Assembly: GCA_041665365.1 (NCBI GenBank)
Contig: JBAYIY010000007.1
Coordinates: forward strand, 11,103 to 75,102
Direction: 5' to 3'
Source: Patescibacteria group bacterium
Lineage (GTDB): Bacteria > Patescibacteriota > Patescibacteriia > UBA9570
Length of the DNA: 64,000 bases
The notes beneath the pieces were generated by a model that was given only the letters and a program-made list of their open reading frames with translations, searched no databases and was not told the DNA's origin. Every line of letters starts with the position of its first letter. The first letter of the stretch is position 1. Shown in pieces: positions 1-64,000 of the stretch. The position numbers were made by a program, and so were the translations under genes.

Positions 1-15
1 GGGGTCAGTGTTTGG

Positions 16-1548
16 ATGCTTTATTTCAGAAATCCTGACACCATCACTAATGACAATAATATATTTCAAAGTAATGCTCAAGGTTTACAAGTAACGGCTG
101 AAGTTGATCCCGCTGGAGTTACTCAAGATATTTCTTCAGCCGGAGGCGAAATACAACTAGATTCATCAACTGATGCGGCCGCGACCCTAAACTTACCCGA
201 GCAAGCCTTAGCGGGTACAGAATCAATTAGTCTTAATAACATTAACACCTTAACCAATCTACCGTCCGGTATGGAGTTTGTCTTAGGTGTAGTGGTTGGC
301 CCAGATGGAACATTATTGGATAAACCCGCTACCTTAACATTGCCCGTACCGGCCGAGCAAAGCGCTAAAAATTTAGTCGGTTTTTCTTATTCCGGTGACG
401 GTAAAGATTTTCAGTTGTATCCTATAAGTCAAGACAATAATGTAGCCACACTGCAGTTAACTGGCTTTAGCGGTTATGGTATTTTGGTACTGCCAGATAA
501 CACGACCACACCACCGGCGCCGACCACGATTGAAAGGCAAGCCAAACAATATATTGCCAGCATTGTTTTATCATCCGGAAAAAAGACCGGCGGAGTAGAC
601 AGTGATCATTTGGGCAAAATCAAGAATATTTTAACCGGTTGGTTCAATGCTTCCGTTAAACCAAATTTAACCGCCGCCGTGACGGATGATAGCAAGCTTG
701 ATGCAGCCGTGCATGAATTTATTTCTTGGCAAGCTACGGTGCAGTGGTTTGGTTTAGATAGTTCATTTCAGACCGAAATTGATAAATCCCTCAATGATAT
801 TGCCACCGCTATCAATAACGCCAGTGCTAAAGCATCCAAACAGTGCACCACCGACAAAGATCCCACTCAAGCTGTAAAATTATTGCATTATTCCAAAATG
901 GTGCAGTTGTTGGGCTTGGAGGGGAAAGCCGGGGTGAGTAGTGATAAGATCAATCAAATGATTAAGGATTGTGTGAACTTTGAATTAAAGATCACCAGTC
1001 ATATTTCAATGTCGGCCTACGATACTATTTCTGAAATTGAAGCCTCCGGTACGGGGACAATTTCATATCAAGATAATATGAAGCTAGCCGGTAGTGCCGA
1101 AGTAACTGTCACGCGTAATCAAATCGTTACCATGAAACCATGTACGGCTAATGTACCGGAAACTTGGACACTGACAATTCCGGAATTTTCAATAGTCACG
1201 GCCAACACCGGGTCTAAATTTTCCATGCCTTTAGATTTAAGTTTGCCGGTGGATGGCAGTCTGGTCTGGGAATGTGGTGCCAGTTTACGCGATCTTGTGG
1301 CCGATGCCTCTGTGACCGATCCAAATAATGCCTGGGAGTTTGCTTTATTGCATGATGATGAACGTGTCGGTGCGCTGGGGGATCCGACTAGTTATGTTTT
1401 ACCCGATTGGGAAATGATTGGTAAAGGCGGTGTGTTTGCCAAAAAAGTTTATAACCGCACCGTGAATAATCCATTTGGGATTGGTAATGTGACCTATCAA
1501 GAGCAGACTACTTTCGAACTCATTCCAACTCCCAAGACTAGTAAATAA
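16..1548 (+). CDS. hypothetical protein; the frame is open back to position 1, so the 5' end may be truncated by the window edge
   Basis: 510-aa ORF with no stop upstream of its ATG within the window; no recognisable catalytic motif. Confidence 0.45.
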   Translation: MLYFRNPDTITNDNNIFQSNAQGLQVTAEVDPAGVTQDISSAGGEIQLDSSTDAAATLNLPEQALAGTESISLNNINTLTNLPSGMEFVLGVVVGPDGTLLDKPATLTLPVPAEQSAKNLVGFSYSGDGKDFQLYPISQDNNVATLQLTGFSGYGILVLPDNTTTPPAPTTIERQAKQYIASIVLSSGKKTGGVDSDHLGKIKNILTGWFNASVKPNLTAAVTDDSKLDAAVHEFISWQATVQWFGLDSSFQTEIDKSLNDIATAINNASAKASKQCTTDKDPTQAVKLLHYSKMVQLLGLEGKAGVSSDKINQMIKDCVNFELKITSHISMSAYDTISEIEASGTGTISYQDNMKLAGSAEVTVTRNQIVTMKPCTANVPETWTLTIPEFSIVTANTGSKFSMPLDLSLPVDGSLVWECGASLRDLVADASVTDPNNAWEFALLHDDERVGALGDPTSYVLPDWEMIGKGGVFAKKVYNRTVNNPFGIGNVTYQEQTTFELIPTPKTSK

Positions 1549-1564
1549 TTGTTATAATTATTTT

Positions 1565-1888
1565 ATGAAATACACACCAAAAACAGCCACCGGTAAATGG
1601 TCTATTGGCCTAATTATTCTTACGCCAATATTATTTTATATGGGCGGTTTATTATCTTCCACCATGTATAGTGGCGTGGCCGCTGGTAATTCGATTTCAG
1701 AAGATATCGCTAATCGACCGGTATTGGCATATTCAATGATGGCCGGAATGATTGCAGGCATCGCCGCTTGCGCTTTTGGCTTGTATGCCATTGTCAAGCA
1801 AAAAGAAACGGCGACGTTGGTTTATATATCCACTACCGCCGGTGCTCTGCTCATGTTATTTCTCATCGGTGAGCTGATTTTTTCATAG
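1565..1888 (+). CDS. small integral membrane protein (3 predicted TM helices)
   Basis: 107-aa ORF, hydrophobic stretches, 16 nt downstream of the previous gene. Confidence 0.4.
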   Translation: MKYTPKTATGKWSIGLIILTPILFYMGGLLSSTMYSGVAAGNSISEDIANRPVLAYSMMAGMIAGIAACAFGLYAIVKQKETATLVYISTTAGALLMLFLIGELIFS

Positions 1889-1890
1889 AC

Positions 1891-2109
1891 ATGATTATAA
1901 ATGTTCACGTCACACCGCGCGCTAAACGCAATGAGGTGAGCGCAGTTGATGCGACTCACTTTAAAATAAAAGTCACCGTGGTGGCCGAGAAAGGTAAGGC
2001 CAATGCCAAAGTGATTACATTCTTGGCCGAGCATTTAGGTGTGGCGAAAAGTTGTCTAGAGATAATAAAAGGGGAGACGAGCCGAGATAAAGTGGTACGT
2101 GTAATCTAA
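1891..2109 (+). CDS. DUF167 / YggU-family protein (UPF0235)
   Basis: 72 aa; VHVTPRAKRNEV...KIKVTVVAEKGKANAKVITFLAEHLGV...GETSRDKVVRV matches the conserved YggU pattern. Confidence 0.65.
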   Translation: MIINVHVTPRAKRNEVSAVDATHFKIKVTVVAEKGKANAKVITFLAEHLGVAKSCLEIIKGETSRDKVVRVI

Positions 2110-2354
2110 TGTTTGATCAATTTTATTATACCCAATAACACTACTGCACCGAGTAAAGCGACCAGGAAACTGTACCAGTTAAAACCAATGACACTACTTT
2201 TACCCAGCCAACTCATTAGCACTCCGCCAATGATTGCTCCAATAATGCCTACTACGATATTCAGTAGTAAGCCCTGTTGAGCGTTTGTACCCATAATCAT
2301 GGAAGCGATCCAGCCCACTAACCCTCCAAAAACGATCCAAAGCAATATACCCAT
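2106..2354 (-). CDS. GlsB/YeaQ/YmgE-family stress-response membrane protein (transglycosylase-associated protein family)
   Basis: 82 aa, two glycine-rich TM helices: GGLVGWIAS...VVGIIGAIIGGVLMSWLG. Confidence 0.7.
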   Translation of the reverse strand: MGILLWIVFGGLVGWIASMIMGTNAQQGLLLNIVVGIIGAIIGGVLMSWLGKSSVIGFNWYSFLVALLGAVVLLGIIKLIKH

Positions 2355-2453
2355 AGAATTAAAATAAATAATAAGTAGTTTAAGTCTACTCCAATTGATG
2401 TAATAATGCTAGGTTATTCTTAGCTGTTCTATATGATTATTTAGGGCATTCTG

Positions 2454-2951
2454 TTAGTTATATTGTCGCTGTGCGTTGAAAGAACCGCTCCAAGTACAAC
2501 CATCAGAGCTATGGACGTAAGTTCCTTTTATTCTAGTTTGTTTTATCCGACCTTTAATTAATCCATCCAAATAAGTTCCATCAGTAGGATAGATAAAGCG
2601 TACCCGATATTTGTCGTTTTTCTTAAACACTTTTCCCGACATAGCCATACGAGTTTCATCAAATGTCACAGCATTATTTGTTTTCAAGCCGCCCTTTTTC
2701 TTGAGATTAAGAGCCTGAATAATGATAAAACCAGTGTTACCAATATTTTCCGGTCGGCAAGGATCACTCGTAACTTCCCAGGTTCCGTTATAAGAATTTC
2801 CATTAAATCTTTGGCGTATAGACTTGGCTTTTGCCAGCCCTGGTGTTGTCAAAGAAATCGTTAAAGCACCAACAAAAATTGCCAGTAACACATGAGAAAT
2901 ATTTTTCATAAGTTTATTATTTAAGTAATTATTACTCATATTATAGCACAA
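2454..2951 (-). CDS. secreted hypothetical protein
   Basis: N-terminal signal-like segment ISHVLLAIFVGALTISLTTPGLA; two Cys. Confidence 0.45.
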   Translation of the reverse strand: MCYNMSNNYLNNKLMKNISHVLLAIFVGALTISLTTPGLAKAKSIRQRFNGNSYNGTWEVTSDPCRPENIGNTGFIIIQALNLKKKGGLKTNNAVTFDETRMAMSGKVFKKNDKYRVRFIYPTDGTYLDGLIKGRIKQTRIKGTYVHSSDGCTWSGSFNAQRQYN

Positions 2952-3146
2952 ACATATATCCTTCTGTACGTGAAGTTAAATATAACCAGTGGCATATTTT
3001 TTTGTCACTAAGCCCAAGCATTTAATGATAGTATTTGGCAGAATGTTGATTCTTGGGTTTATCAATTGCAGGATGCGGATATCAGTGAATTCAGTGATAC
3101 TGAATGTTGAATATATCAAGGCAGCTAAACTCGCTGCATATCTTAA

Positions 3147-3266
3147 TAAAATCACGCAGCAAGAATTTTCTATAATTCCATATCGAGCCGATCCAAATAG
3201 AGAATTAAATACGCATTAATAACCTAGCTGCGTAAGTAACTACTCGAAATGTACTTTTATGCAGGG
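3147..3266. repeat. copy 1 of a ~110-120 bp direct repeat (second copy at 4603-4713)
   Basis: AAAATCACGCAGCAAGAATTTTCT.TAATTCC.TATCGAGCCGATCCAAA.AGAGAATTAAATACG.ATTAAT.ACCTAGCT...TATGCAGGG shared at roughly 90% identity, with an 11-nt indel. Confidence 0.8.
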
Positions 3267-3443
3267 CAATCTTACATAGTTTTTCATTTCACCATGAGGT
3301 AGTTGCTCAGATAAGGCGTTAAAAAATCACGTTTATTGATTAAAGCTGGGGGTGGTTCAGTTGGATTTCCATTTGAGCTCCCTCTATAACATATAAACTA
3401 AGCTCGCCGAAAAAAAGTTGAGTTTTTTAAATATGATTTGATG

Positions 3444-4517
3444 CTAACCCACCGTGACGGTAGTGACGGCACTGGTAATCGTTTTTCCGTTATGACGGTA
3501 TTTTACTTTATACTTGGCAGTTTTCCTAGCTGTATATGTTTGCGTGTAATATCCTATCTCCGCAGTAGTTAAAGTATCAATTTTTGTATAACTAGTTTTT
3601 CCAGACTTTTTTTGCCAGACCGTAACAGTTTGATTCTGTTTCCCATTTTCAAGCCAACCGTATAAGCGGAATTGTTTACCCTTATTTAGTTCCGTCTTGC
3701 TGGCGGCCAAACTAATGGGCAATTGCTCCTGTACTGTTAACGTTTTGGTCACTGTAGTAGCCTTGGCACTTGGAGCAGTGGTTGCAGATTCAGAAAATAT
3801 CACATTGAGCTCAAACACAGCTCCTCCAGTCACTTCGGTAATATCTAAGGAAGCTTGATTGTCGCCGTCAAATACCGCCATGCCAGCCCAGGCTAGCTCT
3901 TGACCACTATATTCACTCAATAAATCCTTAATTCCATCTGGCATGAAAACGGTCATTGAACCAGTCTTACCTACTGGACCAACCAGTGAATAACCAAACG
4001 CCGGAGTGGCTTGATCTGGTGATGGTGGAATCAAGGCCCAATCTTGAACATTGGTGGATAGCCAAAAACCTTTCATTTCTTCCGGTGGACCATCTTCACC
4101 AGCGGCATTATCTGCTACACCAACTAATGCCACCACCGCGATATTCTCTGGACTGGAACTATCGGTAGGTTGCTTCATACCGGATGGCACAAATTGAACA
4201 GTATAGGTACCGGCATCAGCATTGTACACAGGCGGTGTATCCACGGACATAGTTGTGCCTGGTGCAACCACGCCAGCTGGTTCTTCGTCAACGGTAAACA
4301 CAGCGGTATATTCAACACCGTTAGCAATGTCTGCTTCATCAATCAGCCAGCCAGCCAACACCACCCGTTCCGGTGCGCCACCCATCATATCAGTAATATC
4401 CTGCTGTGGTGCTGGGCTGATGCTTTGTAGGTCGGCTGTAAACGCCCAACCCGACAATGGCAGCAACAAACTAACCCCAAGACCTAGAAAATATTGGAAT
4501 GATTTATTCATAAACAT
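3444..4517 (-). CDS. secreted hypothetical protein with a basic C-terminal ~90-aa domain resembling the C-terminus of the BNR-repeat protein at 4850-7105
   Basis: Signal peptide LGLGVSLLLPLSGWAFTA; its C-terminus (...KYKVKYRHNGKTITSAVTTVTVG) resembles that of the 751-aa protein (...KFKVRWTP...VVTVRVE). Confidence 0.5.
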   Translation of the reverse strand: MFMNKSFQYFLGLGVSLLLPLSGWAFTADLQSISPAPQQDITDMMGGAPERVVLAGWLIDEADIANGVEYTAVFTVDEEPAGVVAPGTTMSVDTPPVYNADAGTYTVQFVPSGMKQPTDSSSPENIAVVALVGVADNAAGEDGPPEEMKGFWLSTNVQDWALIPPSPDQATPAFGYSLVGPVGKTGSMTVFMPDGIKDLLSEYSGQELAWAGMAVFDGDNQASLDITEVTGGAVFELNVIFSESATTAPSAKATTVTKTLTVQEQLPISLAASKTELNKGKQFRLYGWLENGKQNQTVTVWQKKSGKTSYTKIDTLTTAEIGYYTQTYTARKTAKYKVKYRHNGKTITSAVTTVTVG

Positions 4518-4602
4518 TTTTGTGATTATTTTTTTATTAAGTAATTATATCCACAGTGTACTACATCTTATTATTTCTAACAATTTTTCGCTTTGTACGC
4601 TC

Positions 4603-4713
4603 AAAATCACGCAGCAAGAATTTTCTGTAATTCCGTATCGAGCCGATCCAAACAGAGAATTAAATACGTATTAATTACCTAGCTACTATTCGAGATGTAC
4701 TGCTATGCAGGGG
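4603..4713. repeat. copy 2 of the direct repeat; its right end overlaps the 3' terminus of tRNA-Trp
   Basis: See copy 1; ends in ...TATGCAGGG, which is the complement of the tRNA 3' acceptor end. Confidence 0.8.
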
Positions 4714-4778
4714 GTGCAGGAATCGAACCCGCCCTAATGGTTTTGGAGACCACTGTACTACCGATATACGAACCCCCT
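4706..4778 (-). tRNA. trnW: tRNA-Trp (anticodon CCA)
   Basis: Reverse complement reads AGGGGGT-TC-GTAT-ATCGGTAG-TAC-A-GTGGT-CTCCAAA-ACCAT-TAGG-GCGGG-TTCGATT-CCTGC-ACCCCCT-G-CA; cloverleaf with anticodon loop CU-CCA-AA, T-loop TTCGATT, near-identical in architecture to E. coli tRNA-Trp. Confidence 0.9.
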
Positions 4779-4849
4779 AGGTAAAATAATGAGCTAAAAC
4801 ACTATAACTAAAAAGCCCTAGTCTGTAAATCCCTCATTATTTATTACCG

Positions 4850-7105
4850 TTATTCGACGCGCACGGTTACGACGCGGGATAGACCGGCAGCATATTCTTC
4901 GGCTTTTTGGGCAGATGGTGTCCAGCGTACTTTGAATTTGGTTAAAGCGGTGACTGGTTTGTGCCAGCTAACGCGACCAGTGATGGAGGTTCTGGCAGAA
5001 TCAATTAATTTCCAATGGTTGGATGATAGTTTACGATATAATCTGACGCTTTGATGTTTTAACACGCGCCCTGTGGAAGCATCGGATAGTTTAGTGCGTA
5101 ATGTGACACGACTGTCGGTTGGTACGGTCAGGGTGGGCTTTCTGTGTTGATTAGCGCGTAAGGTCATTGCAGGTTTGGATTGCAACAGATAAATACCGCG
5201 ATCATTACCGGCGGTTAAACCATCGAACAATAAAGAGTAATATTGCTCACCGGTTAAACCGGTATAGTATAAGCCCCAGGTAGCACCGGCATCGGTGGAT
5301 TTATAGATTACAGCTTTACTGTTGGAGTCAGAGCCAGCTAAATATAGAGTAGAAGTATTTTGTAGAGTCAAAGCATAGAAGTTACTCAAGTCGAGTGCAG
5401 CGGTCAGTTCTGTCCAAGTGGTGCCACCGTCAGTGGTTTTATAGGCACCAACACTGCCACCACCTAAGGCATACATGATTTGATCGTTAGTTGGGTCAAG
5501 TAATAATTTGCGTATTTCTTCGCTCGGTGCACCGGATAATTGTGTCCAAGTAGCGGCACTGTATTTATAAATACCAACGCCACCGATGGCCGTACCACCA
5601 CTAGCACCAATTCCGGCAAATAAATCACCACTCTGATTCATTATTAAAGTTTGGACAGACAAATCATCTGGCACAACCAGGTCAGTCCAGGTTTCACCTT
5701 GATCGGTGGATTTTAGAACTAAACCGTGTTTATCTCGGTTCGGATTATTATTGGCGACAGCGGCGTAGAGAATAGTGTTATCATTTGGGTCAGCGATAAT
5801 ATCAGATACTTGCTCATCACAAGACACGGTGCCAAATAAAATGTTATCAGACCAGGTTGTACCACCGTCGGTAGTTTTATAGAGGAAACAAATACCACCA
5901 GCTAACACCGTATTCGGGGTTGCCGGATCCAACCAGACAGAGACACCGGCTTCACCGAGCATGGGGAATTGCCAGGTTGGAGCTGAGTCCGTAAAGTTTT
6001 CAGTTTTAGCATAACCATTATATGAGGCTGTCCAGACAATATCTTTATCCGTCGCTTGGACAATATCTGTCACCATTACACCAGTAATACCTAGATTTTT
6101 TGCTGTCCACGTGACACCACGATCAGTACTCTTTAATATACCAACTTGTCCGTCACCATATAAGACATCAATATCAAAGATATCAATCATTAGGTTGTGT
6201 TCCGGTAAACGGAGATGTTCCGTCGGAAAGGCTGTCCAAGTAACACCGGTATCATCGGAGTAATATGAACCAAGATAAGCTCGACCGGTGGTATCGAAGG
6301 TGGTGTTGATGGCATAAATATCGGCAATTTCAGACCAAGTGGCGCCACCATCAAAACTTTGACGTGCTAAATAATCAAAACCGCCGGCTAAAACTAAATG
6401 TAGTGGATTAGTTGGATTCACAGCTAATTCTTCAGACGATGAGGTGTCGGAAATATCGGCAAAAGTATACAACAAACTCCAGGTTGCACCATTGTCGGTT
6501 GAGCGATAGACGATTGGATTAGTTTCATCTGTGTTATTACCCACCACATAAAGAGCCGCATCGGCTGATGAATAAGCCATGTTCCAAGCGGCGAAGTTAT
6601 CGGCGATGTTTACAACATCAAAACTAACACCATTGTCAGTACTGATATTTAAGGTCGCCCCCTCAGTGATTTCGAACAGGCGGTCGTTGGCATATAACAA
6701 TACTCCGGCTGAAGTGTCGGAAATTTTTTGCAAGGTAACACCTTGATCGATGCTGCGATACAGCGCATTCGCGAAAGCCACAAACACAATACCGGTCGCA
6801 GGATCAACTTCAACACTCAAACTAGTACTATAATCTGATCCGGCCGGTACGCCCACCCAATTATCACCGTCATCAGTCGAATAAAAAAAACCATTTGGGG
6901 TATTATTAGCCACCGCGTAGAGAGTATCCGTAATTGGATCTTGCGCCATGTCCCAAACGCTGCCGCCATATAAACCTAAATTAGTGGCGATACTTTGTTG
7001 CTGTTGATCGTCAACAATTAAATCTTCAGCTTGGGCAGTTTTGAGCATACCACTGCCCAACACTACACTAAGCAAACTTACTAAAAATAATATTCGTCTT
7101 TTCAT
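4850..7105 (-). CDS. secreted BNR/Asp-box repeat protein (sialidase-like / Ycf48-like beta-propeller fold)
   Basis: Signal peptide; at least 7 Asp-box motifs S/T-x-D-x-G-x-T-W (STDNGATW, FDGGATWS, STDRGVTWT, TTDGGTTWS, STDQGETWT, TTDGGTTWT, STDAGATWG). Confidence 0.7.
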   Translation of the reverse strand: MKRRILFLVSLLSVVLGSGMLKTAQAEDLIVDDQQQQSIATNLGLYGGSVWDMAQDPITDTLYAVANNTPNGFFYSTDDGDNWVGVPAGSDYSTSLSVEVDPATGIVFVAFANALYRSIDQGVTLQKISDTSAGVLLYANDRLFEITEGATLNISTDNGVSFDVVNIADNFAAWNMAYSSADAALYVVGNNTDETNPIVYRSTDNGATWSLLYTFADISDTSSSEELAVNPTNPLHLVLAGGFDYLARQSFDGGATWSEIADIYAINTTFDTTGRAYLGSYYSDDTGVTWTAFPTEHLRLPEHNLMIDIFDIDVLYGDGQVGILKSTDRGVTWTAKNLGITGVMVTDIVQATDKDIVWTASYNGYAKTENFTDSAPTWQFPMLGEAGVSVWLDPATPNTVLAGGICFLYKTTDGGTTWSDNILFGTVSCDEQVSDIIADPNDNTILYAAVANNNPNRDKHGLVLKSTDQGETWTDLVVPDDLSVQTLIMNQSGDLFAGIGASGGTAIGGVGIYKYSAATWTQLSGAPSEEIRKLLLDPTNDQIMYALGGGSVGAYKTTDGGTTWTELTAALDLSNFYALTLQNTSTLYLAGSDSNSKAVIYKSTDAGATWGLYYTGLTGEQYYSLLFDGLTAGNDRGIYLLQSKPAMTLRANQHRKPTLTVPTDSRVTLRTKLSDASTGRVLKHQSVRLYRKLSSNHWKLIDSARTSITGRVSWHKPVTALTKFKVRWTPSAQKAEEYAAGLSRVVTVRVE

Positions 7106-7181
7106 AAAAAATGGTTTTAAGGCTTTTTTAATATTATTAATACATAAAGCATAAATCTGTTCATGAGATTAGTCAATTATT

Positions 7182-7210
7182 TTGCGATTAATGTATAACT
7201 AAGGTATAGT
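7182..7210 (+). promoter_or_regulatory. candidate sigma70-type promoter (TTGCGA-17-TATAGT) ending 6 nt before the ATG at 7217, implying a near-leaderless transcript
   Basis: Hexamers and spacing read directly. Confidence 0.3.
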
Positions 7211-7216
7211 CTGGTT

Positions 7217-7816
7217 ATGTTAGATGTCATCATTATTTTAGGGAAAGGCTTAACGGCTGATGGCACATTACCAGAGATTGTGCAGCATGAGATTGATTAT
7301 GCTTTAAACCTTGCTAAACCAATTATATTTAGTGGTGATTATTGGGGATTGTGTCCAAATCCAGCTCGTACCACTGAGGCTGAAGCCATGAAAAAGTATG
7401 CTCAAGGCAAAATGCTAACACCAGTACAGTTATATTGTGAAAATAAATCAAAAGACACCATCGGTAATATTATTTTCAGTAAAAAGATTATTGATCAAAA
7501 TAATTTTAAGAATATACTGATATTATCAAGTTTTGATCATATCAAAAGGGTACAATATATTTGTGCACAGGTGTTTAAGAACGATTATGATATTAAATAT
7601 CATGGTCATCAGCACACTTACACCGTTTGGCAATACTTTCATACTAAACGTTACGAACAAATTGCATATTATTATGCTCAGTATTTTTTCTGGAAACTAA
7701 AACGATATCAACCCCAAAATTTGGTGCAGTATGTTTGGCAGCATCATTTTATGTATCGTAATAGCCTTGTGAAAAGGATACTAACTAGTTTAGCGAAACG
7801 ACCGCTACACAGATAA
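7217..7816 (+). CDS. DUF218 / YdcF (ElyC/SanA)-like protein
   Basis: VIIILGKGL..DG....IVQHEIDYAL......IIFSGDY...E.EAM..Y...........ENKSKDTIGNI matches the DUF218 core. Confidence 0.55.
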   Translation: MLDVIIILGKGLTADGTLPEIVQHEIDYALNLAKPIIFSGDYWGLCPNPARTTEAEAMKKYAQGKMLTPVQLYCENKSKDTIGNIIFSKKIIDQNNFKNILILSSFDHIKRVQYICAQVFKNDYDIKYHGHQHTYTVWQYFHTKRYEQIAYYYAQYFFWKLKRYQPQNLVQYVWQHHFMYRNSLVKRILTSLAKRPLHR

Positions 7817-7821
7817 AGAAA

Positions 7822-7950
7822 CACCTCCCCAACCCTCCTATCGTAGGAGGGAGTTAAGAAATTATCTTAATATTTATCCTACCCTTCCTACAATAGGAAG
7901 GGTGCCCGAGTCATCGAGGGCGGGATGGTGTTTTCCTGATTGGAGGTGTT
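7822..7950. repeat. dispersed repeat family B copy: two GC-rich hairpins CCCTCCTA-TCG-TAGGAGGG and CCCTTCCTA-CAA-TAGGAAGGG, with a GGATGGTGT tail, between convergent genes
   Basis: Related copies at 40492-40612 and 42760-42902, and a partial copy at 20768-20824. Confidence 0.75.
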
Positions 7951-7952
7951 CT

Positions 7953-9764
7953 TTACTCAATCCCTAACTCTTTGCGGCGTTGGGCACTTTTATCTAAAGT
8001 CATTTTGCGCATGCGAATATTTTTTGGGGTTACTTCCACCAGTTCATCATCACCAATATATTCGAGTGAAGCATCTAAATCCATGATACGAGGGGCTTTG
8101 AAATGTTCATCAGTCCCATCACCTTTAGACCGCATGTTGGATAGCTGTTTGGCTTTGCAGATATTTACACTTAAATCAGCGGATCGGGCGTGTTGACCAA
8201 CCACTTGGCCTTTATAGACCTCAATGCCGGGACCAATAAACATAACACCACGATCTTGCACATTGCGTAAACCATACAAATTACTCTGGCCGGTTTCGTG
8301 TGCTACCAGTGAACCTTGATCGCGTTCTTTCCAGGCACCCGGGTCAGGCATGTATTTATAAAACATCGTATTCATAATACCCAAACCGCGCGTATCGGTT
8401 AAAAACTCATTGCGGTAGCCGAACAAACCGCGAGTGGGAATAATAAATTCTATGTAAACAATACCGTTATCAGACGTCATGTTTTGCATCTCACCATGGC
8501 GGCTGCCTAATTTTTGAATGACCGCACCCGAGTAGGCTTCAGGCACTTCGATAAAGATTTGATCATACGGCACCATTTTTTTACCGTCTATTTCTTTCAC
8601 AATTACTTGAGGGCGAGACACTTGTAATTCATAACCCTCGCGGCGTAAACGTTCGATCAAGATAGCTAAATGCAATTCACCACGACCACATACAACCCAA
8701 TTACTTTGCGGTCCATCGGTCACACGTAAGGCAGTATCAGTTTCCAATTCTTTAAAAAGCCTTTCCCGAATTTGGCGCGAGGTAGTAAAGTCACCTTCTT
8801 TACCAGCGAAAGGGGAATCATTCACCGAAAAAGTCATCTTCACAGTTGGCTCTTCGATTGTTAAGAGGGGAAGAGCAATCGGATTTTCCGGATCAGCAAT
8901 TGTTTCACCGATATTGGCTTCAGGTACACCGGCCAGAGCTACAATATCACCCGCGGTGGCTGTTTCAACTTCCGTGCGTCCTAAACCGGAGAAGGCCATA
9001 ATAGAAGTGAGCTTCAAAGTTTTTTGCACTCCTTTACGGTCGATATGAACCACATTTTGGCCGGCGGTTAATTTACCATTATAGATGCGACCAGTGGCGA
9101 TTCTACCTTTAAAACTATCGGCGGTTAAGGTAGTGACTAACAATTGTAATGGTTTAGCTGGATCACCAGTTGGTTCAGGAATATATTTTATAATCGCATC
9201 AAATATTGGGGTGATATCGGTCATGTCTTCCAACTTTGGTTCTAAACCCGCTTTGCCCATTTTAGCGGCCGCATACAAAATCGGGAAATCAGCCGTGGCA
9301 TCATCGGCGCCTAATTCTATAAACAAATCAAAGGTGCGGTTGAGTACTTCATTTATACGCGCATCTGGCTTATCAATTTTATTGATCACCACAATCACTT
9401 TTAGCTTCATTTCTAAGGCTTTACGCAACACAAACCGAGTTTGCGGCATGGGGCCTTCTTTAGCATCGATCAACAACAAACAGCCATTGGCCATTTGTAA
9501 GACGCGTTCGACTTCACCACCAAAATCTGAGTGGCCGGGGGTATCAATAATGTTGATTTTAGTATCATTATACTGAACCGAAGCGTTTTTGGAGAAAATC
9601 GTAATACCTCGTTCCTTTTCGAGATCATTACTATCCATGATTAACTCGGCGCCGGTTTGTTCCTTATTTAGGAAAGTTTTAGATTGGCGCAATAAAGCAT
9701 CGACCAAAGTAGTTTTACCATGGTCAACGTGAGCAATAATAGCAACGTTTCGTAGATTTGACAT
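7953..9764 (-). CDS. typA: translational GTPase TypA/BipA
   Basis: 603 aa; N-terminus NVAIIAHVDHGKTTLVDALL, DTPGHSDFGGEVER, NKIDK; full-length EF-G-like architecture typical of BipA. Confidence 0.95.
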   Translation of the reverse strand: MSNLRNVAIIAHVDHGKTTLVDALLRQSKTFLNKEQTGAELIMDSNDLEKERGITIFSKNASVQYNDTKINIIDTPGHSDFGGEVERVLQMANGCLLLIDAKEGPMPQTRFVLRKALEMKLKVIVVINKIDKPDARINEVLNRTFDLFIELGADDATADFPILYAAAKMGKAGLEPKLEDMTDITPIFDAIIKYIPEPTGDPAKPLQLLVTTLTADSFKGRIATGRIYNGKLTAGQNVVHIDRKGVQKTLKLTSIMAFSGLGRTEVETATAGDIVALAGVPEANIGETIADPENPIALPLLTIEEPTVKMTFSVNDSPFAGKEGDFTTSRQIRERLFKELETDTALRVTDGPQSNWVVCGRGELHLAILIERLRREGYELQVSRPQVIVKEIDGKKMVPYDQIFIEVPEAYSGAVIQKLGSRHGEMQNMTSDNGIVYIEFIIPTRGLFGYRNEFLTDTRGLGIMNTMFYKYMPDPGAWKERDQGSLVAHETGQSNLYGLRNVQDRGVMFIGPGIEVYKGQVVGQHARSADLSVNICKAKQLSNMRSKGDGTDEHFKAPRIMDLDASLEYIGDDELVEVTPKNIRMRKMTLDKSAQRRKELGIE

Positions 9765-9772
9765 AAGGCAAG

Positions 9773-9801
9773 AGTATAATAGGTTACCTTAATGTCGTCA
9801 A
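9773..9801 (-). promoter_or_regulatory. sigma70-type promoter for typA (TTGACG-17 nt-TATACT on the minus strand)
   Basis: Reverse complement of 9773-9801 reads TTGACGacattaaggtaacctatTATACT, immediately upstream of the typA start. Confidence 0.55.
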
Positions 9802-9823
9802 GTTTTTGACAGTTTTTGTTCTG

Positions 9824-12800
9824 TTATTGTTGTCCCATCAATGCACCCATATCTACTCCAGAGATTCTGACTAGTAATGGTAGTAGTTTTTGCAACTCAG
9901 GTATGCGATAAATGTCTTCAGGTTTTTCGGTAACTAAGGCCGCCATTACTTGTCTTTGTAAACGTTGTTGTAAGGCTTCAAAATTACCACCACTTGAGGC
10001 TAGGGCTTTGATTAAATAGTGAAAGTTTTTATCTGGTGTGCTATGTGGTACGCGCATAATACTGCCCACGAGATCTTTAAATAAATCAGCCGTCGTGGCA
10101 TTATCTCGTAATGCCTTATCAATTACTTCTTGCCAAGTTGCAATAGAACTTCTTTGGCCGGTATATTCATGTACAATTCTTGCCACAGGTTCAGTTTCAC
10201 TGCGCAGGCCTTGTTTAATTAAAATTAATTGTACTGTGAATTCAAGAAAATCTTGCTTCATTTTAGTTGTTTCGCACCGTCCGACACTGCCAGCGTCAAT
10301 TAAACCATAACGTTCATGACCCGGACGCAGATCAACAATACTATTGCCGGCATGAGGGTCGGCATGAAAAATTCCATCATCAGCCACTTGATACAACCAA
10401 TCAATGGCGGCACCGGCTTGAGCCGCTTCAACATCAAAAGTCATATATGGTTCAAGTTCTTTATCAGTTGTACCGGCTGTTTGCAGGCGAATAATCTCAG
10501 CCATAGATAAACCTTCATAAAATTCCTCAACAATCAACTGAATGCGTTGAGCCTCACCCTCACCGCGTTCACGTAAATACAATACCTGCGGCACGGACAC
10601 TGGTAAAGCTAACTTACCGACCTGAATTGTGGCACCACGTTTACGTATTTGCTGACCCAAATCACGGGCGGCGGATGCTTCTTTACCGAAATCAAGCTCA
10701 TCGGTCACTAGTTGGCGTATTTCCGGTACAAACCAATCTGGAATGTTATAACCTTCATGCTGTAAGGCAATAACAACACCATCCAGTACAGTCATATCTT
10801 CCGTAAAATTGCGCGCTGTGTTTGGTCGTTCCACTTTAAAAGCCACCGGTTCACCTTTAGCTGTGGTAGCCTTATGCACTTGTTTAATTGAAGCACTGCC
10901 TCTGCATTCACCAATTTCAGTTAGTTGCACACCGTCAGGACGCGCTTGAAATAACTGAGCGGTTCGAGCATAAGCAAAGACACCTCTTTTATTAAACGGT
11001 GCGCATTTATCTCGTAAGTTTCCTAAATCGGTGCGGATGGTTTCATCGCTAATCAAATCAGGCCGTTCTGATAACACCTGACCAACTTTTACACCCACCA
11101 CGCCTAAACCCTGCAGCACCATACGCAAAGCTTCACCGGGGCGTAACTTTGTTTCACGAATTTTTACTTCGCGTAATTCTTCCAAAAGGTTAACCAAGAA
11201 TTCTACGCGGCGCGCTGGTGAATAACCGGACATGACTTCCTGAAAAATAATTTTACCAATGGTTTGCAGTGGGGGATTATCGGCTAAAGCTTCCATGAAG
11301 ACTAATTCAAAAGTATCTTGAGAAAATTTTTGTAGAGCTTCTTTATCTGGTGTGTGGTTATGACCAACATAAATTGAAAAGGGAGCCACTTCACAGATGC
11401 CACCTTCACCCAATAACGCTGAATAAAAAATGGTACGGCGTTCTTCGGAACTTAACGCCCAAAAGGCGGTGACTTTATCTTGCTCATTAATGTTAAAAGT
11501 TTTACTGGCTAAATAGCGATCATCTGGTAGATCACCACCTAACAACCATAATAAAACCTCAGCCCGTTTGCTTCGATCACTGAACATGGCTAAATAATGT
11601 TTCATTGTTTCGGTAGCGGCAAAAGTCGGTGGTTCACCCGGTGGAAAATCTCCTGGATGATTAGCTTGATAGCGATAGGTTAAACGTTCTAACTCACTAC
11701 ATTGCACTTCGGTGGTGGCTAAGTCTGTCATGAGCGCAAACAAGATTGAATCACGATGATGAGTAGCCTTAGGGAAGCGTATTAATACGTGATCCAATAC
11801 AGCATGAAAGGCTTTATCATTCGCGGCCGCCACCATGGCAGGTAACGGTTCAGCTACATTGCCAAGTGTGGCGACACTGGCTTGGTGGTAATCAACGCGT
11901 AAATGATCAATTTCTAAATCAACGGCTTGACGTTCATACATTTCGCGCAAACCTCCCGTCAGAGACACCGCTGTATCCGTTAAGAAATCCGCGATGATTT
12001 TTTTTTGCGGCACGGAAATAAGATCACCCAAGCGTACTAAACCACTCACTTGAACGCTGGGGTATTTATCCATGTACGCATCTTCAACTATATTGGCACC
12101 AGCTACAACAAAATGATCACGCAAACTAATTGTGCGAGACGCTAAACGAATATTCGCTTTGGCCAGTTGATCCGGCGAACAAAACTTATTAACCACTTGC
12201 CACAATTCATGTTGGGCCAACACATGTAAAAAATAATCGCGAAACATACTTGGTTCGGGCATTAATTCCAGCACGTGAGCTCGAGCAGCCTTAAGTGTGT
12301 CTGGTGCTGACTCCACTCGTTCTAGTTCTGGCAGTAATACTCGTGCTGCATATTTAGCTTTATACATCGGGTCAAGCATAGTTTCGCCCTTATCAGTGCG
12401 TTCAACCGTATCGGAAAACAACAGTAACTCCGCACTGGTTGGGTAAGCCTCCGCGGCAACTTTTTGTTCTTGTTTAAGTTCCCTATGACGCTGTGTCCAA
12501 ACTTTATCACTTACGCTACGGTATTCATATGGATGAGAAGAAGTGTCCCAAGTATGTTTACGTACATTTTCAGCTTCATCCTCCGTTATTTTACCACGAT
12601 CTAATAACCATTTCAGTTTCCAGGCAATACCCGCTGCTGTACCTTCGAAATAGTTGGTTTTAACATACCCATTCACCACATCAGCTGAGCGGTTTACTTC
12701 GGCACCATCACCCAGCTCGGCTTTCATTAAAGCCATGAGTTGTTCAAGTTCAGCTGGTGTGCTGCCGAGACGATCAGCTCTTAACGCCAAACAAAAGTTA

Positions 12801-14179
12801 CGGTAAAAACCTGGCTTGAGTTGTTGCATTTTTTCTAAAGCATCTGGTTCTTGAACAACGGCTTCTAGAATGTGCTTCAGTCTTAATACACGGTTTTTCC
12901 AAAACCACTCTTTGGCCTGTTCTACGACATGTTCAAATGCGGGAGGCGGTGGAAGGTTATTTGGAATATCTTCAATACCATGTTTGTTGATATGTATGTT
13001 TTTAGCAATGGCGCGAGAAGTGATATATCCTTTTGGTGCATCTCGTATTATATCTACCGGATTATCTGGAATATATGGAAAAGCTTCTTTTACACTGACC
13101 GCTAAATCTGCTACGGCCGCTACATCAAAATCACCGCTGGCAACATAGAGCCTAATTAGCGTATCATCATTTATTCCAGCCTCAGCATATTGGGCTTTTA
13201 ATCGATCAGGCGTGAAACATAGTTTATGTAATAATAAAGGCCAAGATAAACGTTTATCTTGATTTTGAGCATCATCAGTAGTGACTAAACTAGTCGGTAA
13301 CAGGTGCAAAATATCTTCCTGGCAAACTCTAGCGTGTTCACTTAACAATGGATTAGCGATTAACCATTGTAGTTCGGCATAATGTTTTGTAAGAACCCGT
13401 AAGTGTTCTGGTGCTTCGGTTTGCCACCGTTTACCCCGTACACCAATAGCTGCTTCCATTAATGGCATCAGCGCAATTAACTCTTCACGACAAGTGTCAG
13501 GATTTTTTGTGTACTCATTGATCAAACCAAGTACATATGGTAAGGCTCCATCTGCTAACTGTAACGCGGCCGTTTCTTGACGAGTTGGTTTCATAGCAAA
13601 CTCGTTATTACGTTCCATTTGCTGAAAACGTTCAACTATAGTAGTGGTGTGTGGTGAACGTTCTTTTTGCAAGGTGCGGACAGTTTCTTTAATATTATGT
13701 TTAGAGAAATATGCCCTAAATAAGGTAATCGTATAACCAAGCTCGGGCGGTGTAGCGGCAATAAAACGTAACATTGGTAGCTCGGGATGCTCTGTGGCGT
13801 GAGTTTGACACCAGTTCTGTAAATGAAGATAGCCATTACCCATTTCTATAAAATCATTACTTTGTAATTGGGTAGTTAACTTTTGATAATTAGCTGGTGG
13901 CCAAACGTGTATTAAATCACGTATGGCATATTCAACTAAACGTTGCCACTGGGCTAATTCAATATCTCTGTTAGCATATCTTCTAGATTCATAAAAACCG
14001 TTCAGGCGACTATCAAAATTATAATCAGTGTATTCACGTTCATCGCTGGTCGTTAAATAGGCTGTTGTGTTATCTCCATAATAACGAGAAGGTATGGGTA
14101 GATCTTGTCCGAATACAACTCGAGCCGAGTGTAATCTATCATGATCGGTTGTATTAATACTATTACCTAGCTTCGTCAT
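9824..14179 (-). CDS. giant (1451-aa) multidomain protein with a C-terminal UbiB/ABC1 (ADCK)-type atypical protein-kinase-like domain
   Basis: Motifs VKVGQVLSERPDL (KxGQ), SASIKQVHKA...VAFKVERP, FHADPHAGNSIV, LIDAGSVG (DFG-like); about 1000 aa of N-terminal sequence without recognisable domains. Confidence 0.6.
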   Translation of the reverse strand: MTKLGNSINTTDHDRLHSARVVFGQDLPIPSRYYGDNTTAYLTTSDEREYTDYNFDSRLNGFYESRRYANRDIELAQWQRLVEYAIRDLIHVWPPANYQKLTTQLQSNDFIEMGNGYLHLQNWCQTHATEHPELPMLRFIAATPPELGYTITLFRAYFSKHNIKETVRTLQKERSPHTTTIVERFQQMERNNEFAMKPTRQETAALQLADGALPYVLGLINEYTKNPDTCREELIALMPLMEAAIGVRGKRWQTEAPEHLRVLTKHYAELQWLIANPLLSEHARVCQEDILHLLPTSLVTTDDAQNQDKRLSWPLLLHKLCFTPDRLKAQYAEAGINDDTLIRLYVASGDFDVAAVADLAVSVKEAFPYIPDNPVDIIRDAPKGYITSRAIAKNIHINKHGIEDIPNNLPPPPAFEHVVEQAKEWFWKNRVLRLKHILEAVVQEPDALEKMQQLKPGFYRNFCLALRADRLGSTPAELEQLMALMKAELGDGAEVNRSADVVNGYVKTNYFEGTAAGIAWKLKWLLDRGKITEDEAENVRKHTWDTSSHPYEYRSVSDKVWTQRHRELKQEQKVAAEAYPTSAELLLFSDTVERTDKGETMLDPMYKAKYAARVLLPELERVESAPDTLKAARAHVLELMPEPSMFRDYFLHVLAQHELWQVVNKFCSPDQLAKANIRLASRTISLRDHFVVAGANIVEDAYMDKYPSVQVSGLVRLGDLISVPQKKIIADFLTDTAVSLTGGLREMYERQAVDLEIDHLRVDYHQASVATLGNVAEPLPAMVAAANDKAFHAVLDHVLIRFPKATHHRDSILFALMTDLATTEVQCSELERLTYRYQANHPGDFPPGEPPTFAATETMKHYLAMFSDRSKRAEVLLWLLGGDLPDDRYLASKTFNINEQDKVTAFWALSSEERRTIFYSALLGEGGICEVAPFSIYVGHNHTPDKEALQKFSQDTFELVFMEALADNPPLQTIGKIIFQEVMSGYSPARRVEFLVNLLEELREVKIRETKLRPGEALRMVLQGLGVVGVKVGQVLSERPDLISDETIRTDLGNLRDKCAPFNKRGVFAYARTAQLFQARPDGVQLTEIGECRGSASIKQVHKATTAKGEPVAFKVERPNTARNFTEDMTVLDGVVIALQHEGYNIPDWFVPEIRQLVTDELDFGKEASAARDLGQQIRKRGATIQVGKLALPVSVPQVLYLRERGEGEAQRIQLIVEEFYEGLSMAEIIRLQTAGTTDKELEPYMTFDVEAAQAGAAIDWLYQVADDGIFHADPHAGNSIVDLRPGHERYGLIDAGSVGRCETTKMKQDFLEFTVQLILIKQGLRSETEPVARIVHEYTGQRSSIATWQEVIDKALRDNATTADLFKDLVGSIMRVPHSTPDKNFHYLIKALASSGGNFEALQQRLQRQVMAALVTEKPEDIYRIPELQKLLPLLVRISGVDMGALMGQQ

Positions 14180-16292
14180 AGAAATTTATTTCGATGGGTC
14201 GACCACTGGCATCAGTAAACAAATCTCTCAATTCAGTTGCATCTTCGGCCACACCGGCGGCATACAATTCAGTCGCCAGACGATTCAATGGTCTTTGTAA
14301 TTCAGTCTCGTCAATGGTTGTTAAGTTTGATGGTTTTTTAAAAAAACGCGACATCAACCCAGCCAACCCGGTTGGCTTGTCCAACTCAACCAGAAAGTAA
14401 TTTTCGGGCAAACCAAGTTGCTCAGCCTTGTCTCTTAAAATGTTTACTATTTCTTGCAACCAGGCCGGCCGATTTGGTTCACTAAGGTTAATGCGTAAAC
14501 CTTCTTCCAACCACCGTTTAAACAAAACCCGTTTGATGTCTTTTTGATGAAAAAACGGTGGTTTATATACTGTTCCGGCCACAGTAGCCATGTGGGTTGA
14601 AGGTTTTTCTGGAATACCCCGAGCTAATTGCTGAATATAGGGGTGGTTCTGTAAAGTTTGTACAGTGCGCATGGCTGCCCCAATTTTACCGTGGTCTTGC
14701 GCGTGAATATTCAAACCTAGCGCACCGGTCATTACTTCAAGTAATGGTTTATGTAAATTATTAAAACGATCTACATAATCAAGGCGATCCCCTCGTGTAA
14801 AAGGTAGGTCACTTTGGGCATGTGTATAATCATACACCGGTAAAGTACGCATGACTGTTGGTACAACTTTCCACTGCTGCAAATCTTTTAAATCATCGAA
14901 TAGAATAACATCATGGGCAAATTTTGGATAAATAGTATCATGGGTGGCGCGGCGAAATAGCTCATCTTTAACGGTTTGTGTAACTGTAGTAACTCGTTCA
15001 CCTGTGACGTGTTCAATATGGTCTGGTGTAATAACCGCATCAAAATGATGTCGTAATAATTTTTGTAAACGTTGGTAAATTTTACCAAATCTGGTTTTGG
15101 ATAATCTTGTACCAGAACCAATCATGGCAGCATGTTGAAAAGGCTGAAAAGTTGATTCAAAAGAACGCGTCGGTGGTAATTGATACCCAGTGTTTATTGT
15201 AGCTGGTAGAGCTACTTGTTTTTCAGAGCGTGATAATCGCGCTTGTACAGTAGTGGCGAGTTCGGCTAACGATGATGGTATAGTTGGTAAGGCACTAGTC
15301 GTGATTGAATCAGTGGAAGTTTTGGGTGGTAACTCCTCGAGTAATTTTAAAGCGGCGTTTTTAAGGTCGATAGATTCTTGTCCGGTAAGTGTGTAGTGAA
15401 ATTCAAAACCGCGTAACCAGCGCTGGGCTAAATTAGCTATAAATGTGTCTTTATGTTGTTTAATCTTCGCTTTTTTATCAAAATGTGATTCTATTTTCCA
15501 GTATTTTAATGCGGCTGGATTAGTGTGATCAAATAGATCTTCCAATTTTGTAAATGGCTCAGTGGGTGGGAGTTCTGGAGGTACTAAAACAGCATGTTGA
15601 CGATGGAATTTAATCGCATCTGTCATTATAGTGCGATTAATACTGTCGGGATCATGCAATGTAGTATCTTCTGAAGTTGGGTTTTGGACTAAATCTTCTA
15701 AAACTTTACCGCGATAATCATTATCTGGTGAACGAGGTTGGGAAAACATTCTTGACTCAATGGCTAGTGGATTAATCAATGAACAATATAGACTTTCGCC
15801 CGATAAGGCTAAATTCGCTTCGTAAAGAATAGCGTTGTGATAACCGAATCGGTCATGTTCTAGTGCATCATACACGGCTGCCAGAGCAGTGCGCATATCA
15901 AGCTGTAATCGAAATACTTCTAAAGCCATTAAACCATCTCGAAAAGTGGCGCGAGGATTATTTTCTATATCATCGAGTATATTATTCCAATCTTCAGCAG
16001 TGCGAGCTACTTGTAATTGTTGTAACAGTTTTTCTCGAGCTAAATCTTTGGCGTCTTCTAGTGCCGCATCACTAAACAGTTGCTGCGGTTGATCGGCATT
16101 ATACACAATGCGTTCTGGGCGATGATACTCTTCTTCCAGTGCGGTTAAACGGTTCTGTGTGATGGGGTGAGTTTTTGTAAAATAATGTTCAATCACTTGT
16201 TTCCAGTTTGGGCGACCAGTGGCTTGCAGTAAGACACGTTGTAACTCAATGGCGGCTTGTGGATTATAGCCGGCTAAATCGGCGCCTTCCAT
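14163..16292 (-). CDS. large hypothetical protein (709 aa), co-directional with and overlapping the 1451-aa gene by 17 nt
   Basis: Long ORF, no recognisable motifs; upstream in-frame sequence IIGHELRHL lies between its ATG and the TAA of the preceding ORF. Confidence 0.5.
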   Translation of the reverse strand: MEGADLAGYNPQAAIELQRVLLQATGRPNWKQVIEHYFTKTHPITQNRLTALEEEYHRPERIVYNADQPQQLFSDAALEDAKDLAREKLLQQLQVARTAEDWNNILDDIENNPRATFRDGLMALEVFRLQLDMRTALAAVYDALEHDRFGYHNAILYEANLALSGESLYCSLINPLAIESRMFSQPRSPDNDYRGKVLEDLVQNPTSEDTTLHDPDSINRTIMTDAIKFHRQHAVLVPPELPPTEPFTKLEDLFDHTNPAALKYWKIESHFDKKAKIKQHKDTFIANLAQRWLRGFEFHYTLTGQESIDLKNAALKLLEELPPKTSTDSITTSALPTIPSSLAELATTVQARLSRSEKQVALPATINTGYQLPPTRSFESTFQPFQHAAMIGSGTRLSKTRFGKIYQRLQKLLRHHFDAVITPDHIEHVTGERVTTVTQTVKDELFRRATHDTIYPKFAHDVILFDDLKDLQQWKVVPTVMRTLPVYDYTHAQSDLPFTRGDRLDYVDRFNNLHKPLLEVMTGALGLNIHAQDHGKIGAAMRTVQTLQNHPYIQQLARGIPEKPSTHMATVAGTVYKPPFFHQKDIKRVLFKRWLEEGLRINLSEPNRPAWLQEIVNILRDKAEQLGLPENYFLVELDKPTGLAGLMSRFFKKPSNLTTIDETELQRPLNRLATELYAAGVAEDATELRDLFTDASGRPIEINFYDEAR

Positions 16293-16403
16293 GCCGGCTA
16301 AATCGGCATCATATTCAAAACGGACACTTTCATCAGTTGGTCTATCTGGTTTATCAGGTTGATATTTTTTTTGTTGGAGATGACGTAACTCATGTCCAAT
16401 AAT

Positions 16404-17069
16404 TTAAGCCAAATGATCTTTGGTAAAGACCTTTTTTTGTTCGACAAACATTTTATGCAACTGTGTAATGAACCCAATATTAACAAACACGTGCACTGGT
16501 TCGGTTGAAGGAACGGTGTAATCTTCATCTAATTTTTCAGTACGTAAAACATAAGCATTCATGTCTGTACTACGCGTTAACTCCAATAAAACTGGGCGCC
16601 GAAAACCCATCGCCTCAGACACATTGGCGACAATCTCACCAACTTCTTGATATATGACAGATTCACGTTGTTCAGCTTCTGTTAAAGTTTCAGTGGTCGT
16701 ACGTTTATATTCAAGTTGTAATCGTGTCCGCAAACGGCGGGTGGCTTCTTGTACAGGACGACGGCGTTCTAAAAACTCCTGGCGTTCCGGAACGGATTCA
16801 TCGCCATAATTAAGACGTTCACGATCAATCTCATAACGTAAGGCTCTAATCCACTCCACTGAGTGCGTGGGGTCTTTAAATTCTATTGTAGTTGAATCAC
16901 TTGTAGATTGTGTAAGTTGTTCCAGTGCGACACCGGCTAATTCACTAGTACGGGTATCAGACATCATCAGTCTGGTTAATATCAACAACGTGCGATCATC
17001 ACGCGAGAGCTCTAAAGTTAGTTCAGTACTCTCGCGTTGCTCGCCTCGTTTAGGTTTTATTTCAGGCAT
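16404..17069 (-). CDS. hypothetical protein (221 aa), in the same frame as the 709-aa ORF and separated from it by a single TAA
   Basis: ORF coordinates are in phase (37 sense codons between this ORF's stop at 16404-16406 and the ATG at 16290-16292). Confidence 0.45.
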   Translation of the reverse strand: MPEIKPKRGEQRESTELTLELSRDDRTLLILTRLMMSDTRTSELAGVALEQLTQSTSDSTTIEFKDPTHSVEWIRALRYEIDRERLNYGDESVPERQEFLERRRPVQEATRRLRTRLQLEYKRTTTETLTEAEQRESVIYQEVGEIVANVSEAMGFRRPVLLELTRSTDMNAYVLRTEKLDEDYTVPSTEPVHVFVNIGFITQLHKMFVEQKKVFTKDHLA

Positions 17070-17075
17070 GTGATG

Positions 17076-17651
17076 TTATACCAGATGCAACTTGTGTTCG
17101 ATTACCGTCACACGTTGATTGAGCTCGGTCACCTCAAACCGGTAAGCCACGTTGTCTTGGCGTAATTTAAGTTCATCCTGACCTTGTTCAAGATTAGATA
17201 ATCTATAATCAACTCGATCGAAGCGTTCATCGACCGAATCAAAACCCAGTTTAGTGGCCATGGCTAAATCATCTACCGTAGTAGTTAAATTATCCATTCT
17301 TGTGGATAAGCTATCTACTTTACCATCAACATGATCCACTTTAGTAGATAAACTATCAACCTTTGTATCTAAAATATCTGTTTTCGTCGATAAACCATCA
17401 ACTTTGGTATCTAAACTATCCATCCGTGTGGATAGAGTGTCAACTTTAGTGGTTAATTTATCCGTTCTCGTGGATAAACTATCTACAGTTTTAGTTAATC
17501 CATCCGTTTTTGTGGATGAAATACCAACTATATTAACTAAACTACTGACGATTGCTGTCAAACCGTCCATTTTGTCTGCTAGATTGTCTAGCGTGATTGT
17601 TTTCTTCATAAAGTGTTTCCCAATACTTTGGCGGCGCTTTTGTAAACACAC
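17076..17651 (-). CDS. coiled-coil protein with about 10 tandem 11-residue repeats (xKVDxLSTxxD)
   Basis: VDSLSTRTDKLTTKVDTLSTRMDSLDTKVDGLSTKTDILDTKVDSLSTKVDHVDGKVDSLSTRMDNLTTTVDDL; matching 33-bp periodicity in the DNA at 17290-17560. Confidence 0.55.
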   Translation of the reverse strand: MCLQKRRQSIGKHFMKKTITLDNLADKMDGLTAIVSSLVNIVGISSTKTDGLTKTVDSLSTRTDKLTTKVDTLSTRMDSLDTKVDGLSTKTDILDTKVDSLSTKVDHVDGKVDSLSTRMDNLTTTVDDLAMATKLGFDSVDERFDRVDYRLSNLEQGQDELKLRQDNVAYRFEVTELNQRVTVIEHKLHLV

Positions 17652-17655
17652 TAGC

Positions 17656-18477
17656 CTATTTTTTTGGCTTCGTCAACAGTGCATAACTCATTGGATCAAA
17701 CAATATTTCATCAGGTTTAATGCGTTCCTGCAGTAATAATTGCGCTTCCGGATGTCGCTTCTGAAAATCCAGAATGACACCTTCATTCTCGGCTTCATTC
17801 AAGGCACAAGTGGCATAAACTAATCTACCACCGGGTTTTAAAGCTAGCCACAAACCGTTGATTAGCGCGATTTGTTGTTGCTTTAATCTTTTTATACGCG
17901 ATGGTGTCCAAGCGGCTAAATATTTCTCACTGTGCCAGACATGTTTTTCTGAACTACACGGTGCATCCAATAAAATACCAACAAAAAAATCCGGATATTT
18001 TTTAAATAAAATTTCTGATTTTCCCAACTTTATATGAATATTGTTATAACCTGAATTTTGAAAAGTATCTCGTAAACGGTTTATTCTTTTATTGGAATTA
18101 TCATAACAATATAATTTACCGGTATTATTTAATTGGTGAGCCAGCAACGTGGCTTTACCGCCCGGTGCGGCACAAGCATCTAAAATAATTTCACTTGATT
18201 GAACGTTCAAAGCCAACACTGGTTTGAGTGAAGATGCATTCATGATATAGAACCAATTCAGTTCATAACCTGGTAAGGGTATACCAATATCTATACCATC
18301 CGGCCACAACCAAGCCGATTTATACCAATCTAATGGTTTAATACTCAAACCAGCTTTTTCCCATAAGTTAGTTAATTCTGTCAGGTATTTTGGATGAGGC
18401 AGAATGATCGGTTTTGGAGAAAAATTTAACAACTCAATCTGTTTCCCGTAATATTCAATAAATTGTGCTTTAGACAT
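17656..18477 (-). CDS. RsmB/NOP2/Sun-family RNA (cytosine-C5)-methyltransferase; start placed at internal Met 39 because the longer ORF (to 18591) would overlap divergent ribH by 90 nt
   Basis: DACAAPGGKAT (SAM motif I), LLDAPCSSE (motif IV, catalytic Cys), LVYATCAL (motif VI Cys). Confidence 0.6.
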   Translation of the reverse strand: MSKAQFIEYYGKQIELLNFSPKPIILPHPKYLTELTNLWEKAGLSIKPLDWYKSAWLWPDGIDIGIPLPGYELNWFYIMNASSLKPVLALNVQSSEIILDACAAPGGKATLLAHQLNNTGKLYCYDNSNKRINRLRDTFQNSGYNNIHIKLGKSEILFKKYPDFFVGILLDAPCSSEKHVWHSEKYLAAWTPSRIKRLKQQQIALINGLWLALKPGGRLVYATCALNEAENEGVILDFQKRHPEAQLLLQERIKPDEILFDPMSYALLTKPKK

Positions 18478-18501
18478 ATTTAGGTATACTATTACCACGA
18501 T

Positions 18502-18912
18502 ATGAAAAAAATTGCGATTCTCACAACTGAGATTAATCCAGAAACAATCACTGCCATGGTAGAGGCCGCTACCATTGAGGCGACTCGGCACGAGGCCACA
18601 ATTGTGACTATAACCAAAACATTGGGGTGTTTGGATATGCCGGTGATAGCAAAACGCTTATTACAACGCAAAGAGGTTGACGGGGTAGTGATATTAGGAG
18701 CCGTAGCACAAGGTGAAACAAAACACGATGAGTTGGTGGTGAACACGATGACGCAGGCCATTGTGCATTTATCTTTGCAGTATCAAAAACCAGTCGGGTT
18801 TGGCGTGATTGGACCCGGTGCGACACGCGAGCAATTCAACCACCGCGAGAGCGAATATGCGACCCGCGCGGTTCAAGCGGTGATGATAAACATCAAATTG
18901 TTACACGAATAA
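18502..18912 (+). CDS. ribH: 6,7-dimethyl-8-ribityllumazine synthase-like protein (RibH family)
   Basis: 136 aa; VILGAVAQGETKHDELVVNTMTQAIVHLSLQYQKPVGFGVIG aligns to the RibH core ALGAVIRGATPHFEYVAGEV...GVPVAFGVLT. Confidence 0.55.
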   Translation: MKKIAILTTEINPETITAMVEAATIEATRHEATIVTITKTLGCLDMPVIAKRLLQRKEVDGVVILGAVAQGETKHDELVVNTMTQAIVHLSLQYQKPVGFGVIGPGATREQFNHRESEYATRAVQAVMINIKLLHE

Positions 18913-18962
18913 TTGAAGTGGACGAATATTATTCGTCCACTTCAATTATTTCACACAGGCGG

Positions 18963-19205
18963 TTACTGTTTTGATTTCGCCAACATTTTGCGCAGATCGT
19001 ATTTACGACCGGCTTTGTCCCACTTGGCCAAGGTGCGTAAACCGGAGGCTGTAATAGTGACAGTGATATGTTTACCTGTCGCCGGATTGAGCAAACGACG
19101 CTTTTGCAAATTGGCATAAACGCGGCGTTTGGTGCGGCGTTTAGAGTGGCTGACATTATAGCCAACCGATGAACTGCGTTTTGTTACTATACATTTCTTT
19201 GACAT
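18963..19205 (-). CDS. rpmB: 50S ribosomal protein L28
   Basis: 80 aa; MSKKCIVTKRSSSVGYNVSHSKRRTKRRVYANLQKRR is the L28 signature. Confidence 0.85.
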   Translation of the reverse strand: MSKKCIVTKRSSSVGYNVSHSKRRTKRRVYANLQKRRLLNPATGKHITVTITASGLRTLAKWDKAGRKYDLRKMLAKSKQ

Positions 19206-19269
19206 ACCGGAAAACTATACAGTATTATGTAAAACAAGACAAGTCTAAATCAAATAACCAAAAAACTCT

Positions 19270-20028
19270 ATGGATTCTGGCCTAAATAATGCATTAATAC
19301 GTTTCACCTATATAACTGCGGCTATTATGTTGTTGGTGGGTGTTTATGTTGGCACCAAAACATATATTGAATTTAATCCACAACCAAAAGACCAGCCAAG
19401 CCTCATGGTTAGTGGCACCGGTAAAGCCGTTGGTATACCCGATATTGCCACGATGAGTTTTTCGGTCGTTGAACAAGGCGATACCGTAGCCGCCGTCACA
19501 GCTGCGACTAATACGAGCATGAACAATATTGTCGCCACCATGAAAGGAGCCGGGATAAAAGATGCTGACATAAAAACTACTTCATATAATTTAAACCCAC
19601 GCTATGATTACACTAGAAAAAGTAGTGGCGAAATTATCGGTTATGAACTCACTCAGGGTGTGACAGTAAAAGTACGCAATTTGGATGGCGTTGGAGAAAT
19701 AGTTGATGCTGCTACTCAAGCTGGTGCGAATAATGTGTCTTCGCCGGTTTTTGCCATTGATGATCCTGAAACAGTCAAAACTGAAGCGCGCGCTGAGGCC
19801 TTCGCTAAAGCCAAAACCCGAGCGGAAGATTTAGCCAAAGCCGCTGGTGTCACTTTGGGTGATATTGTGACTTTTTCTGAAAATGACGGTGAAGTGGCGC
19901 CACAACCTTATTATAATGCATATTTATCAGCCGATAGCATGGCAGAAAAATCAGTCGGTGCCGCCATTGCGCCTGGTAGTCAGGAAGTTAATGTGACGGT
20001 TAATGTTACGTACGCGATTCATAATTAA
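19270..20028 (+). CDS. SIMPL-domain (DUF541) periplasmic/secreted protein
   Basis: N-terminal TM anchor; GTGKAVGIPDIATMSFSV...TSYNLNPRYDY...GYELTQGVTVKVRNLD pattern of SIMPL/BP26-like proteins. Confidence 0.65.
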   Translation: MDSGLNNALIRFTYITAAIMLLVGVYVGTKTYIEFNPQPKDQPSLMVSGTGKAVGIPDIATMSFSVVEQGDTVAAVTAATNTSMNNIVATMKGAGIKDADIKTTSYNLNPRYDYTRKSSGEIIGYELTQGVTVKVRNLDGVGEIVDAATQAGANNVSSPVFAIDDPETVKTEARAEAFAKAKTRAEDLAKAAGVTLGDIVTFSENDGEVAPQPYYNAYLSADSMAEKSVGAAIAPGSQEVNVTVNVTYAIHN

Positions 20029-20033
20029 TTTTT

Positions 20034-20825
20034 ATGCCTGATTTGATTATACAAAATCTACACGCCAGTGTTGATAATAAACCCGTTTTGCAAGGGGTGA
20101 ATTTGACTGTACGGCAAGGGGAGATTCATGCTTTGATGGGTCCGAATGGGTCAGGCAAAACCACTCTTTCACAAGTGATTATGGGTCATCCAAAATATCA
20201 GGTAACAGCTGGCAGTATTGAGTTTAACGGACAGGATATTTTAAAACTAACTCCGGATAAGCGAGCATTATTGGGAATGTTTTTAGCATTTCAATATCCC
20301 AAAGAAATACCCGGTATAAAATTATTCACATTTTTGCGCACGATTTATAACACTAAAACCAAACAGCGTTTAACGATTAAACAATTCCAACAAGTCTTAG
20401 ATGAAAAATTAAATTTGGTGCGGTTAGAAAAAAGTTTTTTGGAACGTTATCTAAACGCTGGTTTTTCTGGTGGCGAAAAGAAAAAAGTTGAGATGCTGCA
20501 GTTAGCTTTACTGCAACCCGATTTAGCCGTGTTAGATGAAACTGATTCCGGTTTAGATATTGATGCTTTACGGACAGTTTGTTCCAGTTTAAAAACAATC
20601 AAAGCCACCCATAATTTAGGTGTGTTATTAATCACTCATTATAACCGCATCTTAGATTATATTGTACCGGATTATGTGCATGTGATGATCGACGGGAAAA
20701 TTGTTCAATCCGGCGATAAAAATTTTGCCAAAGAAGTTGAGGAAAAAGGTTACGATTGGTTGAGAGACCTCACCCCCAACCCCTCTCCTTCTGAAGGAGA
20801 GGGGAGTAAGGGGAGAGGTCAATAA
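20034..20825 (+). CDS. sufC: Fe-S cluster assembly ATPase SufC; the C-terminal ~18 aa are encoded by a family-B hairpin repeat
   Basis: LMGPNGSGKTTL Walker A, LNAGFSGGEKKK ABC signature, LDETDSGLD Walker B; tail ...LTPNPSPSEGEGSKGRGQ derives from CACCCCCAACCCCTCTCCTTCTGAAGGAGAGGGGAG. Confidence 0.9.
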   Translation: MPDLIIQNLHASVDNKPVLQGVNLTVRQGEIHALMGPNGSGKTTLSQVIMGHPKYQVTAGSIEFNGQDILKLTPDKRALLGMFLAFQYPKEIPGIKLFTFLRTIYNTKTKQRLTIKQFQQVLDEKLNLVRLEKSFLERYLNAGFSGGEKKKVEMLQLALLQPDLAVLDETDSGLDIDALRTVCSSLKTIKATHNLGVLLITHYNRILDYIVPDYVHVMIDGKIVQSGDKNFAKEVEEKGYDWLRDLTPNPSPSEGEGSKGRGQ

Positions 20826-20827
20826 TT

Positions 20828-22264
20828 ATGTCTACTATTCCTCAAACTACCAGGCAGACAACAGACAAAATATTTGCTGGGCTAAATCGTGATACTTTCG
20901 ATCATAAAAATCAATCAAGTTACACCAAACACGCCAGTCGTGGTGTATCGGAAGAACTTGTGCGAAAGATTTCCACACTTAAACATGAGCCAGCTTGGAT
21001 GTTACAAAAACGGCTGGACGGTTTGAAATTATTTTTTGAGAAACCGTTACCAAAATTTGGTCCAGATTTATCGGCTTTGAATTTTGACGAAATTATTTTT
21101 TATGCTTCACCAGATGAAAAAATACCCAGTAAATCTTGGGAGACAGTTTCACCGGATATAAAGAAAACCTTTGAGCGGTTAGGTATTCCTGAGGCTGAAA
21201 AAAAGCTGCTGGCCGGAGTCGGTGCACAATATGAATCGGCGACAGTGTATCATCGTTTAAAAGAGCGTTGGGAAAAACTAGGTGTGATTTTTGAAGATAT
21301 GGATGTAGCTGTCCAAAAATATCCTGACCTGGTGCAAAAATATTTCATGACACGGTGTGTTCCGATTCAAGATCACAAGTTTTCAGCCCTGCATGCCGCC
21401 GTCTGGAGTGGGGGAACATTTTTGTATGTGCCTAAAGGAGTAAAAGTAGATGCACCAATGCAAGCTTATTTTCGGATGAATGCTCAAAACATGGGTCAGT
21501 TTGAGCATACTTTGATAATTATCGAAGCAGAAGCAGAAGCCCATTATATCGAGGGTTGTTCCGCACCGAAATATAATTCAAATTCTTTACATGTGGGCTG
21601 TGTGGAAATATTTGTTGGCAAAAATGCACATTTTCGTTATTCGAGTGTCGAAAACTGGAGCCGCGATACATATAATTTGAATACGAAACGGGCTTTGGTG
21701 GGCGAAGCGGGGAGAATGGAATGGGTGGGTGGTAACATGGGCAGTTGTGTAACGATGTTGTATCCGTGCAGTATTTTGCAAGGGGAACGGGCGCATGCCG
21801 AACATTTAGGTATCGCGTTTGCTGGAGCCGGTCAGATTCAAGATACCGGGGCTAAAGTGATTCACAGTGCGCCTAATACTACGTCTAGTGTAATTATGAA
21901 AAGTCTGAGTAAGGATGGTGGGAAATCAGTCTATCGAGGTTTGCTCACTATTAGTCCTCGAGCCACCGGGTCTGTCTCAAAAATTAAATGTGATGCTTTG
22001 ATTCTAGATGATCATTCTATCTCAGAAACCATTCCGGATATGAACGTGCATACCAGTGATGCTACCATTGGTCATGAGGCCACCGTTGGGCAAATTGGTG
22101 TCGAAGAAGTGTTTTATTTAATGTCGCGCGGTTTATCTGAACAAGAAGCACATGGTATGGTGGTGAATGGTTTCATTGAACCAATCGTAAAAGCCTTGCC
22201 GTTAGAGTATGCCGTGGAAATGAATCGTTTAATTGAATTAGAAATGGAAGGGTCAGTGGGATAA
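20828..22264 (+). CDS. sufB: Fe-S cluster assembly protein SufB
   Basis: 478 aa, follows sufC by 2 nt; conserved SufB C-terminal beta-helix region (IEGCSAP, HSAPNTTS..., ISPRA). Confidence 0.9.
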   Translation: MSTIPQTTRQTTDKIFAGLNRDTFDHKNQSSYTKHASRGVSEELVRKISTLKHEPAWMLQKRLDGLKLFFEKPLPKFGPDLSALNFDEIIFYASPDEKIPSKSWETVSPDIKKTFERLGIPEAEKKLLAGVGAQYESATVYHRLKERWEKLGVIFEDMDVAVQKYPDLVQKYFMTRCVPIQDHKFSALHAAVWSGGTFLYVPKGVKVDAPMQAYFRMNAQNMGQFEHTLIIIEAEAEAHYIEGCSAPKYNSNSLHVGCVEIFVGKNAHFRYSSVENWSRDTYNLNTKRALVGEAGRMEWVGGNMGSCVTMLYPCSILQGERAHAEHLGIAFAGAGQIQDTGAKVIHSAPNTTSSVIMKSLSKDGGKSVYRGLLTISPRATGSVSKIKCDALILDDHSISETIPDMNVHTSDATIGHEATVGQIGVEEVFYLMSRGLSEQEAHGMVVNGFIEPIVKALPLEYAVEMNRLIELEMEGSVG

Positions 22265-22266
22265 TT

Positions 22267-22926
22267 ATGATCATTATCGATGGTTCACAATCTATCAATA
22301 AATTAGCCGTTAAACCAAACGAGCAGTTAGAAGTTTTACTATTATTAAAAAAAGCTTGCGCTATTACTTGTTCAATTATATTAGAAGTTGATAGCTCAGT
22401 AAAATTTTATAGTGCTATTTTAGGTGGTAATGTTCAGTGTGAAGTAAATATTAATCATGTGGGTGCCGGTAGCACCAGTGAGCATACCGGAATATTTTTT
22501 GGCACCAAACATGATCAGTTTAAATTAAATTATTGGAACAATCATACTGCTCAACACACGTCTGGTAAAATAAACATTCATGGTGTGTTGTTTGATAGTG
22601 CCTACTGTGATTTTAAAGGGAATATTAAGATTCAACAAACTGCTTTAGATACCAAAGCGTCACTGGATGAACACACCTTATTGTTAGGTGATAAAGCCAG
22701 AAGTGATGCTGTGCCACAATTGGATATTCACACTAATGCTGTGCAAGCGTCGCATAGTTCCGGTATAACCAAGTTAGATGATGAGATCTTGTATTATTGT
22801 GCTAGTCGTGGTTTAACTCCAGAAACAGCTAAGCAATTAATTGTGCGCGGCTGGTTGGCAGAATGTATTACCTCACCAGAGGTGCAAAATTTAGTTGATA
22901 AACAATTAGGTTATGTTGAAGCATGA
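22267..22926 (+). CDS. sufD: short SufD-like protein (219 aa, C-terminal beta-helix domain only)
   Basis: Position between sufB and sufS; SufB/D-type repeats; no N-terminal domain. Confidence 0.6.
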   Translation: MIIIDGSQSINKLAVKPNEQLEVLLLLKKACAITCSIILEVDSSVKFYSAILGGNVQCEVNINHVGAGSTSEHTGIFFGTKHDQFKLNYWNNHTAQHTSGKINIHGVLFDSAYCDFKGNIKIQQTALDTKASLDEHTLLLGDKARSDAVPQLDIHTNAVQASHSSGITKLDDEILYYCASRGLTPETAKQLIVRGWLAECITSPEVQNLVDKQLGYVEA

Positions 22927-24076
22927 TTTCCCAATTTTAAATAATAAGCTGGTTTATCTGGATAATGCCGCTACCAGTCAAAAGCCGGAAGCTGTATGGC
23001 AGGCCATGGATCAGTTTTATCGTACCACTAATGCCAATGTACATAGAGGTTTATACCGTATTGCCGAGCAAGCTACTACACAATATGAAGCGGTGAGAGA
23101 TACGGTAAAAAATTTTATTGGTGCAAACTCACGTGAAGAAATTATTTTCACCAGTGGCACAACGGCTAGTATCAATTTATTAGCTTATTCATTAAGTAAT
23201 TTATTATTACAACCCGGTGATGTAATATTGTTATCTAAAGTTGAACATCATAGTAATTTAGTGCCATGGCAATTAGCTGCGCAGAGACATCAAGCAAAAC
23301 TGGAATTTTTCGATCCAGCCAATTTACCCAACCAATTACCGGAGCGTACTAAAATTGTCTCTATGGCACATATTGCCAATAGTAGTGGTTTAATTTTACC
23401 AATAGAAAAAATTATAGCCTTAGCTCATGTCAATAATATTCCAGTGATTATTGACGCTGCCCAGAGTGTGCCGCATTTAGCAATTGACGTGCAAAAAATA
23501 AACTGTGATTTTATGGCTTTCTCCGCTCATAAAATGTGTGGGCCTACGGGTATTGGTGTGTTGTATGGTAAAAAAAACTGGCTGGAAAAATTAGAGCCGG
23601 TTAATAGTGGGGGAGACATGATTCGAACTGTATCGCTACAAGAAGCCACTTGGAATGATTTACCCTATAAATTTGAAGCCGGCACACCGAATATTGCCGG
23701 GGTAATCGGTTTGGGTGCAGCCATTAAGTATCTTCAGAATATTGGTCTGGAGAAAATACAACAAACTACTAATGATGTTTATCAATATTTATTAGAACAA
23801 ATCCAGCAATTAGATTTTGTCACTACTTATGGGCTTACTAAACATGCCAGCAGTATAGTGTCATTTAATGTTAAAGGCGTTCATGCCCATGATGTGGCCA
23901 GTATCTTAGATCAATCTAATGTGGCGGTGCGCGCTGGCCATCATTGTGCTCAACCAGTGATGGAACAGTGGGGCGTACCAGCTACCGTTCGCGCCAGTGT
24001 GTATTTTTATAATGATAAAGCAGATATTGATAAATTAATTGTGGGGTTAAAAAAAGTGTATGAGAGATTTAAATAG
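22913..24076 (+). CDS. sufS: cysteine desulfurase SufS (class V aminotransferase)
   Basis: 387 aa; ...FSAHKMCGPTGIGVLYGK (PLP-Lys), RAGHHCAQP (catalytic Cys loop). Confidence 0.85.
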   Translation: MLKHDFPILNNKLVYLDNAATSQKPEAVWQAMDQFYRTTNANVHRGLYRIAEQATTQYEAVRDTVKNFIGANSREEIIFTSGTTASINLLAYSLSNLLLQPGDVILLSKVEHHSNLVPWQLAAQRHQAKLEFFDPANLPNQLPERTKIVSMAHIANSSGLILPIEKIIALAHVNNIPVIIDAAQSVPHLAIDVQKINCDFMAFSAHKMCGPTGIGVLYGKKNWLEKLEPVNSGGDMIRTVSLQEATWNDLPYKFEAGTPNIAGVIGLGAAIKYLQNIGLEKIQQTTNDVYQYLLEQIQQLDFVTTYGLTKHASSIVSFNVKGVHAHDVASILDQSNVAVRAGHHCAQPVMEQWGVPATVRASVYFYNDKADIDKLIVGLKKVYERFK

Positions 24077-24081
24077 ATAGT

Positions 24082-24441
24082 ATGGATCCCTATCAACAAC
24101 AAATTCTCGAACACTATAAAAACCCACTCAATTTTGGTTTGTTAACCAACCCTTCATATACACGTGTAGAAAACAATCCCACTTGTGGGGATAGTTTTAC
24201 TGTTAGCATCCATGTGAATGACGTTGGTGTGATTGATGCGGTAGGGTTTGCAGGAGTTGGTTGTGCCATTAGTACTGCGGCGGCTTCGATGTTGACTGAA
24301 ACAATTAAAGGCAAACAATTATCTGAGGTGCTCGCTTTAAAACCCCAATCTGTGCTAGATTTACTTGGTATTGAATTAGGTCCAACCAGATTAAAATGCG
24401 CTTTATTACCACTGCAAGCTATTACCAGACTTACCTTATAG
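24082..24441 (+). CDS. sufU: SUF-system Fe-S scaffold SufU/IscU-like
   Basis: 119 aa; ...NPTCGDSF...GVGCAIS... with three conserved Cys in scaffold spacing. Confidence 0.75.
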   Translation: MDPYQQQILEHYKNPLNFGLLTNPSYTRVENNPTCGDSFTVSIHVNDVGVIDAVGFAGVGCAISTAAASMLTETIKGKQLSEVLALKPQSVLDLLGIELGPTRLKCALLPLQAITRLTL

Positions 24442-25934
24442 GTTTGCTGATAAGTTTCATCTTACCCAGTACGGTTTTAGCGTACACCGCAACGGGTGAT
24501 GGTTGCTTTGAGCGCGAGCCAGGTGTTATGCGTTTAACTAAACCCAGTTGTAGTTTTATTGTAACACCCACTCAAACTGATGAGTTTGTACAGTTTAGTT
24601 TGGAAAATGTCGATCCAGATACAGTGATTGTAACGCCGGGCTTAACCGGTATACTAAATGAACCAACTACCTTTACAGTGGAACCTTGGTATCAAGTACA
24701 AGACGATCTGTGGTTTGTAGCGTTATCTGATAATCAAGCGCGTGGCACAATTGAAGCTAATCCGGTGTTTGAAGATATCGTACCGCTAGTTGATGCTATC
24801 AACCCACCATTCATGACTAACTCAGGTGATTTAATACAGGGGAGTACCGACCCTGCCATATTGCCGGATATGTTTCAGTCGGTCTTGGATACACTGACTG
24901 ATACTACTGTGCCGATGTATCCAGTGCCAGGTAATCATGATTATGATGAAAATTTAGTGACCTACTCAAGCTATTTTGGTTCACCGGATTATGGTTTTGA
25001 TATTGGACCGGCACGCTTGGTGGCTTTATCAACCGCTGGCAGCACTAGCCGTGGTAGGGTGACTACTGAACAAATCAATTGGTTAGATAATATGTTGGCT
25101 AGCACGTCACTGCAAACCATCGTCTATTTTCATCATCCAATTATTACTCCAGCGTGGGGCAAAACAGCTTGTTGTTTTGAAAATAATACTGAACGAGATC
25201 ATTTAGCAACGGCGCTTAGTACCTATTCCGCCGATCTGGTAATAAACGGCCATTCACAAGGGTATGACTATCAATTATTATCAGCTGGTTTATATCAAAT
25301 CATTACTGGTGGGGCCGGTGGTCGCATTGCGCAGCCGGATGGTGAACAGCACTTTGTTTTGGTGCATGTCACTCCAACTGAGGTTTCCCATATTATGTTT
25401 CCATTGGCTGATACCGCTCTAGCGTTTGATCAAACCAATAACTCTGGCCAGTACACTCAGGCAAAGATAACTAGTGAATATACCGGGTTAACCGATTTAC
25501 CCTATTTACGTTTGAAATTCAAATTACAATATCAACCCGATGCTACCTATGTGGTTTATGATGATCAGGGCAATATTTTGCCATACCAAAGCCAGGTGTA
25601 TGATGATGAGATTATTTTACTAGCCCAAACGCAACAGATAAAAAACACTACCGTAATTTATACGGCGCAAGCATTATTTCAAGTTACACCAAGTAACCTA
25701 ACAACTCAAATTCATCGGGTTAAACCAGTAACCTCCGGGTATAGTTGGGTCGAACGTCCCTTTGATAAAACTGTTGATACCACTTATCAATTAAATCATT
25801 TATCTGGTAAACAGGAAGTTAAGGTGTATGTGAATGGACACCTGCGCCGAAACATACCGGTAAAACAAGGGCAAGCTACTTTCACATTATTCAGTAACGT
25901 TAGGCGCCGCCATGTGATTGTGATATACTCATAA
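24396..25934 (+). CDS. secreted calcineurin-like metallophosphoesterase
   Basis: Signal peptide; motifs SGDLIQG, VPGNHDYDEN, YFHHP, NGHSQGYDY. Confidence 0.5.
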   Translation: MRFITTASYYQTYLIGLLISFILPSTVLAYTATGDGCFEREPGVMRLTKPSCSFIVTPTQTDEFVQFSLENVDPDTVIVTPGLTGILNEPTTFTVEPWYQVQDDLWFVALSDNQARGTIEANPVFEDIVPLVDAINPPFMTNSGDLIQGSTDPAILPDMFQSVLDTLTDTTVPMYPVPGNHDYDENLVTYSSYFGSPDYGFDIGPARLVALSTAGSTSRGRVTTEQINWLDNMLASTSLQTIVYFHHPIITPAWGKTACCFENNTERDHLATALSTYSADLVINGHSQGYDYQLLSAGLYQIITGGAGGRIAQPDGEQHFVLVHVTPTEVSHIMFPLADTALAFDQTNNSGQYTQAKITSEYTGLTDLPYLRLKFKLQYQPDATYVVYDDQGNILPYQSQVYDDEIILLAQTQQIKNTTVIYTAQALFQVTPSNLTTQIHRVKPVTSGYSWVERPFDKTVDTTYQLNHLSGKQEVKVYVNGHLRRNIPVKQGQATFTLFSNVRRRHVIVIYS

Positions 25935-25941
25935 ATATAAT

Positions 25942-26301
25942 ATGCGCAGACATCTAAATACATTTATCTTGACGGCCGTTGGTATATTAATCATCGCGCT
26001 CGGTTTATTAATTTACCCCTATATTGTACCTTTTAAAAAAGCTGTACCCATTAACACTAATACCACCGAGAACATAGTATCAGATCGAAACGAGCTGTTA
26101 GTGTTGCATATTGGGCAACTGGTTACGTCCAGTAAAACCGGTTTAGAATTGACTCTTACTAAACAAAACTCTATTCACACATCAGTTGGTGATATAGAAT
26201 TTACCGTTGCTGGTGAGACAAAAACAGTTGGTCAGTATAATATTCGTCTCGTCAGCTCTACCGCTACGGCGGCGCAAGTGTTAGTTATGGCTGTCGAATA
26301 G
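25942..26301 (+). CDS. membrane-anchored hypothetical protein
   Basis: 119 aa with a single N-terminal TM helix. Confidence 0.35.
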   Translation: MRRHLNTFILTAVGILIIALGLLIYPYIVPFKKAVPINTNTTENIVSDRNELLVLHIGQLVTSSKTGLELTLTKQNSIHTSVGDIEFTVAGETKTVGQYNIRLVSSTATAAQVLVMAVE

Positions 26302-27541
26302 CCCCGGCACTGTTGACTAACCATTTGTAAGTAGTCAAAGCCACTAAACCCATCGGTCCGCGGGCATGGAGTTTTTGGGTAGAGATACCAATTTCAGCAC
26401 CTAAACCAAACTCAGCCCCATCGGTAAACGCCGTAGATGTATTCACATAGACAGCGGCAGCATCAACTTTTTCCTGAAACTGTTTAGCTTTAATTTTATT
26501 TTGTGTGATAAGCGCTTCTGAGTGGCCGGAAGTGTATTTTTGGATAAAATCAAAGCCAGTCTGAAAAGATGGGACGGTTTTTATAGATAATGTGAGAGCT
26601 AAAAATTCTTTACCGTAATCACTGTTATCTGATAATTCTAATAAATTTTTCGGATAAATCTTTTTTAAGATATTAAAACTAAATTGATCAGCTTTAATAA
26701 GAACCTGATGTTGAATTAATTTAGGTAATAAAACAGCATAGAGTTTTTTAGAGATAACTTGTTCGACTACTAAACAATCTAAAGTATTACACACGCTTGG
26801 TCGTCTGGTTTTTGCATTCACAATCACTCGGCTGGCTATTTTAATATCGGCTGATCGTTCCACAAAAGTATGACACACACCAGCTCCAGTTTCTATCACT
26901 GGTATTGTTGCCGTAGCACGGACATATTGTATTAAGCGATTACTACCGCGTGGTATAATCACATCAACTAAACTATGGGCTTGTAATAGTTGAGTGGTGA
27001 GAGATCGATCTGAAGAATCAAGCATTAGTGCACAACTAGGTGAAATTTTTTCGGATTTTAAAATTTTATGAATTATTCTAATCAGTGTTTGATTGGTATA
27101 AAAAGCATCGTGACCACCTTTGAGAATAACGGCATTGCCAGTTTTGAAACAGAGACTAAATACCTCAATGGTGACGTTCGGTCGTGCTTCATAAATTACC
27201 GCCACGACGCCCAGCGGCACTCGTTGTCGTTTGATATATATTCTCGAGGGCATGGTTCGTGTTTCCAATATTTCACCAATGGGGTCGGGCAATTTAATCA
27301 CATTAATTAAACCATCAGCCATAGACTTAATTCTAGATTCGGTTAATGTCAGCCGATCCAGCATGGTGTAACCCACAGGCAAATTACTAATATCTTTTTT
27401 ATTGGCGCGCAATATTAGGGTGGTATTTTGAACAAGTACTAAACTTAGTTTTTTTAAGACCAGATTTTTTTGTTGCGTTGTTAAACCAGCTATTATCCGG
27501 CTGGCTTGTTTGGTTTTAACTAATTGTTTTGTAAGATTCAT
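26285..27541 (-). CDS. proA: gamma-glutamyl phosphate reductase
   Basis: 418 aa aldehyde-dehydrogenase-fold protein; adjacent to and co-directional with proC and proB. Confidence 0.8.
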   Translation of the reverse strand: MNLTKQLVKTKQASRIIAGLTTQQKNLVLKKLSLVLVQNTTLILRANKKDISNLPVGYTMLDRLTLTESRIKSMADGLINVIKLPDPIGEILETRTMPSRIYIKRQRVPLGVVAVIYEARPNVTIEVFSLCFKTGNAVILKGGHDAFYTNQTLIRIIHKILKSEKISPSCALMLDSSDRSLTTQLLQAHSLVDVIIPRGSNRLIQYVRATATIPVIETGAGVCHTFVERSADIKIASRVIVNAKTRRPSVCNTLDCLVVEQVISKKLYAVLLPKLIQHQVLIKADQFSFNILKKIYPKNLLELSDNSDYGKEFLALTLSIKTVPSFQTGFDFIQKYTSGHSEALITQNKIKAKQFQEKVDAAAVYVNTSTAFTDGAEFGLGAEIGISTQKLHARGPMGLVALTTYKWLVNSAGAIRQP

Positions 27542-28269
27542 GAGTGTGATAAATCTTTGGCACGTTGATAAGCCACTTGAATAGCCTCACGCCAAATACC
27601 AGATAAATTGTTTTTTTCAAACACTTTTAAAGCTTCTTCTGTTATACCACCCTTGGTGGCTAATCTATTTTTTAAAGTTTCAATATCTTCTTGATTATTT
27701 TCAATTAATGCTAGTGTACCTTTATAAGTTTGTTCCACTAATAGTTTACTTTGCTCAGGAGTAAAACCTAAGTCTTGTGCAGCAGACATATAAATTTGTA
27801 GAATAGTTAAGAGATAAGCCGGTCCACAACCACTAATAGCGGTACTTTTATCAATCCAATCATCATTTTCTACCTGTAATAATTTAGTTTTTTTTGTTAA
27901 TAACTTTGTGAACCAATTGGTTTGATCTGGTGTCACCTGGTTTGTTTGGCACCACACAGTCATACCAACACCAACTTGAATGGTAGTGTTTGGCATACAT
28001 CTTATAATTTGATTACTGCCAGTGATGGTATTAATCTGACCAGTTGTGATGCTAGCCATCACTGAGATGATTAATTTACTTGCAAACGGCAGGGGAGATA
28101 AAGTTTTAAAATCTTGGGGTTTAATGGCAAACACAATACAGTTATATTGATCCCACAAAGTGGTTAAGAAAGTTTGACGAGTAATGATAATACTATCGGG
28201 TATTAATTCATGAATAATAGAACCCATGTTGCCACCACCAATAATGGCTACCTTAAACACATTAGACAT
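27538..28269 (-). CDS. proC: pyrroline-5-carboxylate reductase
   Basis: 243 aa; N-terminal VAIIGGGNMGS Rossmann motif; 4-nt overlap with proA. Confidence 0.75.
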   Translation of the reverse strand: MSNVFKVAIIGGGNMGSIIHELIPDSIIITRQTFLTTLWDQYNCIVFAIKPQDFKTLSPLPFASKLIISVMASITTGQINTITGSNQIIRCMPNTTIQVGVGMTVWCQTNQVTPDQTNWFTKLLTKKTKLLQVENDDWIDKSTAISGCGPAYLLTILQIYMSAAQDLGFTPEQSKLLVEQTYKGTLALIENNQEDIETLKNRLATKGGITEEALKVFEKNNLSGIWREAIQVAYQRAKDLSHS

Positions 28270-29365
28270 AAAGTAATTTCAATTTATCAGCATGAATTAA
28301 TGGTTTTTCTAAAGGACGTTTTTTCTTAACAGTATCGGCATCGTAAGCCACTAAACCGCAGGCGATAATTTGCCCGGCTTGATTTTCGATCGATATAATA
28401 TCTCCATTTTTAAAATCACCTTTTACCTCGGTAATGCCAACCGCGAGTAAACTCTTGCGTTGTTTAATGGCATCTTCGGCACCGACATCTATCACCACAC
28501 TGCCAAAATTATTCCGGGACGATAAAAACCAGCGAATCTTAGCTTGTTCAGAGCGGCTCGGTACGGCCTGTGGAGTGAAGACAGTGCCGGGTGGGTCATT
28601 ATCGGCCAGTAAAGTGTAGGTAGTAAGATTCATACCATTAGCAATCACAGTTTGAATGCCGGCATACCACGCTAAGCGCGCTGCTTCCACTTTGGCATAC
28701 ATGCCGCCAGTACCAACATCGGAAGTTTCGGTACTCAACATGCGTAAAAGCACATCGGGCTGTTTAACCGAATGAAATTTTTTCGCAGTCTTATCGGCAA
28801 AAGGGTTTTTGTCATATACGCCGTCAGTGTTAGTGAGCAGAACTAACCGATCAGCGTCTAAAGCAATGGCGATAACAGCAGCTAAACCGTCGTTACCACC
28901 GGAGGATAATTCAAGTGTGGTAACTACATCGTTACCATTCACGATTGGTACTATACCTTCTTCTAACATGTGTTTAAAAACAGCTGTGGTGTTGTAATAG
29001 CGATTCAATTCAGAAAAAGTATTACGGGTGAGTAAAGCTTGCGCCACTGTGATATTTACCTGATTAAAGGCTTCAATTAAAGCATGAATCAAATACGGCT
29101 GACCAACAGCAGCGTAAAGTTGGCGTCGTGCCATGGTGGTGTATTTACTCTTTTCTTCTGGGGTTAGTTGGACGTGTTGTTTACCAATACTAGCGGCACC
29201 AGAACACACAATCACTAGTTCATGGCCGGCTTGTTTTAAAGCCGCACACTGCTCGGCCACTTGGTTTAACCAACCTTGATTTAATTGTGGCTCACCATGC
29301 AGTAAGACGTTCGAACCAAGCTTAATAATAAGCCGCATATTGAAGCAAAGTAAAAACCACTCCAC
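28262..29365 (-). CDS. proB: glutamate 5-kinase (with C-terminal PUA domain)
   Basis: RLIIKLGSNVL...VIVCSGAASIG amino-acid-kinase N-terminus; 367 aa. Confidence 0.85.
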   Translation of the reverse strand: MEWFLLCFNMRLIIKLGSNVLLHGEPQLNQGWLNQVAEQCAALKQAGHELVIVCSGAASIGKQHVQLTPEEKSKYTTMARRQLYAAVGQPYLIHALIEAFNQVNITVAQALLTRNTFSELNRYYNTTAVFKHMLEEGIVPIVNGNDVVTTLELSSGGNDGLAAVIAIALDADRLVLLTNTDGVYDKNPFADKTAKKFHSVKQPDVLLRMLSTETSDVGTGGMYAKVEAARLAWYAGIQTVIANGMNLTTYTLLADNDPPGTVFTPQAVPSRSEQAKIRWFLSSRNNFGSVVIDVGAEDAIKQRKSLLAVGITEVKGDFKNGDIISIENQAGQIIACGLVAYDADTVKKKRPLEKPLIHADKLKLLYV

Positions 29366-29747
29366 ATAAACTGCCTACGGCAATTTGCCAGGGAGTATGC
29401 CCTAAGCGCGTCACAATCAAATCATGTGGAATACTATGATGATGATCTTTGGCATGTTCAGTTAATAAATCTCCTAACATTTTGCCTTGTTTACCCAGTT
29501 GTTGGCGAATACCAGCCGCGTCACGAATAATCACTAAATAGAAAAAGAAACTGAGCGCAAACAAAAAAGAATCGAACCCTTGGGTGAGACCAGCTAAAGT
29601 GGTTAAGGATGCAAATAAAGCTGAATGGCCAGAGGGCATACCACCATAAGTATTCAAAGAGGTTGGCCGATGATAGTAAAAGGTATCAATAGCCATTTTT
29701 ATCAGCTGTGTTATAATCAGGCTAACAAACGGTATGATTAGCAACAT
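29322..29747 (-). CDS. divergent PAP2-family membrane protein (DUF212; acid phosphatase / vanadium haloperoxidase-related)
   Basis: 141 aa; YGGMPSGHSALFASL...IIRDAAGIRQQLGKQG pattern. Confidence 0.55.
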   Translation of the reverse strand: MLLIIPFVSLIITQLIKMAIDTFYYHRPTSLNTYGGMPSGHSALFASLTTLAGLTQGFDSFLFALSFFFYLVIIRDAAGIRQQLGKQGKMLGDLLTEHAKDHHHSIPHDLIVTRLGHTPWQIAVGSLCGVVFTLLQYAAYY

Positions 29748-30516
29748 AGATTTTTATTATGCAGCCATTCTCGGCTTTATACAAGGGGTAACGGAGTTTT
29801 TACCAATCTCCTCGTCGGGTCATTTATTGTTATTGCATGAGTTATTTAACTTTGAGGCGGGTGACGCCTTAACTTTTGACATCGCTCTGCATGTTGGTAC
29901 TTTACTAACAATTTGTTTATATTTTGGTAAAGATATAATTAATTATGCCAAGACTCAACCAAAATTATTGTACATGGCTGCCATTAGTTCTATCCCAGCC
30001 GGTATTATCGGTGCGTTATTTGGGGATTTAATTGATCAAACGTTTCGATTTGATTGGGTAGTGGTTATTATGTTGGTAGTAGTGGCGATTATATTCTTAT
30101 TAGTTGAAAAATTTTCTAAACAAGCTACTAATTTAGAACAATTAACCTGGAAACAAGCCATGATAATGGGTTGTGTACAAGCTTTAGCCTTAATACCCGG
30201 TACATCGCGCTCTGGTATTACTATGTCTTTTGGTATGTTATTTGGTTTAAAGAGGGTAGCGGCCGCTCGGTTCTCTTTTATTATGGTGATTCCATTATTA
30301 TTGGGTTTAACTGTGAAGAAGGGGTATGATTTAAGCCAAGCATCATTATCTAATCATGATCTTTTAGTGATGTTGTTAGGTGCTAGTGTAGCAGCGGTAG
30401 TTGGTTTATTTTGTATTCGCTTTTTATTAGTGTATTTTCAACGCTACACCTTAAAACCCTTCGCCTATTATCGCATTATTTTGGCGGTGGTTGTCAGCCT
30501 AGTGCTTTTCCTTTAG
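29734..30516 (+). CDS. uppP: undecaprenyl-diphosphatase
   Basis: AAILGFIQGVTEFLPISSSGHLLL and PGTSRSG motifs; 8 TM helices. Confidence 0.85.
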   Translation: MISNIDFYYAAILGFIQGVTEFLPISSSGHLLLLHELFNFEAGDALTFDIALHVGTLLTICLYFGKDIINYAKTQPKLLYMAAISSIPAGIIGALFGDLIDQTFRFDWVVVIMLVVVAIIFLLVEKFSKQATNLEQLTWKQAMIMGCVQALALIPGTSRSGITMSFGMLFGLKRVAAARFSFIMVIPLLLGLTVKKGYDLSQASLSNHDLLVMLLGASVAAVVGLFCIRFLLVYFQRYTLKPFAYYRIILAVVVSLVLFL

Positions 30517-30526
30517 ACTGGGGTAT

Positions 30527-31573
30527 ATGTATGTAGTCATTAGAGCCGGTGGCGTTGGAACACGATTATGGCCGATTTCGCGTAACCGTAAACCAAAACA
30601 ATTACACGCCCTAACGAGCAGCAAAACCATGTTACAAGAGGCGATTGAACGCGTGTTAGATGTTGTACCTTTGGAGCATATTTATGTGTCGTGCAATTCC
30701 GCCACTGAACCGGTGGTGCGAACGGAGTTGGGTGCTGTCCTTGAGCATAACTTGATTATAGAACCGGCGTTACGCGATACCGCTGCGGCGGTCGGTTTAG
30801 AAACCATCATGATCGCGAAAGATCATCCTGAAGCCATTATTGCCAGTTTGGGCTCTGATCACAGCATAAAAGATAACCTTGAGTTTCAAAGAATTTTGCA
30901 GGTAGCCGAGCAAGCTATTATTGCACATCCGGATCATATTTTGTGTATTGGCATTCCACCCACTCATGCCGACACCGGCTTTGGTTATATTGAATTAGAC
31001 GATCTAATTACACCGGAGGTTTACAATGTAATGTCGTTCAAAGAAAAACCTACTGAAGTCAAAGCTAGAGAGTTTGTGCGCGCTGGAAATTATTTATGGA
31101 ATGCTAATATGTTTGTGTGGCGCGCTGATACCCTTTTAAAATTATATGAGCAGTATTTACCGGATATGTATGAGTTACTTGTTCAGATACAAGAGCACCC
31201 TGATCAGTTAAATACAATATATCCCAAATTAAAGAAGATCGCGATTGATTATGCCATTATTGAGAAAACCAATAAGATATTAGCTGTCCCGGGAAAATTT
31301 GGTTGGAACGATATCGGTGATTGGGCAAGGCTAAAAGATGAATTAGTGCCAACTGAGATTCAAAATTATAGTAAGGGTAATCACACTGATATTGGTAGTC
31401 AAAACACGCTGGTGTTTTCTGAAACTGACCGGTTAATTGCTACTATCGACACCCACGATTTAGTTATTGTTGATACACCAGATGCTTTGCTCGTTTGTAA
31501 TAAATATTCTAGCCAAAAAGTAAAAGATCTAGTTGAACAGCTCAAGACTAATAAACAGGATCACTTATTATGA
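30527..31573 (+). CDS. mannose-1-phosphate guanylyltransferase-like nucleotidyltransferase
   Basis: VVIRAGGVGTRLWP...KQL N-terminal sugar-nucleotidyltransferase motif; 348 aa. Confidence 0.6.
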   Translation: MYVVIRAGGVGTRLWPISRNRKPKQLHALTSSKTMLQEAIERVLDVVPLEHIYVSCNSATEPVVRTELGAVLEHNLIIEPALRDTAAAVGLETIMIAKDHPEAIIASLGSDHSIKDNLEFQRILQVAEQAIIAHPDHILCIGIPPTHADTGFGYIELDDLITPEVYNVMSFKEKPTEVKAREFVRAGNYLWNANMFVWRADTLLKLYEQYLPDMYELLVQIQEHPDQLNTIYPKLKKIAIDYAIIEKTNKILAVPGKFGWNDIGDWARLKDELVPTEIQNYSKGNHTDIGSQNTLVFSETDRLIATIDTHDLVIVDTPDALLVCNKYSSQKVKDLVEQLKTNKQDHLL

Positions 31574-32535
31574 AGGCAATAACCAAATGGTTGTTGGCCT
31601 TTACCCTAGCTACTTGTCTCCTAGCTACTATTTTATTCACCTGGTACATCGTGCGTGTTAATCAAGTGATTACCTTAACAGAACCGGTTAATATTGAAAT
31701 TCCAGCTGGTGGCACTGAAGCAACGGCTAGAGCCCTACAAGAAGCTGGTATCATTAACTCACCTTGGGCCTTTATTATTCACGCTACTTTAACCGGACAA
31801 CGGGCTGAATTAAAAGCTGGCACCTATCATATATCTGGCCATGTAAATATCCCGGCTGTGATTAATATTATTTCTCAACAAACTGCTTTGCAAAACGAAG
31901 TAGTAATAACTTTATTAGAAGGCTGGAGTACCGAACAAATGGGTGATGAATTGGCCAAACAGTTACCGTTTACTAGTGCACAATATGTCCAAGCGGCTAA
32001 AGCGAAACAAGCTGAGGGTAGGCTTTTTCCGGATACATATAGATTTTTTATTGATGCCACACCAGAACAAGTTGTAGAAACACAATTAGATAATTTTAAA
32101 ACAAAATATACCGCTGAGATGAAAGCGGCCGCTAAACTCAATGATCGCACGGTTGATCAAATTGTGATATTAGCCAGTATTGTCGAAAAAGAAGCGCGCA
32201 CTTTAACAGATAAAGGTTTGGTAGCGGGGGTTTTTTGGAAAAGAATTGATGCCGGTAAGCGGTTAGAATCTGATGTGACATTAAATTATATTACCGGTAA
32301 AAACTCAACCTTTGTGCCATTATCCGATACAGAAATAGATTCGCCGTATAATACCTATCGTAATGCCGGTTTACCACCTGGGCCAATTAGTAATCCTGGC
32401 TATGATGCGTTATACGCAGCGACCTATCCAACCGAATCTAATTACTGGTATTTCTTAGCCACCCCAGACGGCGAGATGAAATACGCCGAAACCTATGAAC
32501 AACATTTAGTTTATAAAAATCAATACTACCCATGA
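31570..32535 (+). CDS. mltG: endolytic murein transglycosylase MltG (YceG family)
   Basis: N-terminal TM anchor; conserved LASIVEKEA catalytic region; 4-nt overlap with the upstream gene. Confidence 0.7.
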   Translation: MKAITKWLLAFTLATCLLATILFTWYIVRVNQVITLTEPVNIEIPAGGTEATARALQEAGIINSPWAFIIHATLTGQRAELKAGTYHISGHVNIPAVINIISQQTALQNEVVITLLEGWSTEQMGDELAKQLPFTSAQYVQAAKAKQAEGRLFPDTYRFFIDATPEQVVETQLDNFKTKYTAEMKAAAKLNDRTVDQIVILASIVEKEARTLTDKGLVAGVFWKRIDAGKRLESDVTLNYITGKNSTFVPLSDTEIDSPYNTYRNAGLPPGPISNPGYDALYAATYPTESNYWYFLATPDGEMKYAETYEQHLVYKNQYYP

Positions 32536-33197
32536 ACACAATTATTATTTCCCTTGGTGGATCACTTATATTTAATGAAGTCACAAAACAACCGTCGGTT
32601 GAACGAATTAGAATCTACAGTAAATGGTTAAAACGTTTAAGTGCACACCAGCGCGTTATTGTAGTGGTGGGTGGTGGTATTCCGGCGCGACAATATATCA
32701 CAGCCGGTAAGACATTCACAAAAAGTTCAGCTCAACTTGATGAATTAGGTATTGCTGTGTCTCGGATTAATGCACACTTATTACAGTTGGCGTGTGGTCA
32801 GTCGGCGGATAAAAAAATAATTAGTGATCCAAGAGTAATCTTACCAAAGCAAAAAAAGATTTTCATTGGGGCTGGTTGGAAGCCAGGTCGATCGACCGAT
32901 TATGATGCCGTGATGTTAGCGGTGAAAAATAAAGTTGATACAGTATATAATTTATCTAACATCACTTATCTTTACAATAAAGATCCTAAAAAATATAGTG
33001 CTGCCGTAAAAATTACTGATATCACCTGGCCAGATTTACAACTTATCATTGGTAAAACCTGGCAGCCCGGTTTGAATGTACCATTCGATCCAATTGCTGC
33101 GCAGCTGGCCGCCAAACATAAGTTGACCGTTAAAATCATGAATGGCCAAAAGGTGGGGGATTTGAAACACTTTGTTGGGACAGTGATACATTCCTGA
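32532..33197 (+). CDS. amino-acid-kinase-fold protein, UMP kinase (archaeal-type PyrH)-like
   Basis: IISLGGSLI...VVVGGG... motifs; 221 aa. Confidence 0.45.
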   Translation: MNTIIISLGGSLIFNEVTKQPSVERIRIYSKWLKRLSAHQRVIVVVGGGIPARQYITAGKTFTKSSAQLDELGIAVSRINAHLLQLACGQSADKKIISDPRVILPKQKKIFIGAGWKPGRSTDYDAVMLAVKNKVDTVYNLSNITYLYNKDPKKYSAAVKITDITWPDLQLIIGKTWQPGLNVPFDPIAAQLAAKHKLTVKIMNGQKVGDLKHFVGTVIHS

Positions 33198-33222
33198 ATT
33201 TACCCCCACGTATAGACATGCA

Positions 33223-33303
33223 ATCATGTAGAGACGTGCCATCATGTAGAGACGTGCCATCATGTAGAGACGTGCCGGCGGCACGTCTCTACATGATGGC
33301 ACG
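33223..33303. repeat. palindrome family C: three tandem copies of ATCATGTAGAGACGTGCC followed by the inverted half GGCGGCACGTCTCTACATGATGG, forming a perfect stem of about 20 bp
   Basis: Read directly; lies in the rplJ upstream region. Confidence 0.8.
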
Positions 33304-33450
33304 TATTTATCCACAAAGGTATTTGACGGACAACAGCGTAATAGAGTATCATCCGGTTGTATCCACAGACCATAGGCTCAATCGGTAAGACCTATGTAGG
33401 AAAAATGGTCTGCTGGGTATGTAGACCTTTTTAATTTATAAAGAACGCCT

Positions 33451-33966
33451 ATGCCAAAAAATCGAGCGCAAAAAGCGCAATTGCTTGAGGCAATAACGGG
33501 CGCACTCAATCATAAAGGGGTCGTGTTTTTTTCCCATACTGGGTTAAAAGTCACAGATCTAGAAGCTTTGCGCAAAGACATGCGCAAAGAAAACAGTACT
33601 GTGATGGTGGCTAAACGCAACTTATTATTACTCGCTTTAAAACAGCAAGGCATAGCAGTTGACGCAGCACAGTTGGATGGAGCCGTCGCCGTCGCCGTGG
33701 GTGATGACGAAATCACTCCAGCCAAAGTGGTAGCCACATTCAAGAAGAAACACGAAGCAGTAGCTTTCTTCGGAGGGTTAATGGAACATCGTTTCATGAC
33801 CGCCGCTGAAGTGCAACAGCTTTCCACCTTACCAGGTAAGCAAGAGTTATTAGCCAAATTAGTTGGTTCACTCCAGTCGCCCATGACTGGTATGGTCAAC
33901 GTCTTGGTCGGTAATGTCCGCGGCCTGGTTACAGCATTGGATGCGATTCGTGCCCAAAAAGTGTAG
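33451..33966 (+). CDS. rplJ: 50S ribosomal protein L10
   Basis: 171 aa; typical L10 N-terminus and position immediately upstream of rplL. Confidence 0.9.
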   Translation: MPKNRAQKAQLLEAITGALNHKGVVFFSHTGLKVTDLEALRKDMRKENSTVMVAKRNLLLLALKQQGIAVDAAQLDGAVAVAVGDDEITPAKVVATFKKKHEAVAFFGGLMEHRFMTAAEVQQLSTLPGKQELLAKLVGSLQSPMTGMVNVLVGNVRGLVTALDAIRAQKV

Positions 33967-34016
33967 AGACATGCCATGGCATGACTCAACAAATTATTAA
34001 ATAATCATATATCTTT

Positions 34017-34430
34017 ATGTCAGACGAAGTAAAAAAGGATGAAGTAGTAGAAGTGCCGGCCAAATTTAAAGACTTGGTCGAACAAATTGAAAAAATGTCC
34101 GTGTTGGATTTGGCTGACTTAGTCAAAATTCTAGAGAAAAAATTTGGTGTCTCAGCCGCTGCGCCTATGGCTATGATGGCTATGCCCGGAGCTGGTGCCG
34201 CTGCTCCCGTGGAAGAGAAAGATTCTTTCAATGTTGAATTAACTGAAGTTGGTGCCAATAAAATCGCCGTGATTAAAGTCGTGCGTGAGGTGACAGCGTT
34301 AGGGTTAAAAGAAGCTAAAGACCTAGTCGACGGTGCTCCAAAAGTCGTTAAAGAAGACGTCAAGAAAGAGGAGGCCGAAGCCATGAAAAAGAAAATCGAA
34401 GAATCCGGTGCCAAGGTAACGTTGAAATAG
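34017..34430 (+). CDS. rplL: 50S ribosomal protein L7/L12
   Basis: 137 aa; Ala-rich hinge [19 protein letters not shown]-terminal ...[14 protein letters not shown]...[16 protein letters not shown]. Confidence 0.95.
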
Positions 34431-34452
34431 ACAACAAAGCCTGTCATAAAAA

Positions 34453-34485
34453 ATACCCGGTTGATTATATCGGGTATTTTTTTTA
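34453..34485 (+). terminator. rho-independent terminator after rplL (ATACCCGG-loop-CGGGTAT followed by T8)
   Basis: Hairpin plus T-run; flanked by an A-run, so it may act bidirectionally for the convergent 726-aa gene. Confidence 0.6.
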
Positions 34486-34500
34486 CCACTAAATTGTTGT

Positions 34501-34596
34501 CTTTACCCCCAACCCCCTTGCAGGGGGCTAAGAAAAGATTTTTCTAAATTTTCTTTCTTATCCCCCTGCAAGGGGGACAGAGGGGGTAAAATCCGA
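34501..34596. repeat. MITE-like repeat family A copy: TTTACCCCCAACCCCCTTGCAGGGGGCTAAGAAAA ... TTATCCCCCTGCAAGGGGGACAGAGGGGGTAAAAT (terminal inverted repeats, each containing a CCCCC-TGCA-GGGGG hairpin)
   Basis: Other copies at 38960-39032, 40066-40220 and 42429-42562 (the last inverted, with a 37-nt insertion in one hairpin loop). Confidence 0.8.
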
Positions 34597-34603
34597 GATG
34601 TTC

Positions 34604-36784
34604 TTACAACCCCACCGAATACACCTTATTGTCTGACACTACGTAAATGATTTTATTAGCCGCATCGTAGGCCACATCTTTGGCATTACTAAAGGCCGGT
34701 GATTTATATTGCGCTTGTAATTTGCCATCAGCTGATAATACCACAACCCGCTGAGTGCTTGGATTCAGAATAATAAACGGATCATCAGCATTATTTTTCA
34801 CCAGTTTTACACTGCCAGCTAAACTGGGGCTAAACTCTGGCAGTTTGAAATTACTAGACGTGCCACCATCATATTGTTTAACATTACCATCACTAAACAA
34901 TATATAGATGGACGAATCAATATCAAAGGAGATGGCATCTTGCAAACTTTCTGAATCACTCAACCAATTAGTTGGTGTGGCATAACTATTACCGCTTTTC
35001 GTTAATTTCACAATTCTATTCTGATCAGCTGCCATAACGTATAAACGATCAGCAAAAATATCAATATCAGTAATAGCAACTTGATCGTCTTTTAAGCCCA
35101 CCGTGACAGCACTGGTTTTTTCTAACACTGGGTTAAACTGAACAAAGTCTTTATCATTTACTACCGCTAGGGTAGTAGCCGCGGTATCATTTTCGACGGA
35201 TTTGAAACCAGTGGTATCTGTGCCTGATTCAATCACACTGGTCACTTCTTGTTTATCAATGTTGACACGCCACACTCCAGTTGAGCTGCCGGAAAACACA
35301 AAGACATTTTTTCCAATTAAACTGAGTTTTAAATTTTGCGCGTCACCCACTTTATCCGATAAATCACCCACTAAGGTTGGGGAGTCTAGAACAGTGACTT
35401 TGTTTAAGGCCGTATCAAGATTATTTATTTTTGTGCTGCGGTCACCCAGTTTATCAGCCGAAACTGTGCTGATTAATGCTTCCGCCTGCGCTAAGGCTGC
35501 TCTGGCTCCAACTTCATCTTTAACTAGTTGTTTTGATTCCGCTTCACTGATAAACTGATCAATCTCCTGCAAAGAAGCAGCCTGGGTATCAGTCTGCTGT
35601 GAATTATTGTTCGAGCGGCTCTTGATAAACAAACTTATTAAAATTACCAACAGAGTTAAAACCAGCAAACCGGCAAAGATTTTTTGGGGTAAACTGATAT
35701 TCCAGCGGGATCGTCCGACCGAGCGCGACATTGAATTACTGCGTTTAAACAACATTTGCCCGAGCTGTACGCTGATTTTAAATAACCACACCAAGCCGAG
35801 CATGATTTGATGGGCTACATTGACAATGAATTGCCAAATAATCAACAGCACATTCACAAATGCATTTTGCGATTTGGCATAATTATCTTCAACCGCGCGG
35901 CGCTGTTCGGTTTTTCCAGCCGATTGATTACCCACGTACTGTAGCCGTTTCTTAATGGTTGGCCAAATCGACGGTGTTAAAAGATCACCGGTGGTGCGTT
36001 CTTGATCGATCAACTTTGACATGGAATCATTCGTTTCTTTGTCCCGGTCAGCCTCAGTAGTTGTAATATCTATTTTAGTCAGTGATTCAATTGTTTCATC
36101 AGATATATCATTTTGGACATCTTCAAATTTGATAAGCAAAGCCGCAATATTAGTGAGCGTATCTTGATCCGATAGCACTGTATTTAAATACTCCACGCCA
36201 TCAGCTGAAGTATGATCAAGGACGGTGCGGCGTAATTTCTCTAACGATAAATAATTTAGTAAGTTATTAGTACAAAATAACAAACCACCGCGTTCAGGGC
36301 ATTTACCAGATACTAATGTATTAAATAACTTGAGCGGCTGAATTGTATTGGTCGGGGAATACTGCACTATATCAATGATCTCATCACCCTGAATTAAGTA
36401 GCCATCAATTTTACCGACCGTACTAAAATAGGCAGTGGTGCCGTGTAAGACACCGACTATGCCATGACAATGATATGTCCAACCCTCACCATGTTGGTTG
36501 ATTTGATCTTGAATGGCCGTATTGACCTTTTGCAAAGCCCGTTCAAAAGCCGCTTCAATTTCAAAATCACTGGCTCGATAATAGGCAGAAGTGAACATTT
36601 CGTCGATGGCTTGGACAATCGTTTCAGTATATGTTTCGACACTATCAAATTCTAACAATACAAAAATACGCCCCAGGTTTTTATCCTCCAGTGGCGATGG
36701 TTGAGAGACATAGAGATGAATGGCATTCCTCCCCTCGGCTCGATCTAAGAACAACTCACCGAACACAGGCTTATTCATAGGCAT
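34604..36784 (-). CDS. large hypothetical membrane protein (726 aa; cytoplasmic N-terminal domain, one TM helix, extracytoplasmic beta-rich C-terminal region)
   Basis: TM segment IFAGLLVLTLLVILISLFI at about residue 370; no confident catalytic motif. Confidence 0.45.
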   Translation of the reverse strand: MPMNKPVFGELFLDRAEGRNAIHLYVSQPSPLEDKNLGRIFVLLEFDSVETYTETIVQAIDEMFTSAYYRASDFEIEAAFERALQKVNTAIQDQINQHGEGWTYHCHGIVGVLHGTTAYFSTVGKIDGYLIQGDEIIDIVQYSPTNTIQPLKLFNTLVSGKCPERGGLLFCTNNLLNYLSLEKLRRTVLDHTSADGVEYLNTVLSDQDTLTNIAALLIKFEDVQNDISDETIESLTKIDITTTEADRDKETNDSMSKLIDQERTTGDLLTPSIWPTIKKRLQYVGNQSAGKTEQRRAVEDNYAKSQNAFVNVLLIIWQFIVNVAHQIMLGLVWLFKISVQLGQMLFKRSNSMSRSVGRSRWNISLPQKIFAGLLVLTLLVILISLFIKSRSNNNSQQTDTQAASLQEIDQFISEAESKQLVKDEVGARAALAQAEALISTVSADKLGDRSTKINNLDTALNKVTVLDSPTLVGDLSDKVGDAQNLKLSLIGKNVFVFSGSSTGVWRVNIDKQEVTSVIESGTDTTGFKSVENDTAATTLAVVNDKDFVQFNPVLEKTSAVTVGLKDDQVAITDIDIFADRLYVMAADQNRIVKLTKSGNSYATPTNWLSDSESLQDAISFDIDSSIYILFSDGNVKQYDGGTSSNFKLPEFSPSLAGSVKLVKNNADDPFIILNPSTQRVVVLSADGKLQAQYKSPAFSNAKDVAYDAANKIIYVVSDNKVYSVGL

Positions 36785-36814
36785 AGTATACGAAATTGTG
36801 TTATACTTGTCTAT

Positions 36815-37375
36815 ATGTTGGAATCATTATTCGGCTCCCGGACTCGGGTAAAGTTATTACGTCTATTTTTAAGCCACTCTGAGCAACGCTGGTTTGTCCG
36901 TGAATTAACGCGCGTGGTGCAAGAACAAATCAACTCGGTTAGGCGGGAGCTGGGTCATTTAGAGCAGTTAGGTTTAATTACCTCAGCTCAAGAACAACGT
37001 AAAAAATATTATCGCGTGAACACGAATTTTACACTCTATCCGGAATTAAAAGCCTTATTCATTAAAGCGCGCGTCACTTTAGAAAAAGATGTGATTGAGA
37101 AATTATGTCGCGCGGCCAAAGTACGCTATGTCAGTTTACACGGTTATTTTGTGGATGACACTGATAGTGTGGTTGATTTGTTCGTCATTGGTGATATGAC
37201 CGAACGTCAGTTGCAACAACTGTTGGATGATTTCAAACAACAGTTTGGCCGTGAGTTACGCTATACACACATGACCCTGGCCGAATACAAATATCGGCAT
37301 GATGTGACTGACAAGTTTTTGTTTAACATCCTACATAGTAAGCACATTGTCTTGTTTGACCAACTAACAAAGTAA
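36815..37375 (+). CDS. putative winged-helix transcriptional regulator-like protein
   Basis: N-terminal RTRVKLLRLFLSHSEQRWFVRELTRVVQEQINSVRRELGHLEQLGLI resembles an ArsR/PadR-type wHTH; function is inference. Confidence 0.35.
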   Translation: MLESLFGSRTRVKLLRLFLSHSEQRWFVRELTRVVQEQINSVRRELGHLEQLGLITSAQEQRKKYYRVNTNFTLYPELKALFIKARVTLEKDVIEKLCRAAKVRYVSLHGYFVDDTDSVVDLFVIGDMTERQLQQLLDDFKQQFGRELRYTHMTLAEYKYRHDVTDKFLFNILHSKHIVLFDQLTK

Positions 37376-37392
37376 GGGATATACTTTTTCCT

Positions 37393-37482
37393 ATGATTAA
37401 GTTAATCGCAAAAATCAATAATGTGTTAGCGGTGTTTGTGTTATTGCTGGCCGCTACCATAATTTATCTTTATTTTAGATAA
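37393..37482 (+). CDS. possible unannotated 29-aa hydrophobic small protein (MIKLIAKINNVLAVFVLLLAATIIYLYFR), whose stop abuts the ATG at 37483
   Basis: Small ORF below the ORF-track cutoff, translationally coupled to the downstream membrane-protein gene. Confidence 0.2.
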   Translation: MIKLIAKINNVLAVFVLLLAATIIYLYFR

Positions 37483-38250
37483 ATGTTAATCTTCCAACGT
37501 TTTACTCCATATTGGACCACCGGTGTGGTAATGCTATGTCTGGCTCTCTTAGTAAAATACCCACAAGGGTGGTTAGCTTACTTGGTGATAGTGATATTAG
37601 TACCGATTAGTGCGATCATGATCATGCGCCAACCGCGTTGGCGGTTTGAGTATATTGGTTTATCAGTTCCGATGATATTGCTGGTAGTTGGTGGGTATAC
37701 CTTTTTACTAATTCAATCGACCCTGTGGTTACAAGTGGCGGCGGTGTTGTGTACCGGTATCTTTTTTTTCCTATTTGAGAAAAACCTCGCGGTCTGGTTA
37801 TTTCAACCGAACAAATATATTCCATTTTCCATGGAGCATATTAGTATTTATTGCAACGTTGTAGCATCATTTTATACTTATGTCAGTCTGTTCATGTTTT
37901 CAATTTTACGCTTAACTCAGCTGCGCTATATTTTTATTGCCACTTTATTAGTAACAACGGCGCTGGTGGGGCAAACATTTTGGATTCAGAAGATACCCTG
38001 GGTGAAAGCCAAGTGGTTTGTGTTAGTGATAACTGTTGTTATGACGCAATTAGTAGTAGTGCTCTATTATTGGCCAGTGAGTTTTTTTGTGACCGGTATT
38101 ATTATGACATTACTACTCTATGTCTTATTGCACTTAAGCCGGCATCATCTGACAGAAACCTTAACTAAACAATTGGTCTGGCGGTATTTATTGACCTGTG
38201 GTTTAGGATTAATTTTATTATTAGCCACAGCGCAGTGGTTATATGTATGA
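37483..38250 (+). CDS. polytopic integral membrane protein (hypothetical)
   Basis: 255 aa with about 8 hydrophobic helices. Confidence 0.45.
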   Translation: MLIFQRFTPYWTTGVVMLCLALLVKYPQGWLAYLVIVILVPISAIMIMRQPRWRFEYIGLSVPMILLVVGGYTFLLIQSTLWLQVAAVLCTGIFFFLFEKNLAVWLFQPNKYIPFSMEHISIYCNVVASFYTYVSLFMFSILRLTQLRYIFIATLLVTTALVGQTFWIQKIPWVKAKWFVLVITVVMTQLVVVLYYWPVSFFVTGIIMTLLLYVLLHLSRHHLTETLTKQLVWRYLLTCGLGLILLLATAQWLYV

Positions 38251-38957
38251 AGAGACTACCGGTACCGACAGCGCCAAGTGAAAGAGCTAAATGGCAAACG
38301 GCTGAACCCGGTCGGTCGGCTTGGTTAATTTTAACACTGCTGTTAAGTTTGATAGCGGGTTTTACCGGTAGTTTAATGGCTGATGTTTATGAATTGGATT
38401 TAACACCAACCGCCCCGAATGTGATTGTAGTGCCGGATAATACTTCGTCGGCGTCGGCTAGTTTAGTAGCCGCTCTACAAAATGATCAGGCCGATGCCTT
38501 AGTGCTGATTCGTGATGAAAATACCATTTTAGGTAATGGGATAGTACAGAGTGGTGATGGTTGGATCGTGGCTGTGTCCGAAATATTTACCGATCAAACA
38601 ACCGTGACCATAGAAACTAATGCCGGTAAAAAATATACCAGTGATCAAATGCGCCTTGATGCAACGACCGGTTTAGCCTACATCCATGTAAATACGACCG
38701 GTTTAAGAATTGCCCAGTTTAGAGATAAGCCAGTTGAGTTAGGGGAAAGCTTAATTGTATATGGCCGTAATCCTGTCACCACGGTGGCATATGCATCAGT
38801 GTCTGGTCTTAATGATAAAGATATTATATTAGATCGCACGGTAGAAAAAAGTTTAGTAGGCGCACCGATTTATGATTTGACCAATGCCATGGTTGGTTTT
38901 GCTACGAATTCAACCAAGATAATCCCGATTGAGTTGGTGGCAGAGCCAGGGTTATAA
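38235..38957 (+). CDS. membrane-anchored hypothetical protein
   Basis: 240 aa; TM helix AWLILTLLLSLIAGFTGSLMA; 16-nt overlap with the upstream gene. Confidence 0.4.
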   Translation: MVICMKRLPVPTAPSERAKWQTAEPGRSAWLILTLLLSLIAGFTGSLMADVYELDLTPTAPNVIVVPDNTSSASASLVAALQNDQADALVLIRDENTILGNGIVQSGDGWIVAVSEIFTDQTTVTIETNAGKKYTSDQMRLDATTGLAYIHVNTTGLRIAQFRDKPVELGESLIVYGRNPVTTVAYASVSGLNDKDIILDRTVEKSLVGAPIYDLTNAMVGFATNSTKIIPIELVAEPGL

Positions 38958-38959
38958 AA

Positions 38960-39032
38960 CTTTACCCCCAACCCCCTTGCAGGGGGCTAAGAAAAAATGT
39001 TTTTAAAAAACTTCTTTGGGGGACTAAGGGGG
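38960..39032. repeat. repeat family A copy (right arm degenerate)
   Basis: CTTTACCCCCAACCCCCTTGCAGGGGGCTAAGAAAAAATG...GGGGGACTAAGGGGGTACATTCC. Confidence 0.7.
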
Positions 39033-39087
39033 TACATTCCAGTAAGCCTTTTGCGAGTTTTATTTTTTTCTGTTATAATTTTAACCA

Positions 39088-39951
39088 ATGAATTATCTTC
39101 GCATTGTCTTTGCCCATTGGATTGCCATATTGTTCATCACCACTGCGGCCGCGGCGCTTACGGTCGGGTTATCTTTTATTCCTACCCAGATGTATTCATC
39201 GGAGGTGTCTTTATTGATTGTGCAGAAACAAGCGCAGTATGTTGACCCTTACACATCACAGAAAGCTGCCGAAAAGTTGGGGCAAAATTTAGTGAATGTG
39301 ATCGACTCATTTGATTTTTTAAACCGCGTTTTGGCCACCGGCACAGTCTCACCCGATTTATTTAGTGCTTCCACTGATGCCCGTAAAAAACAATGGGAAG
39401 CCATGACTGATGCGGAAATGTTTAGTAACACTGGTGTGTTGCATATCACCGCTTATGCCCCCACCGCCGGTGCCGCTGAAGATGTGGTGATGGCCATGAG
39501 TACAGTGCTCACTACTAATTCATCAGATTATCATGGTGGGGGAGATACCGTTGAGATTAAGCTCATCGATGGGCCGGTCACATCGGATAGTCCGGTAAAA
39601 CCAAACATTCCATTAAATGGTGCGATTGCGGCTGTGTTAGGCCTAATCGCCTCGGCGGCTGTATTTATTGTTTATGAAGAAACCAAACGGTTACAAGATG
39701 AACAAGCCAAGGTGAGGTATGTGCAAACCGTCACGCCTGGTAGAGACGTGCCGCCGGCACGTCTCTACGATGATCGGATTGAAAAATCTGATCAAATCAT
39801 AGAGCCCCAATATAAGGTATTAGATGAATACCCCAAACAGCCATATGTGTATGGTGCGGAATTGAAGGATGAAGAACCTCGCCAAGGGGCGGGTGAACCT
39901 CGCCAAGGGGCGGGTGAACCGGTGTCGATGCAGGATCATTTGAAAAAATAG
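39088..39951 (+). CDS. Wzz/YveK-like polysaccharide chain-length-determinant N-terminal domain protein with a C-terminal EPRQGAG tandem repeat
   Basis: N-terminal TM helix followed by YSSEVSLLIVQKQ... typical of Wzz/Cap8A N-termini; a family-C palindrome (39740-39768) and a 21-bp tandem duplication (39886-39927) lie inside the ORF. Confidence 0.4.
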   Translation: MNYLRIVFAHWIAILFITTAAAALTVGLSFIPTQMYSSEVSLLIVQKQAQYVDPYTSQKAAEKLGQNLVNVIDSFDFLNRVLATGTVSPDLFSASTDARKKQWEAMTDAEMFSNTGVLHITAYAPTAGAAEDVVMAMSTVLTTNSSDYHGGGDTVEIKLIDGPVTSDSPVKPNIPLNGAIAAVLGLIASAAVFIVYEETKRLQDEQAKVRYVQTVTPGRDVPPARLYDDRIEKSDQIIEPQYKVLDEYPKQPYVYGAELKDEEPRQGAGEPRQGAGEPVSMQDHLKK

Positions 39952-40065
39952 GGGTTTTCCCCAGTAATTTAGGTAAAAAAACGAGTTCAAATAAATGGAC
40001 TCGTTTTAGTATTGACAAAAAGTAGAAATAATGCTAAATTGTTCAGTTATTTTTGGGGACATATG

Positions 40066-40220
40066 TACCCCCTAGCCCCCTTGCAGGGGGTAAAAGATAA
40101 CAATAAACTTATGCACCTTTTCACTATGAACAGTTAGTACGAACGGGGATACCATGAGTGTACCCCCAACCCTCATCTCTTATCCCCTTGAAAGGGGGAC
40201 AGAGGGGGTAAATTCCGGAG
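40066..40220. repeat. repeat family A copy (long internal region), immediately abutting leader module copy 1
   Basis: GTACCCCCTAGCCCCCTTGCAGGGGGTAAAAG ... CTTATCCCCTTGAAAGGGGGACAGAGGGGGTAAATTCCGGAG. Confidence 0.75.
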
Positions 40221-40760
40221 TGGGTAAACACCAGTTAGTCTCACACGAATCAGATGAGAACACCATCAAAGTGAAGGTGTTGCCATGTGGTTCGTCTGTA
40301 TAGCCGGTGATCAGCAATGATCGCTGGCTGTCATGAATCACTCAACCCGAAAGGGTTAAGCACATTTACAATCTACTTTCCTACTTCGACTCGTTTCACT
40401 CGCTCAGTATAAATTTATTGAGCATGTAAGCTTGTCGAATGATCATCGGTAGCGATATACAGACCTCATCAATATACATACTTCTTTGAGTACACCACCC
40501 TAGCCCTCCTATTCTAGGAGGGAATAAGAATAAATTTTCTTACTCCCTTCCTACAATAGGAAGGGCCGGGGATGGTGTATTCCGGAGAGGGATACGTATC
40601 CGGAGAGGTCTCCATATCGCTACCGATGAAACCAACAATATCGGAGCTCGGTTCCCCAACGGGGAGACATTCGTCGCGGCAATTTCGCCGTGATGTATGT
40701 CCACCCGGACGTGAACCGGGACCGATCGACTTCACTCGACTACATGGAGCTACGAAAACA
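40204..40760 (+). repeat. leader module copy 1 (~555 bp), a mosaic duplicate of 42546-43053, ending at the start codon of the first GC-rich gene; contains a family-B repeat bracketed by a 23-bp imperfect inverted repeat (ATCGGTAGCGATATACAGACCTC / GAGGTCTCCATATCGCTACCGAT)
   Basis: Shared blocks GGGGGTAAATTCCGGAGTGGGTAAACACCAGTTAGTCTCACACGAATCAGATGAGAACACCATCAAAGTGAAGGTGTTGCCATGTGGTTCG, AATCATCGGTAGCGATATACAGACCTCATCAA, the whole family-B element, and GAACCGGGACCGATCGACT...GGAGCTACGA.AATGACG. Confidence 0.8.
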
Positions 40761-42236
40761 ATGACGTTCAAGAACATCCTCGCGATCTTCACGTTCATCT
40801 TCGCCATTCTCGCCCCGGCGACCGTCGCCCAGGCCCAGGAGAAGTGGGAGGATCCAAAAGTGGGTCCGTTCACTCTCGGGTACTGGTCGAAGCTCGATGC
40901 CGGCGCGACCAGTGTCGACGCCGCGGCGGCCGGGATCATGAAGAACTTCAAGGAGTGTGAGAGCAAGTACGGCCAGGGTGGGTGCTACATCCAGTTCGAA
41001 TCATCTACTGACATCAACCGCTGGGACAACACCAAGAATGGCAAGGACGACGCATTGCACGGTGGGCTCGGAGAGGGACGCACCGCGGTCCTCAAGGACG
41101 CGGTGTTTTCTCGATCCGCAAGGATCAAGGAATACTCGGTCACCGACTACCCCCACCACGGTGCGAAAGATGGATGGCGGTACTCCTGGGCGACGATCAT
41201 GCCCAAGGAAGGTGCCTCCGCGATGCCGAAGGTGTCGGCCGACCCCAACAAGAGGTGGAGCTTCCTCACGGAAGTGCTCCTCCGCCAGACCGATAACCTC
41301 TGTCCCACGATGGTGCGGGCGGACGCGGTCACGCGAACCTACACCCTGCAGGGTCAAACCTGCGGGTGCAGCACGTTCGATGCAGTGCCCAGCACCCGCC
41401 AGTTGGAGGTCAGGAACGACCTCACCTGGTTGGGAAAGGTCGTCGCGGACCGCTCGAAGTGGTCCGACGCGAAGACTTTGACCTGGACGGAAGTCCGGGC
41501 CGCTCTCGAGGAGGGCACCGAGTCCCGCGTCATCGAAGTCGACGCGCTCGGCGATCCGTCCTCCACGCCCGACGGTCTGTCCGTTGAGTTCGTGGAGTCG
41601 GAGACCCTGCTCCGGGTGCAGTTCCCGGACAGGTGCTCGCCGATCCTCGACGCCGCGAAGGCAGAGGCCGACGCCAAGGCGCAAGCCAAGGCTCAGGCCG
41701 ACGCCGACGCCCGCGAGTCCGCAAGGCTCGCGGCGTACAACACCGACTTCATGGTCGGTGGGTCGGTCGCGGGTACGGGGACGTTCATCCCCAAGTACAG
41801 CCCCTTCAACCCGGGCAGGGGTTTCGACCTCGCCGGGCACGTCGAGGGCGGTGCGGTGATCGGCGGCGGGTACGGCGCGTGGGCTTTCGGGCTCGGCGTC
41901 GGCCCGTCGTGGGACCCGAACTGCCTGACCCCCGGCCAGGTTGACCTCGAGGCCTTCACCGGCCCGTGGCTCAACAGGCAGGGGAAGGTCGGGTTCTCCG
42001 CCTTCCTGAACGGATCTGCGGGCTTCACCATGTACAACGGTGAAGTCCTCACCCCGCGGTACCGCCTGGGTCTCAACCTGGGCGTGCCCGTGCAGGTGGA
42101 GCGTGAGCTCTACCTGGTTCCCCAGATCGGCCCCGTGGTCGACTGGGTGAGCGGGCAGGTGCAGGCGACCGGCGGCTTCGCGATCACCGAGCGAGTCGGG
42201 ATCGCGGGTGGTCTGCGGATCATCAAGACGTTCTGA
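40761..42236 (+). CDS. GC-rich, probably horizontally acquired secreted protein with a C-terminal OMP-like beta-barrel region (C-terminal Phe). The start is set at MTFKNILAIF; the ORF-track start at 40572 lies inside the repeat leader
   Basis: Signal peptide MTFKNILAIFTFIFAILAPATVAQA; AKAEADAKAQAKAQADADAR low-complexity linker; glycine- and aromatic-rich alternating C-terminal region ending ...GLRIIKTF; codon usage strongly GC3-biased, unlike flanking genes. Confidence 0.6.
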   Translation: MTFKNILAIFTFIFAILAPATVAQAQEKWEDPKVGPFTLGYWSKLDAGATSVDAAAAGIMKNFKECESKYGQGGCYIQFESSTDINRWDNTKNGKDDALHGGLGEGRTAVLKDAVFSRSARIKEYSVTDYPHHGAKDGWRYSWATIMPKEGASAMPKVSADPNKRWSFLTEVLLRQTDNLCPTMVRADAVTRTYTLQGQTCGCSTFDAVPSTRQLEVRNDLTWLGKVVADRSKWSDAKTLTWTEVRAALEEGTESRVIEVDALGDPSSTPDGLSVEFVESETLLRVQFPDRCSPILDAAKAEADAKAQAKAQADADARESARLAAYNTDFMVGGSVAGTGTFIPKYSPFNPGRGFDLAGHVEGGAVIGGGYGAWAFGLGVGPSWDPNCLTPGQVDLEAFTGPWLNRQGKVGFSAFLNGSAGFTMYNGEVLTPRYRLGLNLGVPVQVERELYLVPQIGPVVDWVSGQVQATGGFAITERVGIAGGLRIIKTF

Positions 42237-42428
42237 TCTGAGTAGGAAAGTAGGTTAGGGTGAGGGGGTATAGGTTGTGTCGCAAGTCTGCGAACAATCT
42301 GTACCTCCTCCCCACCTACACAAATATGAATAAGGGATAATGTCTCTCGAGGTAGTGACCTCGGTAAACATGGTTCCTGATTCAACTGAATAAGGAATCG
42401 GTCTTTAAAAATAATCTATGGTTAAAAC

Positions 42429-42562
42429 CTTTACCCCCTCTGTCCCCCTCTCGCCTCTGCGAAGCCGCTACGGCGGAGCACGGTGCAGGGGGATAAGAAA
42501 AGAAGTTTTAAAAATATCTTCTCATAGCCCCCTGCAAGGGGGTTGGGGGTAAATTCCGGAGT
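42429..42562. repeat. repeat family A copy in inverted orientation, with a 37-nt GC-rich insertion in one hairpin loop
   Basis: TTTACCCCCTCTGTCCCCC-[TCTCGCCTCTGCGAAGCCGCTACGGCGGAGCACGGTG]-CAGGGGGATAAGAAAAG ... TAGCCCCCTGCAAGGGGGTTGGGGGTAAATTCCGGAG. Confidence 0.75.
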
Positions 42563-43053
42563 GGGTAAACACCAGTTAGTCTCACACGAATCAGATGAGA
42601 ACACCATCAAAGTGAAGGTGTTGCCATGTGGTTCGAAGAGTCATAGTCGATCAGCAATGATCGCTTGTGACCACGAAACACAATTTGTTCTTTAAAATCT
42701 TCTGCTAAGAATCATCGGTAGCGATATACAGACCTCATCAAGCATACACACTTCTTTGAGTACACCACCCTAGCCCCCCGCCTTGCCGGCGTGGCAGGTC
42801 CTATTCTAGGAGGGAATAAGAATAAATTTTCTTACTCCCTTCCTACAATAGGAAGGGCCGGGGATGGTGTATTCCGGAGAGGGATACGTATCCGGAGAGG
42901 TCTCCATATCGCTACCGGTGAAAACAATACCGGCGTGCTCGGTTCCCAGAATGGGAAAGATGCGGTTGTGGGAATGTTCCCATGACATGTGTTCTACCCT
43001 GTTCAAAAGAACCGGGACCGATCGACTACACAATTTCGACTGGAGCTACGACA
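42546..43053 (+). repeat. leader module copy 2 (~510 bp) preceding the second GC-rich gene
   Basis: See copy 1; the central segment differs (about 50 nt versus about 120 nt), and the first hairpin of the family-B element carries a CCCGCCTTGCCGGCGTGGCAGGT insertion. Confidence 0.8.
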
Positions 43054-43839
43054 ATGACGCTCAAAAACATCGTGATCTCGCTCGCGCTCGTCGTCGGTTG
43101 CAAGATGGGCCCGGTGCAGGAATGTGACTCGGACTCGGACTGCTTCGAAACCAACACCAACTCCGATACCGACACCGACGCGGACACGGACACGGACGCC
43201 GACGCTGATACGGACACGGACTCCGACACCGATACCACCGAAACCGACGTGGACAACGACGGCGACGGGTACACCGTGGACGGCGGGGACTGCAACGACG
43301 CCAACGCCAGCGTCCACCCGGGCGCGACCGAGTACTGCAACGGCGTCGACGACGACTGCAACGGGTCGATCGACGACAATGACACCGACGGGGACGGGTA
43401 CGTCTCCGACGACTGCACGTCATATGACGGAGTCGCCGGCCTCCCCGGTGGTGATTGCGCGGATTCGATCGGGACGACGGCGTCCTGGTCGAACAGCGAT
43501 ATCCACCCGGGGCAGTTGGAAATGTACGACTGGATCGACACTAACTGCGACGGCACCGCCGACGATGGATGTAGTATGTTGTGCGACACCGACGGCGACG
43601 GATACGAGAATTTCGAACAGGGCAGCGGGCCCGAGTTCGAGTGCGTGGACGCGTCGTTCGTGGCGGATCAGTCCGCCTCGAGCAGCCCGTTCGATACGAC
43701 GATCTCGTGGACGTATGCCTCCAGCGGAGTGGTTTACTCCGGTGTGAACGCAACGTGCGAAATGACGGCGGCCCAGCAGGTCGATCCGTCAACCTGGAGG
43801 ACGATCACGTCCATCCAGGCCGAGATGGCCACCCGCTAA
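43054..43839 (+). CDS. GC-rich, probably horizontally acquired lipoprotein with a (D-T/D-A)n linker and repeated Cys-rich MopE-type 'putative metal-binding' motifs
   Basis: Lipobox LALVVGC; DTDTDADTDTDADADTDTDSDTDT; DGDGYTVDGGDCNDANASVHPGATEYCNGVDDDCNG and DGDGYVSDDC...DTNCDGTADDGC repeats. Confidence 0.6.
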   Translation: MTLKNIVISLALVVGCKMGPVQECDSDSDCFETNTNSDTDTDADTDTDADADTDTDSDTDTTETDVDNDGDGYTVDGGDCNDANASVHPGATEYCNGVDDDCNGSIDDNDTDGDGYVSDDCTSYDGVAGLPGGDCADSIGTTASWSNSDIHPGQLEMYDWIDTNCDGTADDGCSMLCDTDGDGYENFEQGSGPEFECVDASFVADQSASSSPFDTTISWTYASSGVVYSGVNATCEMTAAQQVDPSTWRTITSIQAEMATR

Positions 43840-44107
43840 AGGTGGTTATCTCAACCGGAGATTGGTAGTTCTCCGGGCACAGACATAAGTGCAAACAAAA
43901 AACCAAAATCTTCTAGCAGAAGATAGATCAGCTCGGGAGGTGGCATGAGTAGAGCACACAAACGCTCCTCGCCACCTCCCACCTTCGCTCTAAGAAGAGC
44001 TTCGGCGGGCAAGCCCACCTAATAATGTATCCAGAATCAAATAGTATTATGGATAGATTAATGGGAAATAGTAATTAACAAATAGGAGTTAGGAAATAAA
44101 TAGGGGG

Positions 44108-44134
44108 TTGACGTGACCTTTTTTTTGATATAAT
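44108..44134 (+). promoter_or_regulatory. strong sigma70-like promoter (TTGACG-15 nt-TATAAT) 9 nt upstream of the antitoxin ATG
   Basis: GGGGGTTGACGTGACCTTTTTTTTGATATAATATCGATTTATG. Confidence 0.45.
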
Positions 44135-44142
44135 ATCGATTT

Positions 44143-44391
44143 ATGACTACGGCTAAATTAGTAAAAACAGTAAATTCATGTCCAAAGACAAGTTTGAATG
44201 ACAAACCGGTTGTTATGATACCCATGGAACTATGGGAAACGCTTCAGGTACAATTACTAACAAGACCAGTCCCGACTTATTATTTGCAAGGAAAAGAGGC
44301 AAAACAATTAGATCATCTTGTTCAACAAGGTATAAACGCAGCTCGATCGAGAAAAACTAGAGTAATAACTTCACTTGCAGAGTTAGATTAG
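44143..44391 (+). CDS. Phd/YefM-like type II antitoxin
   Basis: 82 aa; ...NDKPVVMIPMELWETLQ... matches the core Phd/YefM fold pattern. Confidence 0.45.
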   Translation: MTTAKLVKTVNSCPKTSLNDKPVVMIPMELWETLQVQLLTRPVPTYYLQGKEAKQLDHLVQQGINAARSRKTRVITSLAELD

Positions 44392-44395
44392 CCCA

Positions 44396-44716
44396 TGAAC
44401 ATACAGGTCACAGATCGTTTCGTTAAGCAATATAAAAAATTTATCGATGAGGTTAGATGATGATTATGGAAAAATAAAAATACGAAGTCACACTGAAAAA
44501 GATATTAAAATGTGCTACCAGCACATTTTTTTGTATTCAGCGTTATCAGTTCTTTCAGCGCCTCAGCGATCCATTTGGCCGTGTGGCCTTGTCTCCACAA
44601 CAATCATGGCTAGCACTGTCATATATGTCCACATCACGGCGGTACCTTGGAGTAGATTATCACTGACACTAATTGTTAGCGCGGCAATAATTAAGGCCAT
44701 ACCAAACAGAGCATAG
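44396..44716 (+). pseudogene. decayed RelE/ParE-family toxin remnant (21-aa N-terminal fragment MNIQVTDRFVKQYKKFIDEVR-stop, followed by a frameshifted continuation that overlaps the 3' end of the convergent O-antigen-ligase gene)
   Basis: A typical RelE/ParE N-terminus lies 4 nt after the antitoxin stop and is then interrupted. Confidence 0.35.
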
Positions 44717-45966
44717 TGTTTTTGCCAGCTGTCTTCATGGTGGCTAACATAATTCCAGAATAGTGTTACTAACAAACCTAGCCAGAAACCAAGATACAGA
44801 GCCAAACCAACGAAGCCGGTTTCAATGGCTAAACGGAGATAATCATTATGGGCTTCAGGGTCATCAAACAAACCGATATCGCCCTGTTGTCTTAAAGTCA
44901 CAAAGTTGCCTAAACCGTAACCGAGAAGGGGAGAATTGAGGGTTTGCGGTGCCATAGTTTGAAACACCTGTAAGCGCCAATCAATCGAATCGGCTTCCTC
45001 ATCACGACTGGTTAGGCGATGTAAGAGGTTTATTTTATTTAGATCATAATTAAAAGTATTGATGGTAACAGTGTTGATTACTTGCCACAACAAAAATGCA
45101 CCGACTAAGACAGTAGCAATAGTGAGTAATTGTTTACGATAATATTTTAGGCCAATTAATATTTGAATGACGACAAAACCAATCCAGGCACCTCGAGTAT
45201 AGGTGAATAATAACATCACCAACCCCAAGCCGATTAGCCATGGATATATTAAAGACCGTTGTTCAGGTTTTTTAGTCAGTTGGGTGATTAATAATAAATT
45301 TATGATACATACCAAATAAAACCCAAACACATTCGGGTGACCAAAGGTGCCATAGACGCGGTTATCTAAACCACCAAATGATAGCCCGGTGGCGGTAATA
45401 AGCTGCACCAAGCCAGCGGCTAATGGTATCACCAGAGCCACGGCTAGTACCGGTGTTAGCCGCGTGATACTGTGTGGTTGTGTGGTAGCCACGTGGTAGG
45501 CAATTATAAAAATAATCACAATCGAACTGAGGCGGAGCCATTCACTCAATGAGATAAATGTATCCAAGCTGACACCCAAGGTGGCGGCTCCCCAGATTAA
45601 AACTCCAATCAGCCAGCCCAATTGGGTAGTGGCACTAAGTTCAACCCGTTCTCTAAGTAGAATTACTAAGAACCACACAATCACCAATATTGCCACCATG
45701 GAAGTTAAATTTATAGTGACTGATCGAATGGTTAAAAGGCCATAGCCAGAAAATATATCAATGATCGGGCGAAAGATGAGTAGGGCATATAAACCATACT
45801 CGGTTTTTAATAAAAAAATTGGGGCGATAATTACAATGGCCGCTAAGCCAATGGCGGATGTAGCAGAAATATCTCCAAATACTATCCAGCCTAATACACT
45901 TAACACTGTTAGGCTGTATATAATTAAAAGTATGGTGTTGAATTTTGAAAGTGGGGAGAAAGACAT
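44563..45966 (-). CDS. O-antigen ligase / Wzy-like polytopic membrane protein
   Basis: 467 aa, about 12 TM helices, with a large periplasmic loop containing YTRGAWIGF... in the position expected for a Wzy_C domain. Confidence 0.5.
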   Translation of the reverse strand: MSFSPLSKFNTILLIIYSLTVLSVLGWIVFGDISATSAIGLAAIVIIAPIFLLKTEYGLYALLIFRPIIDIFSGYGLLTIRSVTINLTSMVAILVIVWFLVILLRERVELSATTQLGWLIGVLIWGAATLGVSLDTFISLSEWLRLSSIVIIFIIAYHVATTQPHSITRLTPVLAVALVIPLAAGLVQLITATGLSFGGLDNRVYGTFGHPNVFGFYLVCIINLLLITQLTKKPEQRSLIYPWLIGLGLVMLLFTYTRGAWIGFVVIQILIGLKYYRKQLLTIATVLVGAFLLWQVINTVTINTFNYDLNKINLLHRLTSRDEEADSIDWRLQVFQTMAPQTLNSPLLGYGLGNFVTLRQQGDIGLFDDPEAHNDYLRLAIETGFVGLALYLGFWLGLLVTLFWNYVSHHEDSWQKHYALFGMALIIAALTISVSDNLLQGTAVMWTYMTVLAMIVVETRPHGQMDR

Positions 45967-45989
45967 TGAGATTATTATAACACATCAAT

Positions 45990-46024
45990 CCAGTAGAGAC
46001 ATGCCATGGCATGTCTCTACTGGA
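45990..46024. repeat. family-C perfect palindrome CCAGTAGAGACATGCCATGGCATGTCTCTACTGG (17-bp stem) between the GC-rich minus-strand gene and the O-antigen-ligase gene
   Basis: Read directly; likely transcription terminator or insulator. Confidence 0.7.
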
Positions 46025-46103
46025 TTGATAAAAAAAAGAGGCCCCGGGAGATTGTCATGTACATGCGTAGTACAGACAACCTCAACCGGGGCGTCCAAAT
46101 TCT

Positions 46104-47159
46104 TTACTTGACGGCGACCGTAGGGTTCGCCACCACGAGGATACTCCCCATGATGGTCTCCACGTCGCCGGCGTAATTCCCGCCGGCATTGTGGAGGTCG
46201 ATCCCCTCGGCCTTCACCACCTCTTCCCGGACGCCGTCAGCGACCGGGAAAGCCACCTCGCCCTCGCCGTACGAATCGTCGACGACGAAGAAGAAATGAT
46301 CCCGGGCGACTTCACAAAGTCGTTTGCCCGGGAGAGTGGTCAGACTCGAACACTTGAACCCCTCCGGCAGCACGAGGATGCTGCCCATCGTGAGTTCCGG
46401 AATCGTTCCGGTGTACTCACTCAGGGCGTAGCTATCCCCGGAGCCGGCGAGGGGCCCGGTGAAGCAATCGTAGCCCGACGAGGCGCCATCGCCGCAAGAG
46501 AGGTGGGTATGATCCACCTCAATGGGCAACGGCCGCCCGATCGGGCCAGTCTGAGTCAATTCTCCCACACGCACCGCCTGGGTCGCGGTCGTGTGGGAGC
46601 CACCGTGAGCCCCAACCCAGCGGGTGGAGTCATATCCCTTCTCACACGCGCTGAACGGCGCGGAGTCGGGGAGGACCCACCCGGACGAGCCGTCGAAGTA
46701 GCTGATTTCAACAACGGTACCGTCAGGCTGCAGGGCCGTGACGATCCCATTGTTGTACAGATCATCCGACGTGTCCCTCATGGCGAAGGAATCGGGGAGG
46801 TAAACCTCCCTCGTTCTCCTGCCATCGGGGGCTGTCACGGTCACCGGTGACGAGTCTTTCGACCCGTCGAGGACAAAAACCGGGTCGATGTCGACCCAGT
46901 CAAGTCCTCCGTCCCAGTCCGTCTCGACCGTCCGGGCGATCTTGCGATCAACCTGGAGGTCACGGATCTGGAACGGCACCGAGGCCCAGCACTCGGCCGG
47001 GGTCTCGGTGTCGGTGTCCGCGTCAGTGTCAGAGTCGGTGTCCGTCTCCGCTTCGGGGCAGGTCGCCCCGGGCAGAGACGGATCACAATTGAGCTCTCCA
47101 CACCCCGCCACCAAAATGGTGACCAGGACGAGGAGCAGCTCGATGATGTAGCGCAACAT
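46104..47159 (-). CDS. GC-rich, probably horizontally acquired lipoprotein (351 aa) with a TDTDSDTDADTDTE linker
   Basis: Lipobox ILVAGC; good RBS AGGAGcagtcATG; GC-rich codon usage; several conserved Cys/His (HTHLSCGDG) but no confident family assignment. Confidence 0.55.
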   Translation of the reverse strand: MLRYIIELLLVLVTILVAGCGELNCDPSLPGATCPEAETDTDSDTDADTDTETPAECWASVPFQIRDLQVDRKIARTVETDWDGGLDWVDIDPVFVLDGSKDSSPVTVTAPDGRRTREVYLPDSFAMRDTSDDLYNNGIVTALQPDGTVVEISYFDGSSGWVLPDSAPFSACEKGYDSTRWVGAHGGSHTTATQAVRVGELTQTGPIGRPLPIEVDHTHLSCGDGASSGYDCFTGPLAGSGDSYALSEYTGTIPELTMGSILVLPEGFKCSSLTTLPGKRLCEVARDHFFFVVDDSYGEGEVAFPVADGVREEVVKAEGIDLHNAGGNYAGDVETIMGSILVVANPTVAVK

Positions 47160-47286
47160 GACTGCTCCTTACCCCTGGTCGGGGTGGGGGGACTGTTTGT
47201 TCGTCAAGTAATATGAATTTGGAAAGAACTAGTGTCGCTTACAGACAAAATTTGCCCATAAACGAACCGCACAATATACCCTATTT

Positions 47287-48543
47287 TTGACGTTTTGTCA
47301 AGGGTTCTGCTACAATAAGCCCGTGAATATTCTGCAAATCAATAAATTCTTCTATCGGCGGCGGGGGGCAGAAACATACTTATTTGATCTCTCTGAATTA
47401 TTAAGAAGTAAAGGTCATAATGTCGCCGAGTTTGCTATGGTTCATCCAGACAACGAACCATCACCGTGGAGTGAGTATTTTGTGTCCGAAGTTGATTATA
47501 GCCAAAAAACTTTAGCGGGAAATATTAAAGCGGCAGCGAGAATGTTTTGGAGTACAGAAGCGCAAAGAAAACTGGATGCGTTGTTGGATGTGTTTAAACC
47601 AGATGTGGCACACATTCATAATATCTATCATCAAATTAGTCCATCTATTTTAGTCACCTTAAAGAAACGGGGGATACCGATAGTATTAACCCTGCATGAT
47701 TACAAATTAATTTGTCCGAATTACGAAATGTTTACGGGCAACCAAGTGTGCATGCGCTGTAAAGGGCGTAAATATTATAATGCGGTGTTGCATAAATGTA
47801 TTAAAGGTTCCGTGGGTATGAGTGCACTGGTTATGTTTGAAATGTATCTGCATAAAATGATGCAAGTGTATGAACATGAGGTTGATTGTTTTATATCACC
47901 ATCACAGTTTTTAAAAAAACAAATGTTGGATTGGGGTGAGCAAGTGAAGCGCATCGAGGTTATACCAAATTTTGTGCGTGCACCCATCACGGACGGTGTG
48001 ATGGACGGGTCGGATGCATCCCGTGTAAACGATGTCTTATACGCAGGTGCTCTTTCCCGCATCAAAGGGGTCGATTTAATCCTTGACAATTTCCGGAAAA
48101 ATCGGTACTCTGGCCGGTTACTATTAGCTGGGTCTGGGCCAATGGAGGCCGAAATAAAAGCTGAGAGTAACGAAAATATTGTGTATTTAGGACAGCTTAG
48201 TAAACAGGAATTAGCCAATCGGGTTAAAGAATGCCGGGCGGTGATTGTGCCATCGCGGTATCATGACAACTTTCCCTATGCAGTGCTTGAAGCTTTTGCA
48301 GCCGGGAAACCGGTGATTGCCAGTCACCGGGGTGGTATGCCAGAATTGGTGCAGCCGCGTCACACTGGCTGGTTATTTGAACCAACTAAACCAGACAGTT
48401 TAACAGCGGCTTTAACCGAAATGTTTAAACGAGACGATTTAGTAAAACAGTTTGGTGAGGCGGCCTGTCAAGTAGCCAAAACACACAACCCAGAAAAACA
48501 CTATGAAACGATTATTTCTCTTTATCAGTCTCTGCTTAGCTAG
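47287..48543 (+). CDS. GT4-family glycosyltransferase (probable GTG start at 47323, VNILQINKF...)
   Basis: C-terminal E..AAGKPVIASHRGGMPELV typical GT-B/GT4 motif; candidate promoter TTGACG...TACAAT at about 47262-47292. Confidence 0.6.
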   Translation: MTFCQGFCYNKPVNILQINKFFYRRRGAETYLFDLSELLRSKGHNVAEFAMVHPDNEPSPWSEYFVSEVDYSQKTLAGNIKAAARMFWSTEAQRKLDALLDVFKPDVAHIHNIYHQISPSILVTLKKRGIPIVLTLHDYKLICPNYEMFTGNQVCMRCKGRKYYNAVLHKCIKGSVGMSALVMFEMYLHKMMQVYEHEVDCFISPSQFLKKQMLDWGEQVKRIEVIPNFVRAPITDGVMDGSDASRVNDVLYAGALSRIKGVDLILDNFRKNRYSGRLLLAGSGPMEAEIKAESNENIVYLGQLSKQELANRVKECRAVIVPSRYHDNFPYAVLEAFAAGKPVIASHRGGMPELVQPRHTGWLFEPTKPDSLTAALTEMFKRDDLVKQFGEAACQVAKTHNPEKHYETIISLYQSLLS

Positions 48544-50479
48544 CTTATTGCCGCTAGCTACTAAAGCAGTCACATTACCAGACGAATTTCCTCGCATCGG
48601 TAATTATTTTTTGGATCCAAATATTTCTGATAGTGAAGCCACTCAATTAGCGCAGTGGGATATTGTCATTGTTGGTTTTGAAACCCATTACACCAGCCCG
48701 AATGCGTTCACTATCATGAAAAACCTGAACCCGGATATTATTATTTTGGCTTATGTCACCAGTGAAGAAGTACCGGAAAAACATCTATTAGAAACCGATG
48801 TCAATAGCCCAATCTACCAACTGTATCATCAACTAAACGAGCATGATGATTGGTATTTAAAAAATTCCAGTGGGGCGTATGTAAATTTTTGGCCGGACAC
48901 AAGAATGCTAGATGTTACTGGTCAATGGAGCACTGTTTTGCCCAACTATATGGCAACTAATATAGTGAATACAAATCAAAATCACTGGGATGGAATTTTT
49001 TATGATAATTGTTTTAATGATGTGTCTTGGGTGGATAGTACAATTACCGTCAGTGACAGTCAGTGGAAAGACCGCATGACAACCATCATGCAAAATACGC
49101 GAGAGCAGTTACCTAAGAAAATTATTTTGTGTAATAGTAATGGTAAATTTTATTCATATATCAACGGCCGGTTAATTGAGGCGTTTCCATCAGATAATGA
49201 TGGTGGCTGGGCTGGCGCTATGAGTAAGTATTTCAGTGTTCTAGCCGAGGGGAAACCACCTAGCATCGTAATTGTGAACTCAGTGCAAGATGCTAACGAT
49301 AATAATATTTATCAGCAAATGCGCTATAACCTCACGTCTACATTATTAGGCGATGGTTTTGCTAGTTTTGATCAATCAGTTAGCCAGCATAGTTCTCTAT
49401 CTTGGTATGATGAATACAGCGTGGCTTTAGGTAAACCGTTAGGTGACCCGTATAATGTGGCTACCAACCAAGGGCCTAATCCGGCGCAATGGTCCAAGGG
49501 AGTGTGGCGGCGTAACTTTGAACGGGGGATTGTGTTAATAAATTCGGCCGACACCGAACAGCGGGTTGTTTTGGAAAATGGTTTCGAAAAGATCTTGGGT
49601 AAACAAGATCCAATTGTGAACGACGGTAGTGTCGTGGGGAGTGTTAAAATACCGGCGCATGATGGCATTATATTACAAGGCCGCATTGCGCAAGTAGTGG
49701 ATGATCCGTATGTGAATGGTACTTTTGCAAAAGTGTTTTCAGCGCGGGGCAAGAAAAAACGGAATAGTTTTTTTACTTACAATTCGGCTTATGCCGGCAG
49801 TGATGTTGTGGTTAGTGTGTCAGATATAAATACCGTGTTTGTCGCCGGACAGACTAATGTAACTGTTTATAAGAATGATGTTCAAGTAGCCCAGTTTGCA
49901 CCGTATGGCACAAATTTTCACGGTGGTGTTAACATAACTGTAGAACGGTTAGATGGGCCAAAAAAACCTTATCGGATTATTACCGGTACACAATCTGGTG
50001 GCGCCCAAGTGCGCATATTTTCAACACGCGGTAAATTAATTAACCCGGGTTGTTTTCCGTATGGGACAGGGTTTCATGGTGGCATCAACGTTGCCGTGGC
50101 CAATGTTTTACCAAAATCAGCCAAAAAAGAAATTGTCGTCGGAGCCGGCCAGGGCGGTGGGCCCCAAGTAATTGTGCTAAATAATCGTTGCCAAACAACT
50201 GGACGAAGTTGGTTTGCCTATGAGCAAAGTAGTCGAAGTGGAGTATGGGTCGCAGCCGGTGATGTGAACAATGATGGTAAAGATGATATAGTAACCATAC
50301 CAGGCCAGGGTGCCGCACCACTAATAAAAACCTTTACCGGTCGAGGTAAAAAACTAGCTAAAAGTTTTTATGCTTTTACGCAAACTAATCATAGCGGCGC
50401 TCAGGTAGCCATTAGCGATATTGATGGAGATAGTCTAAATGAATTAATTGCCATGTCTTTTTCCATCTTCAACCAATGA
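48503..50479 (+). CDS. secreted protein with a putative glycoside-hydrolase-like TIM-barrel N-terminal region and C-terminal FG-GAP/VCBS-like repeats
   Basis: Signal peptide; repeated VNNDGKDDIV / DIDGDSLNELI calcium-binding-like loops. Confidence 0.35.
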   Translation: MKRLFLFISLCLASLLPLATKAVTLPDEFPRIGNYFLDPNISDSEATQLAQWDIVIVGFETHYTSPNAFTIMKNLNPDIIILAYVTSEEVPEKHLLETDVNSPIYQLYHQLNEHDDWYLKNSSGAYVNFWPDTRMLDVTGQWSTVLPNYMATNIVNTNQNHWDGIFYDNCFNDVSWVDSTITVSDSQWKDRMTTIMQNTREQLPKKIILCNSNGKFYSYINGRLIEAFPSDNDGGWAGAMSKYFSVLAEGKPPSIVIVNSVQDANDNNIYQQMRYNLTSTLLGDGFASFDQSVSQHSSLSWYDEYSVALGKPLGDPYNVATNQGPNPAQWSKGVWRRNFERGIVLINSADTEQRVVLENGFEKILGKQDPIVNDGSVVGSVKIPAHDGIILQGRIAQVVDDPYVNGTFAKVFSARGKKKRNSFFTYNSAYAGSDVVVSVSDINTVFVAGQTNVTVYKNDVQVAQFAPYGTNFHGGVNITVERLDGPKKPYRIITGTQSGGAQVRIFSTRGKLINPGCFPYGTGFHGGINVAVANVLPKSAKKEIVVGAGQGGGPQVIVLNNRCQTTGRSWFAYEQSSRSGVWVAAGDVNNDGKDDIVTIPGQGAAPLIKTFTGRGKKLAKSFYAFTQTNHSGAQVAISDIDGDSLNELIAMSFSIFNQ

Positions 50480-52097
50480 GTATGACTTTATTATGAACCC
50501 GCTAAAACTTTTTTTTCCATATCTCTGGCACTACTTCACGGATGATTATAAAGATCGCTTGCATCATTTAGTAGTTGATACGATATTATCGTTCCTGATG
50601 TTGCTGTTAATGGGCGGAAATATTTTACTAGCCGGCTGGTTGTATTTATATTCCATTACACCAGCTGTAACAACCAGTGTCACTGCATCAGACATGGTGA
50701 TTAGCGGCGAAACCATGACCTTTAATGGTTCATTAGTGCCCACCAACAAAACCATCAATAAGGTTGATCTAAAATTTGTTTTACCTACTTCATTTACGAC
50801 GAATGATCCGCTCTCATATCACTATGATCTGTTAAAAAAAGGTGATGAAAAAAAGTTAGCTGTGTCTGGCAGATTTGTTGGTGCAGTCAAAAAAACTTAT
50901 CGCGGTATTTTGTTATATTCTTATCAATATTATGGTCAAACTTACTCCGGTAACACTACAACCGATTTTAAAGTAGATACGACTAGTTTGGAAATTACTA
51001 CAGACATGCCTGATCATATCTTAAACGACGAAACCTTTACTTGGAAAATTGATTATCATAATAGTTCTCAAGTTGAACGCCAGGATACTTGTATCAGGCT
51101 GGATATTCCGGAGTCATTTAAAGTTGAAAGCACCAGTCAACCCATGACCGATAATAAAATCATGTTTACATCAATACCAGCGCAAAGTGGGGGATCAGTT
51201 GATGTGATTGGTTCATTTAGTAATGCTCAAGGTGAAGGAAGCCATGTCCTGGGTATCTTAGGAATGGATGATTGTGCCACTGGTGGTTTTGAACAAGTGG
51301 CTCTACAGCAACCAGTTGATGTTATCGCACCACGGTTAACACTTACTACTTATGGTTCGGCCATGGCTAATATTGGTGACACTGTCACATATTATGTGGT
51401 GTATCATAATGTCGGTGATACGGCTTTAGAAAATATTGTGACAACAGTTGATCTGTCCAATGGCACAACCAAACAATGGACAGATGGTAGTCTAGCCGCA
51501 GGAGATACACGCACGAAAGCTTTTACCATGTCTGTTTCATCTGGCACCAGAACAAAAAATCTTACTCAGAGTTACAGTGTGTCAGCGACCGGCACGATAG
51601 CTGGGGTAAATATACCAATTTATACAAAATCACTTAGTTATCAAACTAAATATAATTCGACTCTGAATTTTAGCCAGGTAGCTCGTTACGATTTAGGTTA
51701 TGGCCCACATCCGATGAGAGCATGGGACGTGTCGGCAGTACGAGTTTTTTGGCAAGTGGAAGATTTTACCAATGATTTGTCTAACGTGACAATTCAAACA
51801 ACCTTACCCACCCAAGTGGAGTGGACTGGATTGTCTGCTGTAACCGAAGGTGGTGCCATGGCCTATAATCCGGCGACCAGAGTAGTCACTTGGCATACCA
51901 GTAGTATCCCCAGTTTTGCCCATGCCCAGGGTTGTAGTTTTGAAGTGAGAGTAATTCCAAACAGCGCTCAGGTTGGTAAAAATATTAATATCACCAATGA
52001 AGTTAAATTCACCGCCCGAGATGGGTTTACAGATGCAGTCTTAACGCGAGTGTTAGGTGCCTTGCGTACCGATCAGCCTATTCAAGCCGCCCGATGA
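50448..52097 (+). CDS. membrane-anchored hypothetical surface protein (549 aa)
   Basis: N-terminal TM helix; beta-rich repetitive body; no catalytic motif recognised. Confidence 0.35.
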   Translation: MPCLFPSSTNEYDFIMNPLKLFFPYLWHYFTDDYKDRLHHLVVDTILSFLMLLLMGGNILLAGWLYLYSITPAVTTSVTASDMVISGETMTFNGSLVPTNKTINKVDLKFVLPTSFTTNDPLSYHYDLLKKGDEKKLAVSGRFVGAVKKTYRGILLYSYQYYGQTYSGNTTTDFKVDTTSLEITTDMPDHILNDETFTWKIDYHNSSQVERQDTCIRLDIPESFKVESTSQPMTDNKIMFTSIPAQSGGSVDVIGSFSNAQGEGSHVLGILGMDDCATGGFEQVALQQPVDVIAPRLTLTTYGSAMANIGDTVTYYVVYHNVGDTALENIVTTVDLSNGTTKQWTDGSLAAGDTRTKAFTMSVSSGTRTKNLTQSYSVSATGTIAGVNIPIYTKSLSYQTKYNSTLNFSQVARYDLGYGPHPMRAWDVSAVRVFWQVEDFTNDLSNVTIQTTLPTQVEWTGLSAVTEGGAMAYNPATRVVTWHTSSIPSFAHAQGCSFEVRVIPNSAQVGKNINITNEVKFTARDGFTDAVLTRVLGALRTDQPIQAAR

Positions 52098-52990
52098 AAC
52101 TAGTTTGTGTCATCGTTACCAAGGATCGTCCGGAAGATTTACGCCGGTGTTTAGCTAGTATTGTTTCAGCTGATCAAATTATTATTGTTGATGGGAGTAT
52201 TACAGCCAAAACAGTGGCTAAAGAATTTCAGTGTGCTTATTATCAATCTAAACCTGGTATTACCAGACAACGTAATCTGGCTAGACAACATATACCTTCA
52301 GACACCGACATTGTGGTGTATTGTGATGATGATACTGAATTATCACCCAACACTTTAATTAAAGTTAGAGAAATTTTTGCAGCTCAACCTGAAGTAGTTG
52401 GCCTAACTGGTAATTTAGATCAAACAGTTAAACACAATTTTTTCAAGAGACTGTTTGGGCGGTTAAGTCTAACATACACAAAACAACCCTACGGTTTTAC
52501 GACGGGTATATTTAATATCATAAATTCAGTAACTCAACCTACTAAAGTTGATTGGCTACCCGGTGCGTTTATGTGTTATCGCTGGTCAGTTGTGCAGGAT
52601 ATAATATTTGATGAATGGTTTACAGAGTACGGTTTAGGAGAAGACTTTGATTTCAGTTATCGCGTGGGTACATTAGGAATTTTGCTCGCTGACCCAAGTA
52701 TTGTTGTAGCCCATCATCATTCTCAAGTGAATCGAAATTGGAAGAAATTTGGCTATATGCGCCTGGTTAATCGCAACTATCTAAGAGTGAAATTATGGCC
52801 AAAACAAGGCCTTTATTGGCTTGGAATGTGGTGGTCTAATATGTGGTTATTGGCCATGCCGTATCGACCGGAGTGGATAGGGGAAATGCAGGGGCTCTTG
52901 ACAATTCTGTTAAAACGCGCTATATTTCCACGTTATGAAAATAACCTTTATAGGACAAAAGGGTATCCCAGCACTGGCCGGCGGCGTTGA
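52094..52990 (+). CDS. GT2-family glycosyltransferase
   Basis: VCVIVTKDRPEDLRRCLASI ... YCDDDTEL (DxD). Confidence 0.55.
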   Translation: MKLVCVIVTKDRPEDLRRCLASIVSADQIIIVDGSITAKTVAKEFQCAYYQSKPGITRQRNLARQHIPSDTDIVVYCDDDTELSPNTLIKVREIFAAQPEVVGLTGNLDQTVKHNFFKRLFGRLSLTYTKQPYGFTTGIFNIINSVTQPTKVDWLPGAFMCYRWSVVQDIIFDEWFTEYGLGEDFDFSYRVGTLGILLADPSIVVAHHHSQVNRNWKKFGYMRLVNRNYLRVKLWPKQGLYWLGMWWSNMWLLAMPYRPEWIGEMQGLLTILLKRAIFPRYENNLYRTKGYPSTGRRR

Positions 52991-54077
52991 ACGGCACGTT
53001 GAGGAATTGGCTGTGCGGCTGGCTAAAATACCCAATACTGAGGTGGTGGCCTACACCCGTCCGTGGTATTCAGCTAAGGCTGTAACGAGCTACGATGGTG
53101 TTAGATTGGTTAGTTTGCCCTCAGTTCATACCAAAAACTTTGATGCCATTACGCATACTTTTTTAGCTATCATTCATGCTGCTCTTATCGAGCGGGCTGA
53201 TATTATTCATATTCAAGCCGTGGGGCCAGCCATTTTAGCGCCTTTGGCCAGATTATTACGCCCTAAAGCTAAAGTGATTGTTACGTTTCATTGTATTGAT
53301 CGCCAACACCAAAAATGGGGTCGATTTGCCAAACTTATGCTGTGGTTAGGTGAGTTTATGACCATGAAATTTGCTCATGAGGTTATTGCCGTGTCTCGTA
53401 CCATTCAGCACTATTCTTATGAATCATATGGTCGCATGGTGAAATATATTCCCAATGGTGCCACGCTTCATGCCATTGTGCCGGCCGATAAAATTACTGA
53501 GCAGTTTGGTTTAAAAAGTAAAGACTATGTTTTGACAGTGGCTCGATTAGTACAACATAAGGGTATTCATTATTTAATTAAGGCTTTCAAAAAACTCGAG
53601 ACAGATAAGAAACTAGTGATTGTTGGCGCCTCAACATTTACCGATGATTATGTACAGGAAATAATCACCTTAGCGGCTGATGATGCACGTATAATTTTCA
53701 CAGGTTTGCAAACTGGTCCGGTTTTACAGGAATTATATTCTAATGCTTATTGTTTTGCCTTACCGTCAGAATCTGAAGGGTTATCGATTGCATTATTAGA
53801 AGCCGGTAGTTATGGATTACCGATAGTGGCCAGCGATATTCCAGCTAACCGAGAAGTGTTAGATGGTAACGGTTTGATTGTTCCGGTCGGTAATATAGAA
53901 GCTTTACGGGCTGCGCTTGCACAATTATTATCTGACAAAAAATTAGCCGAAGGTTTTGGCGAACAAGCCAACCGCATGGTATTAGAGCACTATCAATGGG
54001 ATAGTATTGTAGCCGAAACGTTCGAATGCTACACTACTGGAAGTGCGCTTACCTATCAACCTGCACCAATTCATTAA
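52935..54077 (+). CDS. GT4-family glycosyltransferase
   Basis: ...LPSESEGLSIALLEAGSYGLPIVASDIPANREVL. Confidence 0.6.
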   Translation: MKITFIGQKGIPALAGGVERHVEELAVRLAKIPNTEVVAYTRPWYSAKAVTSYDGVRLVSLPSVHTKNFDAITHTFLAIIHAALIERADIIHIQAVGPAILAPLARLLRPKAKVIVTFHCIDRQHQKWGRFAKLMLWLGEFMTMKFAHEVIAVSRTIQHYSYESYGRMVKYIPNGATLHAIVPADKITEQFGLKSKDYVLTVARLVQHKGIHYLIKAFKKLETDKKLVIVGASTFTDDYVQEIITLAADDARIIFTGLQTGPVLQELYSNAYCFALPSESEGLSIALLEAGSYGLPIVASDIPANREVLDGNGLIVPVGNIEALRAALAQLLSDKKLAEGFGEQANRMVLEHYQWDSIVAETFECYTTGSALTYQPAPIH

Positions 54078-54441
54078 ATTCTGTGTTGTCAGTGGTTTTA
54101 ACACGGTTGTTGACTTGGGTTCGTATTGGATTTTAACGAGATATTTTTCGTGGTGGGCACATCATCTAGTATTGGCTCATATTGTGTCTTTGATTATCAC
54201 CATGGTACATAGTTATGCGTGGAATTCTCTATGGGTTTTTGCCAAAGAGCATACCAACGATATCGTGTCCTTTATCAAGTTTGTGATTGTATCGATGTCT
54301 GGTTTGGTAATGAGTAGTGTTTTGTTTTGGGTAATGCTAGAAATTCACATTAATGATTGGGTTGTAAAGTTAAGTATGATGTTCTTTTTATTTGTGTGGA
54401 ATTTTGCCGGAGATAAGTGGTGGGTGTATACTAAAAAATAA
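54043..54441 (+). CDS. GtrA-family membrane protein (polysaccharide synthesis/translocation)
   Basis: 132 aa, 4 TM helices; KFCVVSGFNTVVDLGSYWIL... GtrA signature. Confidence 0.6.
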   Translation: MRLPINLHQFIKFCVVSGFNTVVDLGSYWILTRYFSWWAHHLVLAHIVSLIITMVHSYAWNSLWVFAKEHTNDIVSFIKFVIVSMSGLVMSSVLFWVMLEIHINDWVVKLSMMFFLFVWNFAGDKWWVYTKK

Positions 54442-54442
54442 T

Positions 54443-55471
54443 ATGGTTAAACACGCAATTTTCGATAAAAAAAATATCTTAGTAGTCGGTGGGGCTGGGT
54501 TTATTGGTTCACATCTGTGTGACGAGTTGGTGAAACAAAATAAAGTCATCTGTGTGGATAATTTCGTCACTGGCCACGTGGAAAACATTGAGCATTTATT
54601 AGGTAATGCCAACTTTATTTTTATTAAGCATGATATTAATGAACCGTTAGATTTAACCAAGTTTCCTGAATTAGAAAAATTTCAAGTACAATTTCAAGGT
54701 GTTCAGGAAATATTTAATTTAGCCGTACCGACTAATAAACATACTTTTGAAGAGAATATTTTTAATACTTTATTGGCTAATTCTTATGCCGTCAGAAATA
54801 CTTTGGAAATAGCGAAACAGTTTCAGGCCAAATATTTATTCGCGTCATCGTCGTCAGTGTACGGTGATCCAATTGATGGACAAGATCTGTTTTCCGAGGA
54901 CTATTGGGGGTTTGTTGATCCAACTGGTCCACGCAGTTGTTATAATGAAGGCAAACGGTTTGGCGAGAGTTTTGTGACTAGTTTTGGTAAGCAATTTGGG
55001 ATTGATGTGAAAATCGGTCGCATCTTTAATACCTATGGTCCACGCATGGCGCTTAATTCTGGTCGCATGATACCTGATTTTGTGACTGAAGCGGCGGCGG
55101 GACACGATGTCTTAATTTATGGCCACGGAGCCGAAACTGATACCTATTGTTTCGTGAATGATATTATTGATGGCTTGTTAAAATTAATGAGCTACAAAGT
55201 AGCCGGACCAATCAATTTAGGTAGCCCAGAACGTTATACGATGTTGGATATTGCCAAAAAGATTATTACGTTTACAGAGTCAAAAGCGCAGATTAAATTT
55301 ACTGATGCGCTACCATTTTTAACAACACCTGGCGTGGCTGATATTAGTAAAGCCAAACAACAGTTGGGTTGGTTTCCGGTAGTGGCTTTAGATGAAGGTT
55401 TACGTCAAACTGTAGCGGATATGTTAGGTAGTCGAGTTTTAACTTATGCTCGAGTCGGTGGATTGACATAG
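54443..55471 (+). CDS. UDP-glucuronate decarboxylase (UDP-xylose synthase)-like NAD-dependent epimerase/dehydratase; start set at internal Met directly after the GtrA stop
   Basis: ILVVGGAGFIGSHLCDELV...VICVDNFVTGHVENIEHL...FIKHDI matches the UXS/ArnA-decarboxylase pattern; YxxxK present. Confidence 0.6.
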   Translation: MVKHAIFDKKNILVVGGAGFIGSHLCDELVKQNKVICVDNFVTGHVENIEHLLGNANFIFIKHDINEPLDLTKFPELEKFQVQFQGVQEIFNLAVPTNKHTFEENIFNTLLANSYAVRNTLEIAKQFQAKYLFASSSSVYGDPIDGQDLFSEDYWGFVDPTGPRSCYNEGKRFGESFVTSFGKQFGIDVKIGRIFNTYGPRMALNSGRMIPDFVTEAAAGHDVLIYGHGAETDTYCFVNDIIDGLLKLMSYKVAGPINLGSPERYTMLDIAKKIITFTESKAQIKFTDALPFLTTPGVADISKAKQQLGWFPVVALDEGLRQTVADMLGSRVLTYARVGGLT

Positions 55472-55498
55472 ACGAGATTATTTTGTATAGTTTGCCCC

Positions 55499-56785
55499 AT
55501 GAATATTAGTGTTATCGGTACCGGTTATGTTGGTTTGGTCACAGGAGCCTGTTTAGCTGAGGCTGGCCATCAAGTAACTTGTCTGGATATAAATCAGGAA
55601 AAAATCAGTGGTTTACAACGTGGTATTATTCCTATTTTTGAACCTGGTCTTGAAGCAGTTGTACAAAGCAATGTGCAATTAGAACGCTTAAAATTTACGA
55701 CTGATTTAGCTGACGCCATACCGCAAAGTGAAGTTGTCATCATTGCCGTTGGTACGCCATCTGCCCCTGACGGTACAGCTGATTTGCAGTATGTATTTGC
55801 GGCGGCTGAGGGCATTGCCAAGAAAATGCAACGTTACACAGTGATAGTCACAAAATCAACTGTGCCAGTTGGAACGGGCAAAAAAGTTGAAGCGATAATA
55901 AAACAACATTATACCGGAGATTTTGCCTATGCCTCTTGTCCGGAATTTTTGCGCGAAGGCTGCGCCGTGGATGATTTTTTCTCTCCGGATCGAGTAGTAA
56001 TTGGAGTACGTAATGATCAGGCCAGTGCTGTCATGCTCGATATGTTTAAGCCAATTCGCGGGCAGAAAGTTGTTACCACGGTGGAGTCGGCCGAATTGAT
56101 TAAATATGCTTCAAATGCTTTTTTAGCCACGAAGATTTCTTTTATCAACGAAATTGCTCAGGTGTGTGAGCGCATGGGAGCAGACATTGAGGAGGTGGCT
56201 TATGGGGTTGGGTTAGATCACCGGATTGGTCCTAAATTCTTAAAAGCCGGTATTGGTTGGGGTGGGTCATGTTTTCCAAAGGATGTGTCGGCGCTCGGAC
56301 AAATGGCTGGTGCCTCAGGCTATGATTTTAGGTTATTGCAATCGGTTATTGAAGTGAATCATAATCAACGCAAGCATTTTATTGCTCGGGTGCGTGAACA
56401 TATTGGCGAAATAGATCATAAAAAAATTGGTGTATTGGGGTTGGCTTTTAAAGACAATACCGATGATATTCGAGAGTCAGCCGCGATCGATGTGATTCAA
56501 CAGTTAGTAGCCGCCGGTGTTACCGTAACCGCCTTTGATTATCAAGCCACCGAAGCCGCCCGGCGTGTTTTACCTGATACGGTCAAGTTTGCGAGTGACC
56601 CATATGAGGTGGCTGCTCAAGCCGATGCGGTTTTGGTATTAACAGAATGGAAAGAGTTCAAAGAGCTTGATTGGGTAAAGATAAAAGATAGTATGATTCA
56701 ACCGGTGGTGTTTGATGGCCGAAATTTACTCAAACCGAAAACGATGATTGAATTGGGTTTCCATTATTATTCCATTGGTCGATGA
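55499..56785 (+). CDS. ugd: UDP-glucose 6-dehydrogenase
   Basis: MNISVIGTGYVGLVTGACLAEAGHQVTCLD...; GGSCFPKD catalytic Cys motif. Confidence 0.75.
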   Translation: MNISVIGTGYVGLVTGACLAEAGHQVTCLDINQEKISGLQRGIIPIFEPGLEAVVQSNVQLERLKFTTDLADAIPQSEVVIIAVGTPSAPDGTADLQYVFAAAEGIAKKMQRYTVIVTKSTVPVGTGKKVEAIIKQHYTGDFAYASCPEFLREGCAVDDFFSPDRVVIGVRNDQASAVMLDMFKPIRGQKVVTTVESAELIKYASNAFLATKISFINEIAQVCERMGADIEEVAYGVGLDHRIGPKFLKAGIGWGGSCFPKDVSALGQMAGASGYDFRLLQSVIEVNHNQRKHFIARVREHIGEIDHKKIGVLGLAFKDNTDDIRESAAIDVIQQLVAAGVTVTAFDYQATEAARRVLPDTVKFASDPYEVAAQADAVLVLTEWKEFKELDWVKIKDSMIQPVVFDGRNLLKPKTMIELGFHYYSIGR

Positions 56786-57723
56786 AACTCATTGTTACGA
56801 TTCCATGTTATAACGAAGCCGAAAATATTGCGGCTGTTATTCGTGAAATCCCACACTCTATAACTGGTATCGATCAAGTTAATGTTCTTGTGATTGACGA
56901 CGGTTCGAGTGACGGAACGGCCGGAATTGCACGAGCGGCGGGAGCTGAAGTAATTGTAAATACTAAGAATTTGGGTTTAGCGAGAAGTTTTCAGCGGGCG
57001 TTATGGGAAGCAGTTAAAAGAGAGGCGGATATTGTTGTGAATACAGACGGCGATAATCATTATGATCAGTCTAAAATTGGCGATTTAATAGCACCCATTA
57101 TAGCCGGTCAAGCTGATATCGTGATTGGTTCACGCAAATTACTACAAACTAAAAATAAGTTCTTAAACAAAGTGGGCAGTTTGGTTATGACAAAATGGGC
57201 CGGTTTACCAAAATACGATGTATCGACCGGTTTTCGCGCTTATAGTAAAGATGCGGCTCTACGGTTAGGCGTTTATTCCACTCACACTTATGTTCATACT
57301 ACTTTACTCTCTGCCCAAGATCAGGGCTTAACCATGTTAGAGATACCAATTGCCGATCGCATAGTAAAACGTCCGTCACGCTTAATAAAAAGTGTCCCCC
57401 GTCATATTTGGATGGCCGGTTGGAATATAGTACGCAACATTGTCATTTTTAGACCCCTCAGATTTTTTGGCTTAATTGGACTGATTTTGACTATCATTGG
57501 CGCCGTGCCATTGCTGCGCTTTTTTTATCTATATTTAATAAATAAGGGAGATGGGCATTTACAATCAGTGGTGATTGGTACCATGTTTATTTTATTGGGC
57601 TACATTAATGTGGTGTTAGGCTTATTAGGATCATCAATTGGCTGGCATCGAAAAATCACCGAAGAAGTGTTGTACCGTTTGAAAAAAATCGAACTGGATG
57701 ACCATACTCTTCATCACTCGTAA
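56782..57723 (+). CDS. GT2 polyprenyl-phosphate glycosyltransferase (DPM1/GtrB/ArnC-like) with C-terminal TM helices
   Basis: IVTIPCYNEAENI...VIDDGSSDGT...DGDNHYD. Confidence 0.65.
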   Translation: MKLIVTIPCYNEAENIAAVIREIPHSITGIDQVNVLVIDDGSSDGTAGIARAAGAEVIVNTKNLGLARSFQRALWEAVKREADIVVNTDGDNHYDQSKIGDLIAPIIAGQADIVIGSRKLLQTKNKFLNKVGSLVMTKWAGLPKYDVSTGFRAYSKDAALRLGVYSTHTYVHTTLLSAQDQGLTMLEIPIADRIVKRPSRLIKSVPRHIWMAGWNIVRNIVIFRPLRFFGLIGLILTIIGAVPLLRFFYLYLINKGDGHLQSVVIGTMFILLGYINVVLGLLGSSIGWHRKITEEVLYRLKKIELDDHTLHHS

Positions 57724-58651
57724 ATATCCACCGTCGATCGGAGGCATGCAGACTTTTAGTGCCGGTTTTGTAGCGGCTTTTAAAACTGACTGTACTTTGG
57801 TTTATAAAAAATTCTGGCGCTCCTTTTGGTTATATAAAAATCATGATGTTATTCATTTAGGTGATGGCGTGTTAGCGGGTTTGGGAGTTATCTTAAAATG
57901 GTATACAAAAAAACCTGTCACGATTACGGTGCATGGTCTAGATGTGACTTATCGCAAGTGGTTTTATCAAGCATATATTAAATACTGTCTACCAAAATTA
58001 GATGGCATTATGGCTGTTAGTCCGGCCACGAAACAAGCGGTTCAAACTATTTTTCCCAAATGTCAGGTAACAGTGATACCGAACGGTTTAAATATGGCAG
58101 ACTGGCCAAGGGGTGATGCACCAAGAAATAATCATTTATTATTTGTGGGCAGATTAGTGCCTCGAAAAGGCTGTGCCTGGTTTGTACAAAATGTGTTCCC
58201 GAAATTACCGGATAATATTATTTTAGATGTAATCGGGGACGGAGAAGAATATGAAAAATTGGTAAACATTGATCGTGTAAAATTACACGGACAGGTAAAT
58301 GATGAAACTTTAAAAAAGTTTTATAGAGAATCGGCCATGTTGCTAATGCCTAATTTGGTGGTACCGGGAAACATGGAGGGTTTTGGGATAGTGGCCATTG
58401 AAGCCGGAGTTTGTGGATTACCTGTGCTGGCTGCCAAACTGGAAGGAATGGAGTCAATTATTATTGACGGAACCACTGGTTTTTTGGTAGACTCGGGTGA
58501 CGTGGCAGCGTGGCTAGAAAAAATAAAGGCTTTACAACAAAAGCCTTTAACTAGTGTGGTGATTCAAAATGAAATAGTAAAAAGATATAATTGGGATAAT
58601 GTTAAGCAACAATATTTAAAGATATTTTATGGCCTCAATACAAATAAATGA
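57698..58651 (+). CDS. GT-B fold glycosyltransferase (GT4-like)
   Basis: ...EGFGIVAIEAGVCGLPVLAAKLEGMESIIIDGTTGFLV. Confidence 0.5.
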   Translation: MTILFITRKYPPSIGGMQTFSAGFVAAFKTDCTLVYKKFWRSFWLYKNHDVIHLGDGVLAGLGVILKWYTKKPVTITVHGLDVTYRKWFYQAYIKYCLPKLDGIMAVSPATKQAVQTIFPKCQVTVIPNGLNMADWPRGDAPRNNHLLFVGRLVPRKGCAWFVQNVFPKLPDNIILDVIGDGEEYEKLVNIDRVKLHGQVNDETLKKFYRESAMLLMPNLVVPGNMEGFGIVAIEAGVCGLPVLAAKLEGMESIIIDGTTGFLVDSGDVAAWLEKIKALQQKPLTSVVIQNEIVKRYNWDNVKQQYLKIFYGLNTNK

Positions 58652-58853
58652 TCAGTTACTGGCTGACTTACAAAAGATTGTGTCCGCTAGCCAAGAATTC
58701 AAAAGTGTTGATGAATATGTTGGTTATATTTTAGGGCAAGTAGTTGAGAAAAAATCCCGTCAAGCCAGTAGTACAGCTCCTGTGACACAATATTCAAAAG
58801 CCGATGAGGATAAAATTAGAGAGCGCTTAAAGAATTTGGGTTACCTCGACTAG
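58629..58853 (+). CDS. small hypothetical protein (74 aa)
   Basis: ORF overlaps the upstream gene's end by 23 nt; no motifs. Confidence 0.3.
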   Translation: MASIQINDQLLADLQKIVSASQEFKSVDEYVGYILGQVVEKKSRQASSTAPVTQYSKADEDKIRERLKNLGYLD

Positions 58854-58867
58854 CTCGGTATAAATAT

Positions 58868-59878
58868 ATGGATATTTTTGGGGATATTGGTGGACGCACA
58901 AACGGGGTGGTGATCCATCATTGGGATACTGATGGTTTAGTATCGGCCGCTCTATTGCGCAATTACTTTCAACAACACTATCCAGAAAAAAAACTGGCTT
59001 TGTTCACGCCGATTATCACAAACTATTATTTAACGAGCGATCAATACGATTATTTGCAACAACAGGGCTATGAATTTATTATCACCTGTGATTTGAATTT
59101 CCCCAGTACGACAGTGCAAAATTTAGCGCAGCGTTGGCCGGGGCAAGTGTATTTTTTTGATCATCATCACCATCCGGCACCACATGATAATGTACATTAT
59201 TATAACGCCGAACATCCGGCGTGTGCATCGCATATCGCCGAGCGTTTACACTTACCGTACGATATTTTGCCGGTTATTGCCATGGTGGGTGATCGGGAAG
59301 ATGGCATTCAGCAAGATAAGTTATATTACCCTTATGTGCAGGCGGTGCTGGGCGAATATAATTTAACGTTTGGTCAATTACTGGAGGCCAGACGATTAAT
59401 TGATTCTAATTACATCGCCGATGATTATACGGGTATTACTGAGACGGTTCAATTATTGCAAGATGATCCGATGTCGATTTTTAGCGATCTTAGATTAAAG
59501 GATAATTTAACCAAAATTGATGAAGAGATGACTCGCCTTATAGTATTATCCGGGCAAGAATTATCTGCCGGTGTTATGTATTGGGAAATTAATACGCATT
59601 TTAATTTGTTGTCACATATTACTCGGGCTTTATCCCGCCAGTACCCTGATAAAATTATTGTCACTAGACAACTAAAAAATAATCAGCATAATTGTTATGT
59701 GCGGAGTCGCTTAAATAACTTTGACGCTCGTCCATTAATTGCTTTAGCTCATGAATTGGGCTTAAATAGCGGCGGTAAACCGGAAGTAGCTGGGATTATT
59801 ATACCACCAGAGCAATTAGATACTGTCTTTCCAAAAATACAAAGCTACCTGGTCTCAACTTATGGCCAGCCACATTAA
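58868..59878 (+). CDS. DHH/DHHA1-family phosphoesterase (NrnA-like; candidate pAp phosphatase / oligoribonuclease)
   Basis: [17 protein letters not shown] (DxD motif), FFDHHHHP (DHH motif), [10 protein letters not shown] (GGGH-like DHHA1). Confidence 0.55.
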
Positions 59879-60419
59879 ATGGCACGGCGGTACAGTGCAG
59901 CGTTCACATGGCCGTATTATTTGGTTAACCGGATTATCTGGCTCAGGGAAATCCACATTGGCGGTTGCTCTGGAACAACATTTATTTGATCAGGGCAAAC
60001 TAGTTTATCGTTTAGACGGTGATAATATCAGACACGGTTTAAATAAAGATTTGGGTTTTAGTGCAGCTGACCGTGTAGAAAATATTCGGAGAATAGGTGA
60101 AGTGAGTAAATTATTTGTCGCTGCCGGAGTAACAGTTATTACAGCCTTTATTTCACCCTATCAGGCTGACCGTGACTTAGTAAGGCAACTAGTAAAGCCT
60201 GGAGAGTTTATTGAAGTATTTGTGAATTGCCCATTAGAAATTTGTGAACAACGTGATGTGAAGGGTTTATATGCCCAAGCCAGGGCCGGTGAAATTAAAG
60301 ATTTTACCGGTGTGAATGCACCTTATGAGGTGCCAACTCACCCTGAAGTAGTTATCAATACTGAAAAACAATCCATCGATCAAGCTCTCCAGCAACTCGT
60401 GCTATGTTTAAATATATAG
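59862..60419 (+). CDS. cysC: adenylyl-sulfate (APS) kinase
   Basis: [19 protein letters not shown]-loop, [18 protein letters not shown], ...AFISPY; 185 aa. Confidence 0.85.
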
Positions 60420-62053
60420 ACGCTATTATTATTTTAGGGTTGTTAGTTATAAGTGGTCTTTGGTTTGGCTGGCATCATGCTTATGGAGCCTATGGTGATG
60501 ACGCACCGGGTTATATATATTTAGCTCATGACATGCTCACTGGTGGAGATTTAGTTAAACAGGATCCGCTAGTTAAACAAGCCTTAGATTGGTTCGGTGC
60601 TGAACCATTGGCTCGGTTTGTGGCGCCAGCTCATTATGAAATAATTTCACCAATTGGCTGGACTGCATCTCGTTATCCGATTGGATTGAGTTTGTTGATG
60701 GCGGGAGCGGCACTAATAACAGGAAATGTTTTGGCGATGTATTGGGTAGTACCGCTTTCGGCCATGAGTGTAGTAATACTAACTTACTTAATCAGTTTGA
60801 AACTGTTCAACTTATCTGAGCCATGGAAAAGATTAGTTGGTTTAGGTAGTGCCGTAGTTGTTTTGGGTTGCGGCCTATTTGCCCAATATGCGGCGGCGCA
60901 ACCCATGCGTGAGATACCCTCGATGGTCTTTTTTATGTTAGCCTTTTACTTAATATTATTATCAAAAAAATGGTACGTTGTTTTGTTGGCCGGTCTGAGT
61001 ATGGCTCTAAGTTTAGGGATTAGGGAGACAAGTATTATATTGTTAATCCCTCTGGTTCTAACAGTATTTATGTTTAATAAAAAGAACTGGAAAGTAGTAG
61101 GAGTTTGTTTAATGGGAATAATATTAGGGTATAGTATTTTTTTAGTGCAAGCGGTTGATATTACACTGCATAAAGAAAAATTTCGTGATAAAGATGTTAC
61201 CCGAATTGCCATCACTTCAAATATTGATCATATTCAATCATTGGCTATTCATAATTTATGGAACAATCAGGGTAAATTTAAACCGGGGGTAGGTGGCCTA
61301 AAACAATATTGGGAAGTAACGCAACAGTTTAGCGCTTGGCCATTATTTATAATCTTTATTATCGTTGGGGCGGTTTATCTATGGAAGAAACAGCGGGCAG
61401 AATTTTGGGTGCTGCTTAGTTGGGTGAGTGGGATAATATTATTATTCGGCATGTGGATAAACCCATATCCGAGATATATCCTGCCGATTCTGCCGGTGTT
61501 GGGTTGGCTTAGTCTAGTTGGATTATTTTACAGTCATGAATTATTTGTTAAACTATTAAAAATACAGAAGACTATTAGTGTTTTTATTCTGGTTTTATTG
61601 GGATTATCTTTTGTTTTATCATATCAACCGATCTATGCTGCTCAACAAACACGCCTACAAACCGGTGCGCCGCTTGACCGCGAGTTAACCTATGATGATT
61701 TGATAAATATTCAAACGGCTATAACAACAGTGCAGACTGATGCTGGCACAACTGGTAAGACACCATTATTATTAATGTTGGGTGCAACCAAAGGCGGTCT
61801 ATCCGAAACGATTATGAGCCATACCACCATTAAGGTGATTCGTTTTCCGAGTAAAGATAAAGAGCAACCCCCATTAGAGCAACTCACATCCTTTATTAGT
61901 CAGTTACAAGAGACATATACGATCTATTTATGGTATGATGCCAGTGTTAGTGCACAGGAACAAAGGTTTTATAATCAATATGTGGTGCGTCCTGTAACAA
62001 CCACTACTACTTCATTTCAACCAAATATTAGTATCTATGCCATTACCGAATAA
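60404..62053 (+). CDS. polytopic membrane protein, GT-C-fold (ArnT/PMT-like) glycosyltransferase candidate
   Basis: 549 aa, more than 10 TM helices, N-terminal periplasmic loop with conserved acidic residues; context with GtrA and a DPM1-like GT2. Confidence 0.4.
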
Positions 62054-62714
62054 AATTAGTGATATTAATGCTTATCAACAACCACATGATAGTATTTTTA
62101 GTCGTTTAATCTATCGCAAGATTTCAAAGGTTTTAACCTTTTACATGGTGCGTTATATTCCTGGTATTGCGGCACCGGATGTGACGATCATTTCATTTAT
62201 CTTCGGTTTGATTGGAGCCGTTGGCTTAATGTATCCTGCGTGGTGGGCGCGTATTTTAGCTTTTATCTGTATACAATTATCATTTTCTTTTGATTGTTCA
62301 GATGGGGAAGTGGCGCGTATGTTGGGACGGGGCAGTAAGTTCGGCATTTGGTTTGATAGTATATCTGACCGCACTAAAGAAATTTTATGGTTTTTTGCTA
62401 TCGCGTGGCAATACCAACATGCTTACCCCCAGGTGTGGTACTTAGCCGGTGGTGCGGCGATTGGTAATTTACTAGTGGGGTATTTACGGGAAGCCAAAAA
62501 GAGTATTTTCTTGGAACAACGCAAACCAGAAATAATATTAAAATCCGGTCTGCATATTGGTACGGTTGATGTTATCACTGTATTGCTCTCCTGGGGCGCA
62601 ATTTTTGGTCTGAGTTATTATGTATTATGGATTGTATTATTACCTACGCCCTTATTGTTGCTTAAGCAAATAGTGAGCACCTATCGGCAATCGCCGAAGC
62701 CAAACCGTCAATAA
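62037..62714 (+). CDS. CDP-alcohol phosphatidyltransferase-family enzyme
   Basis: FDCSDGEVARMLGRGSKFGIWFDSISDR matches D-x2-D-G-x2-A-R...G...D-x3-D. Confidence 0.55.
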   Translation: MPLPNKISDINAYQQPHDSIFSRLIYRKISKVLTFYMVRYIPGIAAPDVTIISFIFGLIGAVGLMYPAWWARILAFICIQLSFSFDCSDGEVARMLGRGSKFGIWFDSISDRTKEILWFFAIAWQYQHAYPQVWYLAGGAAIGNLLVGYLREAKKSIFLEQRKPEIILKSGLHIGTVDVITVLLSWGAIFGLSYYVLWIVLLPTPLLLLKQIVSTYRQSPKPNRQ

Positions 62715-63986
62715 CGCGCCATAACACAGGAGCCCCAGGCTTGATACTGCCACACAAGTGATCAGAGTCATTGGTTTGGTGGTGGAAAAACCAATCCACC
62801 AGGGTTTACTGAACCATAAAGTTAAACCAACTAAACCACCACTGATGATAGATGGTACGACAGGTTTAAAACTCGCCCAGAGTGGTGCTTGAATGATGCG
62901 ACGGGAAATAACAAAAAATATACCCTGGGAAAATAATTCAATGATAAAACTCGCGATCGCTCCACCCAGAAAACTAAACCACGGCATCAAAATTAAATCC
63001 AAAACAACATTACCAACTACGGCTACACCTTCTTGTTTAGTTCTGAGTGGCTGATTTTCAGTCGTTGCAAAAATTTGGCTGGATGTTATGCCGATAAACC
63101 GGACAATAAAAAAAGCCCCAAATAACATCAAAGCTGGAATGGCATTCCAGAAGGCCGGTTTGTACAAAATGTGCATGATCAAATCAGCTTGAGTAATTAT
63201 TAACACACCGATAATAATACCAGCTGAACTCATATATTCAGTGGAGCGGCTAACAATTTTACGGTATTTGTCTAATTGATCAGGGTAGGCCGCGTATAAA
63301 TAAGGTGTGATCACTTGCAAGCCAATGCGATGAAACACAAGAAAAAAAACGACGATGCGCGATGAGGCACCGTAGCGGGCAATGTCACCATCGGCGATAT
63401 TGGCCCAGCCGGTAATTTGGAAAACCCGCAGCACCCATTTATCAACCTCAAAATATACTGTCATTATTAAAGCCTGCATGGCAAACCACACGCCCTCTCG
63501 AATCATGGGTTTAGCCAGAGCCCAATCTAGGGTTGGGCGTACTAAATGGAATGAGTTGAGTAAATAAATCACCATGAAAAATATGGTGGTGAGGGTATAC
63601 CAGCCGGCTATAATGTATGCGCCCAAGGTAATGTCAGTAATCAGGTATGTAATTAATACAATCCCCAAAAGTTTACTTAAACCATCGAGCACTTCAAGGT
63701 AGGTAATTTTTTCGTGGCTATGTTTACTGCGAAAAATTGACCGAATCGGCACACGATATTGAATGGCGGCTTGGTTAAGACCCAGTATCGCCATTAGCCA
63801 AAACAACACGGTTAAACCATTAAACAAAGCATATCCACCCAATATCACCACAAAGATTAACATCCAAGCTATAGTTTCTATAGTGAGGGCAGTACCATAG
63901 TGGCGTTCACTGGTGTGTTTCATTAGCACCATGCTCATACCTACCTCACTGGCGATCATCACGATACTAACAATGGAGCTGGCCAA
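62652..63986 (-). CDS. Wzx-like oligosaccharide flippase (MOP-superfamily polysaccharide biosynthesis protein)
   Basis: 444 aa, about 12 TM helices; position at the edge of the glycan cluster. Confidence 0.5.
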   Translation of the reverse strand: MASSIVSIVMIASEVGMSMVLMKHTSERHYGTALTIETIAWMLIFVVILGGYALFNGLTVLFWLMAILGLNQAAIQYRVPIRSIFRSKHSHEKITYLEVLDGLSKLLGIVLITYLITDITLGAYIIAGWYTLTTIFFMVIYLLNSFHLVRPTLDWALAKPMIREGVWFAMQALIMTVYFEVDKWVLRVFQITGWANIADGDIARYGASSRIVVFFLVFHRIGLQVITPYLYAAYPDQLDKYRKIVSRSTEYMSSAGIIIGVLIITQADLIMHILYKPAFWNAIPALMLFGAFFIVRFIGITSSQIFATTENQPLRTKQEGVAVVGNVVLDLILMPWFSFLGGAIASFIIELFSQGIFFVISRRIIQAPLWASFKPVVPSIISGGLVGLTLWFSKPWWIGFSTTKPMTLITCVAVSSLGLLCYGALLTVWLRRLPIGAHYLLKQQ

Positions 63987-64000
63987 ATCAAACGAATCGG

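Follow-up and report, generated by a model that had tools for sequence, protein, structure and literature searches.

Three strongly GC-rich genes, g1, g2 and g3, lie in a cell-envelope polysaccharide locus of a low-GC Patescibacteria group bacterium, and comparison with related loci showed that they are resident and lineage-conserved within the Patescibacteria clade. Their high GC content at third codon positions (GC3) seems to be kept up actively inside the lineage rather than imported, with selection on the transcript as the likeliest agent, an overall reading in which we place slightly more trust than doubt. The window, i.e., the whole stretch of DNA analyzed, comprises 64,000 nt (GCA_041665365.1, contig JBAYIY010000007.1, positions 11,103-75,102, forward strand).

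The locus has the order Wzz ... Wzy ... GT4-GHL15. The left edge of a conserved slot is formed by the gene of a Wzz-type chain-length determinant (39088-39951, +; PF02706, E 2.5e-6; GC3 0.46), the orthologues of which border the GC-rich slot in the related loci L005, L010, L012, L025 and L068-L070. It is followed by g1 (40761-42236, +) and g2 (43054-43839, +), by an 82-aa ORF and a 21-codon ORF of native low GC (44143-44462, +), by the gene of a Wzy_C/O-antigen-ligase-type membrane protein placed between g2 and g3 (44563-45966, -; PF04932, E 8e-21; GC3 0.41), by g3 (46104-47159, -) and by a GT4 glycosyltransferase gene as right edge of the module (47287-48543, +). The Wzz, Wzy and GT4 genes are of native composition, and the Wzy orthologues, 45-69% identical, anchor the synteny. 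Downstream of GT4, genes for GHL15/FG-GAP, GT2, GT4, epimerase and UDP-glucose dehydrogenase proteins are found. The initial annotation had described 44143-44391 as a toxin-antitoxin remnant; a Pfam and NCBIfam search of this segment gave zero matches, and an ORF of 81-82 aa occupies the equivalent place in L001 and L058. The sole tRNA gene within the window encodes tRNA-Trp, and neither an integrase or recombinase gene nor flanking direct repeats were seen around the module.

That the three genes stand apart compositionally had been noted before and was borne out by windowed GC and per-gene GC3. In 1-kb windows GC amounts to 0.60-0.66 at 41-42, 43-44 and 46-47 kb, with peaks of 0.73 in 200-nt windows, and every 1-kb window outside 40-47 kb has a GC of at most 0.458. 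GC and GC3 are 0.65 and 0.86 for g1, 0.63 and 0.85 for g2, and 0.63 and 0.79 for g3, compared with a GC3 of 0.24-0.47 for 46 other ORFs of the window. The ribosomal protein genes rplJ and rplL reach only 0.47 and 0.43 (the other 44 ORFs 0.24-0.46), so the GC-richness cannot be put down to high expression alone. GC1 and GC2 of g1-g3 are raised only mildly, so the enrichment sits at synonymous sites; codon choice is reversed to G/C-ending codons for every amino acid and resembles that of a genome of 65-70% GC. The enrichment is confined to the coding regions and fades within about 20-40 nt of the start and stop codons, and the bordering Wzy, Wzz and GT4 genes show a slightly raised GC3 (0.41-0.46 vs about 0.35).

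All three genes encode proteins of a kind usual in double-membrane (diderm) bacteria. The 491-aa product of g1 has a signal peptide evident from the translation, a Cys-containing alpha/beta N-domain, a long helix (residues 292-324) and a C-terminal region ending in ...RIIKTF, and it is predicted to be secreted and to form, at its C-terminus, an 8-stranded barrel like that of OmpA. The AlphaFold model (mean pLDDT 76, about 90 in the barrel region) matched the OmpA transmembrane domain, NspA, Ail, OmpW and OprF in Foldseek (E 5e-5 to 1e-3, probability 1.00), which backs the earlier description of an exported protein with an OMP-like barrel and a C-terminal Phe; a Pfam search gave no match, the OmpA family included. 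As in OmpA/OmpX/NspA/Ail barrels, the C-terminal 160 residues are predicted to form 8 long antiparallel strands and the last residue is aromatic (F or W) in nearly all listed family members. The domain order is, however, reversed, with the soluble domain first and the barrel last, and the host phylum, unlike the hosts of OmpA-type proteins, is thought to lack an outer membrane (PMC12102498). The 261-aa g2 protein and the 351-aa g3 protein were correctly recognized as exported: the lipoboxes (LVVGC in g2, LVAGC in g3) and (DT)n linkers, acidic in g3, are visible in the translations. The two Cys-rich motifs reported for g2 are of MopE type in an HMM search as well (PF11617 twice, E 4.7e-17) and precede a C-terminal domain of unknown function. 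g3 carries a conserved domain of about 300 aa with the motifs YNNGI, GAHGGSHxTATQA, RPLPIExDHTHL, RLCEVARD and VVDDS. Its modeled fold shows weak similarity to MltA, placing it near MltA-type lytic transglycosylase lipoproteins and double-psi beta-barrel glycan binders; it is possibly an MltA-like glycan-cleaving enzyme.

Syntenic orthologues of g1, g2 and g3 are present in L003, L004, L005, L058 and L061, with GC3 values of 0.55-0.94 vs 0.31-0.59 for the flanking genes. The g2 orthologues of L003, L004, L005 and L061 are 38-50% identical, and PF11617 was found in all tested. For g1, 12 relatives were found among 1.84 billion representatives, and each of the eight examined is flanked by low-GC sequence and/or has Wzy, g3 or MopE genes as neighbors or carries the leader; for g3, 13 relatives were found. 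Every g1 and g3 relative with readable context is a GC-rich gene in a Wzz/Wzy/GT4 locus on a low-GC Patescibacteria-type contig, and among 5.8e9 / 1.84e9 proteins neither family had a member in GC-rich genomic surroundings and no GC-rich donor came to light. Phage records gave no match to g1 and plasmid records none to g3. In the more distant loci L010-L013, L025, L066 and L068-L070 (Wzy 26-39% identity), non-homologous GC-rich genes lie between Wzy and Wzz, encoding a signal-peptide, LysM and barrel-like protein ending in W/F plus lipoproteins, so that GC-rich orthologues or analogues occupy this slot in at least 15 loci. An epoxyqueuosine reductase gene lies close to the L004 locus.

Judged by codon identity, synonymous sites are saturated between lineages while GC3 stays high, the frequency of identical codons at conserved residues being equal to the codon-usage expectation in nearly all lineage pairs. 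GC3 decay can nevertheless be fast: L004 and L061, 87% identical in Wzy, differ by about 0.25 in three-gene GC3 (0.55-0.68 vs 0.80-0.93). Taken together, both observations make passive retention unlikely.

The regulatory sequences of the module point in the same direction, as g1-g3 appear to be driven by native consensus promoters. A sigma-70-type promoter of g1 (40012-40040, +; TTGACA-17-TAAATT with TG extension, scan 10/12) lies about 720 nt upstream of the ATG, and a TTGACA-N17-TAxxxT block is kept upstream of the g1 orthologues in L003, L004 and L005. The candidate g3 promoter (47273-47301, -; TTGACA-17-TATATT, scan 11/12) is divergent from the GT4 promoter (47287-47316, +), and the region upstream of g3 is weakly conserved in these loci. 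A terminator scan found a perfect hairpin of 20 bp (45985-46028, -) that separates the Wzy start from the stop codon of g3 and is a probable terminator.

The g1 leader (40047-40775) has a predicted folding energy of -311.6 kcal/mol (z = -13.7 vs shuffles). Its distal part (40047-40369, +) includes the repeat families D2, D6 and D12, REP-like GC palindromes at 40060-40217 and blocks that also precede g2 (40204-40294, 40309-40341). The structured core (40387-40760, +) consists of a long stem (40445-40467/40605-40627) topped by a variable apical insert, a conserved 3' element (40644-40730) and the ribosome-binding site GGAG (40746-40749). RNAalifold analysis of five orthologous leaders predicted 42 pairs, 20 with compensatory double changes, and the covariance model R1 scored 71 bits at 40644-40730 and 66.9 bits in the g2 leader; an Rfam search of the leader matched no family. 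The g2 leader (42545-43053, +), with its own conserved 3' element (42935-43026), is nearly a copy of g1 leader blocks (100% over 91 nt, 98% over 129 nt). The initial annotation regarded the leaders as native dispersed repeats; this applies to the REP-like palindromes at 40060-40217 and 42420-42545, not to the leader core, which is a conserved structured RNA specific to g1/g2-type genes, spanning 170-400 nt on their mRNAs. Stabilizing 5' leaders are present on abundant envelope-protein mRNAs, such as the E. coli ompA 5' UTR and S-layer gene leaders; the g1 leader shares with these a long structured 5' UTR, an OmpA-like/surface-protein gene and a strong promoter, but it far exceeds them in length (up to about 720 nt), is 3'-coupled and has no sequence or Rfam relationship to them.

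This coupling consists of a putative bracket helix that would connect the leader with the nucleotides following the stop codon. In g1 the pyrimidine-rich 5' arm AATCTACTTTCCTACTT (40370-40386, +), part of a conserved motif 1 (TTTACAA...), can form 17 contiguous pairs with the purine-rich, Shine-Dalgarno-like 3' arm GAGTAGGAAAGTAGGTT (42240-42256, +), which begins 4 nt past the stop; none of 200 shuffles matched this. In 8 further g1/g2-type genes the homologous 5' arm likewise pairs with the stretch behind the stop, although the arms vary from gene to gene; in all, 9 of 10 such genes can form helices of 11-18 bp, which 0-3 of 200 shuffles equaled. For g2 the candidate arms ATCTTCTGCTA (42697-42707, +) and TAGCAGAAGAT (43914-43924, +; 75 nt past the stop) form 11 contiguous pairs, which taken alone is not above chance within +40 in the shuffle test; this bracket gains credibility only from its homology to the brackets of g2 type in L003, L004, L005 and L061 (11-17 bp, 0-2 of 200 shuffles). 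Directly after the g1 3' arm a GC-rich hairpin GGGTGAGGGGG...CCTCCTCCCCACC (42257-42318, +) can be read, probably acting as 3' end-protecting or terminator structure, and GGG..CCC hairpins likewise follow the 3' arm in L003, L004, L005 and L060. L004 retains leader and bracket despite its lowered GC3. The bracket is absent from g3 and from the distant loci examined, which are GC-rich all the same, so GC-richness and RNA elements may be functionally independent. In rRNA operons, mature RNAs are flanked by processing stalks and RNase III sites, and the bracket resembles these in placing complementary sequences on either side of a GC-rich structured RNA in an AT-rich genome; what is enclosed here, however, is an mRNA that has a clear codon periodicity and codes for members of conserved protein families. 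In the hok mRNA of plasmid R1, the tac/fbi fold-back likewise encloses the whole coding region in a helix of 5' UTR and 3' end, a closure that stabilizes the transcript and holds it inactive until its 3' end is processed (PMC9841398). Hok, however, is a toxin mRNA of about 400 nt under antisense RNA control, whereas the putative bracket would enclose envelope-protein mRNAs of 1-2 kb.

Selection on the mRNA is our leading guess for the cause of the GC-richness. The coding regions fold at -56 to -75 kcal/mol per 150 nt vs -32 to -45 in native genes, and z-scores against dinucleotide-preserving synonymous shuffles are -13 for g3 and -6 for g1. G/C-rich, densely folded mRNAs with protected, paired ends may be long-lived and may resist RNases and Rho even without ribosome cover. 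As these mRNAs are written in codons scarcely used by the rest of the proteome, the surface proteins could be made under a regime apart from bulk synthesis, e.g., during storage or starvation ahead of host contact. The relative excess structure of most orthologues' coding regions (5-10%) is, however, similar to that of native genes, the positions of coding-region hairpins are not conserved among orthologues, and holding GC3 near 0.9 against AT-biased mutation demands strong per-site selection.

Genome-rare codons might instead tie translation to a particular tRNA state, such as starvation-charged isoacceptors, queuosine or other wobble modifications, and thus define a regulon for host-contact proteins. 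The inversion of codon choice is complete in all families, is restricted to coding sequence, spares ribosomal protein and housekeeping genes and spans genes with and without leader and bracket, all of which fits; the epoxyqueuosine reductase gene is only suggestive. As NNC and NNU codons are normally decoded by the same tRNA, such control would leave half of the bias neutral, and we regard this explanation as doubtful.

GC-biased gene conversion, in which hypervariable surface genes would be recombination hot spots with heteroduplex repair biased toward G/C, is unlikely. Allele exchange is evident, as the L004 g1 is 50% identical to that of L005 and just 37% to that of its close relative L061, and the ranking of g3 identities disagrees with those of Wzy and GT4; gene conversion between the leaders of g1 and g2 is recent, and the slightly raised GC3 of the bordering genes would also be accounted for. 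However, the jump in GC3 from about 0.35 to 0.85-0.93 is too large, and to our knowledge no bacterial gene-conversion effect approaching it has been reported. Moreover, the boundaries match codons rather than recombination tracts, the Wzy gene between g2 and g3 is not enriched, and alleles of 35-60% identity cannot form the required heteroduplexes.

A single ancient transfer from a GC-rich diderm to the clade ancestor, the GC-richness surviving through slow amelioration, would account together for the diderm-type protein features and the composition. The GC3 continuum over lineages and the enrichment of AGG and TTG in the less GC-rich sets, as expected from CGG-to-AGG and CTG-to-TTG decay, are in line with it. 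Yet most lineages are still at GC3 0.8-0.9 despite saturation, and the drop between L004 and L061 took place over a short divergence while the clade is far deeper (Wzy 26-70% identity), so passive retention is not credible and we consider this account quite improbable. An ancient foreign origin of the module as such is possible: sorting signals of diderm type, in a phylum regarded as having no outer membrane (PMC12102498), are consistent with it, and the module may have entered the clade ancestor from a GC-rich diderm, an event that is not needed for its present state.

The initial annotation proposed repeated or mosaic horizontal acquisition, with a GC-rich host or prey organism as possible donor; such an acquisition in recent times is very unlikely and already close to refuted. 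The codon usage, the lipoboxes, OMP beta-signal and MopE motif typical of GC-rich diderms, the non-homologous GC-rich genes filling the same slot in distant relatives, and gene identities incongruent with flanking genes would agree with genes not yet ameliorated. Against it, all near relatives have syntenic GC-rich orthologues, and the best matches fall into the same low-GC lineage, which by that proposal's own terms refutes it; the lack of family members in GC-rich contexts and of mobility genes or flanking direct repeats also speaks against it. Furthermore, the GC-rich tract is flanked by a clade-specific leader and a 3' arm and ends at the start and stop codons, and as the leader RNA abuts the start codon and the complementary arm the stop, a foreign coding sequence from a donor without homology could not be swapped in so precisely. 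An assembly chimera or contamination from a GC-rich organism, doubted from the outset, is refuted for practical purposes: although the compositional switches are sharp and duplicated leaders do break short-read assemblies, the junctions recur without a single base difference in two independent assemblies (JGI contig Ga0376277_0075903, window 40549-45007, and Logan contig SRR6484324_2017027, window 40596-42554, both 100% identity), making three with identical junctions, other samples yielded at least 15 independent contigs with the alternating GC pattern, and promoters, leaders and terminators match their genes.

Active maintenance within the lineage is thus the reading we prefer. In Borrelia, whose genome is AT-rich, the GC-rich vls antigenic-variation locus encodes surface lipoproteins and uses silent cassettes and segmental gene conversion; the g1-g3 locus is similar in having lineage-maintained surface lipoprotein genes far GC-richer than the genome, but a repeat search found neither cassette copies nor internal direct repeats. 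Flexible envelope islands (O-antigen, capsule, S-layer glycosylation), such as the Haloquadratum walsbyi cell-wall island (PMC4535781), are likewise surface-polysaccharide loci, and as in these g1-g3 are the fastest-evolving genes of their region, with alleles swapped between lineages and a composition deviating from the genome. The deviation of g1-g3, by contrast, is limited to three coding sequences instead of extending over the entire island and is GC3-specific; it recurs at the same positions in all near relatives and outlasts saturating divergence, and mobility genes are absent. The new features are the apparently native sigma-70 promoters, the conserved structured leader and the putative covarying 11-18 bp helix from leader to post-stop sequence in g1/g2-type genes. 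The GC-rich envelope genes of this low-GC ultra-small bacterium thus look like a trait maintained by the lineage, with RNA control elements of its own, rather than a fresh foreign import.

Per-kilobase GC across the window lies between 0.35 and 0.46, apart from the region of 40-47 kb, in which three blocks rise to 0.60-0.66 in 1-kb windows and peak at 0.73 in 200-nt windows. These blocks correspond to three ORFs, i.e., g1 (40761-42236(+); GC 0.65), g2 (43054-43839(+); GC 0.63) and g3 (46104-47159(-); GC 0.63), with GC1/GC2/GC3 values of 0.60/0.49/0.86, 0.54/0.49/0.85 and 0.62/0.48/0.79, respectively. In 44 other window ORFs GC3 is 0.24-0.46, and rplJ and rplL, which encode ribosomal proteins, show values of 0.47 and 0.43. 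Codon choice is reversed in every codon family of g1-g3, with C- and G-ending codons both enriched, as illustrated by the shares of TTC (95% versus 19% in the native low-GC genes), AAG (85% versus 17%) and TTA (0% versus 46%). The GC enrichment sets in close to each start codon and ends close to each stop codon, at distances of some tens of bases at most, and the intervening 82-aa ORF and the Wzy gene are of ordinary composition. Windowed GC and GC3 (0.79-0.86 versus 0.24-0.47) therefore bear out the compositional contrast described in the initial annotation, which had also judged an assembly chimera to be less likely. This judgment was upheld, as the g1/trailer, leader/g2, g2/low-GC and Wzy junctions of the window are reproduced with 100% identity by two other contigs, one from JGI (4459 bp) and one from Logan (1959 bp); the contrast is therefore real and not an assembly artefact, and assembly chimerism is essentially excluded. 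Conversion of native codons by transitions only (A-to-G, T-to-C) was rejected as it fails to give the observed usage, such as CTC accounting for 59% of the Leu codons.

All three genes encode exported proteins, as had been proposed: by inspection, g1 and its relatives carry signal peptides, that of g1 being cleavable (…ATVAQA/QE), and g2 and g3 carry lipoboxes. In the AlphaFold model of g1 (mean pLDDT 76, ~90 in the C-terminal third), N-terminal domains of the alpha/beta type are followed by a long helix (292-324) and by eight extended antiparallel strands between residues 329 and 490 (329-342, 356-368, 372-384, 392-404, 412-425, 428-441, 450-467 and 473-490; pLDDT ~90). Foldseek searches with this barrel retrieved the OmpA transmembrane domain, NspA, Ail, OmpW and OprF (E 5e-5 to 1e-3, probability 1.00), so that strands and structural matches agree with the earlier assignment of an OMP-like barrel with a C-terminal Phe, and the C-terminus of g1 is predicted to form an OmpA-like eight-stranded outer-membrane barrel. 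The protein ends in …RIIKTF, and the terminal residue is F or W in nine of the ten listed relatives and L in the remaining one. No Pfam match at E <= 0.01 and no meaningful NCBIfam match was obtained for g1, and no BamA-like gene is present within the 64-kb window, which is a part of the genome. In g2, the lipobox LVVGC is followed by a (DT)n linker and by two MopE-type motifs, which had been recognized before and which match PF11617 above the gathering threshold (E 4.7e-17, 62.3 bits versus a cut-off of 27). PF11617 matches the g2 orthologues as well; judged by this profile, g2 is a member of the 'putative metal-binding motif' family and metal binding is predicted. The g3 protein has the lipobox LVAGC, a DT linker and a domain of ~300 aa with invariant motifs; the lipobox Cys is kept in 12 of the 13 full-length family members, and an Lgt gene is found near the locus of the near relative L004. 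The g3 model (pLDDT 80.7, pTM 0.77) gave no Foldseek match in the PDB, and g3 is a tentative candidate for an MltA-type lytic transglycosylase. Proteins of the g1-g3 kind are normally associated with the Gram-negative envelope, and for Patescibacteria the absence of an outer membrane is a working assumption (PMC12102498). A predicted OmpA-like barrel with a beta-signal together with diderm-type lipoproteins is unexpected in a phylum thought to be devoid of an outer membrane.

The three genes lie in an envelope polysaccharide cluster, which on its left side encodes a DUF5656 protein, a trypsin-like protein and Wzz, followed by g1, g2, a small ORF, Wzy_C and g3, and which continues to the right of g3 with GT4, GHL15/FG-GAP, CARDB-like, GT2, GT4, epimerase, UDP-glucose dehydrogenase, GT2 and GT4 genes. 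Farther left, housekeeping genes are encoded (BipA, RsmB, SufB, rplJ/rplL, proline biosynthesis, BacA, YceG). None of the 39 window ORFs scanned has an integrase, transposase or recombinase Pfam match, the window repeat search found no direct repeats bordering the GC-rich blocks besides a leader duplication, the scan of the large window ORFs detected no reverse-transcriptase domain of a DGR or retroelement, and no template/variable repeat pair is present among the repeats. Several further features were observed in the window. A perfect 20-bp hairpin (45985-46028) separates the stop codon of g3 from the start codon of Wzy. Two copies of an 82-nt direct repeat with 94% identity are present at 3148-3229 and 4603-4684, next to tRNA-Trp (4707-4778(-)), the only tRNA gene of the window; the copies enclose an ORF of 357 aa without Pfam match (3444-4517(-)) and could together with it represent either a small element that has integrated or a duplication of local origin. 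A tandem 18-nt unit (CATGTAGAGACGTGCCAT-like) occurs in 3-4 copies at 33207-33276, just 5' of rplJ (33451-33966). REP-like GC palindromes (CCCCCTTGCAGGGGG, GGGGGTAAAWTCCG) are scattered intergenically (34501-34595, 38960-39007, 40060-40217 and 42420-42545), two of the clusters falling in the distal g1 and g2 leaders, and similar palindromes (CCTCCCCCAATTGGGGGAGG) are found as inserts in leader stems of the relative L005. The ORF at 9824-14179(-) encodes 1451 aa with a C-terminal ABC1 atypical-kinase domain as sole recognisable domain, and the adjoining ORF of 709 aa (14163-16292) has no domain match.

A consensus promoter at 40012-40040(+) (TTGACA-17-TAAATT with TG) lies ~720 nt upstream of g1 and is conserved before g1 in L003, L004 and L005, which are loci of near relatives with syntenic orthologues; the g3 promoter is found at 47301-47273(-) (TTGACA-17-TATATT). 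The g1 leader, a structured 5' untranslated RNA, has a predicted folding energy of -311.6 kcal/mol (z -13.7 versus shuffles), and much of it is duplicated before g2 with 98-100% identity. Comparison of the leaders of the window, of L003, L004 and L005 and of L058-L062, further loci with g1 relatives, revealed a common plan. It starts with a pyrimidine-rich motif 1 (TTTACAA/TTTGAxAA plus …CTTYC…), continues with a long stem with a variable apical insert and a covarying base (CGGTAGCG/CGCTACCG, CGGCAGC/GCTGCCG, CGGAAGC/GCTTCCG, CGATTGAA/TTCAATCG), and proceeds through a GGATCCC-N-GGGA hairpin, a variable hairpin and a CCCGG-N-CCGGGAC hairpin to GGAG and the ATG. RNAalifold predicted 42 pairs for five leaders, 20 of which show compensatory double changes. 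No Rfam leader family was matched at gathering score, the sole match in the whole window being the tRNA, and the E-value mode over 39.9-47.4 kb yielded sub-threshold chance matches only. A covariance model of the leader 3' element recovered only its own input sequences and no additional leaders from the window, from g2-type genes or from distant loci. By inspection, motif 1 was rejected as a sigma-70 promoter, as a -35-like TTGACA/TTTACA is present and a -10 at consistent spacing is absent. The leader 3' strand GATCCGGG (40703-40722 in the window, homologous in L058-L060) has two possible pairing partners, i.e., the adjacent CCCGG in a local hairpin or the upstream CTTGGATC in a long-range helix, the latter covarying in its window form CTCGGTTC/GAACCGGG; the two predicted folds would exclude each other in a switch-like manner.

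Motif 1 is furthermore complementary to a sequence starting 0-20 nt past the stop codon of the same gene, a pairing referred to here as bracket. In the window, the g1 bracket comprises 17 bp (40370-40386 with 42240-42256), and contiguous brackets elsewhere have 15 (L003), 14 (L004), 13 (L005) and 18 bp (L060) for g1 and 11 (L003), 17 (L004), 13 (L005) and 15 bp (L061) for g2. For window g2, an 11-bp candidate partner is shifted to +75 (42697-42707 with 43914-43924). The arms differ from gene to gene, e.g., CTACTTTCCTAC/GTAGGAAAGTAG, CCCATCTTCTGCT/AGCAGAAGATGGG and TTTCTCTTACCTCA/TGAGGTAAGAGAAA, and in a shuffle test of the g1/g2-type brackets nine of ten genes had 0-3 of 200 shuffles that were as good; in g3 genes and in distant loci, pairing did not rise above shuffles. 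The 3' arm is rich in purines and resembles a Shine-Dalgarno sequence, and a GC-rich hairpin comes after it. Inverted repeats of 11-18 bp flanking leader and CDS are also a hallmark of invertons and shufflons. An invertible DNA segment was nevertheless rejected, because no recombinase was found among the ORFs scanned, the arms differ between g1 and g2 and covary between lineages, and three assemblies show a single orientation. Integron cassettes were rejected because the genes are individually equipped with promoter and leader, the post-stop partner lies upstream and not locally, and no integrase was found among the ORFs scanned. With no recombinase nearby and covarying arms, the bracket is therefore read as an RNA helix and not as a DNA inversion site. 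The 5'-3' complementarity is kept by covariation, as in closed mRNAs and processing stalks, the placement of both arms on one transcript and an influence on its stability, processing or translation being putative. In the hok system, tac/fbi closure keeps a stable and inert mRNA until 3' processing occurs (PMC9841398).

An exhaustive phmmer search of 1.84 billion representatives retrieved only 12 relatives of g1, with 370-570 aa and a common architecture; single-sequence and three-sequence profile searches returned the cluster of g1 itself only, low-complexity words crowding the candidates. Among the eight relatives looked up, L058, L060 and L061 are in the same locus type with Wzy, g3 or MopE neighbours, L059, L062 and L064 are on short contigs, the flanks of which carry the same leader motifs, and the L063 contig is too short to judge. 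The g1 relative P0021 is 67% identical to the L005 orthologue. For g3, 13 homologues with 43-60% identity were found, and the three of them on long contigs (158, 196 and 64 kb) are positioned between GT4-GHL15 and Wzy_C, as in the window, with g1-/g2-like genes past Wzy, followed by Wzz, trypsin-like and DUF5656 genes; the orthologues in these loci have a GC3 of 0.55-0.93 versus 0.31-0.50 in the flanks. Orthologues of g1-g3 occupy the same site in L003, L004, L005, L058 and L061. The g1-g2 block with its promoter is flipped relative to Wzy/Wzz in L003, L005 and L058 compared with the window, L004 and L061. Logan contigs of relatives start and end in the duplicated leader (L062 1-30 and 2213-2242; L060 1-345 and 1924-2401); short-read assembly breaks at the leader copies that precede successive GC-rich genes, and most family members may therefore be found on contigs of 1.5-7 kb.

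Recent horizontal transfer would account for the atypical composition and codon usage, both of which are typical of genomic islands. However, patchy absence in close relatives, a donor of matching composition for g1 and g3, and mobility signatures were not found. The initial annotation had proposed repeated or mosaic import from a GC-rich donor. This is not supported, as all g1 and g3 relatives with readable context are encoded in low-GC Patescibacteria-type loci and the best matches thus fall into the same low-GC lineage; the MopE motif of g2 is widespread. No match was obtained for g3 in plasmid records or for g1 in phage records, and a metagenome scan with the g3 alignment gave nothing confirmable. 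A clade-specific leader borders the GC-rich tract on one side and, in g1 and g2, a likewise clade-specific complementary arm past the stop codon borders it on the other, so that a fresh import is unlikely; overall, recent horizontal transfer is all but excluded.

For a wider scan, a Wzy alignment was searched against JGI metagenomes and against a collection in which each GTDB species is represented by a single genome. In further loci with Wzy of 26-39% identity (L010-L013, L025, L066, L068-L070), GC-rich genes are again present in the Wzy-Wzz slot, with GC3 of 0.60-0.80 versus backgrounds of 0.2-0.55. These genes have no detectable homology to g1/g2 but are analogous, encoding a signal-peptide protein of ~600 aa with LysM, a barrel-like C-terminus ending in W/F and weak Porin_4/LptD matches, a lipoprotein of ~290 aa and a small secreted protein. 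The pattern is missing from loci with Wzy of <= ~33% identity. In L075 (9288-15470; Wzy 33% identical, ~50% GC), the 6-kb Wzy-Wzz interval shows no compositional contrast. In L010 (7511-8716) and L068 (358-1668), a gene for a GHL15-like lipoprotein is GC-enriched (GC3 0.59-0.69), unlike the adjoining main GHL15/FG-GAP gene.

An ancient transfer, the GC-richness of which was passively left over, is less likely. The frequency of identical codons at conserved residues equals the expectation from codon usage in almost every lineage pair (g1: 0.35-0.63 observed versus 0.38-0.61 expected; g3: 0.31-0.56 versus 0.34-0.53), so that synonymous sites are saturated; despite this saturation, GC3 is still 0.8-0.9 in most lineages. 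In the close pair L004/L061 (Wzy 87% and g3 76% identical), GC3 of g1/g2/g3 is 0.64/0.68/0.55 in L004 versus 0.87/0.93/0.80 in L061, and this gap of ~0.25 indicates that GC3 can drop fast once its sustaining cause weakens. Saturation with high GC3 and the drop in L004 together argue against passive retention, and we infer that the reversed composition is actively maintained in the lineage. The pair constitutes a natural experiment, in which the GC-rich state was lost and alleles were replaced. The g1 proteins of L004 and L061 are 37% identical, those of L004 and L005 50%, and g3 of L005 is an outlier, though its Wzy and GT4 are close to those of the window. These incongruities between genes and flanks suggest that alleles were exchanged, or that very old polymorphisms persist, within the pool of the clade. 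Allele exchange by itself does not create GC-richness, and biased gene conversion as a source of the high GC3 is likewise regarded as less likely.

For the g1-g3 coding sequences, local folding energies of -56 to -75 kcal/mol are predicted per 150-nt stretch, compared with -32 to -45 for native genes. Relative to synonymous shuffles in which protein, codon usage and dinucleotides are preserved, window g3 shows a strong folding excess (z -13.2); the excess is clear for window g1 (-6.0), L058 g1 (-5.8), L004 g3 (-5.4) and L005 g3 (-4.1) and modest elsewhere (-1.8 to -2.6), native genes ranging from -0.25 to -2.9. No notable long inverted repeats are present inside the coding regions, and structures derived from a single g3 orthologue are retained in the others to no greater degree than expected from sequence identity. 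As the hairpins are not positionally conserved, the excess is not a set of conserved helices, and any selection on structure would concern overall foldedness and no particular helix.

The genes g1-g3 constitute a resident, clade-conserved envelope module with reversed codon usage and native promoters, g1 and g2 additionally having a dedicated structured leader and 5'-3' closure. Selection at the level of the transcript would be the most coherent reason for the maintained GC-richness. High G+C, dense folding, the multi-hairpin leader, paired ends and the 3' hairpin are each known to lengthen the life of RNA and to exclude RNases and Rho, and would do so here. The leaders of ompA and S-layer genes and the processing stalks of rRNA are known life-prolonging RNA structures. 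Stable, perhaps stored mRNAs for attachment and envelope proteins would pay in a very small cell, in which the capacity for transcription is low, or in a host-free starving stage. Two observations are weak points of transcript selection: GC-richness extends to genes without bracket, and L004 lost its high GC3 but kept the bracket. Codon-level control via tRNA charging or modification is a close and possible alternative. In a more far-reaching version of transcript selection, which we regard as rather improbable, GC-rich CDS, leader and closure would form an rRNA-like design for stockpiled, long-lived, ribosome-free mRNAs. These would encode diderm-type proteins (OmpA-like barrel, lipoproteins, glycan-cleaving enzyme) that an outer-membrane-less epibiont, on contact with a Gram-negative host, would deploy at the host's outer membrane and wall or insert into them; alternatively, the clade itself would possess a layer resembling an outer membrane. 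In both cases, gene-specific base composition would have been selected as a heritable means of expression and would not be a trace of transfer.

Taken singly, compositional islands, structured leaders, 5'-3' mRNA closures and OmpA-like barrels have precedents. Our literature search found no description of a GC3 inversion that is confined to coding sequences, spans a clade and was maintained for long, and that affects private gene families in a genome of low GC, of its combination with a leader-plus-bracket RNA architecture, or of diderm-type envelope proteins in Patescibacteria, and there is a real chance that this will prove a categorically new phenomenon once the mechanism is known. Leader and bracket, as delineated by sequence comparison, represent a putative new bacterial RNA architecture supported by covariation. 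An unusual base composition is commonly taken as a sign of recent horizontal transfer, an interpretation that fails here, where a small number of resident genes kept their reversed codon usage for long within a small genome of low GC. Should selection on transcript or decoding be responsible, gene-specific GC content would be a regulatory trait and compositional detectors of horizontal transfer would systematically mislabel such genes. Encoded in a surface-glycan locus, the g1-g3 proteins are obvious candidates for the host-attachment interface of these uncultured episymbionts.
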